DNA from: a virus
Taxonomy: Duplodnaviria; Caudoviricetes
Length of the DNA stretch: 64,000 nt
Strand: one strand, 5' to 3'
IMG/VR virus record: IMGVR_UViG_3300033148_005588
Location: 1 to 64,000 of that record
Numbering within the stretch: position 1 is the stretch's first letter; each line of letters starts with the position of its first letter. The notes under the pieces are model-generated. The model searched no databases. It saw only the letters and a program-made list of their open reading frames with translations, and was not told the origin of the DNA. The position numbers and the translations under genes were made by a program. This document shows, in pieces, positions 1-64,000 of this stretch.

Positions 1-176
1 CTTCTAACTTCCTCCTCACTCAAGGGACGATTCTTTGCCAGCCAGCGCAAAGCCTGCGCTATACATGTTTTGCCAGCCTCACTAGAACCAACAATAGTGG
101 TTATTCCTGCCGACAGATCAATTTCTGTATACTTGTAAGGCTTAAAATTTTCCAAAGCTATCTTTCTAAAAGACAC
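1..176 (-). CDS. SbcC/Rad50/gp46-like ATPase, N-terminal fragment running off the window edge
   Basis: Manual translation from GTG at 176: MSFRKIALENFKPYKYTEIDLSAGITTIVGSSEAGKTCIAQALRWL. This is the typical SMC/SbcC N-terminus (LENFK, Walker A GxxxxGKT). Not in the ORF track. Confidence 0.75.
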   Translation of the reverse strand, partial: MSFRKIALENFKPYKYTEIDLSAGITTIVGSSEAGKTCIAQALRWLAKNRPLSEEEVR

Positions 177-178
177 CT

Positions 179-424
179 TTACTGCCTCTTTACTCTGTTG
201 CCTTTGCTCCTCTTCTCTCTCCTCAGAGCATCTCTCTTTGCTAGAGCAGCAGCTCTGGCAGGGCCAATAAGATTCCGAGCCTTCTGAAGAGCCTTGCGCA
301 TTCTTGTAGCAGCAACCAACTTGCCCCCATCAAGCTCCTTAGCATGCCACAAAGCCTCATCCATCCACCCAATAATTTCTTCTACACCCTCAGAAACCAA
401 AATGTCTCTCTTCTTTCTACCCAT
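179..424 (-). CDS. hypothetical protein
   Basis: ORF 179..484; start reassigned to the ATG at 424, which follows AAGGAG. Fills the operon gap. Confidence 0.45.
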   Translation of the reverse strand: MGRKKRDILVSEGVEEIIGWMDEALWHAKELDGGKLVAATRMRKALQKARNLIGPARAAALAKRDALRREKRSKGNRVKRQ

Positions 425-674
425 GTCTTTTTGCTCCTTTCTTTTTAGGTTTTCTCTTTCTGCTCTCGCCATCTTCACTAGCAATATCTAGCTCTCTTCT
501 CATTCTAGTCCACTCAACAACAAGAGCGTGAATAAAATTAGTCAGCCTGGCATACTGCTCAGGACTGCTCTTTGTATTCTGGATAACAGTAATGACTCTG
601 TGTTGTTGACCTGTTAACTCCAAAGTCCAGTCTGGATAGGAATAGTCAGGATGGTGTCTGTTAATTTTAGCCAC
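417..674 (-). CDS. hypothetical protein
   Basis: Co-oriented ORF preceded by AAGGAGG and overlapping the next gene. Confidence 0.45.
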   Translation of the reverse strand: MAKINRHHPDYSYPDWTLELTGQQHRVITVIQNTKSSPEQYARLTNFIHALVVEWTRMRRELDIASEDGESRKRKPKKKGAKRHG

Positions 675-698
675 AATAGGCAGCCCTCCTCCTTCTTT

Positions 699-1631
699 CT
701 ATACCATCTTAAACACTTCAATCCACTTAGCAATATTATCAAGCATTGACCTAAAACCAAACCTATTACAAACCTCTACGAAAGCTTCCTTGCTTGGCAA
801 AGAGTCAGGTATGAGGGAGACCTTCTCAGTTCCCGACAACGGCAACTGAACCAGCTCTCGGTTCAAAGCCAGCCTATCCTCTTGCTCTCTAACAGCAACA
901 GAAACGGGATGGTTCTCAGGAAACTCTCCCTTCAGATACTTCACAGCTGTTTTGGTGCCAATACCAAGCAAGCGCCCAGTGCTAGCCTTTTTCTTTAGGC
1001 TGGGGACTCCGTCACCAGAGCAACCAGCAATAGCCAGCACCTCTGCCCAGCACCGAGGCTCAATGCCCCAAAAAGACACAAAGTCCTCATAAGTCCACAA
1101 CTGATTCTGCACAGGCTCATACCACATTGTGTCATGTGCTATCAGCTGGTAAAGGTCTCTGTCCCTGCTGACTATAATCTTCTCATAAAGACTATTAGCA
1201 AGAACTACACTAGCAATAACATCATCAGCCTCATAGCCAATTTGCCAGAAGTTATTGTCAAATCCAAGCTGAGGCATAACCTCGTCCCGGAGAATGGAAA
1301 TCTGATCCCTCAAAGCCCTTTCCACAAACAAGTCTTTCTCGGTTGGTGGGGGAGTGCTGGCTTTTCTTTTCTTGTACTCTGGGTATAGTAATTCTCTTCT
1401 GAGAGAAAGAGAACTATCCCAAACAAAGCAAACCATATCAGGAAGAAGCTTCTTAGCAACAGCAAACAGCTTCATAAAGAAACCATATATGACTCCTGTA
1501 TTCCCTTGGCCATGGAAGAACAGCTCTCTGTATGCGTGCTTAGCAATATGGCAAAGACTATGACTATCAATAACCAAAAGTCTCTTCTCTCTACTAGAAG
1601 CTAATTCTCTACGACGCACCCTCTCAACCAC
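699..1631 (-). CDS. 5'-3' exonuclease / flap endonuclease (T4 RNase H or PolA N-terminal type)
   Basis: LLVIDS, FVWD, YPEYKKRK, GYEADDVIA, IVSRDRDLYQL, GCSGDGVP and GIGTKTA motifs. Confidence 0.88.
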   Translation of the reverse strand: MVERVRRRELASSREKRLLVIDSHSLCHIAKHAYRELFFHGQGNTGVIYGFFMKLFAVAKKLLPDMVCFVWDSSLSLRRELLYPEYKKRKASTPPPTEKDLFVERALRDQISILRDEVMPQLGFDNNFWQIGYEADDVIASVVLANSLYEKIIVSRDRDLYQLIAHDTMWYEPVQNQLWTYEDFVSFWGIEPRCWAEVLAIAGCSGDGVPSLKKKASTGRLLGIGTKTAVKYLKGEFPENHPVSVAVREQEDRLALNRELVQLPLSGTEKVSLIPDSLPSKEAFVEVCNRFGFRSMLDNIAKWIEVFKMV

Positions 1632-1634
1632 AAA

Positions 1635-2807
1635 CTACTCCTCCTCCCCTTCTCCCACAGCCATAGGAGAAGAGCCATACTTGGGCTTTCTTCTAGGAAG
1701 CAAGCTGTCCTCTAGCTCTCTCCACCTTTGCTCCACCATCTCTTTCAAAACTGCCTCCTGGTTGTGCTCTTCTATATAACGCACAGCCTTCTCAGGAGTC
1801 ATGTCCTTGTTGTCCCAAGAGACAGACTTTATCTTTTTCTTGTTGTCTTCTCTCTTGAAACCAAAAAGCCAGTCAATCATACTTCCTACATCATCCACGC
1901 CATAGTCAAACAATATCTTAAACTCTGCCTCCCGGAAGGGCTTGGCTACCTTATTGCGCTCACATTTGGCTCTGACTCTTATTCCATACACCAAGTCATG
2001 GCCTTTGACTTTCTTATGAAGCTTTTCCTTCTCATACAACCAGCAAACCTGGTGAGTGTAGAAGTCCAAAGCCTTGCCTCCTGTGCGGTATATGCTCTTA
2101 CCAAAAGTTATACCAATCCTCTTCCTCACTTGGCTAATTATGAAAAGAGTGATATCTTGGCCCTTCATCCTGTTTGTGATCTCAGACCTAAAGAACTGGC
2201 TCAGGTAACTCTGCCTCTCTAGCTTGTAACTACCATCCAGTTCCCCACTCTCACGATCTGTGGCCTTCAAAAAACGAGAGCGCTCTGCTGCGCTGCCAAG
2301 ACTATCCAGGCTGTCCAAAACATAGATAAGCATTTGACCTGGCTCGTGCTTAGAGCAAGCCTTCATAAAATCCTTACCAAAATCCTCTATGGTCTCGCTA
2401 TAAGCCCACTCAATATCTTTCTCAGGGTTGAGGCCATACATGCTCTCTATATCAAAATCCATTACTTTCTCTGCATTGTTGTATCGTATAACAACCTCCT
2501 CAACCTCTGGGAAAATACGGCTCTCACGTCCAACATAGGTATGCTTAGCAAGCGCAGCAGCCTCAAGAGCCAGAAGAGTTTTGCCTGTGCTGCCATCCCC
2601 GACAATGTTCACAACCCGTCCTCTAGCCCAGCCTCCACCAGCACCTCTGCCAGAGACAACCAAGTTGATCAACGTGCTGCCTGAGTCTATAAACTCCACA
2701 AGGGATTCCTTCTTATGGTCACGCCCTTCCAGCAGCGCATCCTCCAGGGACAGTTTCTCTTCTCTTCTTCTCTCCTTGTGAAGTATCCTCTTCACTCTCC
2801 TCGCCAT
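1635..2807 (-). CDS. recA: RecA/UvsX recombinase
   Basis: FIDSGS, GDGSTGKT Walker A, LDSLD, IFISQVR, TGGKALDFY, KCERNKVAKPFREAEF. Confidence 0.95.
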   Translation of the reverse strand: MARRVKRILHKERRREEKLSLEDALLEGRDHKKESLVEFIDSGSTLINLVVSGRGAGGGWARGRVVNIVGDGSTGKTLLALEAAALAKHTYVGRESRIFPEVEEVVIRYNNAEKVMDFDIESMYGLNPEKDIEWAYSETIEDFGKDFMKACSKHEPGQMLIYVLDSLDSLGSAAERSRFLKATDRESGELDGSYKLERQSYLSQFFRSEITNRMKGQDITLFIISQVRKRIGITFGKSIYRTGGKALDFYTHQVCWLYEKEKLHKKVKGHDLVYGIRVRAKCERNKVAKPFREAEFKILFDYGVDDVGSMIDWLFGFKREDNKKKIKSVSWDNKDMTPEKAVRYIEEHNQEAVLKEMVEQRWRELEDSLLPRRKPKYGSSPMAVGEGEEE

Positions 2808-2809
2808 GG

Positions 2810-4105
2810 TTACTTGCTCCCACCCGCACTGCGCTTTCTACTTCTGATGGCCTTCTCCAGTCTCTGGCGCACAGAAGAAGAAGCTTTCTGCTGACCTTTT
2901 CCCTCTGCTGCTGCCGCCGGAGCTGAGGCTCTTTTCGCCCTGGCAGGTTTCTTCTTTCTCTGGGATTGGCGGCGTTCATACTCCTCACGACAGTCAGGGG
3001 CATAGTCACAAGTATCACAATCTTGATATTTATCGAACTCTACCCCAAAACACTCAGGAGGCTCTTCTTCTTCTTGTTCTTGTTCCTGATCCTGCTGCTC
3101 CTCTGACTCTTCTTCTTGTTCTTGAGAAGAATCAAGCTCTAAGATCAACTGGCGCAAATCATCATCACCCATCTCCTCTAGCTCATCTTGATCTGCGCTG
3201 CCACCAAGCTCAAAGAACAAAGCCTCTAGCCCTTCCCTGTCCATAGCATCCAAGTCAATCTCCTCTTCTTCTCCCTCTTCTGCTGCTCCTAGGCCATGCT
3301 CTTCTATCCCTTCCTCTTCTCCTTCAAGAGACATCCCTTCCATAGCATCCCTCACTTCTTCGTAAGTAGGCACAATCAATATCTCAGAGAAGGAACGCAA
3401 TTGTTCCACAAGCCCCTCATCCAAGGGAAACGGCTCCTCATCAATCTGTACATTTTTGTACTTGGTCTGTCGGCCTTGTCCTATCCTATCAAAGAACACT
3501 TTGCGCCCATCAAACGGATCACTTATGTCCAGATAGACATCCGCAGACTTCTTATGGCTCTGGCCTAGAATCTCCTCAGCCAACGTCCTAGGACAACTCC
3601 AAAGAAGCAATTTCTCGGAGTCATCAGAGCCCAAATCCAGAACCCACATCAACACCCGATGATCTGGGAAATAGGACTTTGCTAAGTCCCGATCCTCTTC
3701 CCACAGTTGGGACGTTTGCTGCTCACATACATAACAAGGCTTCCCATACATACGCTTCAAGCACAAGAAGTAGTCATTGTTCAAACCAACATTTCTGTGG
3801 AAGTGAACATCCAAGCCATAATAGGCAAGCTCAGACACTTCCAAAGGAGGCACAATGCGAATAACATTGGCGCCCTCACGAGGGATATACATCTCTACAT
3901 CATCAACAATATAGCCTCTTCTAACATCCCCCTTGCGGAACTGCTCCTCCTTCCGCTTCAACGCATCTTGTGTTACTTTGCCTTTGTAATCTTCCCAAGC
4001 CGACTTTTTAGCCCCCCTACTGCTGCTGGTAGAAGTCTTTCGACTTGCTGCTGCCCTTCTTGTTGTCGGTCTCCTCTCCTTGGAACCAGTTCTCTTCACA
4101 ACCAT
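2810..4105 (-). CDS. single-stranded DNA-binding protein (gp32-like) with long acidic tail
   Basis: Start reassigned to MVVKR at 4105 (SD GGGAGG). NVIRIVPP, CLKR..PCYVC and DISDPFDG..GQGRQTKY fit a gp32-like core; adjacent to recA. Confidence 0.7.
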   Translation of the reverse strand: MVVKRTGSKERRPTTRRAAASRKTSTSSSRGAKKSAWEDYKGKVTQDALKRKEEQFRKGDVRRGYIVDDVEMYIPREGANVIRIVPPLEVSELAYYGLDVHFHRNVGLNNDYFLCLKRMYGKPCYVCEQQTSQLWEEDRDLAKSYFPDHRVLMWVLDLGSDDSEKLLLWSCPRTLAEEILGQSHKKSADVYLDISDPFDGRKVFFDRIGQGRQTKYKNVQIDEEPFPLDEGLVEQLRSFSEILIVPTYEEVRDAMEGMSLEGEEEGIEEHGLGAAEEGEEEEIDLDAMDREGLEALFFELGGSADQDELEEMGDDDLRQLILELDSSQEQEEESEEQQDQEQEQEEEEPPECFGVEFDKYQDCDTCDYAPDCREEYERRQSQRKKKPARAKRASAPAAAAEGKGQQKASSSVRQRLEKAIRSRKRSAGGSK

Positions 4106-4346
4106 AATACTTCCTCCCTTCCTCTTCTTCTTTTGATAATAGTCTGCTGCGGCGGTGTTGTCTCTGAGTGGTAATCCACGCCAAAGAGACAGCTTTCGCC
4201 ACAAAGTAAGCCAAAACAAACAAAATATATCCAGCAACCACCACTCCACAGGCCAAAACAAGAACAAGAGACACCCAAGAGAGTAGTGTGCCTTCTGACA
4301 AACCAAAATAGTTCAAAATGTCCCCTAATACACTTGCTAATAGCAT
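4017..4346 (-). CDS. hypothetical membrane protein
   Basis: Long hydrophobic N-terminal half; its C-terminus overlaps the SSB start by ~90 nt, so uncertain. Confidence 0.35.
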   Translation of the reverse strand: MLLASVLGDILNYFGLSEGTLLSWVSLVLVLACGVVVAGYILFVLAYFVAKAVSLAWITTQRQHRRSRLLSKEEEEGRKYYGCEENWFQGEETDNKKGSSKSKDFYQQQ

Positions 4347-4350
4347 TGCC

Positions 4351-4965
4351 TCATTTCTCTCTCATAACTCTTTTTCTTCTTTTTATGGTTCTTTCCTTCT
4401 TCCTCCTTCCTTCCTCAAGCCAGCTCTTGCTCCTCTCTGGGAATGACCGCTCTATCTGCGCCGCCAGCTTCTCTCTAATCTTCTTGGCAACAATGCGCTT
4501 GGTCTCTCTGCCCTCAACAGCAGCAAAGTAACCTTGGCCGTGCAAGCGCACAAGATTGTCCAAGCTGCTATGCCTACGCTCAAAACTCTTCCTCGCCACT
4601 GTGTAAGAAGAAGCTCTGCTCGCCACTGCCTCATACTCCTTCTGTGCCTTCTGGACTTCTGGGCTGACACAAACTAAAGCTCTAATTGTCCCCTCGCTCA
4701 AAGACTTCAACTTGTGGGGCTTGCCTGTCCATTTCTCTGCCAGCTGGTTTATGTGCTCCATAGACATACCCCGCAGTTCTAACTCAACCTTTGCCCTTAC
4801 AACATCAAGGCGCGATTTGGCATCGTCCCTCTCTTCATTGGCAACAATCTCTAGTCTGCTCCATTTGTCAAACAGCGCTGGTGACTCTACACACTCATCA
4901 TCCAAACTATTCTTATCAATCACCAGCTCCTCTAAGTAATCTTGGTATTCTGCCTTATTGTTCAT
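4351..4965 (-). CDS. UvsY-like recombination mediator
   Basis: IDKNSLDDECVESPALFDKW followed by a coiled coil resembles the UvsY pattern; upstream of SSB and recA; start reassigned to MNNK (SD GAGG). Confidence 0.5.
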   Translation of the reverse strand: MNNKAEYQDYLEELVIDKNSLDDECVESPALFDKWSRLEIVANEERDDAKSRLDVVRAKVELELRGMSMEHINQLAEKWTGKPHKLKSLSEGTIRALVCVSPEVQKAQKEYEAVASRASSYTVARKSFERRHSSLDNLVRLHGQGYFAAVEGRETKRIVAKKIREKLAAQIERSFPERSKSWLEEGRRKKERTIKRRKRVMREK

Positions 4966-5010
4966 CAGAGCTAACCTCTTCTCTTTACCGTCAAAATCCC
5001 CTCTATAGGT

Positions 5011-5032
5011 ATTATAAGCCAAAAAGCTAGAA
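5011..5032 (-). promoter_or_regulatory. phage-type promoter P2
   Basis: Minus strand TTCTA-GCT-TTTTGG-CT-TATAAT; one of four copies of the motif, upstream of the recombination genes. Confidence 0.7.
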
Positions 5033-5066
5033 TCTCTCTTTCCAAAAGACCCCCCACAGGAAAGAT

Positions 5067-5220
5067 ATATACTTATAGTATATAAGTATATGTCTTTTAG
5101 TATTATATTAAAAATATAATTAGTATAAAATACTAAAAGTATAATAGGATACTAGTCTCCATTATTCCTCGTTCTCCCTCTTTATTATATATATTTATAT
5201 ATATAATAAAAGGGGAGAAC
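5067..5220. repeat. AT-rich intergenic block with three consecutive inverted repeats
   Basis: Arms 5067-5077/5081-5091 (11 bp perfect), 5094-5104/5129-5139 (11 bp perfect), 5171-5193/5198-5220 (23 bp, 2 mismatches). Confidence 0.8.
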
Positions 5221-5274
5221 TTCGTAATAACTGGCCACTGCGTGGCCAGACATGTCCTTTCCTCCTCCCTCCCG

Positions 5275-8200
5275 TTAAGCAAACCCCAAGTTGTAGAGAG
5301 TCTCTGCCCACCGAGAGATGCCCTCTGAAAAGGTCTGGTAGTTTTGCGCTCTGTTGTAGATGACTGCTGCTGGATGAATACACCAAGCAATCCAGCACCC
5401 GTACTTTGGGCTCCACTCCACTGTTCCGCTCAGAGCGTTTATGCCGCTGCTCTCTTGGCGGAAAAAGTAGTTCACTGTGTTGCCAAGAGCAAGAACCAAA
5501 AATGGCTTCACAATGGACAGCTCTCTTGAGAGCCAATACTTGGAGCAAATGTCAATTTGTGATGGCTTTGGAGTCTTTGTCTCAGATGGCCAACACTTCT
5601 GTACATTGGTGATGTAGAAGTCCTTCCTAGTCAAGTTGAACTTCTTTCCTAGCTCTGTCCAAAGCACTTCCCCGCCCCCACCAACAAACCCCTCTCCGAC
5701 TCTGTCTTCTTGGCGCCCTGGAGCCTCTCCAATAATACAAGCATTCAAGTTGCCTATGCTGGGCCGAACAACTTGTGAGCACTCTTTTCTCAGGGAGCAA
5801 TGCTCACAAGCAGACATTGCCTCTCCAAGTCTTTCCAGCTCTCTTCTCTGCCTTGGGCTTAGTGTTTTAGCCAGTCTCAAGGACAGGCCCCTAGTGTTGG
5901 CAGATTCCAAATCCTCCACAAACCAAAATTCTTCCGTATGCAAGGAGCTTGTTCTGTATGGATGATTTGCTTTAGCAAGAAGCCATCTTCCGGAGCAGTG
6001 CTCAATCTCTTCTTTGCGTTCTTGGTAGACCTTGGAACCAAATACAAGCATGGCGAAATCTGTCTGATCTTCAAAGTTACCATACACTCCGCCCAGTGCT
6101 CCTTTGGTGCCCTTTATGTCTCTGGCTTTGTCCGTTATAACATTTTGAACTTTCTCTCGGTAACCAAACTTTATCTGAGTCATGCGACCAAAATACAAAG
6201 AGGACTCTCGTTCTGTTCTCAAAAAGTTCACGCTGTTCAGCGGCCTTATAGAGAGAGAAGTTTTCAGCACTCTCAGCAACTTTCTAAACCTGTACATGGG
6301 GTCGGAACTAAGCTCAAAAGAAAAATACTCACTCAATCTTTCCAGCTCTTCCTCAGAGAACTGAGGCCGATCTTCTTCTTTGAAGAACAGCGCCCCTACA
6401 GCACTCAAGGTCTTTATGACCCGTGAGTTCACGGTGCGCTTGGGCAGGCGCGATTGGAGATCGTCTAGGCTCTTGTATGCTCCGTTCTTGAGGCGCTCTT
6501 TTTCTATGGCTTTGGCTGCTGCTGGGCCAATGCCCTTTATCTCACACAAAGGGACAACCAATGCCCCCGATTTGTTTATAGCCCATTCTTCTGCCTTGCT
6601 TTCATTTACATTAGGCAAGATAAACTTTAGCCCTAGCCTTCTCAGCTCCATGATACAATCTCTTTTCTTTAGGTCTGTGCCGTAGGTGAGCACCGCAACC
6701 ATAAACTCTGCTGGGTAGTGTACCTTTAACCACATATCCCAGTAGCCAATCATGGCATACTCCACAGCATGGGATTTGTTGAATCCGTAAGAGCCAAAGT
6801 GCTTCAACTCATCAAACACCTTTTTGGCCTCGCTGGGAGGGAGCGTTTTGCGCTTTTGACACCCCTCAATGAACAAAGACTCAAACTTCTTAAACTGCTC
6901 TACACCTTTAGACTTGCTAATTACTTTGCGAACTGTGTCAGCTGTTCTCCATGGCAAACCTCCCAAATCATAGAGCAGATTCATGACTTGCTCCTGGTAG
7001 AGAATAAGACCTCTTGTGTCTTTTGTAAGCTTCTCTATGAAGGGATGGACTTTAGGTATCTCTTGCTGTCCGTGCTTGCGTAAGCGATAGTCAACAGTCA
7101 TGCCACTGCGCAAGCACCCTGGGCGGTGAAGAGCATTCAAGTCTGTTAGTTGGTTAAAGTCCTCTATGCCAATCTCCTTACAAAGTTTTATCATCCCGGG
7201 AGTGTTGAATTGGAAACATCCTATCGTATTGCCTTGGGTAAATTGGTCGTAGACCTCCTTGTCGTCAAGAGGAATTTTCTCAAAGTCTATCTCCACCCTG
7301 TGCCTTTCTTTTATCAGCTTGGCGCAGTAGTTCAATATGGTCAGAGCCTTGAGCCCCAGAACATCCAGTTTCATTAGGCCGTTAAACTCAGCATCTTCTT
7401 TGTCCCAGTTGACACAGATTGTCCCTTGTTTGCGGCGTACAAGATTAGCACACAGAGCGTCTCTTAGATCGTGTCCTGCGATACAAATGGCTGCTGCGTG
7501 CATACCTGCTCGTACCTTTTGGCCCTCCAGGGCCATCGCTATGCGGCTGACTTCTGGGTATTTCTTCTTGAATTTTATGCCATCCTCAAAAGTGTTGAAG
7601 GCGTCCTCTATTGTAAAAGAGGCTCTAACATCACCACCACTGCGCACGACGATAGACTTTGCAGCAGCGTCAACATCCTTTGGGCTTACAGAAAACACTC
7701 TGCTAACGTCTCGCAGAGCACCACGCCCATGAAGTGCTGCAAAGGTAGACACTCCCGCCACATTGTACTTACCATACAACTTCTCCAGGTGCTCCCGGAT
7801 AAGGTCTCTCTTTATGTCTTCAAAGTCCATATCAATATCTGGCAGGTCAATGCGAGCTGGGCTGATGAACCTGGCAAATAAGAGATTGTACTTTAGTGGG
7901 TTGACCTTTGTTATACCAAGCACATAGGCAAGCAAACTGCCCCCCACGCTGCCCCTACCCGGACCAGTCATTATATCATTCTCTTTACACCACCGTATGA
8001 GTTCCCAAACAATGAGAAAGTACCTGGCAAAGCCAAGTTTAATGACTAACTCTAATTCCTCCTTGAGGCGTTCCTCGTATTCTTCTATGCTGGTGCCAAT
8101 CTCCTTATGATGCTCGGCTTTTTCATACAATCCATCAAGAGCCAACTCAATAAGCTTATCTTCATCAGACAGCCCCTCTTTGCCTGGCACTGGCACATGG

Positions 8201-9069
8201 GGTAGCACAACTGGTATGCGCTCAAGGTGTAGAGTGCATTGTTCCGCCACCATTAAAGTGTTATCAAGGGCTTCCATTATCTCTTTTCTTTTTAGAACTC
8301 CCTGGGTGGTAAATGCCTCTACCATCTCCTTTCTGGTTCGGAGATAGAGTCCTGTAACATCAAACTTCCATCTGTTAGGATCATTCCACTTAGCATTCCT
8401 CTGGATGGCAAGCAAAACCTCTTGTAGCTTTTCTTGTCCTCGCTCTACATAATGGCAATCATTGGTAGCCACAATAGGCAACCCGTACTCTTTAGCAAGG
8501 CTCAAAGCAAGAGCGTTTACCTCTACTTGGTCTTTGTAGTTGTGCGGCATAACTTCCAGATAGACAGGCAAAGACTTGCCCACTAAGTCCTCTAGTAAGC
8601 CCCTGCCCCATTCTGTTTGGATAAAGGAAGAGGCACAAGCAGACATAATGATGAGGCCAGAACAGTTCTCCAAGAGCAAAGAGGGGTCTATGCGGGGTCG
8701 GTAGTAGAATCCGTGGAGATTTGCTTGGGTGAGAAGATGGAGAATACTCTTCCATCCATCTTGGTTCCTGGCTAAAAGGGTAATATGGTAGGTTCTTTCC
8801 CTTCTTTGGGTCTTGTCTCTTGGCGGTCTGTACTTGATGTCTTCCACTAAGTACATCTCACAGCCAAGAATGGAGTGTATTCCAGCCTCATCACACGCTT
8901 GCTGCCAGCGCACGCACCCGTCAACGTTCATGTGGTTGGTCAGGGCCAGGTGCTCCATACCGAGCTGTTTGGCCCTCTCCACATACTGTTGAGCTGTGCC
9001 GTACCCATCGAGCAAGCTATACTCGTTGTGGATATGCAGGTGGGCAAACTCTTCTTTACTGCTGTTCAT
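5275..9069 (-). CDS. dnaE: DNA polymerase III alpha subunit with C-terminal family-4 uracil-DNA glycosylase domain
   Basis: PHP domain (HLHIHNEYSLLDG, TNDCHY), GRGSVGGS, PDIDMDF, KLDVLGL, YGFNKSH. The C-terminus has CxxC, GEAPG, FVG, TNVQKC and HPAA UDG motifs. Confidence 0.95.
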   Translation of the reverse strand: MNSSKEEFAHLHIHNEYSLLDGYGTAQQYVERAKQLGMEHLALTNHMNVDGCVRWQQACDEAGIHSILGCEMYLVEDIKYRPPRDKTQRRERTYHITLLARNQDGWKSILHLLTQANLHGFYYRPRIDPSLLLENCSGLIIMSACASSFIQTEWGRGLLEDLVGKSLPVYLEVMPHNYKDQVEVNALALSLAKEYGLPIVATNDCHYVERGQEKLQEVLLAIQRNAKWNDPNRWKFDVTGLYLRTRKEMVEAFTTQGVLKRKEIMEALDNTLMVAEQCTLHLERIPVVLPHVPVPGKEGLSDEDKLIELALDGLYEKAEHHKEIGTSIEEYEERLKEELELVIKLGFARYFLIVWELIRWCKENDIMTGPGRGSVGGSLLAYVLGITKVNPLKYNLLFARFISPARIDLPDIDMDFEDIKRDLIREHLEKLYGKYNVAGVSTFAALHGRGALRDVSRVFSVSPKDVDAAAKSIVVRSGGDVRASFTIEDAFNTFEDGIKFKKKYPEVSRIAMALEGQKVRAGMHAAAICIAGHDLRDALCANLVRRKQGTICVNWDKEDAEFNGLMKLDVLGLKALTILNYCAKLIKERHRVEIDFEKIPLDDKEVYDQFTQGNTIGCFQFNTPGMIKLCKEIGIEDFNQLTDLNALHRPGCLRSGMTVDYRLRKHGQQEIPKVHPFIEKLTKDTRGLILYQEQVMNLLYDLGGLPWRTADTVRKVISKSKGVEQFKKFESLFIEGCQKRKTLPPSEAKKVFDELKHFGSYGFNKSHAVEYAMIGYWDMWLKVHYPAEFMVAVLTYGTDLKKRDCIMELRRLGLKFILPNVNESKAEEWAINKSGALVVPLCEIKGIGPAAAKAIEKERLKNGAYKSLDDLQSRLPKRTVNSRVIKTLSAVGALFFKEEDRPQFSEEELERLSEYFSFELSSDPMYRFRKLLRVLKTSLSIRPLNSVNFLRTERESSLYFGRMTQIKFGYREKVQNVITDKARDIKGTKGALGGVYGNFEDQTDFAMLVFGSKVYQERKEEIEHCSGRWLLAKANHPYRTSSLHTEEFWFVEDLESANTRGLSLRLAKTLSPRQRRELERLGEAMSACEHCSLRKECSQVVRPSIGNLNACIIGEAPGRQEDRVGEGFVGGGGEVLWTELGKKFNLTRKDFYITNVQKCWPSETKTPKPSQIDICSKYWLSRELSIVKPFLVLALGNTVNYFFRQESSGINALSGTVEWSPKYGCWIAWCIHPAAVIYNRAQNYQTFSEGISRWAETLYNLGFA

Positions 9070-9802
9070 GGGGCTTTGCCTCTCTTTCTCTCTTCCAGTG
9101 TGGCTTAAAAGACAGTACCCTCTCTACATACTCATCTGTCCATCTACCGCCAAAGCCAATAGCTCTGTCATCAATGTAAACATCAGCCAGCACCTTTGTG
9201 CCAGAGAGTTGCTGCTCTTGGTTTGCTGGATTGTAGTTTATATAGTCAAAGGGTAAGTGGTGCTCTTGTAAATACTTTCTAACCTCATTAATCTCCGACC
9301 TTGTCGTGTTGATGATTATAAGCGCCCCCTCTTTGCGAAATCTCTCTAAAGCTTCTTTGACTCCGGGAACAGGAGGCCCAAAAACACCTTTGCCCTTCCA
9401 CCCTGTGTATATGGCTATGGTAGCATCAAAGTCTATTGCTATTGTTTTTCTCTCTTTCTTAGAGGAGAGAGGCTTCTCGCATTGGTTTGTTCTTCTGTAT
9501 TCCATAAGCATCAGCAAACAATACGCAGCAAAGTCAAGAAGAGTGTCTTCAACAGACTCTGTTGCTTGGCCCAAATCGGCCCCAGGTTCAGAGTCCCAAA
9601 ACCAGCGTTTGAGTCTCTGGTATTTGCGGTTTATGTCTACAAAGATGCCCTTGATGCCTAAGCTGTTGTAGGCTGTTTCTCCGTACCGTTTGGTGCCTGA
9701 TTTCTTTTTCTCATGAACCTCCTTCAGCAAAGAGGCAAAAGCCGCATCGTGAGCAGAATCAGAGCAAAGTTTTGTCTCAAACTTATTGAGTTCTTTGTCC
9801 AT
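9056..9802 (-). CDS. DUF1599/Nmad1-like all-alpha domain fused to HAD-family phosphatase
   Basis: N-terminal K..RYG..RKYQRL..ESVEDTLLDFAAY; C-terminal DFDATI (HAD motif I) and YIDDRA; start reassigned to MDKEL (SD AGGAG). Confidence 0.65.
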   Translation of the reverse strand: MDKELNKFETKLCSDSAHDAAFASLLKEVHEKKKSGTKRYGETAYNSLGIKGIFVDINRKYQRLKRWFWDSEPGADLGQATESVEDTLLDFAAYCLLMLMEYRRTNQCEKPLSSKKERKTIAIDFDATIAIYTGWKGKGVFGPPVPGVKEALERFRKEGALIIINTTRSEINEVRKYLQEHHLPFDYINYNPANQEQQLSGTKVLADVYIDDRAIGFGGRWTDEYVERVLSFKPHWKREREAKPHEQQ

Positions 9803-10718
9803 AATCAAACTCCTCTTTCTTATAATCAATGGTGTATCTTTCTTTGTTTGTGAGCAGATCGTCATACCCCCTCTCTTTAGCTAGGGAAAGAAACTTGTCC
9901 CAAAGCAAGGGAGGAAGCTTCTTTCTCTCATAGTCCCAATCGGGGTCACTATATCTGTTTCTTATCCATGTTGCCACTCCTTTTGGACTAGAGTATACAG
10001 TAGGATTGTGCATGTCGTCCGGAGCCAATGCTGTGCTGCTGACTCTAGTAGCCCAATGGACAGTTGGATTGTTCATTTGCTTTGCTATCCAATAACCTAG
10101 CTCCACCCGCACATAAGCTGCCAAGGTTTCCTCTAAACCTCCCACCAGTCCTAAGCACTCTTTAAAGTACAGAGAAAACCCATGCTGGTGGTGCATGTTT
10201 CTAAAGAATGTGCCCCTACCAGTAGCAATCATCTCTTCCCTCGCAGGCACTATTTTGGTTCCGGTTGTCTTGCCCCCAAGGAAGCCCTTTACATTTACAA
10301 CACCACAGTAAGGCATTCTCTCCAAGTAGTCTATTACCTGGAGATACCTTTGGCCGCTGGTGAAGGGCATAGATGGAGTGGGGCCAGAAAATCTAAAATC
10401 ATCATCCACAAACATGTAGTATTTTATCTCTGGGGCCAGAGCGGCACAAAGGCCTCGTATGCGGATCATCTTGATAGGTTTTGACCAAGCTCTTCTTGAA
10501 CAAGTCCACAGGGCATTGAAACCCACTTCTTCCAGACGCTCCAAGAACTGTCTTATCTGGCCCCTTTTCCAAGGGGGCTGGAAATGGATCAGGAACAGAG
10601 CCACATCTCCTAGCTCCTTGATATGTTCAAGAGTTGGGGCAAAAGTAAAAATTGTTCTATCTGGATTGTTTGTAGGCAAACAGATTCCAACAAGATGCCC
10701 TTTTCTTCTCTTCATCAT
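9783..10718 (-). CDS. putative GT-A fold glycosyltransferase (possible DNA-base modifying)
   Basis: GICLPT N-terminal strand and MFVDDDFRF DXD-type motif; lies between thyX and dnaE. Confidence 0.5.
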   Translation of the reverse strand: MMKRRKGHLVGICLPTNNPDRTIFTFAPTLEHIKELGDVALFLIHFQPPWKRGQIRQFLERLEEVGFNALWTCSRRAWSKPIKMIRIRGLCAALAPEIKYYMFVDDDFRFSGPTPSMPFTSGQRYLQVIDYLERMPYCGVVNVKGFLGGKTTGTKIVPAREEMIATGRGTFFRNMHHQHGFSLYFKECLGLVGGLEETLAAYVRVELGYWIAKQMNNPTVHWATRVSSTALAPDDMHNPTVYSSPKGVATWIRNRYSDPDWDYERKKLPPLLWDKFLSLAKERGYDDLLTNKERYTIDYKKEEFDYGQRTQ

Positions 10719-10725
10719 CTTCTTC

Positions 10726-11511
10726 CTATTTCTCCTCTGTCTCTATCAGGTTTGTCCACCTTTCCACAAGGTATTTTTCTTTATCTTTGTCTGGCACACC
10801 CCCCTTTCCAACAAGGTGAGTAGAGAACTCGGGATCGTTGAAGATAGGACAACGCTGTGCCTTCGTAGGGAAGCGGCATCTCCAATAACGCAAGCAGAAG
10901 GGTCTCAGCACCTGCTCAAAGCGGGGGTGTGCCTTCAGCACCTCTTTACGCATGTCTCTAGCCACATTTCTGAACTCACCTTGTACTCGATAACACAAGC
11001 GAATTTCCAGAAGAGTAGACAAGGAGCGCAGGTTACAAGAAACCAGTATGTTTGTTAGAATGTTGGTAGGCAGAATCCCTCTAGCATCTTCTGGCTCTAT
11101 GCTCATCTTTAACAAGCGAGAATACGCCTGCTTAATATGCTCAAGAACCTCAACAACCTCTTCAAAGGCTGGCTGATCAAAAAGAATATTCTCAGGGAAA
11201 TAGTAATCAAAATCTTCTACAGCAACAGTGCGCATTGACTGCTGCGCAAAACTAAACCCTACTCTGTGACGTACTAACTGGTGAGTAAAGGCTCTGGAAA
11301 CTCCTTCTAAGAAGAATATGTATTGCACAAATTCCCAGGCAGAACTTATAGTCGCAAAGGCTTGTTCAAGCTCTTTCTGTATCTCCTCTTTGCTCATGGC
11401 CAGTATCTCTCCAAGGCGATCTAGTGCTGATGTGTTGAGTAGCCTTGTTTGCTTTGCTAGTACAAGCATCCTCTCTGCATTTAGTGTCCAATTAACTAAG
11501 GTGACTTTCAT
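10726..11511 (-). CDS. thyX: flavin-dependent thymidylate synthase (ThyX family)
   Basis: SRAFTHQLVRHRVGFSFAQQSMR (RHRx7S-type motif), EDARGILP, NLRSL..R. Confidence 0.9.
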   Translation of the reverse strand: MKVTLVNWTLNAERMLVLAKQTRLLNTSALDRLGEILAMSKEEIQKELEQAFATISSAWEFVQYIFFLEGVSRAFTHQLVRHRVGFSFAQQSMRTVAVEDFDYYFPENILFDQPAFEEVVEVLEHIKQAYSRLLKMSIEPEDARGILPTNILTNILVSCNLRSLSTLLEIRLCYRVQGEFRNVARDMRKEVLKAHPRFEQVLRPFCLRYWRCRFPTKAQRCPIFNDPEFSTHLVGKGGVPDKDKEKYLVERWTNLIETEEK

Positions 11512-12532
11512 ACTCTCTGCTCCTTTCTCTTAAAGAAATTAACTTTTTGATTTGTTCAATGTCCTTTAGTAAATCATCTATTCTTAATGGTTTCCAAACG
11601 GCATGCCTGCCCAAAGAATATATATTATACCTCTCTGTCAGAGTAAGAATAAAGTATTTTCTTACACTGTCGTCAATAGGGAGAATCTTACCTATGTTTT
11701 GTTTGTAAACAGAAATGTTTGTAATATAGTCCTCTAATAAGCCAAAACAAGACTTCAATATTTTATCCAGCTCTCTTCTCATTACAGAGAGAATCTCCTC
11801 TTTGCTTCTGTTTGAGAAGTCGTCGTGTAAGCACTCAACCAGCAAAGTGTTTGGCGGCTGAAGTGTTGCTCTGTATGATAGAAAATCAAAGTCGGGTAAG
11901 TAGACCGTCTGATAGCTGTAAACAGGCAAGGCCAGATCACATTGTAATACATGAATAGGCTCCCATCGAAACATACCCTCTTCATACCCAGGCAGGCTCT
12001 CTTCTAAAGCTTGAAGAAGATACGGCAGAGGTATTGTGCTTATGCAAATATCATATTTCAGCTTCACCTTGGTTTGGCTATGTTTCAGCGTTAAAGCTCT
12101 CTTGCCAGGATGGTTGGTAACAGAAACCAGTTTATGTCCCCAGCACACCTCTTTAGGGAAGCTCAAATCTCTTAATATGTACCTCTCTGCCTTGCCAAGA
12201 TTCCTTATAGATCGGTCAGCTATATTCCCATATAGCTTCCAAGAGTACACATTATTGAGCCGATTGGAACAGCTTGGAGTTGCCATCTTGGTTCGAGCGT
12301 TATATACTTCCTTTGTTACCATAATCTTTTCAGCCCTACACCCAAGATATTGGGCTATGGTTGGGTCTTTTACCCTCATCACAGCATGATGGTCTGATAA
12401 AGGAGAGGTTCTTCTCTCCTTGGCATCATACAAAGAAGGAGAATAAGACCTCAAAGCTCCATAGGCAACAGAGCCAGCCAAGCCTGCCCCAAGAACCACA
12501 AGTTTTTTCTCTACAGAAATAGAATCAGACAT
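11492..12532 (-). CDS. FAD/NAD(P)-dependent oxidoreductase (protoporphyrinogen-oxidase/UGM-like fold)
   Basis: VVLGAGLAG dinucleotide-binding motif, ISTIPLP, YSLGRHAVW; start reassigned to MSDSIS (SD GGAGG). Confidence 0.75.
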   Translation of the reverse strand: MSDSISVEKKLVVLGAGLAGSVAYGALRSYSPSLYDAKERRTSPLSDHHAVMRVKDPTIAQYLGCRAEKIMVTKEVYNARTKMATPSCSNRLNNVYSWKLYGNIADRSIRNLGKAERYILRDLSFPKEVCWGHKLVSVTNHPGKRALTLKHSQTKVKLKYDICISTIPLPYLLQALEESLPGYEEGMFRWEPIHVLQCDLALPVYSYQTVYLPDFDFLSYRATLQPPNTLLVECLHDDFSNRSKEEILSVMRRELDKILKSCFGLLEDYITNISVYKQNIGKILPIDDSVRKYFILTLTERYNIYSLGRHAVWKPLRIDDLLKDIEQIKKLISLRERSREYESHLS

Positions 12533-12564
12533 AAGCTTTCTTCCTCCCTGAAATTCTGAGGCAC

Positions 12565-12624
12565 AAAAAAATAGGCGGCAGAACAGCTCCACTTCACGCC
12601 TGGTTAATGGAGCCATTCTGCCGC
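12565..12624 (-). terminator. intrinsic terminator
   Basis: GCGGCAGAA-UG-GCUCCA / UGGAGC-UG-UUCUGCCGC stem, then CUA and a 7-U tract on the minus strand. Confidence 0.75.
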
Positions 12625-12662
12625 ATTTGCTTCTCTCATGCCCTCTCTCTTTCCCTCTCTCT

Positions 12663-13247
12663 TTAGTCAATATCTCCTGGAGGAGGGGTTGCTATAAACC
12701 TGTTGTCTTCTGTCCTTCTAGCAAGGCCAATCCGACAGGAGTACCTAAGAATCTGGGGCACTCTGCCCTCAATGTTTGTTGACTTAACTTTCTGTTTTTT
12801 AGCCTGCTTGATGGCCTCAGGGATAGTTATGCCTTTCTCTCCTGTCTTCATCATGATGCGATAAATCTGCCCTGAATTTGTATCAGGAGCCCATACCTTT
12901 CTCCTCGGCTCAATTGCAGAAGAAGCTGCCTCTTTGGCTTTCTTTTTGGCTTCTTCTAAAGCTTTGTCTTTTTTCTTTTTGGGCTTGCCTTTGGATTTCT
13001 TGTTAGCCTTAGTTTTGGCCTCGGCCTCTTGCTTCTTTGCTAACTCTAGCTCATTAGACCAAATTTGAGTCTCTTCTGGGAGTTCCTCCCATTTCTCATC
13101 AGGAAGCGCAGCAATAGTGTCCAGGATTCTTTCCTGAAACTCTATGTCGCTCTCTCCCTTCAGCCTCTTTAGCCCAACAACTTTGGCGTGGGTAGCCAAG
13201 AAATCGTTGCCATTGCCATTACCATTCTTCTTTTCTCTCTTTGCCAT
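12663..13247 (-). CDS. hypothetical basic protein, possible C-terminal winged helix
   Basis: Start reassigned to MAKREKK (SD GAGGAGG), directly after promoter P1; Lys-rich linker. Confidence 0.55.
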   Translation of the reverse strand: MAKREKKNGNGNGNDFLATHAKVVGLKRLKGESDIEFQERILDTIAALPDEKWEELPEETQIWSNELELAKKQEAEAKTKANKKSKGKPKKKKDKALEEAKKKAKEAASSAIEPRRKVWAPDTNSGQIYRIMMKTGEKGITIPEAIKQAKKQKVKSTNIEGRVPQILRYSCRIGLARRTEDNRFIATPPPGDID

Positions 13248-13292
13248 TTTTGTCCTCCTCTTCTTTTTTAGATTGGTTATTTTGCTTGTATA

Positions 13293-13314
13293 ATTATAGT
13301 CCAAAACCATAGAA
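13293..13314 (-). promoter_or_regulatory. phage-type promoter P1
   Basis: TTCTA-TGG-TTTTGG-AC-TATAAT; also has TTGAAA 16 bp upstream of the -10. Confidence 0.75.
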
Positions 13315-13327
13315 TTTCAAACAAAAA

Positions 13328-13903
13328 TCACAAAAGTTCCTGATACCTTTTGCGCAGTTTGCGCATTGTGGTAGCACCAAAATGCTCCTCTAGCACCTTC
13401 AAAGGTGTCTTTAAGCGCAAGCTCTTGTCGGAAGCCCTCCCAGTGCGCCTATAGAAAACAGCCCTAGAGTGACGTCTGAACTTAAAGAGAAGTTCATTGG
13501 GCACTCCATCCAGAATAAGAGAAACAAACTCTTTGCTGATCTCTGCCAAACCGGCAATAACCTCAGCAAGCAGAACCTCTCTCTCTGGTGTTCTGTGGCA
13601 GGCTGCAGGAAAGGCCCCCTCTGCTGTGTCCTCTATAAAGGCAGAAGGCGACCTGTACTCTTTGCGGAGAAGGTTGCTGAAGTGCTGTTCAACACAATTC
13701 CAAATGTAGGTTATAAGCTTAACACTACACTTTGGATTATATGTTCTGAGAGCCTTCAAAACAGCAATTCTACCTTCTTGCCTTAGCACCTCCATTGAGT
13801 GGTACTCGCTGCGCTCAGGCAACCTAGCATAATACTTTTTGGCTATTTTGACAACTAAGCCTTCATAATCTCCCCATGCAGGTATTGCTTTCTCTTTTCC
13901 CAT
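13328..13903 (-). CDS. sigma70-family region-2 protein (phage sigma-like factor)
   Basis: YEGLVVKIAKKY..LRQEGRIAVLKALRTYNP..KLITYIWNCV matches the sigma region 2 pattern. Confidence 0.75.
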   Translation of the reverse strand: MGKEKAIPAWGDYEGLVVKIAKKYYARLPERSEYHSMEVLRQEGRIAVLKALRTYNPKCSVKLITYIWNCVEQHFSNLLRKEYRSPSAFIEDTAEGAFPAACHRTPEREVLLAEVIAGLAEISKEFVSLILDGVPNELLFKFRRHSRAVFYRRTGRASDKSLRLKTPLKVLEEHFGATTMRKLRKRYQELL

Positions 13904-13920
13904 AATGACTTTTCCTCCTG

Positions 13921-14823
13921 TTAGAAGTCTATTTTTCTACGGAGTCGGACATCAGCAATCTTGCTGAAGTCACCAATTATTGACTCCATCTTCTTTCCTA
14001 TCAAGGAGCGAAAGTCATCATCATAGCGCAGCTCTTCAGCACCAATTCCATCCAAGGCATCTTTACATTCTTCCACGAGGGAAGAAAGTTTTTGGTACCC
14101 TAGAAAGCCATCCCAAGAGGAACTAAAATCATCCAGAAACTGCTTCAAAGAATTAACAGTGGCAGTGTTGATTTTGTCCCTGGAGCATTGCTCTTTCAAG
14201 CTTTCTATCTTGGACAGGAATTTCTGTGCAATGGTGCTTATGGCAACATCACGCATGCGCCTTGCCTCAGCTTGAATCTTTCTAACCTCTTCCTCATAGA
14301 CTTCCGGAGGAAGAACTTCAAGACTGCGATCAGGCGCCACAAAGTGTCTAAAGTACCACTCGAACCTAAAGATTCTCCTCATCACATCTTGAGAGGGATA
14401 CTTCTCCGGTCTGTAAAGATGAGGATACTTCTTTTGGAAATCCCTCTTGTCAGCCTCGTAACCGGAGAGGAACTGTTCCACCTTGGATAAAAATTCCTCT
14501 CTGCGCCTTCTCAAGCCTTCATCCACAATGGTGATGTTTTGCTTAAGAATGAAGACCAAGCCATCAACAGGAAAGGGCAGGCTGTACCTGGCCACAAACC
14601 GCTTGGCCTCTGAGCGCATCTCATGAAGCTGGCGCAAGTAGGTTTTGTCAGTGAGCAGGTCATACACTGCCCGGACAATTTCCACAGGCATTTGCTCGCT
14701 GAAGAAGTTTTCATCCAGCTTTGACCTTGCTCCCCAGCAACGTATCTTCAAGTGGACAAGGCAGCCCTTGGAGAACACGCTGCTGGCATCAACAGTTTTC
14801 TCTCTCTTTACTCTTTCTACCAT
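13921..14823 (-). CDS. DUF3150-like protein
   Basis: Start at 14823 directly after repeat A; L.I..WG..KL, YSLPF..G..F pattern; next to AAA/DUF1257/DUF2997 genes. Confidence 0.55.
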   Translation of the reverse strand: MVERVKREKTVDASSVFSKGCLVHLKIRCWGARSKLDENFFSEQMPVEIVRAVYDLLTDKTYLRQLHEMRSEAKRFVARYSLPFPVDGLVFILKQNITIVDEGLRRRREEFLSKVEQFLSGYEADKRDFQKKYPHLYRPEKYPSQDVMRRIFRFEWYFRHFVAPDRSLEVLPPEVYEEEVRKIQAEARRMRDVAISTIAQKFLSKIESLKEQCSRDKINTATVNSLKQFLDDFSSSWDGFLGYQKLSSLVEECKDALDGIGAEELRYDDDFRSLIGKKMESIIGDFSKIADVRLRRKIDF

Positions 14824-14921
14824 CTCTCTATATCCTCCTTGTTTTTGAATTTGGAATAGTGATTGACTACTCCATAGAGCATACCACCAAGAGTGGTGAT
14901 ATGCTCTAGCAGGAGTCAATC
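14821..14921 (-). repeat. hairpin+RBS intergenic cassette, copy A (divergent)
   Basis: Outer stem GATTGACT/AGTCAATC, loop variant CAAGA, SD AAGGAGGA before the ATG at 14823. Confidence 0.92.
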
Positions 14922-14925
14922 GTGC

Positions 14926-15093
14926 TTAGTCCTTTGAAGCTTGCTGCGAGAAAGACAGCAGCAGTTGCTGTACGCAGTAGCTGCACAGTACAAGTTTTGA
15001 AGCTGTGTGTATGGTTTTTCTACCGCTTGGATTATAGGATACCTCTTGTCTTCCACACCTTGGGCATCCATTTCTCTTTACTCTTTCCGCCAT
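14926..15093 (-). CDS. small zinc-finger protein (55 aa)
   Basis: Manual translation MAERVKRNGCPRCGRQEVSYNPSGRKTIHTASKLVLCSYCVQQLLLSFSQQASKD; CxxC..CxxC; exactly fills the space between repeats B and A. Confidence 0.75.
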   Translation of the reverse strand: MAERVKRNGCPRCGRQEVSYNPSGRKTIHTASKLVLCSYCVQQLLLSFSQQASKD

Positions 15094-15201
15094 CTCTTCT
15101 TATTAGTCCTCCTTGTTTTTGGATTAGGAGCAGCAGAATTAACCACTCCATTGAGCACACCACCACCACGCTGTGGTGATATGCTCTAGCAGAGGTTAAT
15201 C
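15091..15201 (-). repeat. hairpin+RBS cassette, copy B
   Basis: Near-identical to copies C, D and G. Confidence 0.95.
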
Positions 15202-15206
15202 TCCCT

Positions 15207-16634
15207 CTAGGCATCAAGTTTGAGCTTGCGCACCTTGCGTCTCTTACCTTTGAGAGAAAAATTACTGGCAGGTATGGCCCGACCATTAGCCCAATCTCTG
15301 AGTGCATCAATCTCCTCACTCATAGTTTTTGCCAAAGGCAAAACAAACCGTGCTGCTTGCCGGACTGACTCTTTTCTTCTGGAAGCAATACGACAGCAAG
15401 CCTCTATCTCAGCACCAGTCCAGGAGTCTGTATTTGGAAGATCGTCAATCTTCACAGAGTGCTTACCTGCCCAATAGGCCCAAATCTGGGCCTTTTCTTC
15501 CTCATTGGGCAAGTCAATGAAGAAGGGAGCGGTGTCCCAACGACCAGCCCTCAGGTATTCTGGTGGTATGCCTCTAAAGGAATTTGCTGTTGCTACAATG
15601 TACAAGTCTTTTGGCCTATTCTTGGCTTCTAAAAACTCCAGCCATTTGCCTGTGGCTCTTCTAGTTGTGCCGCTGTCCAAAGAACCATCGCCGGAGGCTC
15701 CAGCAAATTGCTTCTCAAACTCATCAATTATTAAAATACATTCTCCAACAGCAAACAGCAAGCTTTGGATCTCCCTAATGTTCTGGTCAGTCTCCCCCTG
15801 GTATTTGGAGAAAAGCCTACCGACGTCAAGCTTGAGAGTCAGCCGGCCAGTTTGCCCAGCAAGGCAATAGGCAAAGAGAGTCTTGCCGCAGCCTGGTGGG
15901 CCAACAACCATAACACCAAGGTCTCCCTGCCTCAGAGGCAGGACAAAGTCTTTGATGTTCTCATAGCCCTTAATGTCATCAAAGGTAAGGTCTGTCTTTA
16001 CCACTTCTATGATGCCTTTGCGCTCAATAGCCATAGCCTTGTGAGCATTAAGATAATCTCTGTTAAAACCATGAGATTTTATAACACTCAGTGCCAAGGC
16101 ATTTTCCACCTCAAGAGCAGTCAAGCCCTTAGCAGCAGACACCAGCTTTGCCATCTCTTCTCCCTCTGGCACCTTGACTCTGCCCTCTGTGCTCTCAGAA
16201 ACAAACTCCATTGTGGAGATTATTTCCTGGTCATCAGGCAAGGGCATCTCCAAGAGCTGTGTGTCTTTTTCCAGCTCTGTCGGTATCTCTGCCTTAGCAG
16301 AGATGATAACAGCAGCTTTGCCTTCAGACTTCCACAGCTCCACCCGATTCTGGACAGCCTGAATAAGTTGTGGCTTATTCAAGAACCACCCAAAGTTAGA
16401 CAGCACAAGAACTGTGTACGGAGAAGCTTTGTCCAAAAGGCCCAGAGCCTGGTCTGGGGGGAGACCCATAGTACAATCCCACTCTATAAGCTCGTACCTG
16501 CCCCCGTCTTTTCTCTCTGCCTTCTCAAGCAGAGAAGAGAGCAGTCGTTTGGCTCGGCGCAGCTCATCGGTTTGGAGCCAAAATAGGCTGTAGCCTGCCC
16601 TCAAATAGTCTACAATCTCTACCATCTTTTCCAT
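15207..16634 (-). CDS. AAA+ ATPase (Ycf46-like)
   Basis: GPPGCGKT Walker A, ILIIDEFEK Walker B, ATAN, PPEYLRAGRWD, WTGAEIE. Confidence 0.9.
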   Translation of the reverse strand: MEKMVEIVDYLRAGYSLFWLQTDELRRAKRLLSSLLEKAERKDGGRYELIEWDCTMGLPPDQALGLLDKASPYTVLVLSNFGWFLNKPQLIQAVQNRVELWKSEGKAAVIISAKAEIPTELEKDTQLLEMPLPDDQEIISTMEFVSESTEGRVKVPEGEEMAKLVSAAKGLTALEVENALALSVIKSHGFNRDYLNAHKAMAIERKGIIEVVKTDLTFDDIKGYENIKDFVLPLRQGDLGVMVVGPPGCGKTLFAYCLAGQTGRLTLKLDVGRLFSKYQGETDQNIREIQSLLFAVGECILIIDEFEKQFAGASGDGSLDSGTTRRATGKWLEFLEAKNRPKDLYIVATANSFRGIPPEYLRAGRWDTAPFFIDLPNEEEKAQIWAYWAGKHSVKIDDLPNTDSWTGAEIEACCRIASRRKESVRQAARFVLPLAKTMSEEIDALRDWANGRAIPASNFSLKGKRRKVRKLKLDA

Positions 16635-16739
16635 CTCTTCTTAGTCCTCCTTGTTTTTGGATTAGGAGCAGCAGGATTAACCACTCCATTGAGCACACCA
16701 CCACCACGCTGTGGTGATATGCTCTAGCAGAGGTTAATC
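16632..16739 (-). repeat. hairpin+RBS cassette, copy C
   Basis: 65-nt hairpin at 16675-16739 containing the upstream stop codon; SD and ATG at 16634. Confidence 0.95.
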
Positions 16740-16958
16740 AGCGTGGTTCTTCTTTATAGCAATCACAACTTCAACAGCCTTGCCCAATCGGTTAGCTTTT
16801 GCCCATTGTGGCCCGCAGTGCTCATCAGCCTCTTTGGCTTTCTTAATTGCCAGTTCAGGCAAACAAGCAATTGTCTCTATGTCTATGTAAGCATATCCAT
16901 CGGTAGAGTATCTCACAACTGCCCAAGAAGTTTGCTCTTTAATTTGCTCATTATGCAT
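16734..16958 (-). CDS. hypothetical protein
   Basis: Bounded by repeats D and C. Confidence 0.7.
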   Translation of the reverse strand: MHNEQIKEQTSWAVVRYSTDGYAYIDIETIACLPELAIKKAKEADEHCGPQWAKANRLGKAVEVVIAIKKNHAD

Positions 16959-17060
16959 TCTTTAGTCCTCCTTGTTTTTGGATTAGGAGCAGCAGAATTA
17001 ACCACTCCATAGAGCACACCACCACCACGCTGTGGTGATATGCTCTAGCAGAGGTTAATC
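16956..17060 (-). repeat. hairpin+RBS cassette, copy D
   Basis: As above; TAGAGCA/TGCTCTA pairs perfectly in this copy. Confidence 0.95.
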
Positions 17061-17435
17061 AGCGTAGTCCAAAATAACCTCAACATCACCATTATCCAAA
17101 TCATTCACCCAGTAAGAGTAAACGTCTGGATTCTGGTTGGCTTCAGCCACTACCACTGCTTTTGAATAGGCTTGTAACAACCTTCCAAGGTTATCCATAG
17201 AACCAACCTCAGAACCCCAGTTGTCATACCATAGCTTTCCCTCTTTGTCAATAGCCAGAGAGTATCTCCAACCCTTAATCTCCAGTTTAGCTACAGCTTC
17301 CACGCTCTGATGCCCAAACATCCGGACAGTTTGCTTACCAATATCCAACTGCCCAAGCCCTGTAAGATTGGCAACAGCACTGAGAGTATTTAAGTTTGTG
17401 ATCTTTACTGAAGAGTATACTGATGTGTGACTCAT
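17055..17435 (-). CDS. DUF1257 (Ycf35-like) protein
   Basis: MSHTS..KITNLNTL N-terminus, wyDNWG, L.QAYS; adjacent to DUF2997-like and AAA genes. Confidence 0.7.
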   Translation of the reverse strand: MSHTSVYSSVKITNLNTLSAVANLTGLGQLDIGKQTVRMFGHQSVEAVAKLEIKGWRYSLAIDKEGKLWYDNWGSEVGSMDNLGRLLQAYSKAVVVAEANQNPDVYSYWVNDLDNGDVEVILDYAD

Positions 17436-17454
17436 TGTCTAAACCTCCTCTCTT

Positions 17455-17661
17455 TTAGCCACAATGGCCTTCTGGCAGGCCATCTCTGGTGCATACAGAG
17501 TCGTCCGCCTCATAGTATTCTTCTTTCAATTCTGTCCTCGCAGGAGGGCCAAGCACTTTGTTCAGGAACGCCGTGCGCTCAAAGCACTTACTTCCTTTGT
17601 CGCCCTCAACATCAGTGTGGACAGACCCATTAGGCTTTAAAATAATTCTCACTCTTGGCAT
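17455..17661 (-). CDS. DUF2997-like protein
   Basis: I.LKPNGSV..DVEGDKG.KC..T..L..LG..ELK.EYY pattern. Confidence 0.75.
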   Translation of the reverse strand: MPRVRIILKPNGSVHTDVEGDKGSKCFERTAFLNKVLGPPARTELKEEYYEADDSVCTRDGLPEGHCG

Positions 17662-17679
17662 TTTGGTAGACCTCCTCTT

Positions 17680-17886
17680 TTAAGTGGTTTCTTCTTCTCC
17701 GCAAATTGGACACTTCTTTCCCAAAGGGATAGGTGTCCCACAACACCACCATACTTCCTCGTGTGGAGTACAAGCAGAGCACCGCTTTGTAGTAAAGCGG
17801 AGAAAGCTACAAGTTTGCTCCTGAGAGCATTTGCAGCATTGATCCAAATACCTTATAAAAACTTTTCTCTTGCTCATTTTGTACAC
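17680..17886 (-). CDS. small Cys-rich protein
   Basis: Multiple CxxC motifs; co-oriented. Confidence 0.5.
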   Translation of the reverse strand: MYKMSKRKVFIRYLDQCCKCSQEQTCSFLRFTTKRCSACTPHEEVWWCCGTPIPLGKKCPICGEEETT

Positions 17887-18212
17887 CGCCCATTAGCAAG
17901 TACTGTCACAAAAATCTCCAACCCGTACAGCTCCCTAGGCACAGGCCCCTTAATAATGAAGCCTGGAGAGCAACCACAGGCACAGCCAGCAGTTTGGCTC
18001 CAAGAGGAAGTGAATTGAGACAAGCAAGGATAGCCTGCCTTTGTGAAAACTGCTGGTAACACTTTTCTGTATTGATTGTACGGCCTAGACCACCTATTGA
18101 TTAGGTTTTCTATAGCATCTTCCTCGTCCACAAAGAAGTAAACCCTGGGCCTAGCAAAGCTGTCCTTTCTTTGCGACACACTCACACTTTTGATTTCTAC
18201 CATCTTTTCCAT
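17874..18212 (-). CDS. hypothetical protein
   Basis: Starts at the repeat E RBS; TAGCACGCSPGF motif. Confidence 0.75.
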   Translation of the reverse strand: MEKMVEIKSVSVSQRKDSFARPRVYFFVDEEDAIENLINRWSRPYNQYRKVLPAVFTKAGYPCLSQFTSSWSQTAGCACGCSPGFIIKGPVPRELYGLEIFVTVLANGRCTK

Positions 18213-18316
18213 CTCTTCTTAGTCCTCCTTGTTTTTGGATTAGGAGCAGCAGGATTAACCACTCCATTGAGCACACCACCACCAAGAGTGGTGATATGCT
18301 CTAGCAGAGGTTAATC
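18210..18316 (-). repeat. hairpin+RBS cassette, copy E
   Basis: Loop variant CAAGA as in copy A, stems as in copy C. Confidence 0.95.
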
Positions 18317-18482
18317 AAAGCTCTTTGTCTATGTGCTTGCGCACCAGTTCATAAAGTTCCTCAGCGTCTACTCCAAAAACTTTTGCGTAGTCTGAGGACG
18401 CATTCTCGGCGGAAGTGATTCCGCTCTTCACAGTGGAGAAAACTTCCTTGACCATCCATCCCTCAATCTTCTTTTTCCCCAT
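18315..18482 (-). CDS. hypothetical protein (55 aa)
   Basis: Start reassigned to MGKKKIEG after AAGGAGG; stop overlaps repeat E. Confidence 0.6.
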   Translation of the reverse strand: MGKKKIEGWMVKEVFSTVKSGITSAENASSDYAKVFGVDAEELYELVRKHIDKEL

Positions 18483-18654
18483 GAGTAAATCCTCCTTTTC
18501 TCTTAATCCTGAAAATTGGTGGTTTACCATTAAAATTTTCCTCCAAAAAAAGCCTGTATCTCTTACACTTGCGTGAGCAATTACAGTAACAGGCTTTCCA
18601 GTGGACGAACCTACTGAAGTTCCCACCAACATAACAGGGAACATAGTTACCCAT
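18463..18654 (-). CDS. small Cys-rich hypothetical protein
   Basis: MGNYVPCY start after AAGGAG; CYCNCSRKC. Confidence 0.4.
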   Translation of the reverse strand: MGNYVPCYVGGNFSRFVHWKACYCNCSRKCKRYRLFLEENFNGKPPIFRIKRKGGFTHGEKED

Positions 18655-18676
18655 TTGTCTCTCTTCTCCTTTCCGC

Positions 18677-18901
18677 TTATCCTGGATAATCAAACGCACA
18701 AGCGTGCTCTTCTCCCTCCAAGAGTAACCGCTTGATCAGTGGCTTGTGACTTGGATTGAACTGATCTAAGTCATAGGCCAGACCGCTGCCATCGGTGGCA
18801 ATGTACCTGCCTTCCCGGACAGGCAGGTCCCAAAAGGCAAACCCTACATGAGCACCAAAGCTCAGGCAAAACCTCTTAGGCTTTCTGCGTACTCTTTCCA
18901 T
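18677..18901 (-). CDS. hypothetical protein
   Basis: Co-oriented ORF coupled to its neighbours. Confidence 0.5.
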   Translation of the reverse strand: MERVRRKPKRFCLSFGAHVGFAFWDLPVREGRYIATDGSGLAYDLDQFNPSHKPLIKRLLLEGEEHACAFDYPG

Positions 18902-19295
18902 TTTTCTTGGCTCCTCTCTTTTCCCAAGTCAAGACCTCTTTTGTGATGATGGTACAGTGCTCATCAATCCACATAGAGCCCAGCTTCTTGCGGATCAGCT
19001 CCACACTGGGATTTGATATCTCTATGTAGGTCTGCTCTCCCACATCAGCAATAATGTCTTCTTTTGGAGGCAGCTGAGCCGTTTGCCTCTCTTTCTTTGT
19101 GAAAGCCCTGTTGCCATAGGGAACTGAGTCACCAGCATACATCAGCCGCCCCAGGCGCTCTCTCACCCTGGCAACTTCTTCTTTAGCTTTCTCCAGAAGA
19201 GACTCTTTTTTATCCAGCTCCTTAACAAGCTTAGTCAAGAGCTCCTCTCTCTTAGCCACGGTTCTCCGGGAGACAATTCTTTTCTTCTTTTCCAT
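18876..19295 (-). CDS. hypothetical coiled-coil protein
   Basis: True start at the repeat F RBS (MEKKKR). Confidence 0.7.
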   Translation of the reverse strand: MEKKKRIVSRRTVAKREELLTKLVKELDKKESLLEKAKEEVARVRERLGRLMYAGDSVPYGNRAFTKKERQTAQLPPKEDIIADVGEQTYIEISNPSVELIRKKLGSMWIDEHCTIITKEVLTWEKRGAKKNGKSTQKA

Positions 19296-19396
19296 CTCTC
19301 TATATCCTCCTTGTTTTTGGATTTGGAGCAGCAGAATTAACCACTCCATTGAGCATACCACCCTGCTGTGGTGATATGCTCTAGCAGAGGTTAATC
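19293..19396 (-). repeat. hairpin+RBS cassette, copy F
   Basis: Loop variant CCTGCT; SD spacer identical to copy A. Confidence 0.95.
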
Positions 19397-19399
19397 AGC

Positions 19400-19708
19400 T
19401 TAAACTTCTACATCAAGACCCAAGCGCCTTTTCTGCCCCTCTTCATTTTTCTGGTAGACAGACAAAACAAGATCACCATCACTATTAAAGATAATATTCC
19501 ACCCTCTGCCTTTAATCTCTTTAAGGTATCCGTCCAAAGTTGCGCTCACTCCTTGGTCAGCTAAACTATCCACAACAGCATCCAGATCGCATTTTGGGCC
19601 AGACCACCATGATCTTGTCACACCTCTCTGGCGCTCATAGCTTTCTTTGATGAAACCTATACATTCCAAAGCCTCAGACACTTTTCTATATGGTGTTACT
19701 CTACCCAT
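19400..19708 (-). CDS. hypothetical protein
   Basis: Bounded by repeats G and F. Confidence 0.75.
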   Translation of the reverse strand: MGRVTPYRKVSEALECIGFIKESYERQRGVTRSWWSGPKCDLDAVVDSLADQGVSATLDGYLKEIKGRGWNIIFNSDGDLVLSVYQKNEEGQKRRLGLDVEV

Positions 19709-19813
19709 CTCTTCTTAGTCCTCCTTGTTTTTGGATTAGGAGCAGCAGAATTAACCACTCCATTGAGCACACCACCACCACGCTGTGGTGATATGCTCTA
19801 GCAGAGGTTAATC
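19706..19813 (-). repeat. hairpin+RBS cassette, copy G
   Basis: Near-identical to copies B and C. Confidence 0.95.
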
Positions 19814-20024
19814 AAATCTTGCAGACCTTGTAGGTGAAACGAGTTGGACTAAAGGGACTGTTCATTCTTTTGGTAAGTCTGGCTGCCTCTTTCTCAGCCT
19901 CTTCCTTATCCTCAGTTTCATAGATTTCGTCGTCTCTTTTAAGCCACGCCTCTGCATAGCCCATAAGACCGCCGCTTCTTATAGCTCTTATACGATACAT
20001 AGCATCTCTTCTCCTTTCTATCAT
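19812..20024 (-). CDS. hypothetical protein
   Basis: Stop overlaps repeat G. Confidence 0.6.
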   Translation of the reverse strand: MIERRRDAMYRIRAIRSGGLMGYAEAWLKRDDEIYETEDKEEAEKEAARLTKRMNSPFSPTRFTYKVCKI

Positions 20025-20215
20025 CGGACCTCTACATACTTCATAGTAACCTGCAATAAATGGTCATAGTTGCCACCAAAAGCTTCTTCTGTATACTTCT
20101 TTGCCAATTCTTGGTGCCCTGCTCTTTTAAGAGCCTTTTGCACTTTGGCCAAGATAAAAAAGGCATTACCATCTTCTCCTGTCAGTTTTACTTTCACATT
20201 TGTCAACGGTTCCAT
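20021..20215 (-). CDS. small conserved phage hypothetical protein
   Basis: VKLTGEDGNAFFILAKV..ALKRAG..YDHLL pattern; starts at the RBS-only repeat copy H. Confidence 0.75.
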   Translation of the reverse strand: MEPLTNVKVKLTGEDGNAFFILAKVQKALKRAGHQELAKKYTEEAFGGNYDHLLQVTMKYVEVR

Positions 20216-20246
20216 CTCTTCTTAGTCCTCCTTGTTTTTGGATTTG
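20213..20246 (-). repeat. partial cassette copy H (RBS part only)
   Basis: Matches the RBS portion of the repeat but lacks the hairpin. Confidence 0.9.
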
Positions 20247-20249
20247 GAA

Positions 20250-20925
20250 AGTTTTGAACCCTCCATAGTGTCCCCAAGCAAGCAGCAAGGCTCACTCAGG
20301 AGCACTAGCAAAGCTCAAAACAAGGAGGAGGACATAAGAGATTTTCATCACACCACAGAATGGCCTCACCTACGACCGCTTTCCCCTGGGGCCGTAACTT
20401 GCCCGTTTCCCTCAACTTACTCCCGCAGTTTCAGTGTCTACTCTTAACCAGGTGCGTGGCACCGGCACGAGCAAGTCCTAAGCTGCTTCAGTTACTCACA
20501 GCCCTCAATGTTTCTGTGGTCGGTTTACAGTTTCTCAGGACTTAGCACCAGCCACACCATCAAAAGGATGTGGCTACGGGTTGTCCACCTTCTGCCTGCC
20601 CCGCCTATTACGATAGGAGATATTTGGCTTGACCAGGATACCTGTTTATGGATTGGCTAAAATCCCTCGATATGTTAAAAAGAGAAGAAGTCCTATCTGT
20701 CTTTCCCTCTATCTCTTACTGAATTGCCCCTCTTATCAAGGTCAGGTTTAACGTGGTAGGCTTAACCAGTACTGTCGAGAAATAATCTCTCTACCCTTCC
20801 ATAGTTAAGCACAAGGCCTCAGCACCATCAGCATTTTCTTCCTCCCCAGGCCAAGGGATTGGTTTTTTAAGGATTTAACCTCTTTTTAAGAAGGCCATCC
20901 AGTTTCTCAAAGAGCTATAATAATT
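20250..20925 (-). ncRNA. candidate long structured leader / ncRNA
   Basis: No credible ORF downstream of promoter P4; many complementary segments (see findings). Family not recognised. Confidence 0.4.
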
Positions 20926-20931
20926 ATAGTT

Positions 20932-20953
20932 ATTATAAGGCAAAAGTAAAGAA
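20932..20953 (-). promoter_or_regulatory. phage-type promoter P4 (variant)
   Basis: TTCTT-TAC-TTTTGC-CT-TATAAT, 2 mismatches to consensus, with long A/T tracts upstream. Confidence 0.6.
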
Positions 20954-21206
20954 AAAAAATAACATTTTTAGAAAAAAATATATTAACGATTTCAATAAGT
21001 TATAAAAAAAAATTAGGTTTAAACGCACTAGAACCTGTTTCTTAATAACCTATTGAATTCATTAAGGAAATTAGATTCTGGCATTATGTTAACTCATTGA
21101 TTTTACTAAGGTTTAATAGAAGACTCCAAAAACAAGAGAAGCTAGGTTAAAGTGCTGAGATTACTTGATATTCTTTTGAGGAAACGTAACCTACTGGAAT
21201 TATTAT

Positions 21207-21229
21207 AATAGCCGTGATTCGGCTATTTT
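21207..21229. terminator. hairpin after primase (possible terminator)
   Basis: AATAGCCG-TGATT-CGGCTATT 8-bp stem; the T-tract is short and on the plus strand only. Confidence 0.35.
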
Positions 21230-21301
21230 AGTCCTAACCTCCCCTCCCCTTTCTCTTCTTAAAAAAGCCTAAGAGCATCACGAAACGGGCGTCAGGCACG
21301 C

Positions 21302-22267
21302 TCATTCTACATACCTTACAGCATGCTTTTTCTCCACTAGGAGAAACCTTTGCTTGCCCAAAGAGGCAACATCCTGCTCGGGGGGCAGCTTAACCACAGT
21401 TATGTCTTCAAAGAAGGCACTCATCTCACTAGCAATATCCATAGCCCTAACATAAGCATCACCATCAAGAGCTATGCGGAGGCTGCTCACTCCCTCATAA
21501 GCAGCCAAGTGGCTCAAAAGCCCCACCTGCCACCGACTGATCTTATTTGTAAACAAGGCTAAAGTGCAATCATCATCCAGAGCCCAAACGTCAGTTACTC
21601 CCTCTACCACTCTCACAAACCCATGAGAGCTGTCAAAGAAGTCCCATGCGTAGAGGCATTGCCTGGGACTCTTCTTGCTCTCACTAATGGGGCAATTCAA
21701 GTACCTAAGCTCACTCTGCCCAAGGTAGTCTCTGCCAAGGTAAGTGACTAGCTCTCCTTCATAGTACACAGGCACAATAATGCGGCCTGTGTATTTGCCT
21801 GATGGGCAAAAACAAAGACCATACTTCTCTGCAAGATGCGCAGGGTCAAAGCCCCTAGAAGAGAGATAGGATGAAGCCTTGCGCTTGTGAGCTTTGAAGT
21901 ATGTTTTGCTGTGGAAGGTTTCTGCCTCTTCTGGTAGGGAGACTTTTCTTCTTGGTTTGACTAGGGGCGGGGCGTCTGGCTCTGGGAGCCCCACCTCGTC
22001 ACTGAACTCTTTGGCGATGGCTTTTGCCTCCCGGAAAGAGCAGCCCTCTATGGTCATAATTAAGTCATACAGGGACGGGCGCCGATCAAGATGGGCAAAA
22101 TTACAAAGCCAGCAATTGAGCAAGCCCTTGCTCTTGTGGATGCCTAAGTGCTTTCTTGTCTCTCCGCAAAAAGGGCAGTCGATGTTCACATCGTTTGAGC
22201 CGACATTGTCCCCTGACTCTCTGTAGTCAATACCCCGTGAGTCTAAATACCCAATTACATCAAACAC
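21302..22267 (-). CDS. DNA primase (Zn-finger + Toprim)
   Basis: CPFC..H..NCWLC zinc finger, GRIIVP, VVEGVTD, ALDGDA Toprim motifs. Confidence 0.9.
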   Translation of the reverse strand: MFDVIGYLDSRGIDYRESGDNVGSNDVNIDCPFCGETRKHLGIHKSKGLLNCWLCNFAHLDRRPSLYDLIMTIEGCSFREAKAIAKEFSDEVGLPEPDAPPLVKPRRKVSLPEEAETFHSKTYFKAHKRKASSYLSSRGFDPAHLAEKYGLCFCPSGKYTGRIIVPVYYEGELVTYLGRDYLGQSELRYLNCPISESKKSPRQCLYAWDFFDSSHGFVRVVEGVTDVWALDDDCTLALFTNKISRWQVGLLSHLAAYEGVSSLRIALDGDAYVRAMDIASEMSAFFEDITVVKLPPEQDVASLGKQRFLLVEKKHAVRYVE

Positions 22268-23849
22268 TCTTTTCCTCCTGCCCCCTTAGCACTCTCTTGA
22301 ATTCTTCATAGCTCAGAGTTTTGTAGAAAACATCAACCCCTTTTCTCAGTCTGTGCACTATGGTGTTTTCAATAGTGTTGGCCCCTATAAGGTCATAGTA
22401 AAACACTCTGCGTGCTCGTTGAGTCTTTCTATGAATACGCTTCTCACATTGTAGCCTGTTGATCACTTTGTCTCCATTAGAGAAGAACACACAATAAGTG
22501 GCAGAGACAAGATTTATGCTTGCCCCGCCGCTCAAGGGATGGGCTATGACCACTCGACAGTCTCTCTCTTCTTCAAACCTGCGTATGTGTGCGTGCTTGT
22601 CTTTTGTTCTACCACCTAAAACAGCATACCCAACACCCATCTTCTTCAAAAGAGACTCTATAAACACCTCCTCCATTATGAACTCGTGGAATATGACCAC
22701 CTTGTGTTCAGAGACCAACCCCTCCAGTAAGTCCTCCAGCAAGTCCAGCTTGGGGTTTGACTTAAAGACAAAGTTGCTCTTCTTGATGAAGCCAGAGCAA
22801 ATTTGCCTAAAGACCATGGACTTGTTTGCTGCATCCATTCTCTTGAACCTCTGGCTTGCCACCTTGAGCAAATCCTCTGTGGCCTTGGAGTAAGCTTCCT
22901 CCTGCTCCCGGGACAAGGTATACTTAACCACTCTGTACACTTTGTCAGGCAGATCAGCTACTTCTGACTCAGAGTACCGTATGGCCTTGGAGTAGAGCTT
23001 GGATTGGAGTATGCGCAGACCTCGCTCAGATGGTGCATAGTTAGGAATCCAAATGCCCCTTGACTCCAGTAAACGACCCCTGTCTTCAAAGTAAATGTCT
23101 CTGTATTTGGAGAAACTTGATGCGAAAGTCTTGCCTCTGTCTAATAGGTAGTATTGGGCCCAGAGGTCTAGCAAACTATTGCCAAAGGGGGTGCCTGTCA
23201 GCAGCAGCCTGAAAGGTATTCTGGCTCCCAGAGTGGCTAGGATTCTAAAGTTGCGGCTTGTAGGAGACTTGACTTTGTGGCTTTCGTCAACAACCAGAGC
23301 GTCAAACTTCACCGCCAGCAACCTCTTAACACAAGAGCGGTCAATCTTCGTTCTGTGCCTTACCTTTGCCCCTTTGGGAAGCTTGCGCCTGCGACTCAGA
23401 GCTGCCCTCAGCCCCTCATAAGACATTATAAAGAAGTTGGAGGAGGCCGACATCTCTTCCACCAAGCCTAGCCTGTCCTTGCCCCTAACGCACAATGGGC
23501 GCAGCTGGGAATGGAGCCTAACCTCATCGGCCCAATTTTCAACAGCACTGTTAAGGCACACCACCAAGACCTTAACCTTGCCCTTGCTGGCGTGGAAAAC
23601 AAAATCAATATACCGACAGACATCAATAGCGACTTTTGTTTTGCCGACCCCCATATCGGACGTGTCGGCAAAACCATCAATCTTCACCGGCACCAGTCTT
23701 TTCTCTTTTTTCTCAGGAGAGAGGCAAGCAATAGCGGCCAAAAAGCTTGCCAATTGGTTTGTCCACGGCCTTGTATGAAAGGAAAAGCCTCTAGGAACAA
23801 TCTTTTCTAGTTCTTTCCTAGAGAGAAGTTTTATATCATTCCAGTTCAT
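22260..23849 (-). CDS. SNF2/DEAD-like helicase
   Basis: DMGVGKT, VVDESH, LLTGTP, KLDLL, GASINL..A, EKRIHR motifs. Confidence 0.9.
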   Translation of the reverse strand: MNWNDIKLLSRKELEKIVPRGFSFHTRPWTNQLASFLAAIACLSPEKKEKRLVPVKIDGFADTSDMGVGKTKVAIDVCRYIDFVFHASKGKVKVLVVCLNSAVENWADEVRLHSQLRPLCVRGKDRLGLVEEMSASSNFFIMSYEGLRAALSRRRKLPKGAKVRHRTKIDRSCVKRLLAVKFDALVVDESHKVKSPTSRNFRILATLGARIPFRLLLTGTPFGNSLLDLWAQYYLLDRGKTFASSFSKYRDIYFEDRGRLLESRGIWIPNYAPSERGLRILQSKLYSKAIRYSESEVADLPDKVYRVVKYTLSREQEEAYSKATEDLLKVASQRFKRMDAANKSMVFRQICSGFIKKSNFVFKSNPKLDLLEDLLEGLVSEHKVVIFHEFIMEEVFIESLLKKMGVGYAVLGGRTKDKHAHIRRFEEERDCRVVIAHPLSGGASINLVSATYCVFFSNGDKVINRLQCEKRIHRKTQRARRVFYYDLIGANTIENTIVHRLRKGVDVFYKTLSYEEFKRVLRGQEEKSV

Positions 23850-25233
23850 CAGATTCCTGCGAGGCAGCTTCTCTTAACAACTCTCTGTACTCAAGCCAGT
23901 TATACAAACCCCAATCAAGGACAAATTGCCCTATGCGAAAGTCTCTCTTTATCCAAACTCTGGTTCCAAACGGGCCATCTGTGTTCTTGAACAGAAACAG
24001 CCTGGCAAAGCCCTTTTGTGCCTCTAGGGCGAAATCTCCGTCTTGCCTAGAGATAGTGTTTATACTGATGCCTACAGTGGCTTTTCTCACTTTGTTTATG
24101 TCTTCCCCTACATTACCAGAAGAGAGCCAAAGCTTGTGCTCGGCTTTTCTTTGGGCTTGGGTTGTGGTACAGATACAGACATCATTCTCTTCCTCTTTGG
24201 CGTAGTTCTTTAGCCATGTGTATGTGGCAGTGTGCCTTTCTATTTTTTCTCTGTATCGGCCCTCTGGGGGAGTAAAGTCGTCTGCAGAATCAATCATTAC
24301 AAAGCGGGGGCGTCTGCCATATTTCTTCTCCACCTTGTCCAAGATATTAGGCAACTCATCAACTCTCATACTCTTCTCATCATCACTCAGCAGAATCACA
24401 TTACTCTTCTTGACCATGCTCTTCTCCACCACCTCTGAAGCTCGTCTTGAGTCTTGCCTGATCTCTCGGGAAGTCATCCCGGTGAAGCACATTCTCAAAC
24501 GCAGTCTTACTTGTCGGTTACTGCGCTCCAAGTCTATCAGCAAAGGTGTTTCGCCGAGGCGTGCTGCATGTTTAACAAGATGGCTTGCGCACCAAGACTT
24601 ACCTACACTTGTGTAGCCAAGAACCAAGATAAAAGAACCCACGCACAAGCCTCCACCCAGCGCTCTATCAAGAGCCGGAATATTGAACCTAGAGACAGCA
24701 TCTCGCTCCTGGTCAAGAGGAGACTCCAGCAAGGACTCTATCTCGCTTGTGCCTGTTCTCTCTTCTACCTCTCTCAGGGCAGTGCGCACTTTTACAAGAG
24801 CCTGATTTGGGTCAAAGCTCGGTATCTCTGTCTCCCTCGCAAGAGAGGAAGTCAGATTGTGAACTATTCTTCTCTTAATGAAAGTGTCAATCTGGTCTAA
24901 GAAGAACAACGTATTGGCAGAAGCCTCCCTACCGACAAACTCAAGCTTGCCGAGAAAGGCTATGTACTTCTCTTGATCCTCTTCTCTTATTAGAGGGGAG
25001 CGGCTCGCTATGACCTCTCCTATGGTCTCTATGAGATTGTTTATGCCTGGTGCAGCAAAAAACTTCTTGTAGTGGCTTATGGCTAGTCTTGCTATGGTTT
25101 GGCGTACAGAAGAGGAAAAATACTCAGGTTTTATCTTTCTCCTGACGCACTGTTCAAGAAACTTTGAATCTGTAACCATCAAGCAGATGATTTGAGTTTG
25201 CGCATCTCTCCCTAACTCAAATTTCGCAGACAT
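23836..25233 (-). CDS. DnaB-like replicative helicase
   Basis: LDRALGGGL, GYTSVGKS Walker A, VMIDSAD, TTTQAQR. Confidence 0.85.
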   Translation of the reverse strand: MSAKFELGRDAQTQIICLMVTDSKFLEQCVRRKIKPEYFSSSVRQTIARLAISHYKKFFAAPGINNLIETIGEVIASRSPLIREEDQEKYIAFLGKLEFVGREASANTLFFLDQIDTFIKRRIVHNLTSSLARETEIPSFDPNQALVKVRTALREVEERTGTSEIESLLESPLDQERDAVSRFNIPALDRALGGGLCVGSFILVLGYTSVGKSWCASHLVKHAARLGETPLLIDLERSNRQVRLRLRMCFTGMTSREIRQDSRRASEVVEKSMVKKSNVILLSDDEKSMRVDELPNILDKVEKKYGRRPRFVMIDSADDFTPPEGRYREKIERHTATYTWLKNYAKEEENDVCICTTTQAQRKAEHKLWLSSGNVGEDINKVRKATVGISINTISRQDGDFALEAQKGFARLFLFKNTDGPFGTRVWIKRDFRIGQFVLDWGLYNWLEYRELLREAASQESDELE

Positions 25234-25283
25234 CTCTTCATCTCTCTCCTCTTTCTCTCTCTCTCTCTTTCGAGGGCGCTGTG

Positions 25284-25850
25284 CTAGATATCAACAATCT
25301 CCACTTGGCACCGTTTGGCCTTCTGTCTCTCCCTGAACCTTTGAGGAGATTGTCTCTTGATGATTGCCTTGATCTTTTTCTTTAGGCTTTCTTTGTCCCC
25401 ATCGAAAGACACTCCCCAATACTCTTCGTCGTGTTGATCTTCCCAAGAGGAAATCCATTCTTCAAACACAATACAGTTTCTGGCCGTTGGGGCCAATTGC
25501 CTCAAGTAAGGAGTTATTTTTTTTAAAGGTTTGCCGTATCGCTGGTAGGATTCATATATGGAGCAAAAATAGTCCCTCGCCAATATCTCTAAGGGAATAG
25601 AAGAATCATTCTCTTTCTTCAAAGACTCAAGATACTCCACAATAGAACAAAGCAAGTTGTAGTAGACGCTGCTTCTGGAGGAATCTACAAGCTTTGACGC
25701 AAAGCGTTTGTAACTGACTGGCTTGTGACTAAATTGAGGCTCTACATCATCAGACAGCACTCTCAGCAGCAGCATCACTTTTGGCTTCATGAGACGGTAT
25801 CTGGCTTGGCGCAGGGTGCTGTTTCTTCTTACTCTTTCCGTTCTGTCCAT
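25284..25850 (-). CDS. hypothetical protein upstream of helicase
   Basis: Start reassigned to MDRTERVRR (SD GAGGAGG). Confidence 0.6.
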   Translation of the reverse strand: MDRTERVRRNSTLRQARYRLMKPKVMLLLRVLSDDVEPQFSHKPVSYKRFASKLVDSSRSSVYYNLLCSIVEYLESLKKENDSSIPLEILARDYFCSIYESYQRYGKPLKKITPYLRQLAPTARNCIVFEEWISSWEDQHDEEYWGVSFDGDKESLKKKIKAIIKRQSPQRFRERQKAKRCQVEIVDI

Positions 25851-25869
25851 AGCCTCCTCTCTCTCTATT

Positions 25870-25990
25870 AACAAAACGAATAGGAGAGAGGGGAGGAGAC
25901 AGGAACAAGGAGGAAGTCCTGTCTGTACTATTTTTGTGGTCTTACCACAACTCTCCCCTTTACTCTCCTATTCTCTCTCCCACCGAGCTG
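25870..25990 (-). ncRNA. candidate sRNA: three-way junction with anti-SD loop and U-rich 3' end
   Basis: Promoter P3 immediately upstream. Stems: 25878-88/25963-73 (11 bp), 25889-95/25953-59 (7 bp), 25897-904/25917-24 (8 bp), 25934-40/25944-50 (7 bp). Followed by GUUUUGUU. Confidence 0.6.
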
Positions 25991-25995
25991 CTTAT

Positions 25996-26017
25996 ATTAT
26001 AAGCCAAAACGGTAGAA
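25996..26017 (-). promoter_or_regulatory. phage-type promoter P3
   Basis: TTCTA-CCG-TTTTGG-CT-TATAAT. Confidence 0.75.
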
Positions 26018-26041
26018 AATCAAACAGCCAATCAACTCTTT

Positions 26042-26344
26042 CTAGTGATGGCGAGGATTGTCCATCCTCTTGCTGAGTCCTATAGCTTGAGCTTCAAGAA
26101 GTCTTTGTATTTTTGCGTCAATGTTCAGGATCAATTGATACAACCTATCTTGATCTTTCATGTATTGATCCCTGAGAACAAATCCCTTAGACAGGTCTGT
26201 TATGCGTTGGGCATTGCGACTTGACTCAACCTTTGACCATCCAGAGACAAAAGTCAACAGAGCTATGAGAAAGTAGACTAAATACGTCAGCCACTTAGTC
26301 CCATTGTAAGTGCTGCTGTTTATCCTGTTATCAGGACTCGTCAT
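26042..26344 (-). CDS. single-TM coiled-coil protein (lysis accessory?)
   Basis: One hydrophobic helix then a coiled coil; within the lysis region. Confidence 0.55.
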   Translation of the reverse strand: MTSPDNRINSSTYNGTKWLTYLVYFLIALLTFVSGWSKVESSRNAQRITDLSKGFVLRDQYMKDQDRLYQLILNIDAKIQRLLEAQAIGLSKRMDNPRHH

Positions 26345-26534
26345 CTTTTGAAGGCTCCTTTCTTCTTGCTATCACAGCCAAACCGTCTTCAATTGCTCCG
26401 CACCGATGGGCAATTCTGCCAATAATGTGATCTAGTTCTAGTTTTTTCTTCTCAAGCTGATTGCACAAAGACCTAATGCTGGAGATACCGTTAAGTGTGA
26501 CGTGGCAAAGCTCATCAAATTCTTTCTTATCCAT
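26331..26534 (-). CDS. hypothetical coiled-coil protein
   Basis: Coupled ORF with SD GGAGG. Confidence 0.55.
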   Translation of the reverse strand: MDKKEFDELCHVTLNGISSIRSLCNQLEKKKLELDHIIGRIAHRCGAIEDGLAVIARRKEPSKDDES

Positions 26535-26572
26535 ATCGTCACCCTTCCCTCCTCTCTCTCTCTTTCTTTGTT

Positions 26573-27184
26573 TTATACTGCTATCTTAGCATTACCATCT
26601 CTAAGGCGCATCAAGAATTTCGCCATACGCCGATCGCAAAACCACCAGGTGACAGAAGAGACAGTCAAGTATAGAATTGTCATAACCAACTGGTCAAGTA
26701 AAGCTGTAGCTTTTGCTGCGTCTAGGGCGCCGCCAGTATTGTGGACAGCTTCCCATACCAATATAGTAAGCCACGTACTAGCACCAACTAAATAATAAGT
26801 CAGAACAGGACGAGCAGCTCTTCTCAGCACATCCACAAGAGCAAACAAAAGGCCCACTAGGGCTGGGGCCCACACCCTGGCCCATCGGCTCTCTGTGAGA
26901 TACTTCATGTATGATTCTTGGAACAAGTCTTTGGATAAACCTTCATAAGACTTAGCCAGGGCTTCTGTCTCTGCTTTGCGCACCTCTCCCTCTGTTTGGG
27001 CCTCTACAACCTTTATCTTAGCCTTTTGCTCCTGGATCATACTCTGAGTCTCAGCCTCAATTCGTTTTAGTTCGTGTTCGTTCTTCATTTTCTGCATCTT
27101 GTAACTGGTGTATGCTGTTATGGCAGAGCCAGCCAATCCAGTAATGGCCCCAAAAACTCCTGATCCTAATAAACCGCTTAACAT
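26573..27184 (-). CDS. holin-like membrane protein (3-TM type)
   Basis: Start reassigned to MLSGLLG (SD AAGGAGG); R..RPVLTY and WWF.DR motifs; several TM segments. Confidence 0.65.
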   Translation of the reverse strand: MLSGLLGSGVFGAITGLAGSAITAYTSYKMQKMKNEHELKRIEAETQSMIQEQKAKIKVVEAQTEGEVRKAETEALAKSYEGLSKDLFQESYMKYLTESRWARVWAPALVGLLFALVDVLRRAARPVLTYYLVGASTWLTILVWEAVHNTGGALDAAKATALLDQLVMTILYLTVSSVTWWFCDRRMAKFLMRLRDGNAKIAV

Positions 27185-27186
27185 GG

Positions 27187-27615
27187 TCAGTAAACCTCCT
27201 TTATGATTAAGGTGAATGGTTCCTCGTCCATAACGCTGTGGAAGGCTCTGAGCGTTACCCTTGATAAGAGAACAGCCTTTTGTCCCCACAGCGTCCCTCT
27301 ATACTTACCAAGCAAGGGGCATCCATAACTATGCGCCTTGTAGCCTTTAGAAGTGTCCCCCGCAACATTGCCAGAGTGGATTCTTATACCAGTTCTATGT
27401 CCGGTTCCCAGCAGCAGATACAGCTTCCTTCTGAATCTCAAAGAGTGACAAAACATAACCTCATACTCTCCTGGGGGTATACAAGAAACATTCTTCCTGT
27501 TGTCTCTCCAAGGTAGCTCCATAGTGAAGCACTCAAACCCTGCCGTGATGAGGCGGCCTTCTGTGCCTTGATCTCCTGTTGAAGTTCTTATTAGAAAGAC
27601 TTTTCTCTTAGCCAT
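27187..27615 (-). CDS. DUF5675-family protein, probable endolysin
   Basis: GT.G.L..C.T.E.PW..N..SCIP.G.Y, I.IH.GN, S.GC.L.G pattern; adjacent to the holin. Confidence 0.75.
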   Translation of the reverse strand: MAKRKVFLIRTSTGDQGTEGRLITAGFECFTMELPWRDNRKNVSCIPPGEYEVMFCHSLRFRRKLYLLLGTGHRTGIRIHSGNVAGDTSKGYKAHSYGCPLLGKYRGTLWGQKAVLLSRVTLRAFHSVMDEEPFTLIIKEVY

Positions 27616-27645
27616 TACACAGAACCTTTCCTTCTTCTTCTGCTG

Positions 27646-28116
27646 CTAGTGTAATTGCACTGCTCTGCCATGCCTCTCTTCCCACAAAAATATAGCTTTA
27701 TACATTAGCACTCTCCAATAGTTCTCTGCTGCCTCGCTCAGAGGCTGTCTATACCAATGAGCACCTCTAATAACATAAAGCAAGGGTTTGTTGTTCTCTA
27801 AGTAGCATATCCCTGCAATGTGGTGCTGTGGGGAGATAACTACAAAAACGACAGCTGCTCGTATGGAGGCATTTCTACTTGGATTAACAAAGACATACGC
27901 TCTGATATTTGGACTTCTGTTATTGCTGCCAGTGAAGATCAAATCCCAAGCATCTACCACTGTAAAGGGAGAGATGCTTGGCTCTTCTGGGTATGAGTCT
28001 GGAGATGCTCGTGTGGCTGAGCTAGTGCTGGCTACAAACGCTCCTAAAAGGAGAGAGATAGCCATTATGGCAGCCACAAGTAAAACCTTCTTTAAAAGAA
28101 ACTCTTTACTCATCAT
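27646..28116 (-). CDS. hypothetical exported/membrane protein
   Basis: N-terminal signal-like hydrophobic segment. Confidence 0.55.
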   Translation of the reverse strand: MMSKEFLLKKVLLVAAIMAISLLLGAFVASTSSATRASPDSYPEEPSISPFTVVDAWDLIFTGSNNRSPNIRAYVFVNPSRNASIRAAVVFVVISPQHHIAGICYLENNKPLLYVIRGAHWYRQPLSEAAENYWRVLMYKAIFLWEERHGRAVQLH

Positions 28117-28140
28117 TTGTGTTTTCTTTGACCTCCTCTC

Positions 28141-28605
28141 TTATTTTTTCTTCTTTGGTTTTTGTGCTGGTGGTGGAGTGGCCTCTTCCTTCTTTATGTT
28201 AATGAACTTTGTGATAGAGCCCATGTCATCAGCACTCCATTTTCTAGCAGCACGCAACTCTTTTGCAGAGATGGTAACCTTGCTCACCCCGCTCATCTCA
28301 ACCTCTGCTTCTAGCAGTTCATTTAGCTTCTCTTGGAACTTTTGTAGGTTTGCTGGATTCTGGTAAAAGGTGTACTCTCCTCTGTTGCCTATCTTGGGCT
28401 TGCCGCTTTCGTCTTTGTCACAGTATTTCTCTGCTAAAGCCTTTTTTGTGTCCTGGTAGGCTTTGAGAAACGGCTGCATCTGCTCTCGCTGCTGGTTAAG
28501 CTCAAGCGTGATGAGTATGTCATCAAACTCCGTCTTGTACAGTTTATCATAACCGCTATTCGTGGTTGTGACAGCTTCCAAATCTTGGTTTGTACACTTT
28601 ATCAT
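28141..28605 (-). CDS. hypothetical protein (tail-region, DUF1617-like)
   Basis: L.EKYCDKDESGKP pattern typical of tail-adjacent proteins. Confidence 0.55.
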   Translation of the reverse strand: MIKCTNQDLEAVTTTNSGYDKLYKTEFDDILITLELNQQREQMQPFLKAYQDTKKALAEKYCDKDESGKPKIGNRGEYTFYQNPANLQKFQEKLNELLEAEVEMSGVSKVTISAKELRAARKWSADDMGSITKFINIKKEEATPPPAQKPKKKK

Positions 28606-28653
28606 ATCTCAAAACTCCTCCTTCTTATGTAGATTTTGGTTAAATCTCTTCTC

Positions 28654-28908
28654 TTATCTAGGAGAAAAAAGTTTCAACAAGGTTTCCACTTCTTCCAACT
28701 GAGCCAGCAGTGACCGCTTGCGGTTTTCTAACTCTCTTTTTTCGTGCTGAATTCTTGTTGGCTGTAAAGCCTCTCCAGTCTCAGGATCAAACCGCTTCTG
28801 CTCCAGCACCAGAATTTCATCGGCGGTTACTGGTGCTGGCTCATTCTTCATCACCTCTACAACAGTCAGCAACCCTTCATTCAGTTTTTCTTGTAGTGTT
28901 TTCATCAT
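28654..28908 (-). CDS. hypothetical protein
   Basis: Co-oriented ORF. Confidence 0.55.
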   Translation of the reverse strand: MMKTLQEKLNEGLLTVVEVMKNEPAPVTADEILVLEQKRFDPETGEALQPTRIQHEKRELENRKRSLLAQLEEVETLLKLFSPR

Positions 28909-29251
28909 GTTTGTCTCCTATCAATAGCTTCTCTTTCATACTAGAAAGTCTCAGTCGCCTCTGTCTTTCCTCCACAAAAGCCTGCAAGTCAATGCCAGAG
29001 TTTCTGCCCATTACTTCAGCTACTACCTGAACCCAGGCAGCCTCGTTTCTCATTTCTTCCTGAGCCTTCTCCACCCCAATTAAACGATTGTACAACTCCT
29101 GAATCATTAACATAGTTCGTTTTGGAGCGCAATCTTCTATGTACTTTATTTCAGTGCTATTCTCTGGCTTCCATCCAGACCTGATATAATTAGGGCATTT
29201 TTCTTTGTACTTCTTCCAGAGATGACAATCTTTGTTGCATGTATTTTCCAT
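28877..29251 (-). CDS. hypothetical Cys-containing tail-region protein
   Basis: C...C..W..CP..W..DCA pattern. Confidence 0.6.
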   Translation of the reverse strand: MENTCNKDCHLWKKYKEKCPNYIRSGWKPENSTEIKYIEDCAPKRTMLMIQELYNRLIGVEKAQEEMRNEAAWVQVVAEVMGRNSGIDLQAFVEERQRRLRLSSMKEKLLIGDKHDENTTRKTE

Positions 29252-29255
29252 TTCG

Positions 29256-29819
29256 CTAATCCTTTTTTACCATTATGCAGCAGTACGCTGCCGGACGCCA
29301 AGAACTACCATGATTGTGGGGTTGACCCCCGCCAGTAGACCCTATCTGACCCGTTAAAGTTGTGTATTGACTTTGGCCTTGGCTGGCAGCAATACTCTGA
29401 GCAGTGCCTTCAGAAGTTTTGAAGTCAATATAAGAATCGTGACCATGAGATGGCATTTCTGATATTGTCAGGGTATGATTAGGCTGTTGCCATGTCCCAC
29501 TACTATGAACTGTACCACCAGTCTGCCCACCAGCAGCGCTACCTTTGGTTACATAGACAAGCTTATCATCTAGCGTGTTCTGAATTGTCCAGCCTGTTGG
29601 AGCAGTATTTTCATACAGCAACAAAGTTCTGCCTGTGGCAAAAAAATTGTTCACCTTATAGTCAATACTGTCTGTATCAACGGAACCATCAATGCCCAGC
29701 TTGGCTTCTAGTGCTTCAACTGCATCTTGAACATCATTTATGTCCGCAGCCATCACATTGTCTACGTTGTCTGTTTTATTTGTGAAAGAATCTAATGAAG
29801 TTGGATAGTTTGTTGCCAT
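29256..29819 (-). CDS. small tail-fibre/collar-like protein
   Basis: YPTSLD..V.A.DIN..QDA..ALE, APTGW, HTLTISEMPSH.H motifs. Confidence 0.7.
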   Translation of the reverse strand: MATNYPTSLDSFTNKTDNVDNVMAADINDVQDAVEALEAKLGIDGSVDTDSIDYKVNNFFATGRTLLLYENTAPTGWTIQNTLDDKLVYVTKGSAAGGQTGGTVHSSGTWQQPNHTLTISEMPSHGHDSYIDFKTSEGTAQSIAASQGQSQYTTLTGQIGSTGGGQPHNHGSSWRPAAYCCIMVKKD

Positions 29820-29820
29820 T

Positions 29821-30198
29821 TTATTTCTCCTTTTTCTCTAAGCTATTTAAGCTCTCTTGCTCACTGTTTATCTCTTTGGCTGTCTTGACGACAGCTTTCT
29901 GGATTATAGTGTCTTTTGTTGTTGAGTCTAAAGTTCTGACATCAATAACAGGAGGCACTCTCCCAATTGTAGCCAAATCTTCTTCAGATATTACCACATC
30001 ATTATTGTCAGGATCGAGGGCTTTTTTTACTACCTCATCTTTGGCCTGACGGATGCGATTGTAAATAGCGTTTGCTACCCACTCAATGTAATCATAGGTT
30101 ATGTGGTTAAAGGCCTTTGCACCAGCAGAACCACCAATTGCTAGAATAATGTCTTCAATCTTTTGAATTGCTTCTGATGGAAGTTTGTCTTTCATCAC
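29821..30198 (-). CDS. hypothetical protein
   Basis: Co-oriented ORF. Confidence 0.5.
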   Translation of the reverse strand: MMKDKLPSEAIQKIEDIILAIGGSAGAKAFNHITYDYIEWVANAIYNRIRQAKDEVVKKALDPDNNDVVISEEDLATIGRVPPVIDVRTLDSTTKDTIIQKAVVKTAKEINSEQESLNSLEKKEK

Positions 30199-30209
30199 TT
30201 TATATCCTC

Positions 30210-33200
30210 CTAAGATAATTTATGTATGTCGAAGTAGGTAGCATCAGCACTAGCAACCAAAGTTTTTGAACTGCCACTATTTTGCCAAACCCAAAGTTCA
30301 ACATAATCATTTGTTACAAGGTATATAACTGCTGCTGTTGAACAACTGGCGTTACCCTGAGTTCCCGACACAGAACTGTCACTTTGAGCAACTATCGTAC
30401 CGTTTTTACGGAGTTGCGTCACGATAGCTTGATCGGTTGTTGGAGAACTAAAACGTACTTTACCAATCAACAAGTAATAACCACCGCTATTAGTAGTAAA
30501 GCGATAGTTAGAAGCAATATCAAACTCATTCTGCTCATCATAATTCTTGGTATTAAGGGTAACTTTCGTGAGAGTATTATGTGATATAGACTGCCCTGTT
30601 CCGCTCTGATATGCCCTAGCTCTGGATTGTTTGGGGAGACTCAAGACACCATCATCATCCAAGTCAAAGGCTTCGACTCCTGCTACATCCATACGAATGT
30701 GGTCTTCATCTGTGCTTTTCTCTACATAAATTCTTGTGTCATTATCGTCGTCTCGGATTGTAACTTCCCACGTACCAGGAGTACCAGCAGAAGTACATCT
30801 TTTCAGATTGCCATTAACAACACATACATCACCTACTTCTGCTGCTCCGGAAGGGTTGCTCGCTCTATTGTAAAAATGGAAATCTGCCACAGTTTGTTCG
30901 GCAGCAATATAAAAGGGAACATCATAAGCTGAATGATGAATATAGGCCAATGCTCCAGAGCCATACTTAGTACCGTCGCCGTACTTGAAAGTGCCATATT
31001 TTCCTGTTGTAGCTCCTGTATCAAGAACAAGACCATCAGAGGTGAGAATAATCTTCTTCCCCGACGTAGCCGTCCTGAAAGTGCCTCCGGTGATAATACT
31101 TCCGTCTATAGTGCTGCTGGTGATGGAGGCTGAAGTAATATTACTGGATACGCTGAGATTTCCGCTTGTATCCCAAGAAAAAACGTTTGCGCCAACGAAC
31201 CATCCACTGCCGTCTATGTTTAATCTCATCCGTTGCATAGCACCTGAATACATCTGGATGCCGTCAGTTCCATTAAGCAGGATATATTCACCGCTGCTAG
31301 AGTCACCCAGCGTGAGCACTCCGTTTGTCAGGTCAGTGTAGACAGTGGCTCCGTTTTTTATTTGGACTGCTGTGGGGCTTACCTTCACATGCTCCCCGGC
31401 CTGCAGCCCAACATACAAATTGCTACCGTCAAATTCAAACTCAGGAGTACTGGAACCGCCTAGCTTAAATGTGCCATCATTCAGGTTGAGCATTGAGCCT
31501 GCGCTGGCAGCATAATTGTCCGATTGGATAATGCCGGTGCGTATTCTGTTTCCGCTTATGCGTGTGCCCCTGTTGCCTGCGGGGTAGAGATAAAGGGCTT
31601 TTACCTCTGAGGGTGTGAGTGTCTCTGTATAAAAACGGCACTCATCAATATTACCAACGAACTGCCACCCTGATGCCAACCTGTAATGACCACCGATTTT
31701 AACTGAGTAAGTATCAAGCAGGATATCCGAGGTGTTTTGAAAAACGCCACCATCGGCTTCCTCCCCGTTTATGTAGACTCTGTACCAGCCTGAAGTATCC
31801 CGTGTTAGCACAATAAAGGAGTATTCGTTTAGATTGATTGTATCTGTTGTTTTGTGGTTTATAGTCCAGTCTATCCCATCTGTGCTGGCAACAATCCAGA
31901 TTTTTTCACTGGAATCTAAAGCGAAACTAAGTGCATTGTGATTCGTTGTACCTATACCCAAAATAGTCTGACCATCTGATGGAGAGGCAGTTGGATTGAC
32001 CCATACACAGATGCTAAACGGTTTAGCAGAGACATCCTGTATATCAAAGACGGAATCAGATGCTATTTGCACATACTCATCAGTCCCCCCAAATTCCAAA
32101 CACTTTCCAACAACACCGTCAACCCAGTCAGCCTCTTCCATATTTTGGAGAGTGCCATCATTTCCATTTCCTGAGCTGTCAACCGCCACTGTGCCCGTAC
32201 CATCATCAAAGCTCCAATACCCAACCAAGTTTTCATCACTGGGCAAATCGGCAAACGCCCCCACTCCTATGTCCACTGTGCCGGCAATGTTAACGTTGCC
32301 AGAGGGATCGGCCTGGAACACTTTGTTATTGCTAGAGTCGGCAATGAACAGCCCATCCGTGCTGTTCCACTCTATGCGCTCTGTGGAAGAAGTATCCCCT
32401 GCCCAAAAGGCCCCCGCTGTAGACAGCTCCAAGTGGCTTGTGGTGTTGGTGCGCAATTTGATTGTTCCGGCGGTGATCTGGATGTTGCTCTTAGAAACAG
32501 CCACCTCACCCAGCGTCCATACGCTGCTGCTCAGTTGTGCCTGCACCACATCTCCACTATCAAAAAACCTGATGCCATTGCTAGGGTCAATGGTAATGTA
32601 GTCAGCGGCGGAGTATTTCCCAAAAGCAGCTCCATAGGTATCACTACCATACCCATACAAGCCGTTCAGATTGCCCACTGCCCATACTTCTGTCCAATCG
32701 TTATATGTGCTACTGTTTCTGACGTTGCCTACTATGGTTGGGCCGTACTGAGAGGAAGACTTTACTCCCCTGACTGAGTAGATGTCTATAAATCCGTCTC
32801 CCGTAGTGCCAGTGTTTAGCACTGCATCCCCTGCATACCACTGGTTGGCTCCTGAGCCGTCTAAGTTTCTGGTGACTGTGTAAGAGTAAGGGCCGGAGCC
32901 ACCAGGAGCTGAGTCAATACTCATAAACTCCACTTTGCCGTTTGATTCCAAGTAAACCCTGTCTCCGTTGGCTAGATTGTTGTGCTTTACGTAGATGGTG
33001 GTATCCCCAGTGCCCAAATCGCTTGTTAGCTCTGTGGTAGGGGCCACAAGTATCCTACCGCCAATAGTAGCCATCGTGTCTTGAGCAACCAGGGTCTCAA
33101 CCCACAATTCTGCTGCGTGCAGGGTGAGGAACTTCTTGGTCAGCAGGCCAAGATTTATATCGTAGTTAGTGTTTGGGTATACATCGTTGCCAGTGGGGTT

Positions 33201-36200
33201 GAGGATAAAATCTCCAGTGGGAGCCAGGGTCAAAGTTCCGTTTGAGCCTACTGTAAAACTAGCATAGCTGGAATTGTCATACTCCAATCTCAACTGTTCT
33301 GAGGTGGAGAGGACTTGTAGCTTGCCTGCGTTGTCTGTAGTAGTGCCGATGAGGACGTTGCCAGCGTTTTTTATCGCCATTACAGCATTCTGCCCACCCA
33401 AAACAATGTCACTTGAAATTGCACGAATTTGAAGCGGAGTAGTACCTTGTGATTCAATTAGTGAATTATTACTTCCAACGCCAAACCTATCAAAATCCCT
33501 AGTAAAGAAAAGATCGCCACTAGCCGAGTTAATGATAAAACTGTTACTCCTTATCTGCCCTATCACATCCAATGGTTTCGATGGGCTCGTCCCAATCCCC
33601 AATCTACCATTCTGCATATCCATAGTGATCTTGGTATTTGGGGAGCCGGAGTTGTAGTCCTGGAAGTAGATTTTGTCTTCTGCTCTGAGGTAAATGTCTG
33701 AGGTGTTTGCTGTGCCTTTAGCATCAATGTACAGATTGCCTGCAGCTCTGTTTCTTATGTAACTATTTCCTGCGTTATCCAACCAAAAGGCTAGCCCTAA
33801 TGTATCGGTTGTACTATAGCTATCATTACCAATCATTAAAGCATAAGGATTGCCATCGTCCTGAGTTATTTTGAGTAGAATACTGTTACTTGTTCCGCCG
33901 TCTTCAATTTCCACATTGGCCTGGGGAGTGGTGGTGTTAACACCGATCTCTGATGTAAACAGCGCATAACTACCCAAATCAACATCCTTAACTGCCCCGT
34001 CATAGGGTACAAAGATACTGCGGAATACTTCACTATTGGCAGGAATATCCCACCTGGAGCCTGTACTGCCCCGATAGTAAATACGCACAGTGGGGGCATT
34101 ACCGCTGCCTGTCACTGAGGCATACAGTTTACCTACAATCCTGGAACCACTATCAGGCTCATAGTCTGAAGTGAGCACTAGGGGTATAACAAAAGTGTCT
34201 TTGCTGTCAACTTCATTGCTAATGGAAGATGTTGCTATCAGTGTCTCTGATGTATCCGATTTTCTCTCGTACATCTTCCAGTACAGTTTCAGAGTTTTTG
34301 TGCCCGTGGTTTTTTCTGCCGTAAGATAAAAATTGAAATCACCAGTCAAGAGCACATTTGGTGATTCTCCAACAGGAGAAATCCAACCACCAATATAATC
34401 CTCATCACTTAAGCCGGCAGACTCCAAATAAGTCTCTGCATCGCCTGATGGTGTTAGAGAGCATAGCTTGTAATCCTCAACACCAGAGGCAGTATCCAAC
34501 ATATAGTAAGAAGCCCCAAGGCTAGTGACAGAAAGGTCAACGTACTCCTTGGTGGCTAATTGCTGCAAGCTTCCAGCGGTGTCAACAGTGGCATCTGATG
34601 TCAGTTCAGCACCGTCCCAGCTCAGGGTAGCCGCTCCTCCTGTGGTTCTATCCAAAATCAATTGAACAGTAACATCATCAGCATCATCGTTGATAGTGAA
34701 GGTGTTGGCAATGGTAGTCGCTATATCTGAACTGCCAATAAAATGGCCTGTTATAGTAAGATCAGTACCATCCCATTTTAGATACTTATCATTTGGATTA
34801 CCAATATGTAATTTATAGGTTCCGCTGTCATTCCCCATCCAGATTCCTGTACCTGTCATATACCCCGTAGCCGAGCCCATCTCTATGGCAGGGGTTGAAG
34901 AGTCCAAAGTGATGTTACCAGCTGTGAGAGAGTTTGTATCAAAGTTCCATCCTGCAATCACAGCATCAGTGTTTCTAATCCTGAAGACAATATTACCAAA
35001 GGCATCTTTGCCCTCTAGGCCATACTCATTTGTGTCCAGCTTGCCCATCTTAATGCGGTCAATGTCATTCTCGTGTAGCTTTATCACCGGGACGCTTGGG
35101 TCTAGCATTATGTACTGGGTATCGCTTCCAGAAGAGGCCACTTTCAGCTTTCCCGGCAGTACATTAGGTGCATGGCCAGAAGAGACAGTTCCAGAGGGAC
35201 CAACTACCACAGGAGACCACGTGCCGGTGCTTGTGTCCGTAGAGGGAGTTATAGAAGAAGGAGACAGGTCGTCCCAATCATCAAGAGCATACTTGAAAGA
35301 TGTAAGCGAAAACTCCAAAGACAAGTCTTGGCGTATTCTGACCTGGTCAACTCTTGCGCTAAAGCTTGAACCGTAGAAGCTGTCGTCCACAGTAATAATG
35401 TCCTCTGGCTGGTAGACCAAAAGATCATCTCTGCCTGTGAAAGAGATGCGAGCTTCTGCTCCATATTTGCGCTGGAAGAAGAGCTGTCCCAACTTCTGTG
35501 CATGGATGGAGTTTGAAACAAGGGGACAGTACAAAATCTCATAAGAGGGATAGTCTGTGCTGCTTTTTGTAGCAACAACAGTCTCCACCAGAGTTTCCTG
35601 AGAGGAGCCGGATGGCCTCCATGCCACATGTCCCGAGTCATAGACTATGTTCTGGTAAGGGGTTTTACGGAATGTTGAGCCCCCTTGCTCATTTCTGCTC
35701 CGTACACAGCCACTAGTCAGAGTGCCGCTGCTTGCCTTGCTCAATAAGTGTAGCTCTATTTTGTCGGTAAAGCGCAGTGTGCAATGAGACATACTCAGAA
35801 GCTCTGAGATTAGCCTGCTTCTGTCTTGCTTGTAAAACAAAGCTCCTTGTAAGCTCAAACTCCAAGAATTGGTATGAATATCCTTTACATATTCAAAAGA
35901 GCTTATAGCCTTTACCACAATATTGTCCCATTTGCTCCAGCCACTTGCTGGGTGTCCATCTTGACAAACTACATAAACAGTGCTAGCTGTTGGAGTGAAG
36001 TAAAAAGTGTGAGTGCCTGCTGAAGTTATACTTTCTTGCACAAGGTCTCCTGTATACAGAGAATCGCCAGAAGGCGAGCTTGTCCCTATACTAAAGTACA
36101 TATTCGACATGGCACTAGCGGAATCCAGCTTCACCTGCACCTTGTGCTTTTTGCCTGGCAGAACAGGGATAGCTTGATATCCCTTGAGCCATATGCTGGA

Positions 36201-37835
36201 GCCTGAATCTTGGGTAAGTTTCATTGTGCCACTATCATAGGCCAGCGTGCCCACACTTCCTACTTTAGTCCATCCACTAACATCTGAATCAAAAGAGCCG
36301 TTTGTGACTAGCTCATTAGTCAAATAGCCTGTGTCTAGCAGATTGGAGGGCACCCCCATGTCTTCCAGCACATATTCCAAGATGTCAGATGGAGAGGTTG
36401 TTTGTTGCAGATCGCTTCTGTAGAACTCAGTGTTTATATCAAGAAAGGTATCCCCGGAAGGGAACAAACCTACAGAATCAGCCGTACCATCATCATCTGA
36501 GTCTGCTATTATGGGTTGGAAGACCTTGTAGCTTTCTCCTAAGAGAGTCTTGTTTGCTGTGGAGAAAGTGTAGCTGTTGTCCCAAGTAGCCTTATTAGCC
36601 CAGTATCTTGGTGTTTGCACCTCGCTTATTGTATATGTAGGAGAGGCTGGCCCAAGCAGATAGTACCTTTGGTCGTCAATGAGCAAGCATCTAGTGGGTA
36701 TATAAACAGTACCAAAAGGCACCGGAACGCACACATTGTCATTGGGGACGTATTCGTCCGCTGGTGACAAACTCTTAACAAGAGGCGTATTGGGGTAGTC
36801 TCCCTCAAGGTGGATACTGAGACAATCTTCACACTCAAAGTCCAGAACAGATTGAACTTCTTTAACAGAGTTAGTTCTAAACATCCAAGTAGTAAGAGTA
36901 CGCTCGTTTGTCCAATCGGTTGCTACCAAGTCAACTTGCACCATCTTGTTCTCAAAAGCAGAAGGAGACAAAGAATCGTCGTCGTTGCTCACTTGGAAGC
37001 TCAGCTGGCTGTAGCCAATAGCTCTCCCCTCAACCATAGAGCGCTGTATCCTGATCCCCTCAAAGCCAGAAGGAATAACTCGTCGCTCGTAGGTCTTTCC
37101 TCCGTATGTGCACTCCTTAGTTGACCATCTGTAGGCCGTACCACTAATTATCTTCAAAGCTTCTATGTAGCCGCTGACAGCAAGAGCGTGACCAGAATTA
37201 TAGCTGTTAATAGCAAACAGATATCTGAAGTCTTTCTTGGATGAGTGCAGGGCGAGAGAAAGCGTAGAGCCGTGTTGGGCGGACATCTCCTCGTCTGTAT
37301 AGATAGCTGCGTACAGAGTCCCATAAGTGCCTACTGACTCGTCCCTCCATACTCTCACATAGTAGTCGGTGTCATAGGAGATTTGATTGCTGGCGTCAGC
37401 GTATTCTGTGCCACCATCTAATTCCAGCAAACGGAAAACTGGCGTACCACCATTTTCGTGAAACTCAAACCCTGCTCCATCGTGGCCAGCACTAGCAGCT
37501 ATAAGATTGTACCAGTCATCAATTACATTCTGCAGCGAGGCTAAGACAGCAACAGAGTTTGTGTCTGCCCCGCTCTTTATTCTTACCTTGAAAGTGAGAT
37601 CAAAGTCTGCAGAAAAATATCCAGCACCAAAGTCTTTGTAAACTCGTGCATCTTCATTGCGACCCAAAGAAGCAAAGTCCACTCTGTTGGCACAAACGGT
37701 TATGTGGCTGTTTGGATCTGTCTCTGTATAGTCATCAAAGTTTTGGTGATCGTAGCCTGGAACAGTAAACAGCCAACTAACTTTCTTAGCATCAGCGCCC
37801 AGTATTGACTGTTTAATGGAATCCAGAGTAAGCAT
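30210..37835 (-). CDS. giant multidomain tail/receptor-binding protein (2541 aa)
   Basis: Follows the tape measure and Dit-position genes; hub-like region (VPVPFG), CBM-like NGSFD..GW, LamG-like GYWSFDDG..G.CLEF, C1q-like C-terminus. Confidence 0.85.
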   Translation of the reverse strand: MLTLDSIKQSILGADAKKVSWLFTVPGYDHQNFDDYTETDPNSHITVCANRVDFASLGRNEDARVYKDFGAGYFSADFDLTFKVRIKSGADTNSVAVLASLQNVIDDWYNLIAASAGHDGAGFEFHENGGTPVFRLLELDGGTEYADASNQISYDTDYYVRVWRDESVGTYGTLYAAIYTDEEMSAQHGSTLSLALHSSKKDFRYLFAINSYNSGHALAVSGYIEALKIISGTAYRWSTKECTYGGKTYERRVIPSGFEGIRIQRSMVEGRAIGYSQLSFQVSNDDDSLSPSAFENKMVQVDLVATDWTNERTLTTWMFRTNSVKEVQSVLDFECEDCLSIHLEGDYPNTPLVKSLSPADEYVPNDNVCVPVPFGTVYIPTRCLLIDDQRYYLLGPASPTYTISEVQTPRYWANKATWDNSYTFSTANKTLLGESYKVFQPIIADSDDDGTADSVGLFPSGDTFLDINTEFYRSDLQQTTSPSDILEYVLEDMGVPSNLLDTGYLTNELVTNGSFDSDVSGWTKVGSVGTLAYDSGTMKLTQDSGSSIWLKGYQAIPVLPGKKHKVQVKLDSASAMSNMYFSIGTSSPSGDSLYTGDLVQESITSAGTHTFYFTPTASTVYVVCQDGHPASGWSKWDNIVVKAISSFEYVKDIHTNSWSLSLQGALFYKQDRSRLISELLSMSHCTLRFTDKIELHLLSKASSGTLTSGCVRSRNEQGGSTFRKTPYQNIVYDSGHVAWRPSGSSQETLVETVVATKSSTDYPSYEILYCPLVSNSIHAQKLGQLFFQRKYGAEARISFTGRDDLLVYQPEDIITVDDSFYGSSFSARVDQVRIRQDLSLEFSLTSFKYALDDWDDLSPSSITPSTDTSTGTWSPVVVGPSGTVSSGHAPNVLPGKLKVASSGSDTQYIMLDPSVPVIKLHENDIDRIKMGKLDTNEYGLEGKDAFGNIVFRIRNTDAVIAGWNFDTNSLTAGNITLDSSTPAIEMGSATGYMTGTGIWMGNDSGTYKLHIGNPNDKYLKWDGTDLTITGHFIGSSDIATTIANTFTINDDADDVTVQLILDRTTGGAATLSWDGAELTSDATVDTAGSLQQLATKEYVDLSVTSLGASYYMLDTASGVEDYKLCSLTPSGDAETYLESAGLSDEDYIGGWISPVGESPNVLLTGDFNFYLTAEKTTGTKTLKLYWKMYERKSDTSETLIATSSISNEVDSKDTFVIPLVLTSDYEPDSGSRIVGKLYASVTGSGNAPTVRIYYRGSTGSRWDIPANSEVFRSIFVPYDGAVKDVDLGSYALFTSEIGVNTTTPQANVEIEDGGTSNSILLKITQDDGNPYALMIGNDSYSTTDTLGLAFWLDNAGNSYIRNRAAGNLYIDAKGTANTSDIYLRAEDKIYFQDYNSGSPNTKITMDMQNGRLGIGTSPSKPLDVIGQIRSNSFIINSASGDLFFTRDFDRFGVGSNNSLIESQGTTPLQIRAISSDIVLGGQNAVMAIKNAGNVLIGTTTDNAGKLQVLSTSEQLRLEYDNSSYASFTVGSNGTLTLAPTGDFILNPTGNDVYPNTNYDINLGLLTKKFLTLHAAELWVETLVAQDTMATIGGRILVAPTTELTSDLGTGDTTIYVKHNNLANGDRVYLESNGKVEFMSIDSAPGGSGPYSYTVTRNLDGSGANQWYAGDAVLNTGTTGDGFIDIYSVRGVKSSSQYGPTIVGNVRNSSTYNDWTEVWAVGNLNGLYGYGSDTYGAAFGKYSAADYITIDPSNGIRFFDSGDVVQAQLSSSVWTLGEVAVSKSNIQITAGTIKLRTNTTSHLELSTAGAFWAGDTSSTERIEWNSTDGLFIADSSNNKVFQADPSGNVNIAGTVDIGVGAFADLPSDENLVGYWSFDDGTGTVAVDSSGNGNDGTLQNMEEADWVDGVVGKCLEFGGTDEYVQIASDSVFDIQDVSAKPFSICVWVNPTASPSDGQTILGIGTTNHNALSFALDSSEKIWIVASTDGIDWTINHKTTDTINLNEYSFIVLTRDTSGWYRVYINGEEADGGVFQNTSDILLDTYSVKIGGHYRLASGWQFVGNIDECRFYTETLTPSEVKALYLYPAGNRGTRISGNRIRTGIIQSDNYAASAGSMLNLNDGTFKLGGSSTPEFEFDGSNLYVGLQAGEHVKVSPTAVQIKNGATVYTDLTNGVLTLGDSSSGEYILLNGTDGIQMYSGAMQRMRLNIDGSGWFVGANVFSWDTSGNLSVSSNITSASITSSTIDGSIITGGTFRTATSGKKIILTSDGLVLDTGATTGKYGTFKYGDGTKYGSGALAYIHHSAYDVPFYIAAEQTVADFHFYNRASNPSGAAEVGDVCVVNGNLKRCTSAGTPGTWEVTIRDDDNDTRIYVEKSTDEDHIRMDVAGVEAFDLDDDGVLSLPKQSRARAYQSGTGQSISHNTLTKVTLNTKNYDEQNEFDIASNYRFTTNSGGYYLLIGKVRFSSPTTDQAIVTQLRKNGTIVAQSDSSVSGTQGNASCSTAAVIYLVTNDYVELWVWQNSGSSKTLVASADATYFDIHKLS

Positions 37836-38245
37836 TAGTCCGCAATCCTCCCCACAACCTTCAGAACTACCTCTTGGACACGATGCCCAGAGGATTCAAA
37901 CCAATCCCTTTGCAAAGATGACCGGAACTTAACGACATAAGTATGACCGTCAATGTGGTCCCATTTGAAACTTTTCGCTTGGGCGTTGGCCTTTGAAGAA
38001 TCCAAGTAGAAATCCATTATTGTCCCTGCGTCAGCTTTTGAAATGCCCTTACTCCATCTTAGCCTTATGTAGAAAATAGGATCATCACTAAGGGCAACAA
38101 CCCTATCTGCTCCGTCGTCAAAGTAATGAACTTCTTGTTTCTTAGCAGCCACCTCTGTGAGAACTTCTTGTGGAGCAACAGCCAGCGTTCCAGAATAGTC
38201 TGGAGTTACTGTTGTTAGATAATCATACAGTTCTTTCTCTGCCAT
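37835..38245 (-). CDS. distal tail protein-like
   Basis: Position between tape measure and hub; F.W..P/H.D pattern. Confidence 0.55.
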   Translation of the reverse strand: MAEKELYDYLTTVTPDYSGTLAVAPQEVLTEVAAKKQEVHYFDDGADRVVALSDDPIFYIRLRWSKGISKADAGTIMDFYLDSSKANAQAKSFKWDHIDGHTYVVKFRSSLQRDWFESSGHRVQEVVLKVVGRIAD

Positions 38246-38266
38246 AGGGAAACCTCACTCTTTTCT

Positions 38267-41200
38267 CTAAAGCCCTGCTATTTTTTGAATGCTCCTCACA
38301 TATTGAGGATTGGTCTTTGCTAAATCCACAAGCACTTTACTCATAGTGTGCCCATCAACAGTCAAGTAAATTGGTTGTAAGACAGAGGCCCCCTCTCCTC
38401 CTCCTACTCTGTTTGGCAGAGCGCCTGTAGCATTCATCTCCTCCAGCGCATCATACCCTATTCTTCTGGCAGCATCTTCCCGGATCACATACTCATACGG
38501 CCTCACCCTCATGAGCAAGTCTGCGGCCAACCCGCCCGCATGCGCTTGAGGAATTCCTAGTCTGCTTCCGATCTGCCCCAAAGCTTTGCCGCCCGACATA
38601 CCAGCAAGCAGAAGCTTAAAGTTGCGTAGTATGGTGGAGATGTTCTCGCTCACATAGTCAAATAAAGTGAACTCTCGCAAAAACCCCATCCCTGACGCAC
38701 CTAGCTTCTTCACAGCATCCCAAACGCCTTTGGGTAACTTGGTAACGCCTGCCCACAGACTTTGTGTCATACCAGGCAAGTTAAGCTCTTTCACATCATT
38801 CCAGCCATGGGTAGCCAACTCTTTTATCTTGTCTATGGTGGCTGCTGGCAAACTAACCAACTTGCTAAAAGCATCTTGTCCTAACTGCTTCGCCAAGCCA
38901 AAGGCCGCTTCCAAAGAAGAACTAGGCAACTGAGCAATTACATCTCCTACTGGGCCTGAGAGAATGGCTGTTTTGGTGCCTTCAAGAGCTGTCAAAGCTG
39001 CCTTATCAACTACCGTATACCGACCGCCAATCTTCACTACTGCCTTTTCTGCTCCTCCGAGCATTCTGCCCAAACCGGCAGTAGCTCCTCCAATAGCGCC
39101 GCCTGTTAGTGCTCCTGTTAGTATGTCTCCTAAGTCTCCGCCCCTTATAACGCTTGTTGCAGCTCCTGTTGCAGCCCCAGTCAAAATGGCAGGCACAAGA
39201 GTGCCTCCGCTCAACACAGCAGCAGCGGCAAGTCCTGCTCCAGTTAGCACTTTGCCGATAGTGGTGTCACCAACCCAACTAGAGAACTTGCTCAACACTT
39301 TGCCCACTACACCAGCAACTCCTTTTACAATCTTAACAGGAATGCTGATTATGCTCTTGATTATGTTTCCTATGAAGCTGAAAAAACCGTAGTGTGGCAA
39401 GCCTGGCTCTACAAGCCCTCCATAAGCAAGCCCCCTTTGCCCTGTTTGGGCGGGTATGTTCTTGCCTACTGCAACTTGCCCTGCTGGTCCTGTAACGGCC
39501 TCTAAAAAGCCTCGCATTTCTGGCAGTTGTGCCACTTCTCTTGGCACAACCCATTCCCCAGGAGTCAGCATTGCCATCACTGTGTCTCCGGCAAATCCGC
39601 TTCTGCCATTCCACAAGCCAGGCACCTCGCCACCCCTGGCAAATGTTAAGAAGGGAACATCTATTCCCAGCAGTTTCTCTATGGTGCCCTGGCCACCAGG
39701 CGCCCCAGCCCATGCGCTGCGAAAGTACATTATAATTTTCTCGGCTGCTATGTCTGCCACCAAACGCATAAATGAATCTCGTAGATTAATCGCAAAGCTC
39801 TCCCACAGCTCGCCCAGATCGCTGATTTGTCCCTTCATCGCCAGGAAGAAAGTATCTGAAAAGGCCCTTCTCAAGTCTTTGGCTGTTTTCTCCCCAAAAT
39901 CTGCTATCAACTGGGTTCTGTGCCGGAAGCTGAGAAAAGCCTTTTCCCAACCAAGCATAAACGAATTCGCCACATCCAGTTCTACTTTCTCCAGCCTTCT
40001 GAGGGCTTCTGCTATCTCGTCTGCTGTAGAGTTCACATTCTTGATTATGTCAAGATTTGCCTTAACATAGTGAACTTTCATCGCATCAGTAGCTTCTATA
40101 TTCTTACTCTTCAAAGTGTCCCAAGCTGTGTTAAGTTCCTTGGTTGTATACTTACCAGACTTAAGAACAGCATCAAGAGCCTTTTGAACTCTCTTAGCAG
40201 CTGCCTCTTGTTTGCCAACCCCGACAGCCTTATCCATCTGCCTCCAAAACTCTGCCCATGCTCCCTTCTTGGCATACTTCTCTTGCTCCTCCAAAGCATC
40301 AATCAAGTTCTCGTAATACTCCTCGCTTTTCTTGCCCATAGCCAAAGCAGCATCGTGCTGGCCAAAGAGAACTTTAAGAATCTCTTTTCTAGCTTCTTTC
40401 TCTTTCTCTGTTAGGCTGTATTGCTTGCTTATTATATCCAGTAATCCCTCTTGTTTCTTGGCAGTCTTTTCGATACCTTTCTGGGCTTCACTAGATTGGG
40501 CAACAGCCAGCTTCTCAATAGCCTTCTTGTTTCTCTCTGATAGCCTGCGCAAAAGAGCATCTTGGGCAGCAGCACGCCTCTCTGGTGCTTTGTCTATCTG
40601 TGTCCAAAGACGCATCACCTCTTCATCAACATTACCAAGAGCGTCAGCGTACTCTACCATAACCCGCGCCAGTTCAGTACGGGCTGCCATAGCCCCACGA
40701 GCACTAGGCCCCTCAATTTTTATCTCTCCCTCTGGTACAAGCCTCTTAATAAAAGGCACTTTTCTCATTACATTTGCTATGCCATTAATCCACTTTTCAA
40801 CTTGTTTGGATAGAGCCTCCATCCCCTCGTAGAAGGCTAGTTTGATTGCTGGCCAAATAGCCAAAGCATGATACTTTATTGTGAGCCAAGCTTTCTCATA
40901 AGTGGCCACTATGGATAGAACATACTTCTTCACCTCATCAAAAGTCTCAAAGTAATACTCAAAGGTTCTGCCAACTCCATACATTAGCACTCCGACAATG
41001 CCCGCCTTGGCTATGGGAGAAGCCATCAAACCAGCTATTGCCACATCGATCCTGGCTATGGCAGCAGCCAGTACATTTGCCCCGACAGATGCTTGTGTCA
41101 GGGCTGTAGCCATTGTAGCAAAGAGCGCTGCCGCTTTGTATGCTAAAATAGCCTTGAGGGGCTCGGTGATCAGCCATAAATTATCGCTCAAGAACTTGGC

Positions 41201-42373
41201 AACCTTGTAAGCTTTCTCTATTGCGCTGGCTAGTCCTCTAAAGAACCCAACAACTTTGTCCTCTTTTGCTACTAGTGATGTAGTGATGTCTTCCAAAATT
41301 CTCCCAAGAACTGGAAGCACTTCCAGCCCTGCCTTCATGAATGTGTTCTTAACAGCATTCCAGAATTTCTCGCTAACTCCCTCAAAAGACTTCAAATACC
41401 TCTGCCAAGCTTTCTCAAGGCCACCAGCAGCACCACCCATCTCTTCTATCAACCCTATTACTCGTCCAAAGTGCTCTACCATCAGGCCGGAAAACGCTAT
41501 TAGGGCTTCCTTTCTGCCTCCCAGCAATTCGGCCAGAGCCTCTGTGCTACCTTGGGTAGCTTCATCTATCTTGCGCAGCGTCTCAACAAACCCTATCTTC
41601 TGTATTGCTTGTTGAACTCCACCGTAGTCTTTCATCAAGGCAACCATCTTGTCTGTGGGCTTTATGAGAGATGTTATGAGGGCTTCTAATTGAGTTGTTG
41701 CCTCGGCAGTAGAACCAGCCGTTTGGGTGAGCAAAGCCAACGCACCACCCATTTCTCTTGTGTTCAAGCCAGCAGCACGAGACAAATTAGCAAGGCTACC
41801 AATAATAGGCACCAGCTCTTGGAAAGTTGTCTGGCCAATGCGCTCAATTCTGAACAGAAGGTCTGCTGCCTCTGTTGCGTTTTTAACTTCCCCAGCATAA
41901 CCAGCCATTAACTTGGTCAGCGCCCTCACGGTGTCGCTCTGCTGGACATGGGCGGCACGAGCAGCTTTAGAGGCCACTACCAGCAGATCCAACGCTTTCT
42001 TAGGCTTAGTAACACCAGCACTGATCACTTGGTAGTAGCCCTTTGTCAACTCTGTCACATCGCCCAGAGAGGGGCCAATTGACTCCACCTGCTTCCGTAT
42101 GGTCTTTGTAGTCTGCTCTGTGACTTTCCCCATATCAACAATAGCACTTTCGTAGTTCTTTGCGTAGTTAATAATCTGGCGGAAAGACATAGAAGCAGCA
42201 AAGCCAATTATGGCTCCTTGCAAGCCTGTAGCAGCTCTCACAGCAGAGCCAAAGCTTCTAGTCACATTTGTGGTGAAGCTTCTGACTCGCCTCTCTGCCA
42301 TATCAAGCTGAGAATAATCAGCTCCTATTGTCGCATAAATGGAGCCTAAGTTCCCACCGCCGCCACCAAACAC
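38267..42373 (-). CDS. tail tape measure protein
   Basis: LGSIYATIGAD N-terminus, TP901-type repeat region, FARGG..GDTV.AMLTPGEWV C-terminal motif. Confidence 0.95.
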   Translation of the reverse strand: MFGGGGGNLGSIYATIGADYSQLDMAERRVRSFTTNVTRSFGSAVRAATGLQGAIIGFAASMSFRQIINYAKNYESAIVDMGKVTEQTTKTIRKQVESIGPSLGDVTELTKGYYQVISAGVTKPKKALDLLVVASKAARAAHVQQSDTVRALTKLMAGYAGEVKNATEAADLLFRIERIGQTTFQELVPIIGSLANLSRAAGLNTREMGGALALLTQTAGSTAEATTQLEALITSLIKPTDKMVALMKDYGGVQQAIQKIGFVETLRKIDEATQGSTEALAELLGGRKEALIAFSGLMVEHFGRVIGLIEEMGGAAGGLEKAWQRYLKSFEGVSEKFWNAVKNTFMKAGLEVLPVLGRILEDITTSLVAKEDKVVGFFRGLASAIEKAYKVAKFLSDNLWLITEPLKAILAYKAAALFATMATALTQASVGANVLAAAIARIDVAIAGLMASPIAKAGIVGVLMYGVGRTFEYYFETFDEVKKYVLSIVATYEKAWLTIKYHALAIWPAIKLAFYEGMEALSKQVEKWINGIANVMRKVPFIKRLVPEGEIKIEGPSARGAMAARTELARVMVEYADALGNVDEEVMRLWTQIDKAPERRAAAQDALLRRLSERNKKAIEKLAVAQSSEAQKGIEKTAKKQEGLLDIISKQYSLTEKEKEARKEILKVLFGQHDAALAMGKKSEEYYENLIDALEEQEKYAKKGAWAEFWRQMDKAVGVGKQEAAAKRVQKALDAVLKSGKYTTKELNTAWDTLKSKNIEATDAMKVHYVKANLDIIKNVNSTADEIAEALRRLEKVELDVANSFMLGWEKAFLSFRHRTQLIADFGEKTAKDLRRAFSDTFFLAMKGQISDLGELWESFAINLRDSFMRLVADIAAEKIIMYFRSAWAGAPGGQGTIEKLLGIDVPFLTFARGGEVPGLWNGRSGFAGDTVMAMLTPGEWVVPREVAQLPEMRGFLEAVTGPAGQVAVGKNIPAQTGQRGLAYGGLVEPGLPHYGFFSFIGNIIKSIISIPVKIVKGVAGVVGKVLSKFSSWVGDTTIGKVLTGAGLAAAAVLSGGTLVPAILTGAATGAATSVIRGGDLGDILTGALTGGAIGGATAGLGRMLGGAEKAVVKIGGRYTVVDKAALTALEGTKTAILSGPVGDVIAQLPSSSLEAAFGLAKQLGQDAFSKLVSLPAATIDKIKELATHGWNDVKELNLPGMTQSLWAGVTKLPKGVWDAVKKLGASGMGFLREFTLFDYVSENISTILRNFKLLLAGMSGGKALGQIGSRLGIPQAHAGGLAADLLMRVRPYEYVIREDAARRIGYDALEEMNATGALPNRVGGGEGASVLQPIYLTVDGHTMSKVLVDLAKTNPQYVRSIQKIAGL

Positions 42374-42376
42374 TCT

Positions 42377-42718
42377 CTATGCTTCCTCCTTCTTTCTCTT
42401 TGTTTCTGTTGCCAAAGCCATTAAGACCATCTTCATATCCTCAACGCTTTGTCTAGGCCCTATGCTCATAGTTTGATAAAAGTCCTCTGGCCTAATGCTT
42501 TTAGTTCCCTTGCGCTTATGGGTGTTGACCAAAATGGCAGCAATATGAGCTAGAAGCCTACACACTTGATCTACACCAAAAGGTTCTACTCTGTAGTAAG
42601 CCATCCATTCTGTGAACTGCCTAGAGCTTATCTGTGCCAGCAGGGCATCAGGATGAGGATACCCAAGGGCCAGAGCGAGACGAAAGGCTAGTCTGCGCTC
42701 TGGCCTTCGAGCAAATTT
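42377..42718 (-). CDS. tail assembly chaperone T-part (expressed by -1 frameshift)
   Basis: -1 frame reads KFARRPERRLAFRLALALGYPHPDALLAQISSRQFTEWMAYYRVEPFG; slippery heptamer A AAT TTG at 42712-42718. Confidence 0.8.
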   Translation of the reverse strand, partial: KFARRPERRLAFRLALALGYPHPDALLAQISSRQFTEWMAYYRVEPFGVDQVCRLLAHIAAILVNTHKRKGTKSIRPEDFYQTMSIGPRQSVEDMKMVLMALATETKRKKEEA

Positions 42719-43116
42719 TCTGTCATCTCATCCAGCTCTTCCCTCTCTATGCCGTTCAAGTCTTGTGCTTCTTTAAACAGCACTTCCAAAGCAGCAGCAT
42801 TCTTCTTAGCCAACGCCGCCACATCATTCTTGTCTTTAAAGAGCAAATTTCCCTCAGCATCGCACAGGCACTTAGAAACAAGCAAAGTTCTAATGCTTAT
42901 TCTATCCAAAATGCCTCGCTGCCTTGCCTGGTATATCTCCCACTCATAATTATCTCTGACCTTTGCACTCATGTTGCGGAGATATACATATCGGCCCCAC
43001 TTTTCCACGAACACTTTACGAATCTCAACATCATCAATGCTGATAATGTCCTCTTTGGTTAAAAGGCACTTTTCTTGCTCCTGCTCATTACTTACTTGTT
43101 CTTCTGCTGTTACCAT
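42688..43116 (-). CDS. tail assembly chaperone G
   Basis: Between tail tube and tape measure genes; V.V.KWG..V.LR.MSA..RD.YE pattern. Confidence 0.85.
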   Translation of the reverse strand: MVTAEEQVSNEQEQEKCLLTKEDIISIDDVEIRKVFVEKWGRYVYLRNMSAKVRDNYEWEIYQARQRGILDRISIRTLLVSKCLCDAEGNLLFKDKNDVAALAKKNAAALEVLFKEAQDLNGIEREELDEMTENLLEGQSAD

Positions 43117-43160
43117 GGCGTTTCCTCCTTCTCTCTATGGTTAAGAGTGTTTGTTAAAAA

Positions 43161-43580
43161 TTAGCTAGACAAAGTCACCTGTCCTGTGATCTTGAAAGTG
43201 GCTGTTGCTGTCACCTTGTCACCAGCAGGCACAGCCACCCCAAGAGCTGTAATAAAGGCAGTGAACTCAAACGTTGTCTCTCCAGTATCCGGGAGAACAA
43301 TCTTGTAGTTGTGGCTGCTATCGCTCTCAAGGTCTATCTTCAGGTCATCATAACCATCAAGGGTGAAGTTTAGCTCTATGCTAACCTCTCCCCCATCCCT
43401 AAAGCCTGAGATGAACTCTCGGTATCCTCCTGTGGAACTAAGGTTCGTAGCATCCACAACGTCCCTTGTGAGGTTGGGGCCTGTTATAGAGGCCACTTCC
43501 GCTATTGCGGAAAAGGTCTCACTGCTAGCCCCGTCTCCCCTTTGAAATTCAGCTCCTACACCAGTAAACGCATCAGTCAT
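43161..43580 (-). CDS. major tail (tube) protein
   Basis: IAEV.SI.GP...D..D.T..S..G.REFI.G..D.GE motif of lambda gpV/TP901-type tubes. Confidence 0.9.
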   Translation of the reverse strand: MTDAFTGVGAEFQRGDGASSETFSAIAEVASITGPNLTRDVVDATNLSSTGGYREFISGFRDGGEVSIELNFTLDGYDDLKIDLESDSSHNYKIVLPDTGETTFEFTAFITALGVAVPAGDKVTATATFKITGQVTLSS

Positions 43581-43632
43581 TTGATGTTACCTCCTTTTTC
43601 TCTCTTTAGCTTATGCTTGCGCTCTCTCTGTG

Positions 43633-44055
43633 CTATGTAGAGCGCATAATGTCAAAGTTCAAAGAAATAATAGGCCGATTCAGATCATCATAACCTACAA
43701 ACAGTATCCCTCCTCGGAGCAGGATTTGAACGTACCTTGTACCATTCCAAGTCTCGCCCGCTCTGCGATGAAGGGCATCAACAACCTCTTTTGCTTTGTC
43801 CCAGGCAGCTTGATAACCAAACTTTGCTCCTCTTATGCGCACCTGGACAGATGGCCTATCTATATAGCCACCCAAGTAATTGTCTGGATCGGCTCCTCCT
43901 GTGTCAAAAATTCCAATACAAGTATCTGGGGTATTAGCGTCGTCGGGAATTGTGCTTATATAAACAGACCAACCAGAAGACACAGCAAACCCGTCTGCCA
44001 CTCCAACAGAGCTATCAATGAGTATGTCTTTGATGTCTTCACTAGCAGGATTCAT
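43633..44055 (-). CDS. tail terminator / minor capsid-type protein
   Basis: PD...I.IFDTGG..P..VQVRIRG..G.D...RP motif; position. Confidence 0.75.
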   Translation of the reverse strand: MNPASEDIKDILIDSSVGVADGFAVSSGWSVYISTIPDDANTPDTCIGIFDTGGADPDNYLGGYIDRPSVQVRIRGAKFGYQAAWDKAKEVVDALHRRAGETWNGTRYVQILLRGGILFVGYDDLNRPIISLNFDIMRST

Positions 44056-44474
44056 ACTCTACGCACCCTTCTTATTCTTGTTTTGCTGAGACCTTCACCA
44101 GCATAGTCCCGGATCAAGCGCAAGATGTCTCCCCTTGACTCTTGTATGGCTCTCTCTAAGTATTTCCACGACGTGCCAGGAGCACGATAGTTCTTGTCAA
44201 TCTCGTGGACAAACACTGCGTAAGAGGCAGTGTAGCCAACCTCAGCAACTGGCCCCCTCTTGGTATCCTCAGAGATGACGTAAGCAGAGTTGCGCAAGTT
44301 GCCTGTCTTGACAGGAGTCTTAGGTAAAGCTCTGCTCTTCACTAAGAGGCCCGCAGCGTGCACCCCTGCTTTGGTTCTGTTCTTTATGCCTCTAATCTCT
44401 CTGGTCAAGTTGGTAAGAATTTCCTTACCACCATAAACCCCTGGCCTTCTTGCCTTTGGCCTTCTCATACCCAC
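44052..44474 (-). CDS. HK97 gp10-like neck protein
   Basis: TPVKTGNLRNS, VGYTASYA.FVHE, KYLE.A motifs. Confidence 0.85.
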   Translation of the reverse strand: MGMRRPKARRPGVYGGKEILTNLTREIRGIKNRTKAGVHAAGLLVKSRALPKTPVKTGNLRNSAYVISEDTKRGPVAEVGYTASYAVFVHEIDKNYRAPGTSWKYLERAIQESRGDILRLIRDYAGEGLSKTRIRRVRRV

Positions 44475-44809
44475 ACCTTGCGCAAGAATTTTGTGCCTTT
44501 ATAATTAGGCACCTTTGCAAAAGCCTTGATCTGATAGGCTCCGCTTACGGAAGTCGGATCACCATATTGGCTATCGCTGTAATCTCCAAGAGCTATGTAT
44601 CCTCCCACTACAACATCACTCTCTACAAGCACAACGGCCTTGCTGCGTTGTTCTCTACCACTCTCATCTGTGAATACCTCTATCCTGTCAATCCAGCGGC
44701 AGTTCACAGTCACTGGGTCGCTGAACTCATACCCTCCCCATCCATCAGAAGAAGGCCCAGCCCAGTATGTTGCTGTCTGCTTCAGCAGTCTTTTCAAATA
44801 GTGCGTCAT
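44465..44809 (-). CDS. head-tail adaptor
   Basis: QTATYW..D.WG..P.TV.CRW pattern; position. Confidence 0.7.
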   Translation of the reverse strand: MTHYLKRLLKQTATYWAGPSSDGWGGYEFSDPVTVNCRWIDRIEVFTDESGREQRSKAVVLVESDVVVGGYIALGDYSDSQYGDPTSVSGAYQIKAFAKVPNYKGTKFLRKVWV

Positions 44810-44839
44810 CCGCTTCTCTCCCTCTCTCTACACTGCACT

Positions 44840-45214
44840 CTACAAATCCAAGTCTATAGCGTTAAACTCCGCACGCTTCTTACCAGCACTGCGCAATCGG
44901 CCTGTTGTATCAAGAGCACAAGCCATCTGTCCATAAGGCGTCATCATCAGATTGCTTGCTCCATCAACAGTGCCCAACCAGTATTCCACTTTGGTGCCTT
45001 CTGTGGTCTCTGCCCGGACAACAGGATCTCGTATGGCAACAAAATGCGCTGCCAACCAACGCTCTATCTCCTTCAGCTGATCTGTGGATAGGGAACTGTC
45101 CTCGCTCAAAAGCTTATTAACAAGCAGATTGGCGACTGTGATAAACGGAGTTAAATCCGAAACATCAGTGTCTATTATTGCGGACACTTCCGCAGCAGTT
45201 ACTCTTGTCGACAT
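44840..45214 (-). CDS. head-tail connector
   Basis: IE.WLAAHF, TPYGQ.A..LD..G.L motifs. Confidence 0.75.
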   Translation of the reverse strand: MSTRVTAAEVSAIIDTDVSDLTPFITVANLLVNKLLSEDSSLSTDQLKEIERWLAAHFVAIRDPVVRAETTEGTKVEYWLGTVDGASNLMMTPYGQMACALDTTGRLRSAGKKRAEFNAIDLDL

Positions 45215-45263
45215 TTCAATTCACCCCATCATAAAAGATTGCTCTCTTTGCCCAAATATACCT

Positions 45264-45998
45264 CTACCTCTTAACAGCTTCATTGCTCCTGCTCCTTAGC
45301 CATAAAGATGGCGTAATGAACTTGGCGACTTCATCTGCCTTCCACTCTAAGCCCAAGTCATTTACCACCATCTGTAGCTCTATCAAGTCTCCGTTGATGG
45401 CCCTTTGGGGCCACACTTCATAGATTTTAAGCTTGGCATCAGCCATCTCCTCAAAACGTTTCTCGTGCTCTGCTACCCACCGCAGCCATCCCGATCGGCT
45501 TCTGTAGCCTCTCATGAAGGCTGTTTTAAAACAAGAGCGTACAATGTCCTCAGGGTGCCTGCGCACAATAATCCACTGTGCCTCTGGGAAAGCCTCTGCC
45601 CATAGGGGCCAAAAGAGGCATATCTTTGCTCCCTTGTAGAACCAAGGTCCCTCCTGGTAGCCTTGCTTAGCCACTGCGGAGAAAATCTCCTCCCGCCACA
45701 CCTCGGCCAACTGCCCCAAAGTGTAGGGCTTTTCCTTGTGCACAAGCAAGGGTTCTTCCTTAGCCTTATGGAACACCACAATATCAGGCAGAGGATTCTG
45801 ACCCATAGGGTCAAAGCCCATCTCTTTCAAGAAAGGCTTCACTAAATTTCGTACAATCTCTTTGTTCTCAAACATTCCCTTCTGGTTAAACCTGTTTGGG
45901 CCTCTCATCTCACCGCCCCAAGCTCCGCAGATATGAAGCGTACCAGCAACAAGAGAAGTCCCAGACCTAGCTGCTCCTGTCACAAGAATTGGATCCAT
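45264..45998 (-). CDS. sulfotransferase family protein
   Basis: ILVTGAARSGTS (PAPS 5'-phosphosulfate motif), FPEAQWIIVRRHP.D..RS (3' motif). Confidence 0.85.
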   Translation of the reverse strand: MDPILVTGAARSGTSLVAGTLHICGAWGGEMRGPNRFNQKGMFENKEIVRNLVKPFLKEMGFDPMGQNPLPDIVVFHKAKEEPLLVHKEKPYTLGQLAEVWREEIFSAVAKQGYQEGPWFYKGAKICLFWPLWAEAFPEAQWIIVRRHPEDIVRSCFKTAFMRGYRSRSGWLRWVAEHEKRFEEMADAKLKIYEVWPQRAINGDLIELQMVVNDLGLEWKADEVAKFITPSLWLRSRSNEAVKR

Positions 45999-46000
45999 GG

Positions 46001-46363
46001 TTAGGCTCCTCCTCCTTCTTCTTCAAATTCTTCATATTTACTCACAGTCCACAGATAACCGCCCCTCCTATGGACAAGAATTAAGTCTTCCCCAAACAAG
46101 GACTCGAAATATCGTCTTATAAAATCTGTAGGTGCAACACAAACGATTATTGGCACCACCCCCGCTTTGTGTATTGCTCTGGCGTAAGTGGCTAAAGTCA
46201 CCAAGTGTCTATGGATGCCTTCCTGTGTAAAGTTATAGTTCCCTGTCTCCTGCCTCAAATAGTGGCTGTCCAGGATAACTGATGGCTGATTCAACTTGGA
46301 TTGTATCTCAGCCGCCATCTTTGTTTTGCCTGTACCAGGTTTACCGATAATCAAGCATACCAC
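46001..46363 (-). CDS. adenylyl-sulfate (APS) kinase-like P-loop protein
   Basis: GKPGTGKT, ILDSHYLRQ..FT.EG..A..G..I..VAP; CysC-like but short. Confidence 0.65.
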   Translation of the reverse strand: MVCLIIGKPGTGKTKMAAEIQSKLNQPSVILDSHYLRQETGNYNFTQEGIHRHLVTLATYARAIHKAGVVPIIVCVAPTDFIRRYFESLFGEDLILVHRRGGYLWTVSKYEEFEEEGGGA

Positions 46364-46799
46364 GGCTTTGCCACCTCTCTGGTTCTACAACTTTTACCAT
46401 TTCTCCCAAGTCCAAACTCTCTTTCCCAAGCCACCTTTTCAAGTACACAGCTGTGGACTCTCTGTCCAACAGAGTCAAAGAGTAATCAATTGTGGCAACC
46501 TTCACGCCTGCCTCTCGCAAGGCAGCCTTTGTCTCATCTACAGCATCCAGCAAACGACCCCTTCTCACCTTCCTTAATCCGTAGTGCGGTAAGGCGCCAA
46601 ACGTCTCCTTCAATATGTCTTCCAAGTATCTCTCCGCTACAATTACTGCCACTTGCTGAGGAGGATGCTTGATTGCCTCTCTTACAGCCTTTCTCAGGGG
46701 GAGCTCCTCTACTAGCCCATCATATCCACCATTCTTCAGCATACGGACGACTAGAGACTTACCTGCTTTCTTCAAACCTGTAACAATAATGTGCTTCAC
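46341..46799 (-). CDS. degenerate sulfotransferase-like protein
   Basis: IVTGLKKAGKSLVVRMLKNGG resembles the GLPRSGTS.M.ML..GG family; C-terminal L..LG..LD..M..VV.P. Confidence 0.45.
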   Translation of the reverse strand: MKHIIVTGLKKAGKSLVVRMLKNGGYDGLVEELPLRKAVREAIKHPPQQVAVIVAERYLEDILKETFGALPHYGLRKVRRGRLLDAVDETKAALREAGVKVATIDYSLTLLDRESTAVYLKRWLGKESLDLGEMVKVVEPERWQSRGMLDYR

Positions 46800-47197
46800 G
46801 TCAGCATCTCCTCCCTCTCTGTGTCTTCCTTACGTCGTATGATAAAGTTCGCTTCACACCATCCCGGATGAAAGGGATACCTTGAATCTCCCTCAAAATC
46901 ATTATGGGTGATGTAGAGAAATGTACAGCTAGTGATCTTCTTTACCATTGCCCGCAGGGACTCATAAGGCGTAGTGGCAGCAACAACTACCAAGTATCCC
47001 TTTGCCTCTATCTTTCTTGCCAGTAGGGCAAGCTGCTCATAGTCCCCCTTCTCATAATCGCACTCGTCTGTTCGCTCCAACCCAGGCAAAAACTGCTTCA
47101 TCCAATCTGAGTCCAAGAACACAGTATTCTTGCCCAAGAGCTTTTTAGCTTGTGTTGTCTTGCCCGATCGCCTCTGCCCAAACACCCAAAAGATCAT
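46796..47197 (-). CDS. second APS-kinase-like P-loop protein
   Basis: IFWVFGQRRSGKTT, FLDSD.MK, LA..GY.VVVA.TPY..R. Confidence 0.65.
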   Translation of the reverse strand: MIFWVFGQRRSGKTTQAKKLLGKNTVFLDSDWMKQFLPGLERTDECDYEKGDYEQLALLARKIEAKGYLVVVAATTPYESLRAMVKKITSCTFLYITHNDFEGDSRYPFHPGWCEANFIIRRKEDTEREEMLT

Positions 47198-47424
47198 TCT
47201 TTCTCCTCCTCCTCTTCTTCTTTCTTCTTTATGCCTGTGAGTGTTGCAGTGAAGCGCAGCCTGCCCTCGTTCACATAAGACACCCGATAAACCGCTCTGC
47301 CAAGAATGACTGGTGCGCCAACCTTTGGCAACAAAGTCTGCTTCTTCTTGTTAGGCAACTTCTCAATCTTTGGCATAAGACTTGCCTCATCATCTTCTTT
47401 ATGCCACCTTTGAGCCTTCAACAC
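47194..47424 (-). CDS. hypothetical protein
   Basis: Coupled ORF. Confidence 0.45.
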   Translation of the reverse strand: MLKAQRWHKEDDEASLMPKIEKLPNKKKQTLLPKVGAPVILGRAVYRVSYVNEGRLRFTATLTGIKKKEEEEEEKE

Positions 47425-48175
47425 CCTTCCTCCATTTGCTTAAGAAATAACGCTCATTCCGCTTGAGCAGCATTTTGTACTTGCTCCGCTCTATGATAAG
47501 ACTGAGCTTTGGATGCTCTTGGTGGAGCACCACCAAATCATCCCTGTACACAAAAGGTATGCCAGCATCCATTACTTTCTCCCTGAAATCATCATCATCA
47601 TACGCTACACCATGAGCATATTCCTCATCAAACCCCTCAATACCCTGGTAGTTGTCCCTGCTAATGGCAGAACAAAAGTGGTATCCTACGTTGCGCCTTT
47701 TGCTATGCTGATACCAGCGCAAGAGCTTATACTCAAAACTCTCAGGGGCATAAAAGATTCTTCTAGGCCGGATATGTTTACAAGCACAAACAACATACAG
47801 AGAGGAGCTTCTGCTGAACTCTTGATCCAACCCTGCCAATATGTCAGTAGTGTGGATACACTCCGGACTAGTCAAGATAAAGTAATCTCCCCTAGCAGCG
47901 TCTGCTGCCTGGTTAAAGAGAGGAGCAGGATTGTATGTGTCTTTCTCAGCCTCAGGCACAGTGATCAACATATAGGACACATAGCTTGCTATGACCTTGT
48001 TGAAAGCTGCATGGAACTTAGCATCTTTAACATTCTTAGCATCCTCTACAATGACCACTTCCCAATCCTTTCTACTACTGTAGAAGTGCCGAAATGAGGC
48101 CAAGGTATTGGCCAGCTGTGGGGCTCGGTTCCAATATGGCATCAGTATGCTGTATTTAATCCCCAACAATCCCAA
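47399..48175 (-). CDS. GT2-family glycosyltransferase
   Basis: SILMPYWNR, EVVIVED, NQAA..A.GD, GFDEEY..G.AYDDDDF. Confidence 0.85.
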   Translation of the reverse strand: MGLLGIKYSILMPYWNRAPQLANTLASFRHFYSSRKDWEVVIVEDAKNVKDAKFHAAFNKVIASYVSYMLITVPEAEKDTYNPAPLFNQAADAARGDYFILTSPECIHTTDILAGLDQEFSRSSSLYVVCACKHIRPRRIFYAPESFEYKLLRWYQHSKRRNVGYHFCSAISRDNYQGIEGFDEEYAHGVAYDDDDFREKVMDAGIPFVYRDDLVVLHQEHPKLSLIIERSKYKMLLKRNERYFLSKWRKGVEGSKVA

Positions 48176-49034
48176 GCATCCTCCTCAGCAAGACAGACGT
48201 TTTGGCTTTATCTTGTATGTTTCTCTCAGTCACCGTATACTCCATTTGGCTGCTAGCTTTATGGCCTGCGTACCAATGAAGACCAATTGTCTCTGGCGGC
48301 AAAGACAAAGGCTGCTGCCTGTAGTACCGATGAGCATTTCTCACAGGGTACACAACCTCAGAAGGCAAGAGAGACACTACTGGATCATCAGACGCCGAGG
48401 ACAACTTTTCCGATAGCATTTGCTCCAGCAGAAACCGCCCAAAGGTCTGATACCCTCTGATAGACTTAGGATCATACTTCAAGAGCTTCTTGCCTCGCTC
48501 GAAAACCTCTTCATAGAAGCTTTGTCCTGCGCCTTCTCCAGCTCCAAGAAATCCTATTGGGTAAACAAGCCTTCTGTCTTTTTTGTAGGTACAAAAGAAA
48601 AGGTCTGCCTCTGTGGCAAGCAGCGGCATCAGCTCACTCATAGGTTTTATGTACACAATATCAAAATCACTCCACACACCAGCAAAGGTAGAAAACAAGT
48701 ACCAGCGCAGCAAATCAGACTTGTGCACCTCTGCTACCCTCTTTCTTATGCCAAGAGAGTAAAAGCTCACTTCTACCAGCTCAACTCTCTCCAGCGTCTG
48801 GAGCTTGCTGAAATAGTTTGAGTAGTTCCTAGGCACCCGACAACCCACTTGCTCTTTGGTGCTCCAAGTTTCTCCTCTCCCCTTGTCCCGGGAGTAGTAT
48901 ATGTGAACTTCCCAGTCAGGATTCAGACTAACAAAGCTCTTCACAGTCAAATACCGCATAAGGGACAGCGGCCTATTGCGGCCCCAATACAAAAACAGCC
49001 TCTTAGGAATCTTCTCACAGGCCCACCTACTCAT
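48156..49034 (-). CDS. GT32-like (DXD, Gly_transf_sug) glycosyltransferase
   Basis: IPKRLFLYW, SF..LNPDWEV, KSDLLRW..GVWSDFDI. Confidence 0.85.
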   Translation of the reverse strand: MSRWACEKIPKRLFLYWGRNRPLSLMRYLTVKSFVSLNPDWEVHIYYSRDKGRGETWSTKEQVGCRVPRNYSNYFSKLQTLERVELVEVSFYSLGIRKRVAEVHKSDLLRWYLFSTFAGVWSDFDIVYIKPMSELMPLLATEADLFFCTYKKDRRLVYPIGFLGAGEGAGQSFYEEVFERGKKLLKYDPKSIRGYQTFGRFLLEQMLSEKLSSASDDPVVSLLPSEVVYPVRNAHRYYRQQPLSLPPETIGLHWYAGHKASSQMEYTVTERNIQDKAKTSVLLRRMLGIVGD

Positions 49035-49585
49035 CTCTTCTTACCTCTCTCCATAATGTATGTTCCTACCAAAACAGAACCTGCTCTGTTCCACCCTTGG
49101 TGAAGGCGCTTGAATCCTAAAGCAACCAACTCCCTATGTGTCCATTGATATCTATGGGTCTCATAAGGGTTTCCATAGACGCTTCCATCTTGCTCACAAG
49201 GCGTAATAGGAATTGTTAGAAAGACAGCTTCCAACTTGCTGCCTTTCTGCCCTAATAGTTCTTTCAGCTTAAAGACAAGCACAGTAGCGTCTTCATAAGG
49301 CAAGTGCTCCAACACATCTCCAAGGATTATAATGTGATAATTGCCAAAGCGATCAAATTCTCTTATGTCCATTGCATAAACCACATCATAAACCTCTCTA
49401 AGTTTGTATTTGTTAATGTATGGCTTCCAAATTTCCACTCCATCTATTTTAGCAACATTCCCACAAAGCAGCCTTCCCCACTTTCCTGCTCCAGCACCAA
49501 TATCCAAAATGGCTCTCTTGGGATTAGCCAAAATGCTCTGGAGCATAATCTTTTCACCTTCCCTTGGTTGCTCGGACATAGGCAT
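49031..49585 (-). CDS. class I SAM-dependent methyltransferase
   Basis: ILDIGAGAGKWG, DGVEIW, GDVLEH. Confidence 0.85.
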   Translation of the reverse strand: MPMSEQPREGEKIMLQSILANPKRAILDIGAGAGKWGRLLCGNVAKIDGVEIWKPYINKYKLREVYDVVYAMDIREFDRFGNYHIIILGDVLEHLPYEDATVLVFKLKELLGQKGSKLEAVFLTIPITPCEQDGSVYGNPYETHRYQWTHRELVALGFKRLHQGWNRAGSVLVGTYIMERGKKR

Positions 49586-49592
49586 CTGTGCT

Positions 49593-49877
49593 TTACTCCT
49601 CTGGCAAATTGTAAGTTCTTACCTCAGCAGTCGCCCCTAAGCTGCCTCTCTCTATGGCTTCAGCCAAGCGCCTATTGATCTCATCTCTCAAGCGTACTCG
49701 TTGTTCTCCGGCCTTCCGTGCCTTAAACTCTAAGAGAGAAATCTTTTTATGGTTTGGATTTGGCTTCCTTCTCTCTGCCAATATTGCCATGTTACTATCG
49801 TAGCACTTTATGTTCTCTATCGAGAGCTTGTCTATTAGCTCTCCTATAGAACAAATGAAATCGTAAGCCTCCCTCAT
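49593..49877 (-). CDS. small coiled-coil protein (DUF4254-like)
   Basis: SIGELIDKLSIENIK..R..L..EIN pattern seen in glycan loci. Confidence 0.55.
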   Translation of the reverse strand: MREAYDFICSIGELIDKLSIENIKCYDSNMAILAERRKPNPNHKKISLLEFKARKAGEQRVRLRDEINRRLAEAIERGSLGATAEVRTYNLPEE

Positions 49878-49879
49878 AC

Positions 49880-50677
49880 CTATTCCTTTCGCATGTGACC
49901 AAATTCTTTTGTCCGTTTAAAGTGCCTCCGCTCTCCTGCCTCTTGGTGATACACAATGGAAGACCTGCTCATCACAAACCTAGCTCCGGCCTCGTGGCAA
50001 CGCTGAAAAAATCTCACATCAGGTGCTCTAGGTCTATCTTCCGCTAATTCCAACTCCCAAGGCCCATACAACTCCCACCACTTCTTATTAAATACATAAG
50101 GAAAACCAAGGGCACTGCGCCAGCTTCCTCGCTCTTCTTCTGTCTCTAAACGATTAGCATAGAGTCGCCTATAAAGAAGCAGAAATTGCTCCTCATCAAA
50201 CTCTCCTTCTCTTACAGCTCCCAAATCAGCTGTTATGACGCAGTTACTTCTTATTGGGCTTAAGAGCATGGAACTAACAATAATATTCTCATCAATGTAC
50301 TTGAGCAAATTAGCTAACCAGTTTCTACCAAAGTAAACATCAGAATTGACAAGGCAAGCATACTCATTCAATTCAAAACAACAATCTAAAGCCTCATTAA
50401 TCATAGCTCTTATATTCGGTATGTATCCTATGTTGCTGTCTTCTGTATAAGTTAAGTGATGTAGATGGCAGAAGCTCTTTAAACGATCAAGGTACTCCAA
50501 TAGACGATCTGGTGCTTTCCATGTCACAACTACATAATCAATATTCTCAGTAGGGACACCTGCATTCTCAAACAAAGATGTAGTGCTGTAGCGAAACATC
50601 TCATAGTCCAGTGAGATCATATTGCCTACTGAGATGCGTCTTTCAGTACGCTTCTTATCAGACTCGTTATGGTGCAT
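49880..50677 (-). CDS. GT2-like glycosyltransferase
   Basis: N..LD, LVNSDVYF..WL, D..FF..C, S.VYH motifs. Confidence 0.65.
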   Translation of the reverse strand: MHHNESDKKRTERRISVGNMISLDYEMFRYSTTSLFENAGVPTENIDYVVVTWKAPDRLLEYLDRLKSFCHLHHLTYTEDSNIGYIPNIRAMINEALDCCFELNEYACLVNSDVYFGRNWLANLLKYIDENIIVSSMLLSPIRSNCVITADLGAVREGEFDEEQFLLLYRRLYANRLETEEERGSWRSALGFPYVFNKKWWELYGPWELELAEDRPRAPDVRFFQRCHEAGARFVMSRSSIVYHQEAGERRHFKRTKEFGHMRKE

Positions 50678-51453
50678 CGGTTTCTCTTATCCCAATAGTT
50701 TGATCTGGTAATTCTATTGTTGAAATCTTGATTGTTGCCCGCATACCAATGAACACCAATTGTTTCCTCTGGCAACTTAACTCTTCTGTGAAACAAAAGT
50801 CTTCTGTATCTCTTTTGCGCTTGTGTGTCGGCAAAAGGAAAAACAATCTTAGGGTCTAACCACTTCACCTTCTTCAACCTAAGTAACAACCACACCTTAT
50901 CCGGAGAAAACAAAGGAGCTCCTAAGCATTCATAGGTTCCAGTAGTGGCAGCAAGTGCCTCTTTATACATATCAAGAAAAAACTCATCTCCTCCCTCTTT
51001 TGCTCGCATAAACGAAACAGTAACGTAACCAGGCAATGGGTACTGCCTGAAACGAATCAACTCTACATTAGCCTCTGTCTCTGGCAAAGGCCGAAAATAC
51101 AGTATGTCTGTGTCGCTCACTGTGCCTCCATGAAAAGCCAATATATACCAAGAAAGCAAATCGCTCGTGTAGATGTCGTTATATCTCAACTCTGCTACCT
51201 CTTTGCAAAAGTCTTCCAGATAGACAATCTGTATCAAACCCTGATCCTTCAACCTGAAAACATTAGGAAGATAATCAGGCCCTTTATAAGTGCTGAAGTC
51301 CTGCTTGACTTCCCACTCACTTACCAAGGGCTGCTCTCTTAGAACTTCTCTGCGTAGTACAAGAGATACTTGCTCGTTGTATTTACAAGCAGAGTACAAA
51401 CTCATGTATCTAAGAAAGCTCAGCTTTTGTCCTCCCCAATAGAAATAAATCAT
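50626..51453 (-). CDS. second GT32-like glycosyltransferase
   Basis: YFYWGG..LSFLRYMS, SDLLSW..GG..SDTDILY; paralogous to 48156..49034. Confidence 0.8.
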   Translation of the reverse strand: MIYFYWGGQKLSFLRYMSLYSACKYNEQVSLVLRREVLREQPLVSEWEVKQDFSTYKGPDYLPNVFRLKDQGLIQIVYLEDFCKEVAELRYNDIYTSDLLSWYILAFHGGTVSDTDILYFRPLPETEANVELIRFRQYPLPGYVTVSFMRAKEGGDEFFLDMYKEALAATTGTYECLGAPLFSPDKVWLLLRLKKVKWLDPKIVFPFADTQAQKRYRRLLFHRRVKLPEETIGVHWYAGNNQDFNNRITRSNYWDKRNRCTITSLIRSVLKDASQ

Positions 51454-52415
51454 ACATGATCCCTATGATCCAATTCTTTTCTCAACCCATCCAAGAAGTT
51501 ATTGTAATCAGTATAATAACAGTATCTACACTTGCTACCATCAAAAGGCTCCTGATTGATCCAGTGCTTTATGTGAAGGTTCATCCTTGCTTCCAGGCTA
51601 TAATCTTTAACAGAACTAAGCCCAGCATATTGTATTCCACAACAAGGATAAAGAAAACCATCAGCCGCAACAACAGGCTTTAACAAAGAAATCCAGCAAC
51701 GCTTTGTTCCTGGTCTGGGAGTCTTTCTATTCTGAAATAGAACAATCGGGTCTTTAGGCTCTTCTACTATAGGCACGTTCTCTATATCAAGTAAATTACT
51801 CACCACCCTAACATGAGTAAAATTATATTCTTTTGCCTTCTGGACGTACTTCTTGAGATTCTCTGGCTTATGGTCTCTTTTAACAACATAAGAAAAAGCC
51901 CAATCTACACCAGGAGCCTGCTTAATGGCCCTCTCCACCTTGCTCCACCAGCTATCGCTAAACTCTACTTCATCAGAGCACGAAATTCTACACCACAAGA
52001 CATTTGCCCAATCCAGTGCTCTCAAACGATCTATTACATCCCCGTTGGTCACCAGTCCTATGCTTATGCCCATCTCCGATAGACTATAGATAATATCAGC
52101 AATGCTAGGGTGCAAAAGTGGTTCTCCTCCTCCAGTAATAGTCACTGACCGACAGCCTAGCTTTTTAAACTCCTGCATAATTCTCAAGATTGCCTTAAAG
52201 GGCAGCTCCAAACTCTTATCTCTATCAGAGCAAGAGCAAAAGCGGCATTGCCTGGTGCATTTATTAGTAGGACACAGTTGCACATGAACAGGTGGTATGA
52301 ACTGTTTCTCCACAATGCTTTCAATGGTGCGGTAGTCTTGAGCCAGCTTCAAAGGGAATTGATCTGCTGCAGTGTAAGAATGTAATTTTTTCATCGCCAA
52401 TACTCCTTTACCCAC
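51450..52415 (-). CDS. radical SAM protein with SPASM/twitch-like C-terminus
   Basis: CTRQCRFC (CxxxCxxC), TGGGEPLL, TNG, C..DG..YPCC, CRYC. Confidence 0.9.
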   Translation of the reverse strand: MGKGVLAMKKLHSYTAADQFPLKLAQDYRTIESIVEKQFIPPVHVQLCPTNKCTRQCRFCSCSDRDKSLELPFKAILRIMQEFKKLGCRSVTITGGGEPLLHPSIADIIYSLSEMGISIGLVTNGDVIDRLRALDWANVLWCRISCSDEVEFSDSWWSKVERAIKQAPGVDWAFSYVVKRDHKPENLKKYVQKAKEYNFTHVRVVSNLLDIENVPIVEEPKDPIVLFQNRKTPRPGTKRCWISLLKPVVAADGFLYPCCGIQYAGLSSVKDYSLEARMNLHIKHWINQEPFDGSKCRYCYYTDYNNFLDGLRKELDHRDHV

Positions 52416-53026
52416 CCATCATCAACTTCATGGGGTAGTGGGCTTCCATGAAAGCAAACTATTGTGGCGTCGTCCGGGAGGCCTTCTCCTCTGCAATGGC
52501 GTTTATAGCTATAAACGTTAATAAGGCTCTGGATTGGCTTCATGGGAATCCTTAACCTCTTTGCCATATGGGCAATGTATTTTTGATCCCAAGAGAACAA
52601 GTCTATATGCTTTTCACGAAACCCGGATTGGATAGCTTTCAAAGAACCCATCCATGCCATAACACCACTAGCCCATCCAGCACGTCTAAAAGGTTTAAGC
52701 ATATACAGCACCTGTCCGTCTGACTCTTGGACTTCTTCTGCTATAGGAGTAATGTCGTTGACGATGATGGTGTCGAGATCAAAATAAATGCAAGGCCCCT
52801 CATAAGAGAAAACATCCACTTTGCCCCACCACTTTGGTTTATCACAAGGCACACAAGAGATTCCTGCTATCTGCTTATCAGTGAGACAAATAAACTCATG
52901 TTCCCAAAGCAAGTGTTGCTTGACCATATTTCTCAAACGATAAACATAGTCAGCGTTGTATTTCTCACCTACTTTAACACAAAGAACCTTGACTCTCACA
53001 GAGTGCCTCACAACAGACTGCTCCAA
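52391..53026 (-). CDS. glycosyltransferase (GT8-like, DXD)
   Basis: CVKVGEKY...YV..L..MV, WWGK..F, YFDLDTII, FHG.P.PH. Confidence 0.8.
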   Translation of the reverse strand: MEQSVVRHSVRVKVLCVKVGEKYNADYVYRLRNMVKQHLLWEHEFICLTDKQIAGISCVPCDKPKWWGKVDVFSYEGPCIYFDLDTIIVNDITPIAEEVQESDGQVLYMLKPFRRAGWASGVMAWMGSLKAIQSGFREKHIDLFSWDQKYIAHMAKRLRIPMKPIQSLINVYSYKRHCRGEGLPDDATIVCFHGSPLPHEVDDGWVKEYWR

Positions 53027-53244
53027 TACTTATCCTCCGGTTCTGGCTGTTCAGTAACAAACCCTATTTTTGAAACTGTGTTAGTATCAAAACGCAAAAA
53101 CCCTCTGTCAGCGCTTATATTCTCACTCTGCTCTTGTCCTTCTACTAAAGAGTTAAGCACCAGTTCAACTCTCTTAAGCACACAAGAGACATCTTTCAAT
53201 AGTTGTACCTGTTCCTGTTTGCTAATCACCATTGTCTCCTCCAA
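53008..53244 (-). CDS. hypothetical protein
   Basis: Coupled ORF. Confidence 0.4.
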   Translation of the reverse strand: MEETMVISKQEQVQLLKDVSCVLKRVELVLNSLVEGQEQSENISADRGFLRFDTNTVSKIGFVTEQPEPEDKYWSSLL

Positions 53245-53962
53245 TTTTCTCTTCTTTGGTTAAGTATTCTTCCAAGGTCATTATAGGAAATTGGTCAATA
53301 GCGCTTCCGGGTGTACAATTGACTATCTCCAAACCCAACCCCTCTGCCTCCTTGGCTATACGAGGGTAGTGCTGGAGAAATCTGGCATAAGGGTTTTTGT
53401 CAGGAGAGGGATGGTCATTGTGCCAATTGGTCTTCCCGTCCACTCTTCTCATATCAAACCCCAAGAGCACTACCCTCCTGGCTCCCAGGTGATAGGCAAA
53501 ATTGATTGCGCTTGAGCCGCTACAACCATTCCACGCTACATAGGTGGGCCTAGCTTCAATGCCTGCTGGCTTGCCTCTCTTGTATCCTACCATCGCGGTT
53601 TTATTCAAGAACTTTGGGACACAATGGGCAATAATACCAGGGTACTCTCGTAGTCCCAGGTGGATGTGCTGCTCAAACCACTTACTATCTCCAAACCAGC
53701 ATGCATCAACCCAGCTTCTAGGCTCATACCGGCAAGCTTTGCCTTCTGAGCCAGCACCAAGCACAGGGTCTCCGTAGGCGTTGTTTATGCCTATGATGCG
53801 CCTATTCCGTATCAGGCTCAGGTCTACTTGGTTTAACCCTGGCCCTCCGCCTAGAAGGAACACCACTGCTCCTTTCCACAGTTGAGGTAGTGGGGGCTGT
53901 GTCGTCATCTTCATCCTCTTGTTCCTCTTCCTCTTCTGTGGTAGTAGCCTCTGGCAAATCAA
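53222..53962 (-). CDS. DUF115/MAF-like glycan-associated protein
   Basis: LGGGPGL, IGINNAY, SGSSAINFAYHLGA..V.LLGFD, NCTPGS; true start probably at MKMTTQ. Confidence 0.7.
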   Translation of the reverse strand: MICQRLLPQKRKRNKRMKMTTQPPLPQLWKGAVVFLLGGGPGLNQVDLSLIRNRRIIGINNAYGDPVLGAGSEGKACRYEPRSWVDACWFGDSKWFEQHIHLGLREYPGIIAHCVPKFLNKTAMVGYKRGKPAGIEARPTYVAWNGCSGSSAINFAYHLGARRVVLLGFDMRRVDGKTNWHNDHPSPDKNPYARFLQHYPRIAKEAEGLGLEIVNCTPGSAIDQFPIMTLEEYLTKEEKIGGDNGD

Positions 53963-54305
53963 CCTCTCCTCTCACAAGAGCCTCAGCTTCCACCTTGTTC
54001 AAGTAGCCTTCATTGATCTGCTCTCCGGTTTCTTTGTTAATCACAACATACCGTCCAGCGCCTCGATGAATCATCTTGAGACTGATCTTTGGCTCAAACG
54101 CCGTCTCCGGTTCCTCAATAGCTTGAGCTTCCTCGGGATTAACAGGCTCCATTATGTCCAAGAAAGCCTTGACTCTGCTGGGCTGGGCATAGAAAGTGTC
54201 CCCAGCCCGCAAAGTCTTTCGCTTTCCTGTCTCTGGATCACGCATGTTAAACTTCCCACTAATCATCCTGTAAAGAATCTTCTCTTCTCCTCCAGCCATA
54301 GTCAT
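53802..54305 (-). CDS. hypothetical capsid-adjacent protein
   Basis: Directly after the MCP gene; SD AAGGAGG; acidic tail. Confidence 0.65.
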   Translation of the reverse strand: MTMAGGEEKILYRMISGKFNMRDPETGKRKTLRAGDTFYAQPSRVKAFLDIMEPVNPEEAQAIEEPETAFEPKISLKMIHRGAGRYVVINKETGEQINEGYLNKVEAEALVRGEVDLPEATTTEEEEEQEDEDDDTAPTTSTVERSSGVPSRRRARVKPSRPEPDTE

Positions 54306-54379
54306 GTTTCTCTGGCCTCCTTTCTCTTTGGTTAAGAGCTTAAGAGTTGTTAGTGCCTGTGTCTCTCCCTAGAGAGAGA

Positions 54380-55381
54380 TTAGCTGTAGTGGACAATACC
54401 ACAACGACCACTTTGGTCATGTCTGGTCTGTGGTACCTGAATGACCATCACCTTGAAGTTGATCTTCATTCCTCCCTCACTATCCCACTGGACTGTGGTG
54501 ATAGGCAAGCCATTCACCAAGCGAATAACGTCACTGGTCATTTGAACCAGCAAAACATTATCGTCGGTAAGCTTGTCAGCCACCTTGACATCCTGGATGT
54601 TAGAAATCCGCAGGATACGCTCTCTGATAGTGACATCGGAGTTGGCTTTAAAGTCATCATCCAACGTAGCCTCATAGTTCGTAGGTACATAAAGTACATA
54701 CGGCCCATAGGCTCTATCACTAATAGCAGCCTGCTTCATTGCGATAACATCCCCAAGGATGTCGCTGCCATCTTGGGCACTTTCATCCCAGTTTCCGGTC
54801 AGCGAGCCAGTATTCCGATTTGGCTCATCTGTATACCCGTAAATGGTACCACCACCAAAGGTGTATGTACTTGCTCCAGTAAAGAGAATTTCCTCTACCT
54901 TCTCAGCAACTTTACGGGCAGCCAGCTCTGCCATTGTAGTATCCAACGGCATATTGCCGCTGCGTGAGGCTTCAATTTCCCTTATAGAGAAAGAGAAGTC
55001 TTTGTGGATAATTGGCAAGGGCAGATAGCTGATGTCAAACTCAGGTCTATCCCTGCGTCCTTTAACCACACCATCCATATTCATCTCGGCATCCTCAATG
55101 TCGCTAGCATCCTGGTATCCTAGCACGGTCTTCCCTAAACCATTAGGAATGTCATAGGTCAGACCACGAGCTTCCAGGTCAGCCACACCAACAAGCCTCT
55201 CTTGGTAGGCTTTGAGAACAGCCTTATCAATAGCCTTCCATTCATCATAGAGCAAGACATCATTTGTCCTGAGAGCATTTACATTCAACTCGTTCTGAAG
55301 CAGCTTCTGAGCAACATTACCAAATGCCTTGCCTTTACCAAAGTTAACGAAATCAATGTTCGCTTCACCTTTGTGCTTCAT
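54380..55381 (-). CDS. major capsid protein (HK97 fold, encapsulin/linocin-like type)
   Basis: 333 aa after scaffold and decoration genes; EW..ID.AV, PLPIIH.DF..RE..ASR, GPY.LY motifs. Confidence 0.9.
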   Translation of the reverse strand: MKHKGEANIDFVNFGKGKAFGNVAQKLLQNELNVNALRTNDVLLYDEWKAIDKAVLKAYQERLVGVADLEARGLTYDIPNGLGKTVLGYQDASDIEDAEMNMDGVVKGRRDRPEFDISYLPLPIIHKDFSFSIREIEASRSGNMPLDTTMAELAARKVAEKVEEILFTGASTYTFGGGTIYGYTDEPNRNTGSLTGNWDESAQDGSDILGDVIAMKQAAISDRAYGPYVLYVPTNYEATLDDDFKANSDVTIRERILRISNIQDVKVADKLTDDNVLLVQMTSDVIRLVNGLPITTVQWDSEGGMKINFKVMVIQVPQTRHDQSGRCGIVHYS

Positions 55382-55442
55382 ATCATTCTTACCTCCTCTT
55401 CTTCTGTGCTATGTATTTGTAGTCAAAATGTCACACCCTATC

Positions 55443-55913
55443 CTACACAGCCACCGCCTTAATAAGCGCAGCCCCTTGTCCAGAGCTAGAAGCATTCAGA
55501 GCCTCAAGCGCTTGGGCCACTATGCGGTTTGTGTACTCTGTTCCAGTGTACGCTGAGCTTTCCACCGGAGCGGTGTGTTTTTGAAAGTAGCCATTCCCTT
55601 TGGATTCCAGAAAGTCTCCAAAAGAGATGTTCTCTCCATCAGCTACATAAGCTAGAAATTCATCACCAGGACGCAGATGCACAAACTGGCACCTGTCTCC
55701 AGCAGAGTAGCTGTCTCCAATTTCCTGGCCCTCAAGAGAGTTCTCAATAGCAACCATGGCGGTTGCGTTCCCCCCTTGAGTGCTGTGAGGTTGGATTGTG
55801 TCATCATCTGTCACATACTCCACAAGCATACCAGGATAAATGGTTTTCCCGGTGTTAACTTCTGCTTCTTTCTGCAGCGGATCACCTTTCAACACTATTG
55901 TTTTGTAGCTCAT
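55443..55913 (-). CDS. head decoration protein
   Basis: PG.LV..Y.AGD..GDFL.S.GNG pattern; between scaffold and MCP genes. Confidence 0.75.
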   Translation of the reverse strand: MSYKTIVLKGDPLQKEAEVNTGKTIYPGMLVEYVTDDDTIQPHSTQGGNATAMVAIENSLEGQEIGDSYSAGDRCQFVHLRPGDEFLAYVADGENISFGDFLESKGNGYFQKHTAPVESSAYTGTEYTNRIVAQALEALNASSSGQGAALIKAVAV

Positions 55914-55965
55914 ACTTCTGTTACCTCCTGTATATGTTTATTTGTTGCGTGTGTGCTCTTTTTGC

Positions 55966-58434
55966 CTACTGAAGATGGCTAAAGTCTGGCTTGCCATCTG
56001 GTGTCCATTTAGGCCTCGGTGGCTCAGGAACAGTCCCTTCCTCACCGCCCTCAGCCGCAGGCGGAGCACCAGCATTAGCAGAAAAGTCAACCGGCACTTT
56101 AGCCAGCTCTGCCAGAGCCTCTAAATCATCTATGCTCATTTGCTCTAGCTTCTCTTTAGAAAACTTGTTACGCTTGTTAGTCAAAATAGCCTTAACAAGC
56201 TGCTCTCGTTTCTGCCTGTGCATACGCAAACCGGCAGACAGCACCTCTTGTATCTCAGCAGGCGCATTGGCAATAAACTCATCCGGAGTTTGTGCCTTGG
56301 GCTCTGGTCCCTCTTGCTGTTGTTGCTGCTGAGGCTCTCCGGTGTCTGTCTGCACATTAGCATTAATATCACCACCATCGTCCCCGCTGCCAGGTTCATC
56401 ACCAGTAGTAGCAGCGGCAGCTTGCTCTGCAGCGGCTTTTGCCTTCTGAAGAGCAACCAGCTTCTCCAGCTGCTCTTCCTCCAGAGTTTTCAGCCACTCA
56501 ACGTCAGGCTCGCAAAAAGTACAATCTTCCTCGTTGGAGACTAGCTCCTTAATGAGTTCTTCTTTTCTGTCCATATTACTGTTTACCTCCTTCTTTGAAT
56601 TGCTCGTGTTTTGTTTAGCAGCAGCAGTAGCGCCATCGCCTTCTTCTCTGGCTCCTGCCTCACCACCGACACCATCTTCAGTAGGGACAGCATCACCACC
56701 ACCACTACCATCATCATCAGCAGACATCTCTTTATAGGTCACCTGGCGAACAACCTCAACAGGATCACCGGTGAAAGAAATCTCTCCTGTATCCTCGTTT
56801 TCAATAGTGTACTTCTGTTTGAAAAGTTTCACTTCTCCATTCTCATTCCTTGCCTCATAGACAAAGTAATCCTCAAACACTTCCAAAACCCAAGCATACA
56901 CTCCTTCATCAGACTTGTCCCCTACTATTTCTGCGAGGAGCAAGTCTTGGAGCTTCTGGCGCACTTGCTCAAAGCTCATCTCTTCTGCTACCCGCAAGCC
57001 AAGGGCACGGCCAAGTTGTTTGACAACATCAATTGCCACTTGGCTCGCTTTGCGCTTTTGTGGCTTGAGACTAGCCCCAAACTCCTTATTGAGCAAGGAG
57101 CGGGCTTTACTTTGAGCAGACTTGAGCGCAGAGGCTGGAATCTTTGCTTGAGCCCCTCGGCCACTAATCACCGCACGCAGCGCTCCCTCATTCAGCTTGT
57201 CTGTGCTAGGGTTGACCACAGGGAAAAAGATCAAGTCCCCTATGGTGTCTGCCTTCGGATCCCCAAGCAAGCTCTTAGAAGCAATCCAGCTCTTCATAGC
57301 TGCCGGAGCGTCTTGTACCCGCTTGGGTATCTCATCAGCATCAGAAGGCTTGCCACCTTTGTGCTTGTAGTAACCATCTCGGTAAGCGTCAAAGCTCTTA
57401 TCCACCTTGGCCCAAGATGTGCTCTCGGTGCCACTGTAGCTCGGAGTTCTGGCAGTGCTACGAATGTTTTCTACTACCAGATCACCACTCATCTCTCCCT
57501 CCTTTTCTCTTCCAGTTTTATTGGCTCTGAGGCCACAGCCATCTCCCCAGTTGCAAGCGCCCTCTGCGCCAGGCAACACCGCAAGATGGTCTGGCCTGTA
57601 AGCTCTAAGTATAGAGAAATACTCTTCTCCATTCCACTCCCCTTGAACAAGCTCTTCCTCCCCCCAAAGTCCCGTACTCACTTCTACTGGCTCTCCGTTG
57701 AGCACCATGTTTAGCAGCTCCGGAGCATGCTCCCTGAGGTGCTCAATATCAAACCACACCTCCCCCTTGAGGCGGGCTGCCTCTTGATCGTACTCCACAT
57801 TCCACACTCGCCCCAGATATTGCCTCTCGTGTACCTGAGGATCATTGCAAGAGATGGGCTCTCCGTGGGGGTCTTTCGGATGATTAAGAGAGACAGGTAT
57901 ACCATTCCATGCCTCCGGAAACGTGGCTAGTTCCTCGGCAGGATACAGTATTCTGTTATGAACCCCCTCAACAAGCATCACAACAGGGACAGCCAAGTGC
58001 GGCCTGTCCATCCATATTTCTTGCCTAGCTTTGTAAGCTCTGTTAATCAAACTGTACAATTTAAAGGTGGTTTCCATAGCTGTCATGTTCTCCTTTGCCT
58101 TACTTGCTGCTTTCTCAAAGCGCCCCTTCAGAGCGTGCTTCTTTATCCACGCTTTGGCCTTGGCGGGGTCGCGCCCCCAATACTTCACCGGAAACCGCAA
58201 AGCTTGCGCCACCGGAGGATCATCTTTGCCAGCCTTGCCCTTCAGCTTGCCCCAAATGACTGAGACGCTTTTAGGAATCCTGACTCCTTGCACCTTGGCT
58301 TTACCGCTGCCCTCTGTGCGGCGGAATGTGCCAGGAGCAAAGTCCCCTGGGTCTCTCAAACGCAACGAATGTTCATTGGGATAAGGATTGACTATGTAAG
58401 CGTTATTTCTCATTGTGCACTCCGTCCACGACAA
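55966..58434 (-). CDS. multidomain prohead protease/scaffold (DUF2213-like core)
   Basis: EGVHN..YPAEEL..W.G.PV..HP, VSTG, DHLA.LP..GAC..GCG; acidic scaffold-like C-terminus. Confidence 0.85.
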   Translation of the reverse strand: MSWTECTMRNNAYIVNPYPNEHSLRLRDPGDFAPGTFRRTEGSGKAKVQGVRIPKSVSVIWGKLKGKAGKDDPPVAQALRFPVKYWGRDPAKAKAWIKKHALKGRFEKAASKAKENMTAMETTFKLYSLINRAYKARQEIWMDRPHLAVPVVMLVEGVHNRILYPAEELATFPEAWNGIPVSLNHPKDPHGEPISCNDPQVHERQYLGRVWNVEYDQEAARLKGEVWFDIEHLREHAPELLNMVLNGEPVEVSTGLWGEEELVQGEWNGEEYFSILRAYRPDHLAVLPGAEGACNWGDGCGLRANKTGREKEGEMSGDLVVENIRSTARTPSYSGTESTSWAKVDKSFDAYRDGYYKHKGGKPSDADEIPKRVQDAPAAMKSWIASKSLLGDPKADTIGDLIFFPVVNPSTDKLNEGALRAVISGRGAQAKIPASALKSAQSKARSLLNKEFGASLKPQKRKASQVAIDVVKQLGRALGLRVAEEMSFEQVRQKLQDLLLAEIVGDKSDEGVYAWVLEVFEDYFVYEARNENGEVKLFKQKYTIENEDTGEISFTGDPVEVVRQVTYKEMSADDDGSGGGDAVPTEDGVGGEAGAREEGDGATAAAKQNTSNSKKEVNSNMDRKEELIKELVSNEEDCTFCEPDVEWLKTLEEEQLEKLVALQKAKAAAEQAAAATTGDEPGSGDDGGDINANVQTDTGEPQQQQQQEGPEPKAQTPDEFIANAPAEIQEVLSAGLRMHRQKREQLVKAILTNKRNKFSKEKLEQMSIDDLEALAELAKVPVDFSANAGAPPAAEGGEEGTVPEPPRPKWTPDGKPDFSHLQ

Positions 58435-58687
58435 ACACTGCCAGCTCTGCTTTGCCCTTCAGGGCATCCAGCAGATTGTCTATTGTGGCTTGTACTTCTT
58501 TGCTGGCTCCTTTTATATCTTCCAATTCCCTTATGAAAATCTCTGTAATAAGAGCAGCCCCCTTCTCCAAGAAGCCCTGAAGATTGTAGAGGTTGTGCCT
58601 ATCGGCAAACTGGCGCAACTGCCTCAAGCCGCCCACCGTGGCCAGCGGGGCAACATACCCTCCAACATCATATAAGTCGTAAGCCAT
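58403..58687 (-). CDS. hypothetical protein (possible immunity to MuF toxin)
   Basis: Small acidic ORF downstream of the MuF gene. Confidence 0.6.
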   Translation of the reverse strand: MAYDLYDVGGYVAPLATVGGLRQLRQFADRHNLYNLQGFLEKGAALITEIFIRELEDIKGASKEVQATIDNLLDALKGKAELAVFVVDGVHNEK

Positions 58688-58696
58688 CTCTACTAG

Positions 58697-58900
58697 CTAG
58701 TCTTCCTCCTCGTAGACAATGCTGTTCTTTTGCCCTTCAATAGGTTCCATATGGTCCTCATCTCCATAAGCAATGGCAACAGGTATACCACCAGGAAAGG
58801 CTTTGCATACAACCTTCTCCTCTTCCTCAGTCTCATTCGGTTGATAGATACCTATAAAATGTTTGCATCTCCTAGTAAAACATCTCGGCTCAACTAACAC
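58697..58900 (-). CDS. small Cys/His protein (possible immunity to MuF toxin)
   Basis: C....C.H...C.AFP.GIP..I..G..DH..P pattern immediately after the MuF gene. Confidence 0.7.
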   Translation of the reverse strand: MLVEPRCFTRRCKHFIGIYQPNETEEEEKVVCKAFPGGIPVAIAYGDEDHMEPIEGQKNSIVYEEED

Positions 58901-58918
58901 ACCCTTTCTCCTTTCCTA

Positions 58919-61147
58919 CTACTTCTTCAACGACGGCGCAACCTTCGTTTTAAAGAACTCCTCGACTTTCTTTGGAAGCTTCTTTTTCTTGTACAAAGGA
59001 GAAGTATAAGCAGCAAAGCACTCCGCAAAAGCCTCTTTCTCGTTGGCCGCAGCATACTTCGACACCATCCGAGCTATATCATCCTTCTCCTGGCTCCACA
59101 CTTCAGCCCAGTCTCGGAAGTAAAGGCCTCTGTGATACACATGATGACCATACTCGTGCCTAAACAAGGTACGCAGATCGGTCCCAACACTCCAGTTCCC
59201 TCCACTCATATGAAGAGTTGGTTTAGCTGGCTGCTTTGTGCCAAGAACAATCATTCTCTCATCAGGATAGTACCCTCCACGACTGTAACCATCTACAGTA
59301 AGCCATCTATCTTCATCCTTAAGCTGTAGCTTAAATAAAGGTCTATCCTTGACCTTGCCTAAGTCAAAGCTCTCTGTTATCCGATCCAGTTCATCAACCA
59401 ACTCTGCAGAGGCCTTCAAGGTGTTCTCTGTTGGTGCCAATATAGTGCCTCGCTTTGGATCAATATACTTGCGATCCCGAAACATCTCTGTTGCCTCTTC
59501 AATGCTCTTCGGCACGGAAACCTTCGGCGGTTTCTTCTTAACAGGTGGTAACGGGGCTTTCTTCCTAGGCACTTTCTTAACAACCTTCCCTTTCTCAACA
59601 ACAGCCTCTGCACCCTCCTCCAATACCTTGCTAAAGGTTTTCAGTTCTGGCACCTCGACCATGCCTTTCAGCCTAAAGCTGCCCACGCCTTCTCTGTAGT
59701 AAATCTTACCCACCCTGTCGTCAAACACCACTGTGTGCACTTTGGCCTTGGGAAACCTGGCAGCAAACGCTTTCTTGCGCCTCAGAGAGTCTGGATGCAT
59801 GGTAATCTTATTGTTCTTGCCTCTTACTATGGTCTTGACTTCTATGAGATGCCTGGGGTTTTTCTCTGTACCCACCACTACGTCAAACGGCTTATTGTCC
59901 CCGCTGGTTTTGCCCTTTACCACCTTGGCCAAGCGAGCCTCATTGGCCTCGGCCTGGCGCTGGATGTCTACTGTGGCTGGCTTGTGGCTGTCTTTTGCTC
60001 TTTTTATTCTTTGCCTCTGGGTAGCTGTGAGGCACTTAGCAGCAGCCAACACTATTACGTTGCTCTTGCTGAGGAGGAACTTTCCCGGGATCACCTCGCC
60101 ACAATCGGGCAAGTATCCATACGTACCACTAATGACCTCTGGTCCCTCTCGTGCCCATTGCTCATATGGGAGTGGAAGGAAACTGCATCTGCAATTTGGG
60201 TGCACTGGTATGAGTCCCTCTATCTCGTCAATACTGTATATGCCATTGTTCCGGCTGGCCAAACCCTCACATATAGGACAAACGTCAAACCCCGCAGTCA
60301 GCCACTCGGCCACAATGCGCACCCCCAGAACTCCTGCCGCTCTGGCCTCTGCCACATTGGCAGAGTGGTGGGCTCTGGTGATCTCTGTTCTGGCTAGTGT
60401 GCGTGCTCTTGTGCGTCCTATCTTCTTTACTCTGTCTGTCAGGGAGCGAGCAATCTGTAGCGGCGAGCGCCCCTCAACCAGCCCTTGCGCCAGAGTGCGA
60501 CTGATCTGCGCATCCATGGCTCTTGTGATTCCTTGCAAATCCCGGAATGTTCTTGTGTACAAAGCACCCACTCTGTCTGCGTGAAACGGCTGATTGAACG
60601 CTATGGCCATGTCCTGCTGAGGATCGGGAGAAAACTTTGGTATGTCGTAGCCTGCCTTGCGCAACTCTGCTCTGCTCTGTTGAATGCCCTTCTGGTAAGC
60701 AGAGCGCACAAACACATCTGACCAAGCCTCCTCCACACCCCTGATGGCGCCTGGGCGATGGGTCACTTCCAAAACGCTGCGCTGTTCCATTTCCTCCAGC
60801 CAATCCATAAACGCATCCACCTTATCAGCAGTTCTAGGAAAGTCAAACGCCCTCTCTCTCACCACTCTTAGGGCATCTTCCGGAGAGAGGGAAAACTTTG
60901 CAGCAGGAAGCTGGAGAGTGGTTATGTTCTCTGCTCCTCCCCCCAGCAGACCAAACACATCTTTGTCCACTATGGCTCTGTGTATCACGGTGGCGAGCCA
61001 ATTGAACCGCCGATTCACCTCAGCCAGAAACTGCCTGCGCAAGCCCATAGTGCGAGTGGGGTCCACCCTGCTCAGCACCGCCAGGCTCACCGCTGCCTCT
61101 GGTGGGTAAAAGACCTCTGCTGTGTTTAGGGCACTACTACTCTTCAT
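58919..61147 (-). CDS. MuF/SPP1 gp7 head morphogenesis protein with PD-(D/E)XK-like and HEXXH metallopeptidase extensions
   Basis: ARTE..RAH, C..C, P.HPNCRC; then E..PFDV..IEVK; then HEYGH and E.FAE.F. Confidence 0.88.
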   Translation of the reverse strand: MKSSSALNTAEVFYPPEAAVSLAVLSRVDPTRTMGLRRQFLAEVNRRFNWLATVIHRAIVDKDVFGLLGGGAENITTLQLPAAKFSLSPEDALRVVRERAFDFPRTADKVDAFMDWLEEMEQRSVLEVTHRPGAIRGVEEAWSDVFVRSAYQKGIQQSRAELRKAGYDIPKFSPDPQQDMAIAFNQPFHADRVGALYTRTFRDLQGITRAMDAQISRTLAQGLVEGRSPLQIARSLTDRVKKIGRTRARTLARTEITRAHHSANVAEARAAGVLGVRIVAEWLTAGFDVCPICEGLASRNNGIYSIDEIEGLIPVHPNCRCSFLPLPYEQWAREGPEVISGTYGYLPDCGEVIPGKFLLSKSNVIVLAAAKCLTATQRQRIKRAKDSHKPATVDIQRQAEANEARLAKVVKGKTSGDNKPFDVVVGTEKNPRHLIEVKTIVRGKNNKITMHPDSLRRKKAFAARFPKAKVHTVVFDDRVGKIYYREGVGSFRLKGMVEVPELKTFSKVLEEGAEAVVEKGKVVKKVPRKKAPLPPVKKKPPKVSVPKSIEEATEMFRDRKYIDPKRGTILAPTENTLKASAELVDELDRITESFDLGKVKDRPLFKLQLKDEDRWLTVDGYSRGGYYPDERMIVLGTKQPAKPTLHMSGGNWSVGTDLRTLFRHEYGHHVYHRGLYFRDWAEVWSQEKDDIARMVSKYAAANEKEAFAECFAAYTSPLYKKKKLPKKVEEFFKTKVAPSLKK

Positions 61148-62579
61148 TGTCCCCCGTCACCTCTTCCATCAAACCTCTGACCATCTCAGCCCTTTGCTCT
61201 ATCTCTTCCTTGGACCAGTGCAAATACTTCTCCAAGAACAGCTCCACCGGCATCACCAGCTCTGCCCCTGGGGCAGAGACAAACTTGGCTATTGCCTCGG
61301 CAGCCATACGAGCAATCTCCATTTGCTCCTTGGGAGTGAGCACCAACATACTAGGCCACTCAACAGAATACTCCTCTTCCTCGTCTCCCTTGGGCGGGGG
61401 CAGTACGCCCACTTCCACCAGCCTATCAATCAGCGGCCTCAGCAGCACTGCCTCTGCAAAATTCACACGGCGCTCGTCTATGCGCTCTTGCCATGCCCTC
61501 TCGTCCTGGCTACTGGCCAACTCCCCCCTCTCACTGCCTAAGAGAATGCGCTTGGGGATACGAGCACCGGCAGCAATCAACGTCACTAGCACATCCACGT
61601 GGTCAGCGGGGGAGGCCACTTGCGGTGCCAGCTCTTGCACATCTATGCCTTGGAGCCGTATGTAGCGACGCAGCTCATGCAAGTAGTCTTGAATCTCATC
61701 TTCCAAGTCGTCCAAGTCTTGAGTCTCCATAACTGCGTCTGGTTGTGCCTTAAAGGCATACCCAGGAAAACTCCCCCTCCAAAACATCTCTGCGCTGCCT
61801 CCGGAGACAAGCTCCAAGTCTTGAAGCCGATTGAGCACTGGCTCCAGCCGTGGCGTTCCATAAGTGTCGTTATCAACCAGCCCCTCCGCAACATGGATCA
61901 CTCTGGTGTGGTGTATGCGCAAATCTCTACTAACACCACCAGCGCCGCTGGCCACCACTTTGTACACTCTGGGCAAACCATAGCGTTCATTGCCCACGTC
62001 GTCTTCCCACTTGTCCACCTCTACAGAGCCCTGGCTGTAGGGGCGCAAGTAGAGCAGCTCTTTAGCCGACTCTACTGGGTTTTCCAGCTCCCGGAAACTG
62101 GACACATCATCAAATCCCAAGAGCAATATGCCAAACTGGCCTATGCCAGCCACAATGTCCATACGACGCAAATACGCATACACCTTGCGCTTGCGCACTA
62201 GCTGCCTCCACGCCTTCTCAAACTCCGTTTCCTCTTTCTCCCTCTCTACCACAGAGGGCAGCTTGCCCCATGTGGCCAAAGAGGCCGCTTCCACTATGGG
62301 CTTGGCTATGTCTTGGCGTTTGTAGCGTGCTGCGTACGAGCTGTAAGTAGGAGTTTGTTCATACCCAAGAGCCTCATACAAGTTTCGCTTTGCCCCTGTG
62401 CCGCTGCTTGACCAGTAGCTCTTGCCCAACTTGTCGGCCAAAGAGGCCCTTGATGCAATAGTGGATGCTAGGCTGAACAGTGCTCTGTCCAATCCCCTGT
62501 GTCCAAAAGAGATTATCCTCTTGTTGTTGCTGGTATCGGCTTTTTGTTTGCTGCTGGGTATTTTTGTTGTCGTAGCCAC
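61137..62579 (-). CDS. portal protein (DUF1073-type)
   Basis: 480 aa after terminase; YGLP..Y, IH.TRVIH, G.P.LE, IP.R.L.G..G.L.S..D. Confidence 0.9.
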   Translation of the reverse strand: MATTTKIPSSKQKADTSNNKRIISFGHRGLDRALFSLASTIASRASLADKLGKSYWSSSGTGAKRNLYEALGYEQTPTYSSYAARYKRQDIAKPIVEAASLATWGKLPSVVEREKEETEFEKAWRQLVRKRKVYAYLRRMDIVAGIGQFGILLLGFDDVSSFRELENPVESAKELLYLRPYSQGSVEVDKWEDDVGNERYGLPRVYKVVASGAGGVSRDLRIHHTRVIHVAEGLVDNDTYGTPRLEPVLNRLQDLELVSGGSAEMFWRGSFPGYAFKAQPDAVMETQDLDDLEDEIQDYLHELRRYIRLQGIDVQELAPQVASPADHVDVLVTLIAAGARIPKRILLGSERGELASSQDERAWQERIDERRVNFAEAVLLRPLIDRLVEVGVLPPPKGDEEEEYSVEWPSMLVLTPKEQMEIARMAAEAIAKFVSAPGAELVMPVELFLEKYLHWSKEEIEQRAEMVRGLMEEVTGDNEE

Positions 62580-62599
62580 GCTACCTCTCCTCCCTCTCC

Positions 62600-62872
62600 T
62601 TACTCCCTTAGTGTTCTAAAGTGCACCGTGGTGCCTGGAGTAACCTCTCCCTCAAATGGAGAAGCCCACTCCCTCCTCCTGCGCACCTTGTTGTGCCTGG
62701 GTGCCACCGCCACACCGGCAATCTCCCCCCTTGGGCGCCTGCGCCTTCTGCGCTCTGGAGTAAGACCTTCTTTGTCCCTGCCACAAAGTGGGCAAAGTTC
62801 TGAGCCTTCTACTTGCTTGTTGCACCTAACACAGAACCACACTGTGTGCTGCTGTGACACTACTTGTACCAC
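62600..62872 (-). CDS. small Zn-ribbon protein
   Basis: CVRC..CPLC; strong SD; start overlaps the upstream stop. Confidence 0.6.
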   Translation of the reverse strand: MVQVVSQQHTVWFCVRCNKQVEGSELCPLCGRDKEGLTPERRRRRRPRGEIAGVAVAPRHNKVRRRREWASPFEGEVTPGTTVHFRTLRE

Positions 62873-63297
62873 TATCTCTCCTCCTCCTCCTTAAGATAAG
62901 AGAGTGTATGACTCAGCGGAAGCAGTCGCGATATTTGGGCTCTCCCTGCCCAGCCACTTACACCCAATATGGTGTAGTTTTGGCTGGTCGCTTTCCCAAG
63001 GCAGTGGGCGAGCGATTTGTTCCGCCCAAGGTCTGCCCCCCTTGAGCTTTTTGTCGCTCCTGTATAGAGGTGTACCTGCTCTTGCTGAGCTCCCTCCAGA
63101 TTCATCCAGACACACACTACCTCTCTTCTCCCTGTAGACAGAGGCTCGTATCTCCGGCCAAAATACAAGCCCTCCCACAAAGAGAAAGAGAGAGTTAGCT
63201 TCCGGAGTGGTGTGGGTGGGGCTTGCTGGGCGTACAAGCTCACCGCCAGCACCGTTCCTCCAGAGGGACTTGCCAACCGATGGAAGTTCTGTATCAT
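62872..63297 (-). CDS. hypothetical protein
   Basis: ATGA overlap with the terminase stop and TAGTG overlap with the next start suggest translational coupling. Confidence 0.4.
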   Translation of the reverse strand: MIQNFHRLASPSGGTVLAVSLYAQQAPPTPLRKLTLSFSLWEGLYFGRRYEPLSTGRREVVCVWMNLEGAQQEQVHLYTGATKSSRGADLGRNKSLAHCLGKATSQNYTILGVSGWAGRAQISRLLPLSHTLSYLKEEEER

Positions 63298-64000
63298 TTG
63301 CCCCAAACTCCTGCCTTTTTCACCAGAGCCAACTTGTTGAATGCGCCAGCAGCAGCATCCACTTGGTCTTTGAAGCGGCTCATAGGAAAGTCCTCGTGCT
63401 CTTGGATAAAGCTAGCATTCCACTCTGCCCTCAAGAGCTTCACCTGGCCCTGGTTCACTTGTACAGAGTACGGCTCCGCCCTGGTTACCTTGTTCCCAGT
63501 GACTCTGTCTGCGTACACCTTGTACCCTGCCAACGATCTTATGGTGTTCTCGGCGCTTTCTTTGCCCCCCGAGCCACCCTCTTGCTCTACCCAAATAGTC
63601 ACATCCGCCCCGTCCAAAGATGCCGTCTGGCGTATGATAGCCTCCCGCTTGTCCCAAGACCATTGTCCCTTTCTTACATCAAGCACAGCAAACGATCCGT
63701 CCACCAGCTTTGCCATCTTGATTCCGGCGCTGCGTGCGCCTCCGCCCTCTGTGGCTGCCTTGTCCCAGTAGCGCACCACGCGCAACGGAGCACTAGGCGG
63801 AGCATCTATAATCTCAAAGCGCTCCACACGGAACATGCCCCCACCCCTGGGCTGTGGCCGTTGCTGATGCTGGCTAGCTACAGCATACTCTGTCATCTCG
63901 GCCTCTCTGGTGTCCAGCACCTCTTCAGGGAATTTCTCTGGCCAAAGGGGTTGCCCCACCTGTGTGCGCCAATCCCTAGGACATAAATGGGGATGGTCTG
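63294..64000 (-). CDS. terL: terminase large subunit, C-terminal nuclease part (runs off window)
   Basis: YWDKAAT, EQEGGSGGK, K.TRA.P, FP...KDQVDA; frame open to position 64000. Confidence 0.93.
   Translation of the reverse strand, partial: DHPHLCPRDWRTQVGQPLWPEKFPEEVLDTREAEMTEYAVASQHQQRPQPRGGGMFRVERFEIIDAPPSAPLRVVRYWDKAATEGGGARSAGIKMAKLVDGSFAVLDVRKGQWSWDKREAIIRQTASLDGADVTIWVEQEGGSGGKESAENTIRSLAGYKVYADRVTGNKVTRAEPYSVQVNQGQVKLLRAEWNASFIQEHEDFPMSRFKDQVDAAAGAFNKLALVKKAGVWGK

Follow-up and report, generated by a model that had tools for sequence, protein, structure and literature searches.

Hairpin and ribosome-binding-site units bordering accessory-gene modules of a hydrothermal-vent phage occupy junctions that carry self-cleaving ribozymes in its relatives

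Phages T7 and T3 reportedly carry intercistronic RNase III processing signals (R0.3–R1.3 and late sites), said to have been described by Dunn and Studier in 1983. Hammerhead ribozymes of prophages (RF02276) are clustered, flank single genes or short gene blocks and cleave in vitro; their suggested role is to divide long phage transcripts into mRNAs of gene length (Perreault et al. 2011, PMC3088659). In T4-type phages, the PeSL elements, which are mobile regulatory cassettes, combine a sigma-70 early promoter with a terminator stem-loop (Arbiol et al. 2010, PMC2839356; Comeau et al. 2014, PMC4122927). Here we describe an array of eight hairpin and ribosome-binding-site (RBS) units in an uncultured hydrothermal-vent phage, whose complete genome is 82,832 bp, and compare it with these systems. 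The window analysed is a 64,000-nt stretch of this phage (positions 1 to 64,000 of IMG/VR record IMGVR_UViG_3300033148_005588).

The array lies on the minus strand, where the units are placed between small accessory genes that are all co-oriented (Table 1). Each unit contains stop codons in up to three frames, an imperfect hairpin of 25–27 bp, an A-rich leader and a Shine-Dalgarno (SD) sequence. The seven near-identical copies of ~105 nt that formed the basis of the original prediction (c1–c7) were all recovered, with 8 and 7 matches to two conserved cores in the window versus 0.00 and 0.04 expected by chance. In the complete genome, just seven copies of the hairpin core are present, and no units were found outside the array. 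An eighth copy at 20213–20246 had been taken to consist of the RBS alone; it is instead a full, diverged unit (c8) that scores 48.9 bits against the model of the whole unit, shows covariation in its lower stem and folds at −37.5 kcal/mol in the sense orientation versus −20.0 kcal/mol in antisense. The most diverged of the other seven, c1, scores 93.8 bits and has two compensatory pairs in its lower stem. The units had also been described as exactly filling the intergenic spaces. This is the case at seven junctions but not at the rest of the ~15 in the array, and the units therefore bound modules of one to four genes, not each gene.

The borders of the units extend into the genes on both sides. 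Among the seven full units of the window, five (c3–c7) have stops in all three frames before nucleotide 18, and in four (c3, c4, c5 and c7) the stop codon of the upstream gene lies inside the hairpin base, an overlap already described in the earlier reading of the sequence. At the other end, identity reaches into otherwise unrelated coding starts, again as first noticed: MEKMVEI is shared by the genes starting at 16634 and 18212, and M-x-ERVKR by those starting at 14823 and 15093.

Table 1. Units, gene modules and neighbouring genes of the array, in window coordinates
Feature	Coordinates	Strand	Content
Unit c8 (first of array)	20213..20322	−	diverged hairpin ~20251–20322, leader, SD, ATG of g1
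Module 1	19812..20215	−	g1 (64 aa, phrog_1933), g2 (62 aa)
Unit c7	19706..19813	−	hairpin 19749–19813, leader/SD, ATG of g3; g2 UGA stop in hairpin base
Module 2	19400..19708	−	g3 (102 aa, ORFan)
Unit c6	19293..19396	−	hairpin 19335–19396, leader/SD, ATG of g4
Module 3	18315..19295	−	g4 (139 aa), g5 (74 aa), g6 (63 aa), g7 (55 aa)
Unit c5	18210..18316	−	hairpin 18253–18316, leader/SD, ATG of g8; g7 UGA stop in hairpin base
Module 4	17055..18212	−	g8 (112 aa), g9 (65 aa), g10 (68 aa, DUF2997), g11 (126 aa)
Unit c4	16956..17060	−	hairpin 16996–17060, leader/SD, ATG of g12; g11 UAA stop in hairpin base
Module 5	16734..16958	−	g12 (74 aa, ORFan)
Unit c3	16632..16739	−	hairpin 16675–16739, leader/SD, AAA ATPase ATG; g12 UAA stop in hairpin base
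Module 6	15207..16634	−	g13, AAA+ ATPase (475 aa); conserved in all relatives
Unit c2	15091..15201	−	hairpin 15137–15201, leader/SD, ATG of g14
Module 7	14926..15093	−	g14 (55 aa); first seven codons copy those of the DUF3150 gene
Unit c1 (most diverged full unit)	14821..14921	−	hairpin 14858–14921, leader/SD, DUF3150 gene ATG
g15 (first gene past last unit)	13921..14823	−	300 aa, DUF3150
Sigma-like gene after g15	13328–13903		

The hairpin is an RNA-level structure. The hairpins of c1–c7 have folding energies between −39 and −47 kcal/mol (z −4.5 to −6.6), 96.7% of cells pair, and double compensatory changes occur in 14 of the 27 pairs; shuffles gave 5.5 ± 1.5 such pairs, with none of 500 reaching 14, and slid controls gave 2–5. 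The mRNA strand provides the better fold in all 16 hairpins tested, by 1.4–17.5 kcal/mol. In this sense/antisense comparison, hairpins of 23–30 pairs reach −30 to −39 kcal/mol in sense and −20 to −30 kcal/mol in antisense, and the sense hairpins are more stable because of G–U pairs. A U–U (or C–U) mismatch, a G–G mismatch and a 2/3-nt asymmetric loop are retained across the units and in unit B of a related locus (L021), although c1 and c4 are fully paired at the internal loop. The units thereby show two structural features of T7-type RNase III signals, an imperfect double-stranded RNA hairpin of at least ~20 bp on the sense strand and mid-stem mismatches or an internal loop that might direct single-strand cleavage. 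The AUGGAG of the 3′ arm and the central motif U-CU-G-C / G-G-AG-U are invariant even in L021, where the ATPase is only 57% identical. This constraint on primary sequence exceeds what a generic double-strand nuclease site needs and counts against an RNase III-type function. A specific protein or a catalytic core could explain it, as could a double pairing duty of the segment. Four segments can be distinguished within the unit (5′ arm, 3′ arm, CUGCUCC and SD), and an alternative hairpin of 6–9 bp with covarying extensions (−8 to −12 kcal/mol) is found in 12 of 12 units tested.

In relatives whose AAA ATPase is 40–50% identical, the same junctions are occupied by type II hammerheads that score in Rfam, or by pistol-like motifs. 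The Hammerhead_II matches above gathering score number 37 + 3 + 12, all on the coding strand of the syntenic arrays, and in at least 11 loci the hammerhead stands directly upstream of the AAA ATPase ortholog. One further locus (L015) has four pistol-like units at the equivalent site. The hairpin units and the ribozymes are thus positionally equivalent. With the AAA ATPase (g13) as tree marker, the loci of the hairpin type (the window, L021, L018 and L022) group in a single clade (support 100/100) that lies within the hammerhead-bearing relatives. The arrays agree in slot, orientation, module size and proposed role with those of the prophage hammerheads, and relatives of our phage have such ribozymes at the orthologous junctions. 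The window units themselves lack the hammerhead core, in which CUGANGA ... GAAA ... UH is closed by three stems: searches that gave the 52 matches in relatives found no match to Hammerhead_II (RF02276) between 14500 and 21400 at gathering score or at E ≤ 10, and any cutting would need a host enzyme acting in trans. Because relatives bear type II hammerheads at the same junctions, the interpretation of the units as RNA-processing sites gains strong, though indirect, support.

Cassettes are turned over between strains. One strain contig (L023), with flanks 97–98% identical to the window, contains an extra cassette consisting of a 115-aa ORF and a unit, and between the same two units that enclose g3 it carries an unrelated 103-aa ORF (BLASTP E = 0.93) in place of g3. 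Both of these ORFs are absent from our phage's genome. Module 1 is only 89% identical to its counterpart on this contig, in contrast to the flanks. In strain L017, 50 bp are deleted at 18588–18539 (module 3), and the loop and SD spacer of c2 have been converted to the spacer form of c1 and c6; unit conversion was seen in L017, L023 and L026. Among more distant relatives, the ATPase is preceded by the DUF2997 gene pair in some and followed by it in others. In Logan contigs, unit borders are joined in an order other than that of the reference. In a contig of run X3 the end of module 3 is joined to its own start (1083 nt), as it would be in an excised mini-circle of the PeSL kind; given the identical units of that strain type, this joint is likely to be an assembly artefact. 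The original prediction of a gene-cassette array spread by recombination is borne out by the extra and replaced ORFs and by the conversion of units by one another, and the gene gain and loss at repeat boundaries that it proposed as a check in related genomes is present between L023 and the window. PeSL elements are likewise short, conserved stem-loop repeats between small non-essential ORFs, and they border indels and replacements between close relatives that arise by homologous recombination; the differences between L023 and the window are bordered by units in a like manner. The units differ from PeSL elements in carrying an RBS module instead of a promoter and terminator. Our promoter scan agrees with the first reading of the sequence in finding no sigma-70 promoter-like site inside any unit, such sites occurring only upstream of the array (20923–21006); a terminator scan likewise found no intrinsic terminator in the units, and no U-tract follows the hairpin.

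On balance, we consider it probable that the units are portable intercistronic RNA modules, which would combine cutting by a host nuclease with recombination between the repeats. We infer that they ride on one long minus-strand transcript of the accessory-gene region. Each module would close the upstream reading frame with its stops, fold the mRNA into an interrupted hairpin of 25–27 bp and equip the next gene with an A-rich leader of standard form and a strong SD. After loss or melting of the 5′ arm, a small 5′-proximal hairpin could form between the 3′ arm and the ...YUCC segment downstream of it. A host endoribonuclease specific for double strands, of the RNase III type, would cut the long hairpin (no RNase III gene is encoded by the phage), and the products would be an upstream message with a protective 3′ hairpin and a downstream message with a 5′ hairpin, a free leader and a free SD. 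In RNase III substrates, mismatches or an asymmetric internal loop favour single-strand cuts that leave stabilizing 3′ hairpins (PMC3867540). The hairpin would thus be a processing and stability site that replaced self-cleaving ribozymes, and the type II hammerheads and pistol-like ribozymes of the sister phages would do the same job in cis. The eight copies probably mark the places where the long message is cut and stabilized. Because the near-identical direct repeats of ~105 nt reach the first codons, modules can be added, deleted, replaced and reshuffled by homologous recombination and gene conversion between them.

The T7 RNase III sites and the PeSL cassettes, named as precedents from the start, remain among the closest parallels. 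As in T7 and T3, imperfect hairpins that resemble one another, each with an internal loop and some two helical turns long, recur between the cistrons of a presumably continuous polycistronic phage transcript. They stand shortly before the next RBS, and the expected products are an upstream 3′ hairpin and a trimmed downstream leader. The units of our phage are far more uniform than the T7/T3 signals, and they extend over the entire leader and SD into the first codons, together with three-frame stops and a conserved alternative 3′ hairpin. They also differ in that their cleavage is a prediction, in being active borders of recombination and in that sister phages have ribozymes in their place.

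The same structure could function uncut, as an intercistronic barrier to 3′ exonucleases and a folding insulator, and perhaps as a translational-coupling switch, a possibility we consider unlikely. In the switch, a ribosome terminating at the stop in the hairpin base would melt the 5′ arm, the 3′ arm would re-pair with the ...YUCC anti-SD segment and the SD would be freed. The stop positions in four of seven units, the four-segment arrangement with its covarying alternative hairpin and the pairing of CUCCU with the SD in minimum free energy (MFE) folds are consistent with this, but the predicted shift in SD accessibility is small and inconsistent (unpaired 0.23–0.60 in the full unit versus 0.42–0.72 with the 5′ arm melted), and the use of self-cleaving RNAs by sister phages at these junctions points to cutting as the selected function. 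Cutting might instead be intrinsic to the unit, which would then be a self-cleaving ribozyme of a new class, or a conformational switch that cleaves itself, with the central motif and AUGGAG as its core. AUGGAG would toggle between the long and the downstream hairpin, and one clade would have swapped its hammerheads for the new class. The pistol, hatchet and twister-sister classes were discovered through genomic association of the kind seen here, where the unit sits in a slot held by hammerhead or pistol-like ribozymes in relatives; in addition, both stems next to the invariant central motif covary, and two mutually exclusive folds are conserved. We nevertheless regard a ribozyme as highly improbable. 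The fold is a plain, nearly continuous duplex that lacks a junction or pseudoknot, and the loop is fully paired in c1 and c4. None of the other Rfam self-cleaving ribozymes (twister, twister-sister, pistol, hatchet, hairpin, HDV-like and others) matches in the array, no ribozyme family matching even at E ≤ 10, and the sole Rfam matches are to generic mir-876-like miRNA-precursor hairpins (22–30 bits versus a gathering score of 88). Furthermore, the same shape recurs with a different sequence, lacking AUGGAG, in a third hairpin of L021 and in those of L018 and L022, so the clade shares a shape and not a sequence, which argues against a ribozyme.

A function in DNA or transcription, with the RNA hairpin incidental, appears most improbable to us. 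The unit would serve in site-specific recombination, as an attC-like site or one of another type, or it would be a terminator/promoter cassette resembling PeSL. Like integron attC sites, the units are imperfect hairpin repeats that share one orientation and close promoterless cassettes at their 3′ ends. By our reading, their lower stem in c2–c7 matches six of the seven positions of the attC core boxes. Cassettes also move at unit borders, and the Logan contigs have non-reference joins there. However, no integrase is available: the tyrosine recombinase domain PF00589 is absent from the complete genome and was detected in all control genomes. An attC site has conserved R″/R′ core sites and folds on the bottom strand; here the GTT of the core is lost in c1, c8 and L021, the better-folding strand is the mRNA sense strand, and the repeat runs on through the RBS and start codon of the next gene, unlike attC. 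For the exchanges themselves, plain homology of ~100 nt suffices, and mosaics in c1 of L026 and c2 of L017 point to crossovers along the whole unit, against a site-specific mechanism. A transcriptional role is likewise opposed by the lack of a sigma-70 promoter and of a U-tract terminator, and the only two conserved blocks usable as −35 and −10 elements stand 8 to 16 nt apart, depending on the unit.

What the many hammerheads and other small ribozymes of phages do biologically is still known largely by inference. Within one phage lineage, orthologous borders are occupied by three interchangeable devices, a type II hammerhead, a pistol-like motif or a plain long hairpin, which is the pattern expected if all of them cut a long message and protect the ends of its pieces. 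The lineage offers a simple comparative test system for junction devices. The array is also the translation-level counterpart of the promoter-based PeSL cassettes. Its plug-and-play design of three-frame stops, hairpin, standard leader and SD, and shared first codons, documented between strains that are 97–98% identical, lets phages gain, lose and replace ORFan genes.

The unit found at the gene junctions opens with stop codons: the first 17 nt contain UGA, UAA and UAG, each in a frame of its own, in five of the seven full window units (c3–c7) and likewise in an extra unit of the strain contig L023, and four upstream genes terminate at the stop codons that open units. The hairpin behind the stops contains 23–30 pairs in three parts, comprising a lower stem of 8 bp, a conserved middle broken by a U-U (or C-U) mismatch, a second mismatch (G-G) and an asymmetric loop of 2/3 nt, and an upper stem of 12–16 bp with a variable loop. 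It is followed by a short C/U-rich segment, an A-rich leader, a strong Shine–Dalgarno (SD) sequence and the ATG. The original prediction that identity extends into coding starts holds for several units, where it reaches the first three to seven codons. The start of g14 is a copy of the first seven codons of the adjacent DUF3150 gene, and these codons are native to the latter because its ortholog in L021, the closest relative, has them.

The phage genome is complete (82,832 bp, with direct terminal repeats; the window is its first 64 kb in IMG/VR) and has been sighted only in hydrothermal-vent metagenomes. All genes of the studied region, and nearly all long ORFs of the window, lie on the minus strand. 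Repeat finding, pattern searches and alignment recovered the seven predicted ~105-nt copies, beginning with c1 at 14821–14921. The leader/SD core has eight matches in the window (0.00 expected) and the hairpin core seven (0.04 expected), with no further copy of the latter in the whole genome. The eighth copy, c8 (20213–20322), had been taken for a ribosome-binding site (RBS) only. With 48.9 bits over the full length of the unit model and a fold of -37.5 kcal/mol, it is instead a complete unit whose hairpin has diverged. Strong matches to the model come only from strains of the window phage, with L021 weak; an exact search of IMG/VR for the hairpin core found no copy, and none of 50,697 phage records was matched by blastn. 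The units do lie between genes, as proposed, but they do not punctuate every gene: gene calling gives eight modules of one to four genes each. PHROGs and Pfam assign no function to most cassette ORFs or to either L023-specific ORF.

Modules of the array, in transcript order, and repeated junction units of the relative L015
Feature	Content	Coordinates	Strand	Basis
Module	g1–g2		minus	gene calling
Module	g3		minus	gene calling
Module	g4–g7		minus	gene calling
Module	g8–g11, including DUF2997 protein		minus	gene calling
Module	g12		minus	gene calling
Module	475-aa AAA+ ATPase		minus	gene calling
Module	g14		minus	gene calling
Module	DUF3150, then sigma-like gene		minus	gene calling
Pistol-like repeated intergenic units	L015	6797–6846, 7870–7922, 9407–9463, 11424–11486		sub-threshold pistol model match

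Upstream of the array, ~1 kb without an ORF (20330–21300) runs from the primase gene to the first unit and contains promoter-like sites at 20923–20950 and 20977–21006. A non-coding gap of similar size occupies the same place in the relatives L018 (4978–6172) and L019 (6973–7923). One possibility is that the stretch forms a large, structured leader RNA; another is that it is an origin region.

Conservation of the hairpin was examined in an alignment of unit variants, 17 distinct ones in all, taken from the window, from three strain contigs and from L021. Pairing is kept in 96.7% of cells, and 14 of the 27 pairs show compensatory double changes, compared with 5.5 ± 1.5 in shuffled alignments (0/500 reach 14) and 2–5 in slid registers. 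The sense (mRNA) fold is stabler than the antisense fold in all 16 hairpins tested, by 7–17 kcal/mol for the window units, because G-U pairs turn into A-C on the opposite strand. It follows from the compensatory changes and the sense-strand stability that the structure is under selection in the transcript.

A second fold is also conserved. The segment of the 3' arm around an invariant AUGGAG can pair alternatively with the C/U-rich segment directly after the hairpin. The resulting 6–9-bp hairpin (-8 to -12 kcal/mol) is formed by each of the 12 units tested, c8 and the two of L021 among them, with covarying extensions and a loop of variable length. This double pairing duty may explain the invariance of AUGGAG. 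The C/U-rich segment is also complementary to the SD, which gives a four-segment arrangement of 5' arm, 3' arm, anti-SD and SD. The balance would shift to the second hairpin if the long one were cut, or if a ribosome, on terminating, melted the long hairpin's 5' arm.

The window has just two exact reverse complements of the shared RBS core. The first (20317–20329) lies in the array's own leader, and the minimum free energy fold there has it paired with the SD of c8. The second (25905–25914) lies in the loop of a stable ~120-nt non-coding hairpin element on the minus strand (~25868–25992; -51 kcal/mol, z -4.2) that sits after a promoter-like site. All eight standardised RBSs could therefore be under the control of a single antisense RNA.

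Syntenic loci were located through the AAA ATPase in IMG/VR, JGI metagenomes and other assemblies; the junction comparison leaves out the DNA of the P0004 and P0010 contigs, two close relatives. At the equivalent gene junctions, relatives carry repeats that match type II hammerhead ribozymes in Rfam. Hits that pass the gathering score number 37 across nine IMG/VR loci, three in L019 and twelve across four metagenome loci, and all are on the coding strand. A typical hammerhead starts directly behind the upstream stop and ends ~30 nt ahead of the ATPase start. Clustered hammerheads that flank genes or short gene blocks in prophages were described by Perreault et al., who found that they cleave in vitro and proposed that long phage transcripts are thereby processed to gene-length mRNAs (PMC3088659). 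The four units of L015 match the pistol consensus at 21.5–29 bits, short of the gathering score (34.5); their linker and G-U site are conserved and P1 is shortened, and they may be a pistol variant serving as a gene-junction device. In the syntenic array of L014, a hammerhead-bearing relative, ~30 tandem copies of a 9-nt unit occupy 1629–1907.

The three closest lineages with available DNA, L021, L018 and L022 (57, 54 and 52% ATPase identity), have no ribozyme matches and carry long interrupted hairpins with an A-rich leader and an SD behind them. L018 has its own repeat family (7867–7938 and 8985–9056), a GC-rich UUCG hairpin plus a second hairpin, and L022 its own hairpin repeat (252–295, ~1060–1100 and 2107–2150) with a conserved internal loop and covarying apex; neither matches Rfam. 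The ATPase tree groups the four hairpin-type loci in a single clade (100/100 support) that lies nested within hammerhead-bearing lineages; L019, which has hammerheads, is one of the nearest lineages beyond the clade. Because hammerheads lie on both sides of the midpoint root, the simplest history is one in which hairpins would have replaced hammerheads in the window-phage clade.

The units also mark the borders of gene exchange. L023, from another vent sample, is 97–98% identical to the window over 20672–15830, and carries an extra cassette between the leader RBS and g1, consisting of a 115-aa ORF and a full unit in which three pairs show compensatory A-U to G-C changes. Between the same two flanking units that enclose g3 in the window, it has an unrelated 103-aa ORF (BLASTP E = 0.93). 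Both ORFs are absent from the whole window-phage genome. The g1–g2 module is only 89% identical between L023 and the window, so the array is mosaic. Within units, the c2 loop and SD spacer of the strain contig L017 have the spacer form of c1 and c6, with 1.8 kb of 100% identity nearby; three units of L023 are identical across 109 nt; and c1 of a third strain contig, L026, combines a c1-type 5' arm with a c2-type 3' arm, the arms still pairing via G-U. Comparison of these contigs indicates that units convert one another. Cassette turnover via homologous exchange between units is a direct observation and is valid under every reading of the unit, and the predicted gene-cassette array with recombinational spread is thus supported both by cassette gain and replacement at unit borders and by unit conversion. 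Three further unit-border joints (15096/16958, 19285 to 18203 and 20209 to 18207) in Logan contigs from four vent metagenomes are compatible with such exchange but may be assembly artefacts, and were left out of the evidence because shared stretches of at least 31 nt and identical L023-type units allow de Bruijn chimeras.

In relatives more distant than the strain contigs, the gene pair made up of DUF2997 and a partner of ~126 aa is found before or after the ATPase: upstream in L018 and L022, as in the window (17055–17661), and downstream in L019 (11543–12163), P0004 and P0010. This shift in position amounts to a module transposition within the array. The 5.3-kb L017 contig, otherwise almost identical to the window, is missing 50 bp inside g6 (window 18539–18588), and with them that ORF, as well as 19 bp close to where the ATPase gene ends (15246–15264), with a compensating 2-bp insertion nearby.

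We lean towards the unit being an intercistronic processing and stability module that is cut by a host RNase III-type enzyme. Such an enzyme would cut the long sense-strand duplex and leave a 5' hairpin, the leader and the SD on the downstream RNA. The product layout proposed for the cut unit mirrors that of the type II hammerhead. In RNase III substrates, mismatches and loops favour single-strand cuts, leaving stabilising 3' hairpins (PMC3867540). No RNase III gene was found in the phage genome. It is rather unlikely that the unit remains uncut and acts as a stabiliser or as a switch coupled to translation of the upstream gene; the second fold is of the kind a switch would use, but the computed rise in SD accessibility is small, and an SD-unmasking switch was rejected on this ground.

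That the unit is a new self-cleaving RNA is improbable. Ribozymes do occupy the equivalent junctions in relatives, and an Rfam search of the unit returned no family at gathering score and only generic miRNA-precursor hairpins at E ≤ 10. Least probable is an element acting at the level of DNA or transcription, a reading to which the exchange at unit borders might lend itself. A scan found no sigma-70-like promoter or intrinsic terminator in any unit, in line with the original prediction that units lack promoters; promoter-like sites occur upstream only. A -35/-10 reading is further disfavoured because the spacing from AUGGAG to the next conserved block varies from 8 to 16 nt, and on this and the scan a promoter was rejected. 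A terminator was rejected for the lack of a U-tract behind the hairpin, and an attC site on the better folding of the sense strand (16/16) and on the absence of a tyrosine recombinase gene from the phage genome.

The unit lies outside the hammerhead, PeSL and attC families, since defining features of each were sought and are absent. Of the known systems, three come closest: the T7/T3 RNase III signals, which it resembles in shape and place; the prophage hammerhead arrays, which share its slot and are present in the window phage's relatives; and the PeSL cassettes, which behave alike in evolution but differ in content. A literature search found no paper describing the replacement of hammerheads by hairpins. 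Three features appear to be new: the exchange of junction devices documented inside a single phage lineage, the plug-and-play design of the unit, and its two conserved alternative folds.

Follow-up and report, generated by a model that had tools for sequence, protein, structure and literature searches.

A promoter-proximal RNA loop complementary to the standardised ribosome-binding sites of an eight-gene array: a candidate riboregulator in the replication-operon leader of an orphan phage

In Firmicutes, small RNAs with C-rich loops, such as S. aureus RNAIII and RsaE/RoxS, use unpaired C/U-rich loops to pair with the Shine-Dalgarno (SD) sequences of many mRNAs. In phage T4, RegB cleaves GGAG within SDs and RegA binds ribosome-binding sites (RBSs), and many early genes are down-regulated. 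The c4 RNA and the CI RNA of phage P4 each derive from the leader of the very operon under their control. In the c4 antisense RNA of phages P1 and P7, loop-exposed sequences pair around the RBS and block translation (PMC12197685), and the 2025 review of phage sRNAs lists no one-to-many regulator of standardised RBSs (PMC12197685).

Phages with private, standardised RBSs were first described in 2011; the most familiar example is the SAS of cluster K mycobacteriophages, an invariant 13-mer with an SD core and non-16S flanks that stands 3-9 nt before 11-19 non-structural genes (PMC3203893). The SAS is often preceded by an inverted repeat, and subcluster K1 has one reverse copy without a gene start (PMC3203893). 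Whether the partner of the SAS is a protein or an RNA was left open by its discoverers (PMC3203893), and its role was still called undefined in papers of 2024 and 2025 (PMC11373665, PMC12699233); the associated ESAS repeats contain SigA-like promoters (PMC11373665). In the phage described here, such a private RBS may have as its partner an RNA loop that a different operon carries in its leader.

The phage is represented by a complete IMG/VR record of 82,832 bp with direct terminal repeats of 114 bp, of which bases 1-64000 constitute the window, that is, the whole stretch of DNA analysed. Its genes lie on the minus strand throughout; across the whole genome, the coding strand is strongly asymmetric, with 216 occurrences of GGAGG vs 33 of CCUCC, and RBS regions have a very high GA content. 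This is an orphan phage: a search for DNA relatives among GenBank phages gave no match, every match of its helicase among cultured phages was <25% identical, and its 188-aa orphan protein found only itself in viral contigs, GenBank phages and a set of 5.8 billion proteins. Likewise, a helicase profile search of GTDB genomes for a host or prophage clue returned no match. The element under study, a leader behind a promoter designated P3, is located between the tail/lysis region and the replication module, which comprises the following genes:

25284-25850, minus strand: 188-aa orphan, first gene of the replication module (start ATG 25850)
23836-25233, minus strand: DnaB-like helicase, 3' of the 188-aa orphan
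22260-23849, minus strand: SNF2 helicase, 3' of the DnaB-like helicase
21302-22267, minus strand: primase, 3' of the SNF2 helicase

The primase gene is followed by about 1 kb without ORFs (21301-20250) and then by an array of small genes with a repeated leader, downstream of which come the DUF3150 protein and a sigma-like protein (Sigma70_r2, 13328-13903). Within the ORF-free region, ~670 nt (20250-20950, minus strand) lie behind a TTTACT-16-TATAAT promoter (20950-20923), which an AT-rich region at ~20930-21200 precedes. A post-primase gap of this kind, 0.9-1.3 kb long, is conserved in the relatives L094, L095, L099 and L101 and in the contigs of P0002 and P0009. The gap could represent a large structured RNA and/or an origin; no Rfam match was obtained in the post-primase ORF-free stretch of the window.

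The genes beyond the gap share a standardised RBS, the parts of which are as follows:

14833-20236, minus strand: eight-gene array, the predicted targets, with the invariant 15-mer CAAAAACAAGGAGGA before each gene
14833, 15107, 16645, 16966, 18223, 19305, 19719 and 20226, minus strand: starts of the array RBS 11-mer AACAAGGAGGA
14823, 15093, 16634, 16958, 18212, 19295, 19708 and 20215, minus strand: array start codons
20317-20329, minus strand: UCCUCCUUGUUUU, a further anti-RBS of 13 nt within the leader of the array itself, ~90 nt 5' of the first array RBS

The array products include an AAA ATPase and a DUF3150 protein. On the minus strand the 11-mer occurs in exactly 8 copies, each 8-14 nt 5' of an ATG, and on the plus strand in 2, at 25904 (the loop complement described below) and at 20319; with at most 1 mismatch, there are 15 matches vs 2.3 expected. 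The plus-strand copy at 25904 was considered as a real RBS and dismissed, having no start codon at a usable distance. A search of IMG/VR with an RBS 16-mer yielded nothing beyond single chance matches. Pairing of the RBS flanks with 16S rRNA was rejected as well, given the conserved 3' end of 16S rRNA.

The eight RBSs are copies of a single ~100-nt hairpin-plus-RBS unit, in which the core 15-mer CAAAAACAAGGAGGA is invariant in 8/8 copies and the flanks vary. Such invariance amid varying flanks points, at the level of sequence, to selection on the target site, and we count it in favour of the leader as a riboregulator. Yet the initial annotation, which had presented eight cassette RBSs complementary to one loop, is upheld only as to their presence at all eight genes: the sites being repeat copies rather than eight independent events, the window holds one match, not eight. 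Each array unit (window 14821-19813) also carries a long hairpin, e.g. GAGCAUAUCACCAC-AGCG-UGGUGGUGGUGUGCUC, 5' of the invariant 15-mer, which may serve as a processing site, an insulator or a terminator. The second anti-RBS, UCCUCCUUGUUUU, appears placed to sequester the first array RBS in cis and looks like an SD-sequestering long hairpin. In L095, positions 6737-6751 (L095:6737-6751) carry CCUCCUAUCCUCC, ~100 nt 5' of the first post-gap gene, the RBS of which is GGAUAAGGGAGG.

Upstream of the replication module, the leader is composed of the following features:

26023-25996, minus strand: promoter P3, sigma70 type (-35 TTGATT at 26023-26018, 16-nt spacer, -10 TATAAT at 26001-25996)
25878-25973, minus strand: three-way-junction RNA, a computed fold that is unchanged when downstream sequence is included
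25904-25916, minus strand: anti-RBS, the loop CUUCCUCCUUGU plus its closing U, with UCCUCCUUGUU at 25914-25904
25877-25870, minus strand: U-rich tail GUUUUGUU, directly 3' of the outer stem
25853-25869, minus strand: SD region of the replication operon itself, AAUAGAGAGAGAGGAGG, which the formed junction is predicted to leave in a loop

The promoter that had been proposed before a non-coding segment is indeed there: P3, identical to the sigma70 consensus at 10/12 positions and with a transcription start inferred near 25989, precedes the folded ~120 nt. Its supposed dependence on a phage sigma factor fares worse, given that P3 is a near-consensus promoter of sigma70 type and that the homologous promoters of relatives are of the same type. 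Indeed, a sigma70-type promoter directly 5' of the orphan gene is general in relatives (L094, L098, L099, L110, L111), which favours P3 as the replication-operon promoter and disfavours phage-sigma dependence. The boxes at the homologous position are the following:

L094 and L111: TTGCGA-17-TATAAT
L098: TTAACA-17-TATAAT
L099: TGnTATAAT

Several further features of these promoter regions were recorded. In L106, an SNP creates TTGACT just 5' of the -35 box, through natural variation or an assembly error. In the 104-kb relatives (L101:9370-9410, L111:9370-9420), the -10 TATAAT lies 7 nt 5' of the ATG of the orphan homologue, which suggests a leaderless replication-operon mRNA in L101 and L111. 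A second sub-clade of relatives (L113, L114, L116, L118, L124, L125, L128, L142, L147, L148, L154 and L105) has, in the region 5' of the orphan gene, a conserved palindromic motif, AAAGTAAAG...CTTTACTTTTAG, which overlaps the promoter between divergent genes and looks like an operator; a related sequence, CTTTACTTTTGCC, is present in the array promoter region of the window.

The segment behind P3 folds into a three-way junction. The minimum free energy of 25992-25866 is -51 kcal/mol (z -4.5), and 0/200 dinucleotide shuffles (n=200, mean -34.3 +/- 3.7) folded as stably. Segment 25896-25878 pairs with 25973-25963 and 25958-25952 in an outer stem of 11 + 7 bp, which encloses hairpin 1 (25950-25934, 7 bp) and hairpin 2 (25925-25897, 8-9 bp), the latter with the 12-nt apical loop CUUCCUCCUUGU at 25916-25905. 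Thus, refolding gave the stems originally described, and the loop is exposed: nine of its bases have an unpaired probability of 0.87-1.0 in the ensemble. Because the antisense strand folds almost as stably (-48.1 vs -51.0 kcal/mol), energy alone cannot pick the strand. A covariance search of the whole window against Rfam 15 gave 0 matches at the gathering score, and for 25600-26300, with E up to 10, returned just noise of the microRNA-precursor type (<=24 bits vs cut-offs of 47-150); the element is no member of the C4, riboswitch, T-box or any described leader family.

The element sits 20 nt 5' of the SD of the replication operon and is, for that reason, at least a 5' leader. Its end resembles a terminator, with the 11-bp stem GAAUAGGAGAG/CUCUCCUAUUC followed by GUUUUGUU, but what would be the terminator 'loop' is an 80-nt branched domain, owing to which a simple terminator scan made no call at this site; by its sequence, the tail may act as a partial termination or attenuation site. 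A U-rich tail after the outer stem is present just in the window, L098 and L099 and absent in L095 and L119, so that a conserved terminator across the leaders was not shown. Given also that the element fronts the operon's SD, the discrete, terminated sRNA of ~120 nt that was first envisaged gains no support.

Within hairpin 2, UCCUCCUUGUU (25914-25904) complements the array RBS AACAAGGAGGA without a mismatch over 11 nt, and the perfect match to every cassette RBS initially reported is thereby confirmed for 8/8 array RBSs. Seven of the 11 pairs are plain SD/anti-SD pairing, to which four non-SD bases are added. The significance of these four bases can be gauged from the 33 sense CCUCC sites of the genome, which we compared by the longest stretch over which each complements the array units. 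Complementarity extends over 13 nt for the array leader and over 11 nt for the junction loop; the remaining 29 sites stay at or below 8 nt through the SD. Of the non-coding gaps of at least 90 nt, just two contain sense CCUCC, namely, the P3 leader and the gap that precedes the array. Hence, the complementarity of the loop to the array RBS is an outlier and more than an SD/anti-SD coincidence. What the leader displays is an unpaired seed capable of an 11-bp duplex with eight target RBSs. By eye, no extension of the duplex past 11 bp was seen, which RNase III would need. The possibility that the loop is a remnant of an inverted cassette copy was set aside, since similarity is limited to the 11-mer (likewise compared by eye).

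Potential targets were also ranked genome-wide, by duplex energy together with the opening energies of both partners, across 125 crudely called genes. The array genes ranked 2, 4, 5, 7, 8, 10, 12 and 18, and their net energies, opening costs included, lie between -7 and -11 kcal/mol; opening an array RBS costs 0.5-3.7 kcal/mol, and 4.9 for the first gene. The expectation that the cassette RBSs would outrank others is thus borne out in their high placing but not in exclusiveness, because the non-array RBSs at 72237, 42373 (a 1368-aa gene), 68115 and 64829 score equally. In this model, the array RBSs are preferred partners of the loop, though not the sole ones. By contrast, the cis pairing of the loop with the operon's own SD, the alternative offered in the initial annotation, amounts to 7 bp including G-U, with the own gene outside the top 30 of 125, and was rejected as the main role of the loop on these grounds.

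A different cis interaction is predicted for the stem. The own SD region (25869-25853) has a near-complement in the polypyrimidine 3' arm (25896-25878). The free fold, at -57.8 kcal/mol, leaves the SD in a loop; blocking or deleting the 5' arm gives a fold of -39.5 kcal/mol in which the SD is buried by the 3' arm. In silico, the leader is thus capable of the two mutually exclusive pairings of an SD/anti-SD/anti-anti-SD switch. In L095, the SD itself forms the 3' arm of the outer stem. Given that the 3' arm can bury the SD and that in L095 the two coincide, the leader plausibly also sets the translation or stability of the replication mRNA. A 1-nt deletion in L106 (L106:1000-1010 vs window 25853-25862) changes the SD of the 188-aa gene from GGAGG to GGGG, and might be natural or an assembly error.

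The loci of relatives were gathered by exact-protein look-up and profile scans. In metagenomes, the helicase has relatives at 38-52% identity (L099 43%, L095 47%, P0002 52%), and the conserved gene order is orphan, helicase, SNF2, primase, ~1-kb ORF-free gap, small genes, AAA, DUF2997, DUF3150, sigma. Long structured leaders with an exposed CCUCCU occur only in the window (and L106), L095/096/097, L098 and L099. The leader of L119 has a 15-bp stem without an exposed CCUCC, the contig of P0002 has a 406-nt gap at the leader position, leaders are short or missing in other relatives, and most of the more distant ones have none of this kind. L106, from a separate assembly, differs from the present phage by just a few SNPs and carries no information on covariation.

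A CU-rich segment stands at the homologous leader position in L099 and L095. The genes beyond the gap of L099 have a standard RBS of their own, GGAGGAAGG(G/A)AA-ATG. The L099 leader contains the complement of its own array RBS, GAGGAGGAAGGAA, over 13 nt, compared to <=8 nt at 16 other CCUCC sites, and the L095 leader contains that of its own array-type RBS, AGGAGGAAGGAA, over 12 nt, compared to <=9 nt elsewhere. The best eight predicted targets of the L099 leader segment are all post-gap genes, at -9.6 to -13.5 kcal/mol, and pre-gap genes, including the leader's own, score -5 or worse as targets; the same applies to L095. The leaders of the window, L095 and L099 share the core CUUCCUCCU; the non-SD flanks of the RBSs are AACA, upstream, in the window and AAGGAA, downstream, in L095 and L099. 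Since the L095 and L099 leaders complement their own RBS flanks, unlike those of the window, the leader follows lineage-specific flanks. This tracking of target by seed spans two or three lineages only, in low-complexity sequences, L095 and L099 being maybe not mutually independent; their partners are purine-only or pyrimidine-only runs, so that chance matches are inflated, and the loop of the window also pairs over 8 nt with the L099-type RBS. Accordingly, of the covariation anticipated between loop and cassette RBS, the match of L099 and L095 to their own flanks stands, and covariation of structure does not: it was not demonstrable across the leaders, where the CU loop sits in different hairpins and the topologies of the window, L095, L098 and L099 are too divergent for a trustworthy alignment.

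On the basis of sequence and modelling, we tentatively favour, with somewhat less than even confidence, the reading that the 5' leader of the replication operon is a riboregulator whose anti-RBS loop acts on the array genes. P3 would drive an RNA that folds as a three-way junction, with hairpin 2 displaying CUUCCUCCUUGU in an open 12-nt loop; this RNA would be either a short transcript ending at GUUUUGUU or the 5' end of the replication mRNA. The loop would pair over 11 bp with the invariant AACAAGGAGGA block of the eight array genes, and the resulting duplex would occlude 30S binding, so that array translation would fall in step with rising transcription of the replication operon. Within the leader of the array itself, the 13-nt anti-RBS would hold the first array gene in cis. 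With its purine 5' arm lost or occupied, the junction could use the 3' arm to sequester the SD of its own operon, and the same leader would probably also set translation of the replication genes. One point against the riboregulator is that P3 and the array promoter both look sigma70-like, such that the two transcripts may appear together.

The main rival, possible in our estimate yet doubtful, is a purely cis-acting leader, be it a 5' stabiliser, an attenuator or an SD switch, in which the loop match is a by-product of a CU-rich, anti-SD-like element. The position of the element, behind P3 and ahead of the replication operon's SD, suits this explanation, as do the burial of AAUAGAGAGAGAGGAGG by the 3' arm once the 5' arm is blocked or removed, the identity of the outer-stem 3' arm with the SD in L095, the deletion in the own SD of the near-identical L106, and the long promoter-proximal stems that relatives such as L119 possess irrespective of loop content. 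However, a leader acting in cis only leaves unexplained both the four non-SD matching bases of the array RBS and the 12-13-nt matches of L099 and L095 to their own, different flanks, and the loop pairs less well with the own SD than with the array RBSs. The proposal from which the analysis started is a separate ~120-nt sRNA, fired by the phage sigma, self-terminated and acting as a timed master shut-off of the early cassette.

That proposal is unlikely as stated. The phage does encode a sigma-like protein, and the 11-bp stem followed by GUUUUGUU does look like a terminator, with U-rich tails also in L098 and L099; yet P3 matches the host sigma70 consensus, as do the homologous promoters of relatives in which the structure is absent and replication genes are simply driven, the U-tract is missing in L095 and L119, and the sigma gene lies downstream of the array, so that array and sigma are probably co-expressed, which speaks against a timed shut-off of early genes. 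A function of the polypurine/polypyrimidine inverted repeat at the level of DNA, as a protein-binding palindrome or cruciform or as a promoter-primed R-loop origin of the kind found at the T4 and T7 origins, seems decidedly unlikely. The element is immediately 5' of the helicase and primase genes, its 31-nt purine run would give a stable RNA:DNA hybrid, and the antisense strand folds almost equally well; against this, L099 does not share the purine-rich character of the 5' arm, the AT-rich region at ~20930-21200 is far more origin-like, and the match of an exposed loop to RBSs finds no explanation. Finally, a chance match in a GA-rich/CU-rich genome, with a loop devoid of function, is highly improbable. 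The RBS regions of this phage are generally GA-rich, and the 11-mer adds just four bases to the 7-nt SD/anti-SD core, but the two sense-strand copies of the anti-RBS 11-mer both fall in non-coding leaders close to a promoter, the match stands out empirically from those of other CCUCC sites, and the pattern recurs in two relatives.

If the leader is indeed a riboregulator, how does it compare with the systems described above? The c4 RNA shares with it the design of a phage RNA that carries loop-exposed anti-RBS sequences; it differs in having one target operon (ant) rather than eight or more standardised RBSs. The C-rich-loop sRNAs share the C/U-rich loop and the relation of one RNA to many targets, but they are host-encoded and free-standing, possess their own terminators, act on ordinary SDs and show no homology to the leader. 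RegA and RegB of T4 are, likewise, phage factors that act on many initiation regions; they are proteins, whereas the factor proposed here is an RNA loop. Neither c4 nor the C-rich-loop sRNAs are known to target a standardised group of phage RBSs.

The closest likeness is to the SAS/ESAS system. In both cases, non-structural genes are closely preceded by a private invariant motif in which flanks that do not pair with 16S rRNA surround an SD core, an inverted repeat or hairpin stands upstream, and one copy in the opposite orientation is unlinked to a gene start. SD core, conserved flanks, non-structural genes and upstream hairpin are all found in 8/8 array units, a likeness of function only: the SAS GGGATAGGAGCCC and the array motif CAAAAACAAGGAGGA have no sequence homology, and the phages and their hosts are unrelated. 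Furthermore, the array repeat hairpins, in distinction from the ESAS, fill the intergenic spaces of one operon-like array. The reverse SAS of a cultured cluster K member was examined in turn:

L158:39790-39910 (record 59,789-59,909): Mycobacterium phage Anaya reverse-SAS hairpin, with a covarying hairpin just upstream

On its sense strand, the reverse SAS of Anaya, GGCCUCCUAUCCC, forms the 10-nt apical loop of a hairpin (fold z -4.7) within a 385-nt non-coding gap, and 133 cluster K records share this region. Of six divergent cluster K members, four retain the loop; it is absent in SirPhilip and decayed in Amohnition, where the SAS is unchanged, and this decay argues against the riboregulator reading. 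In the cluster K papers PMC3203893, PMC11373665 and PMC12699233, no RNA partner for the SAS is proposed and the apical-loop position of the Anaya reverse SAS is unmentioned. The loop has the same design as hairpin 2 of the P3 leader and, by analogy, Anaya is an independent occurrence of the anti-RBS loop design, without being a proof of function.

Thus, the design recurs both in relatives of the phage and in an unrelated, cultured phage group, cluster K. With considerable reservation, we propose that phages with a private, standardised RBS block might also encode a co-evolving, promoter-proximal anti-RBS loop that controls the whole block. If true, this would amount to one-to-many translational control without a protein and to a general class of phage riboregulator, which would provide synthetic biology with a compact, orthogonal RBS/anti-RBS pair. 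The same principle would also explain the reverse-oriented SAS of cluster K.
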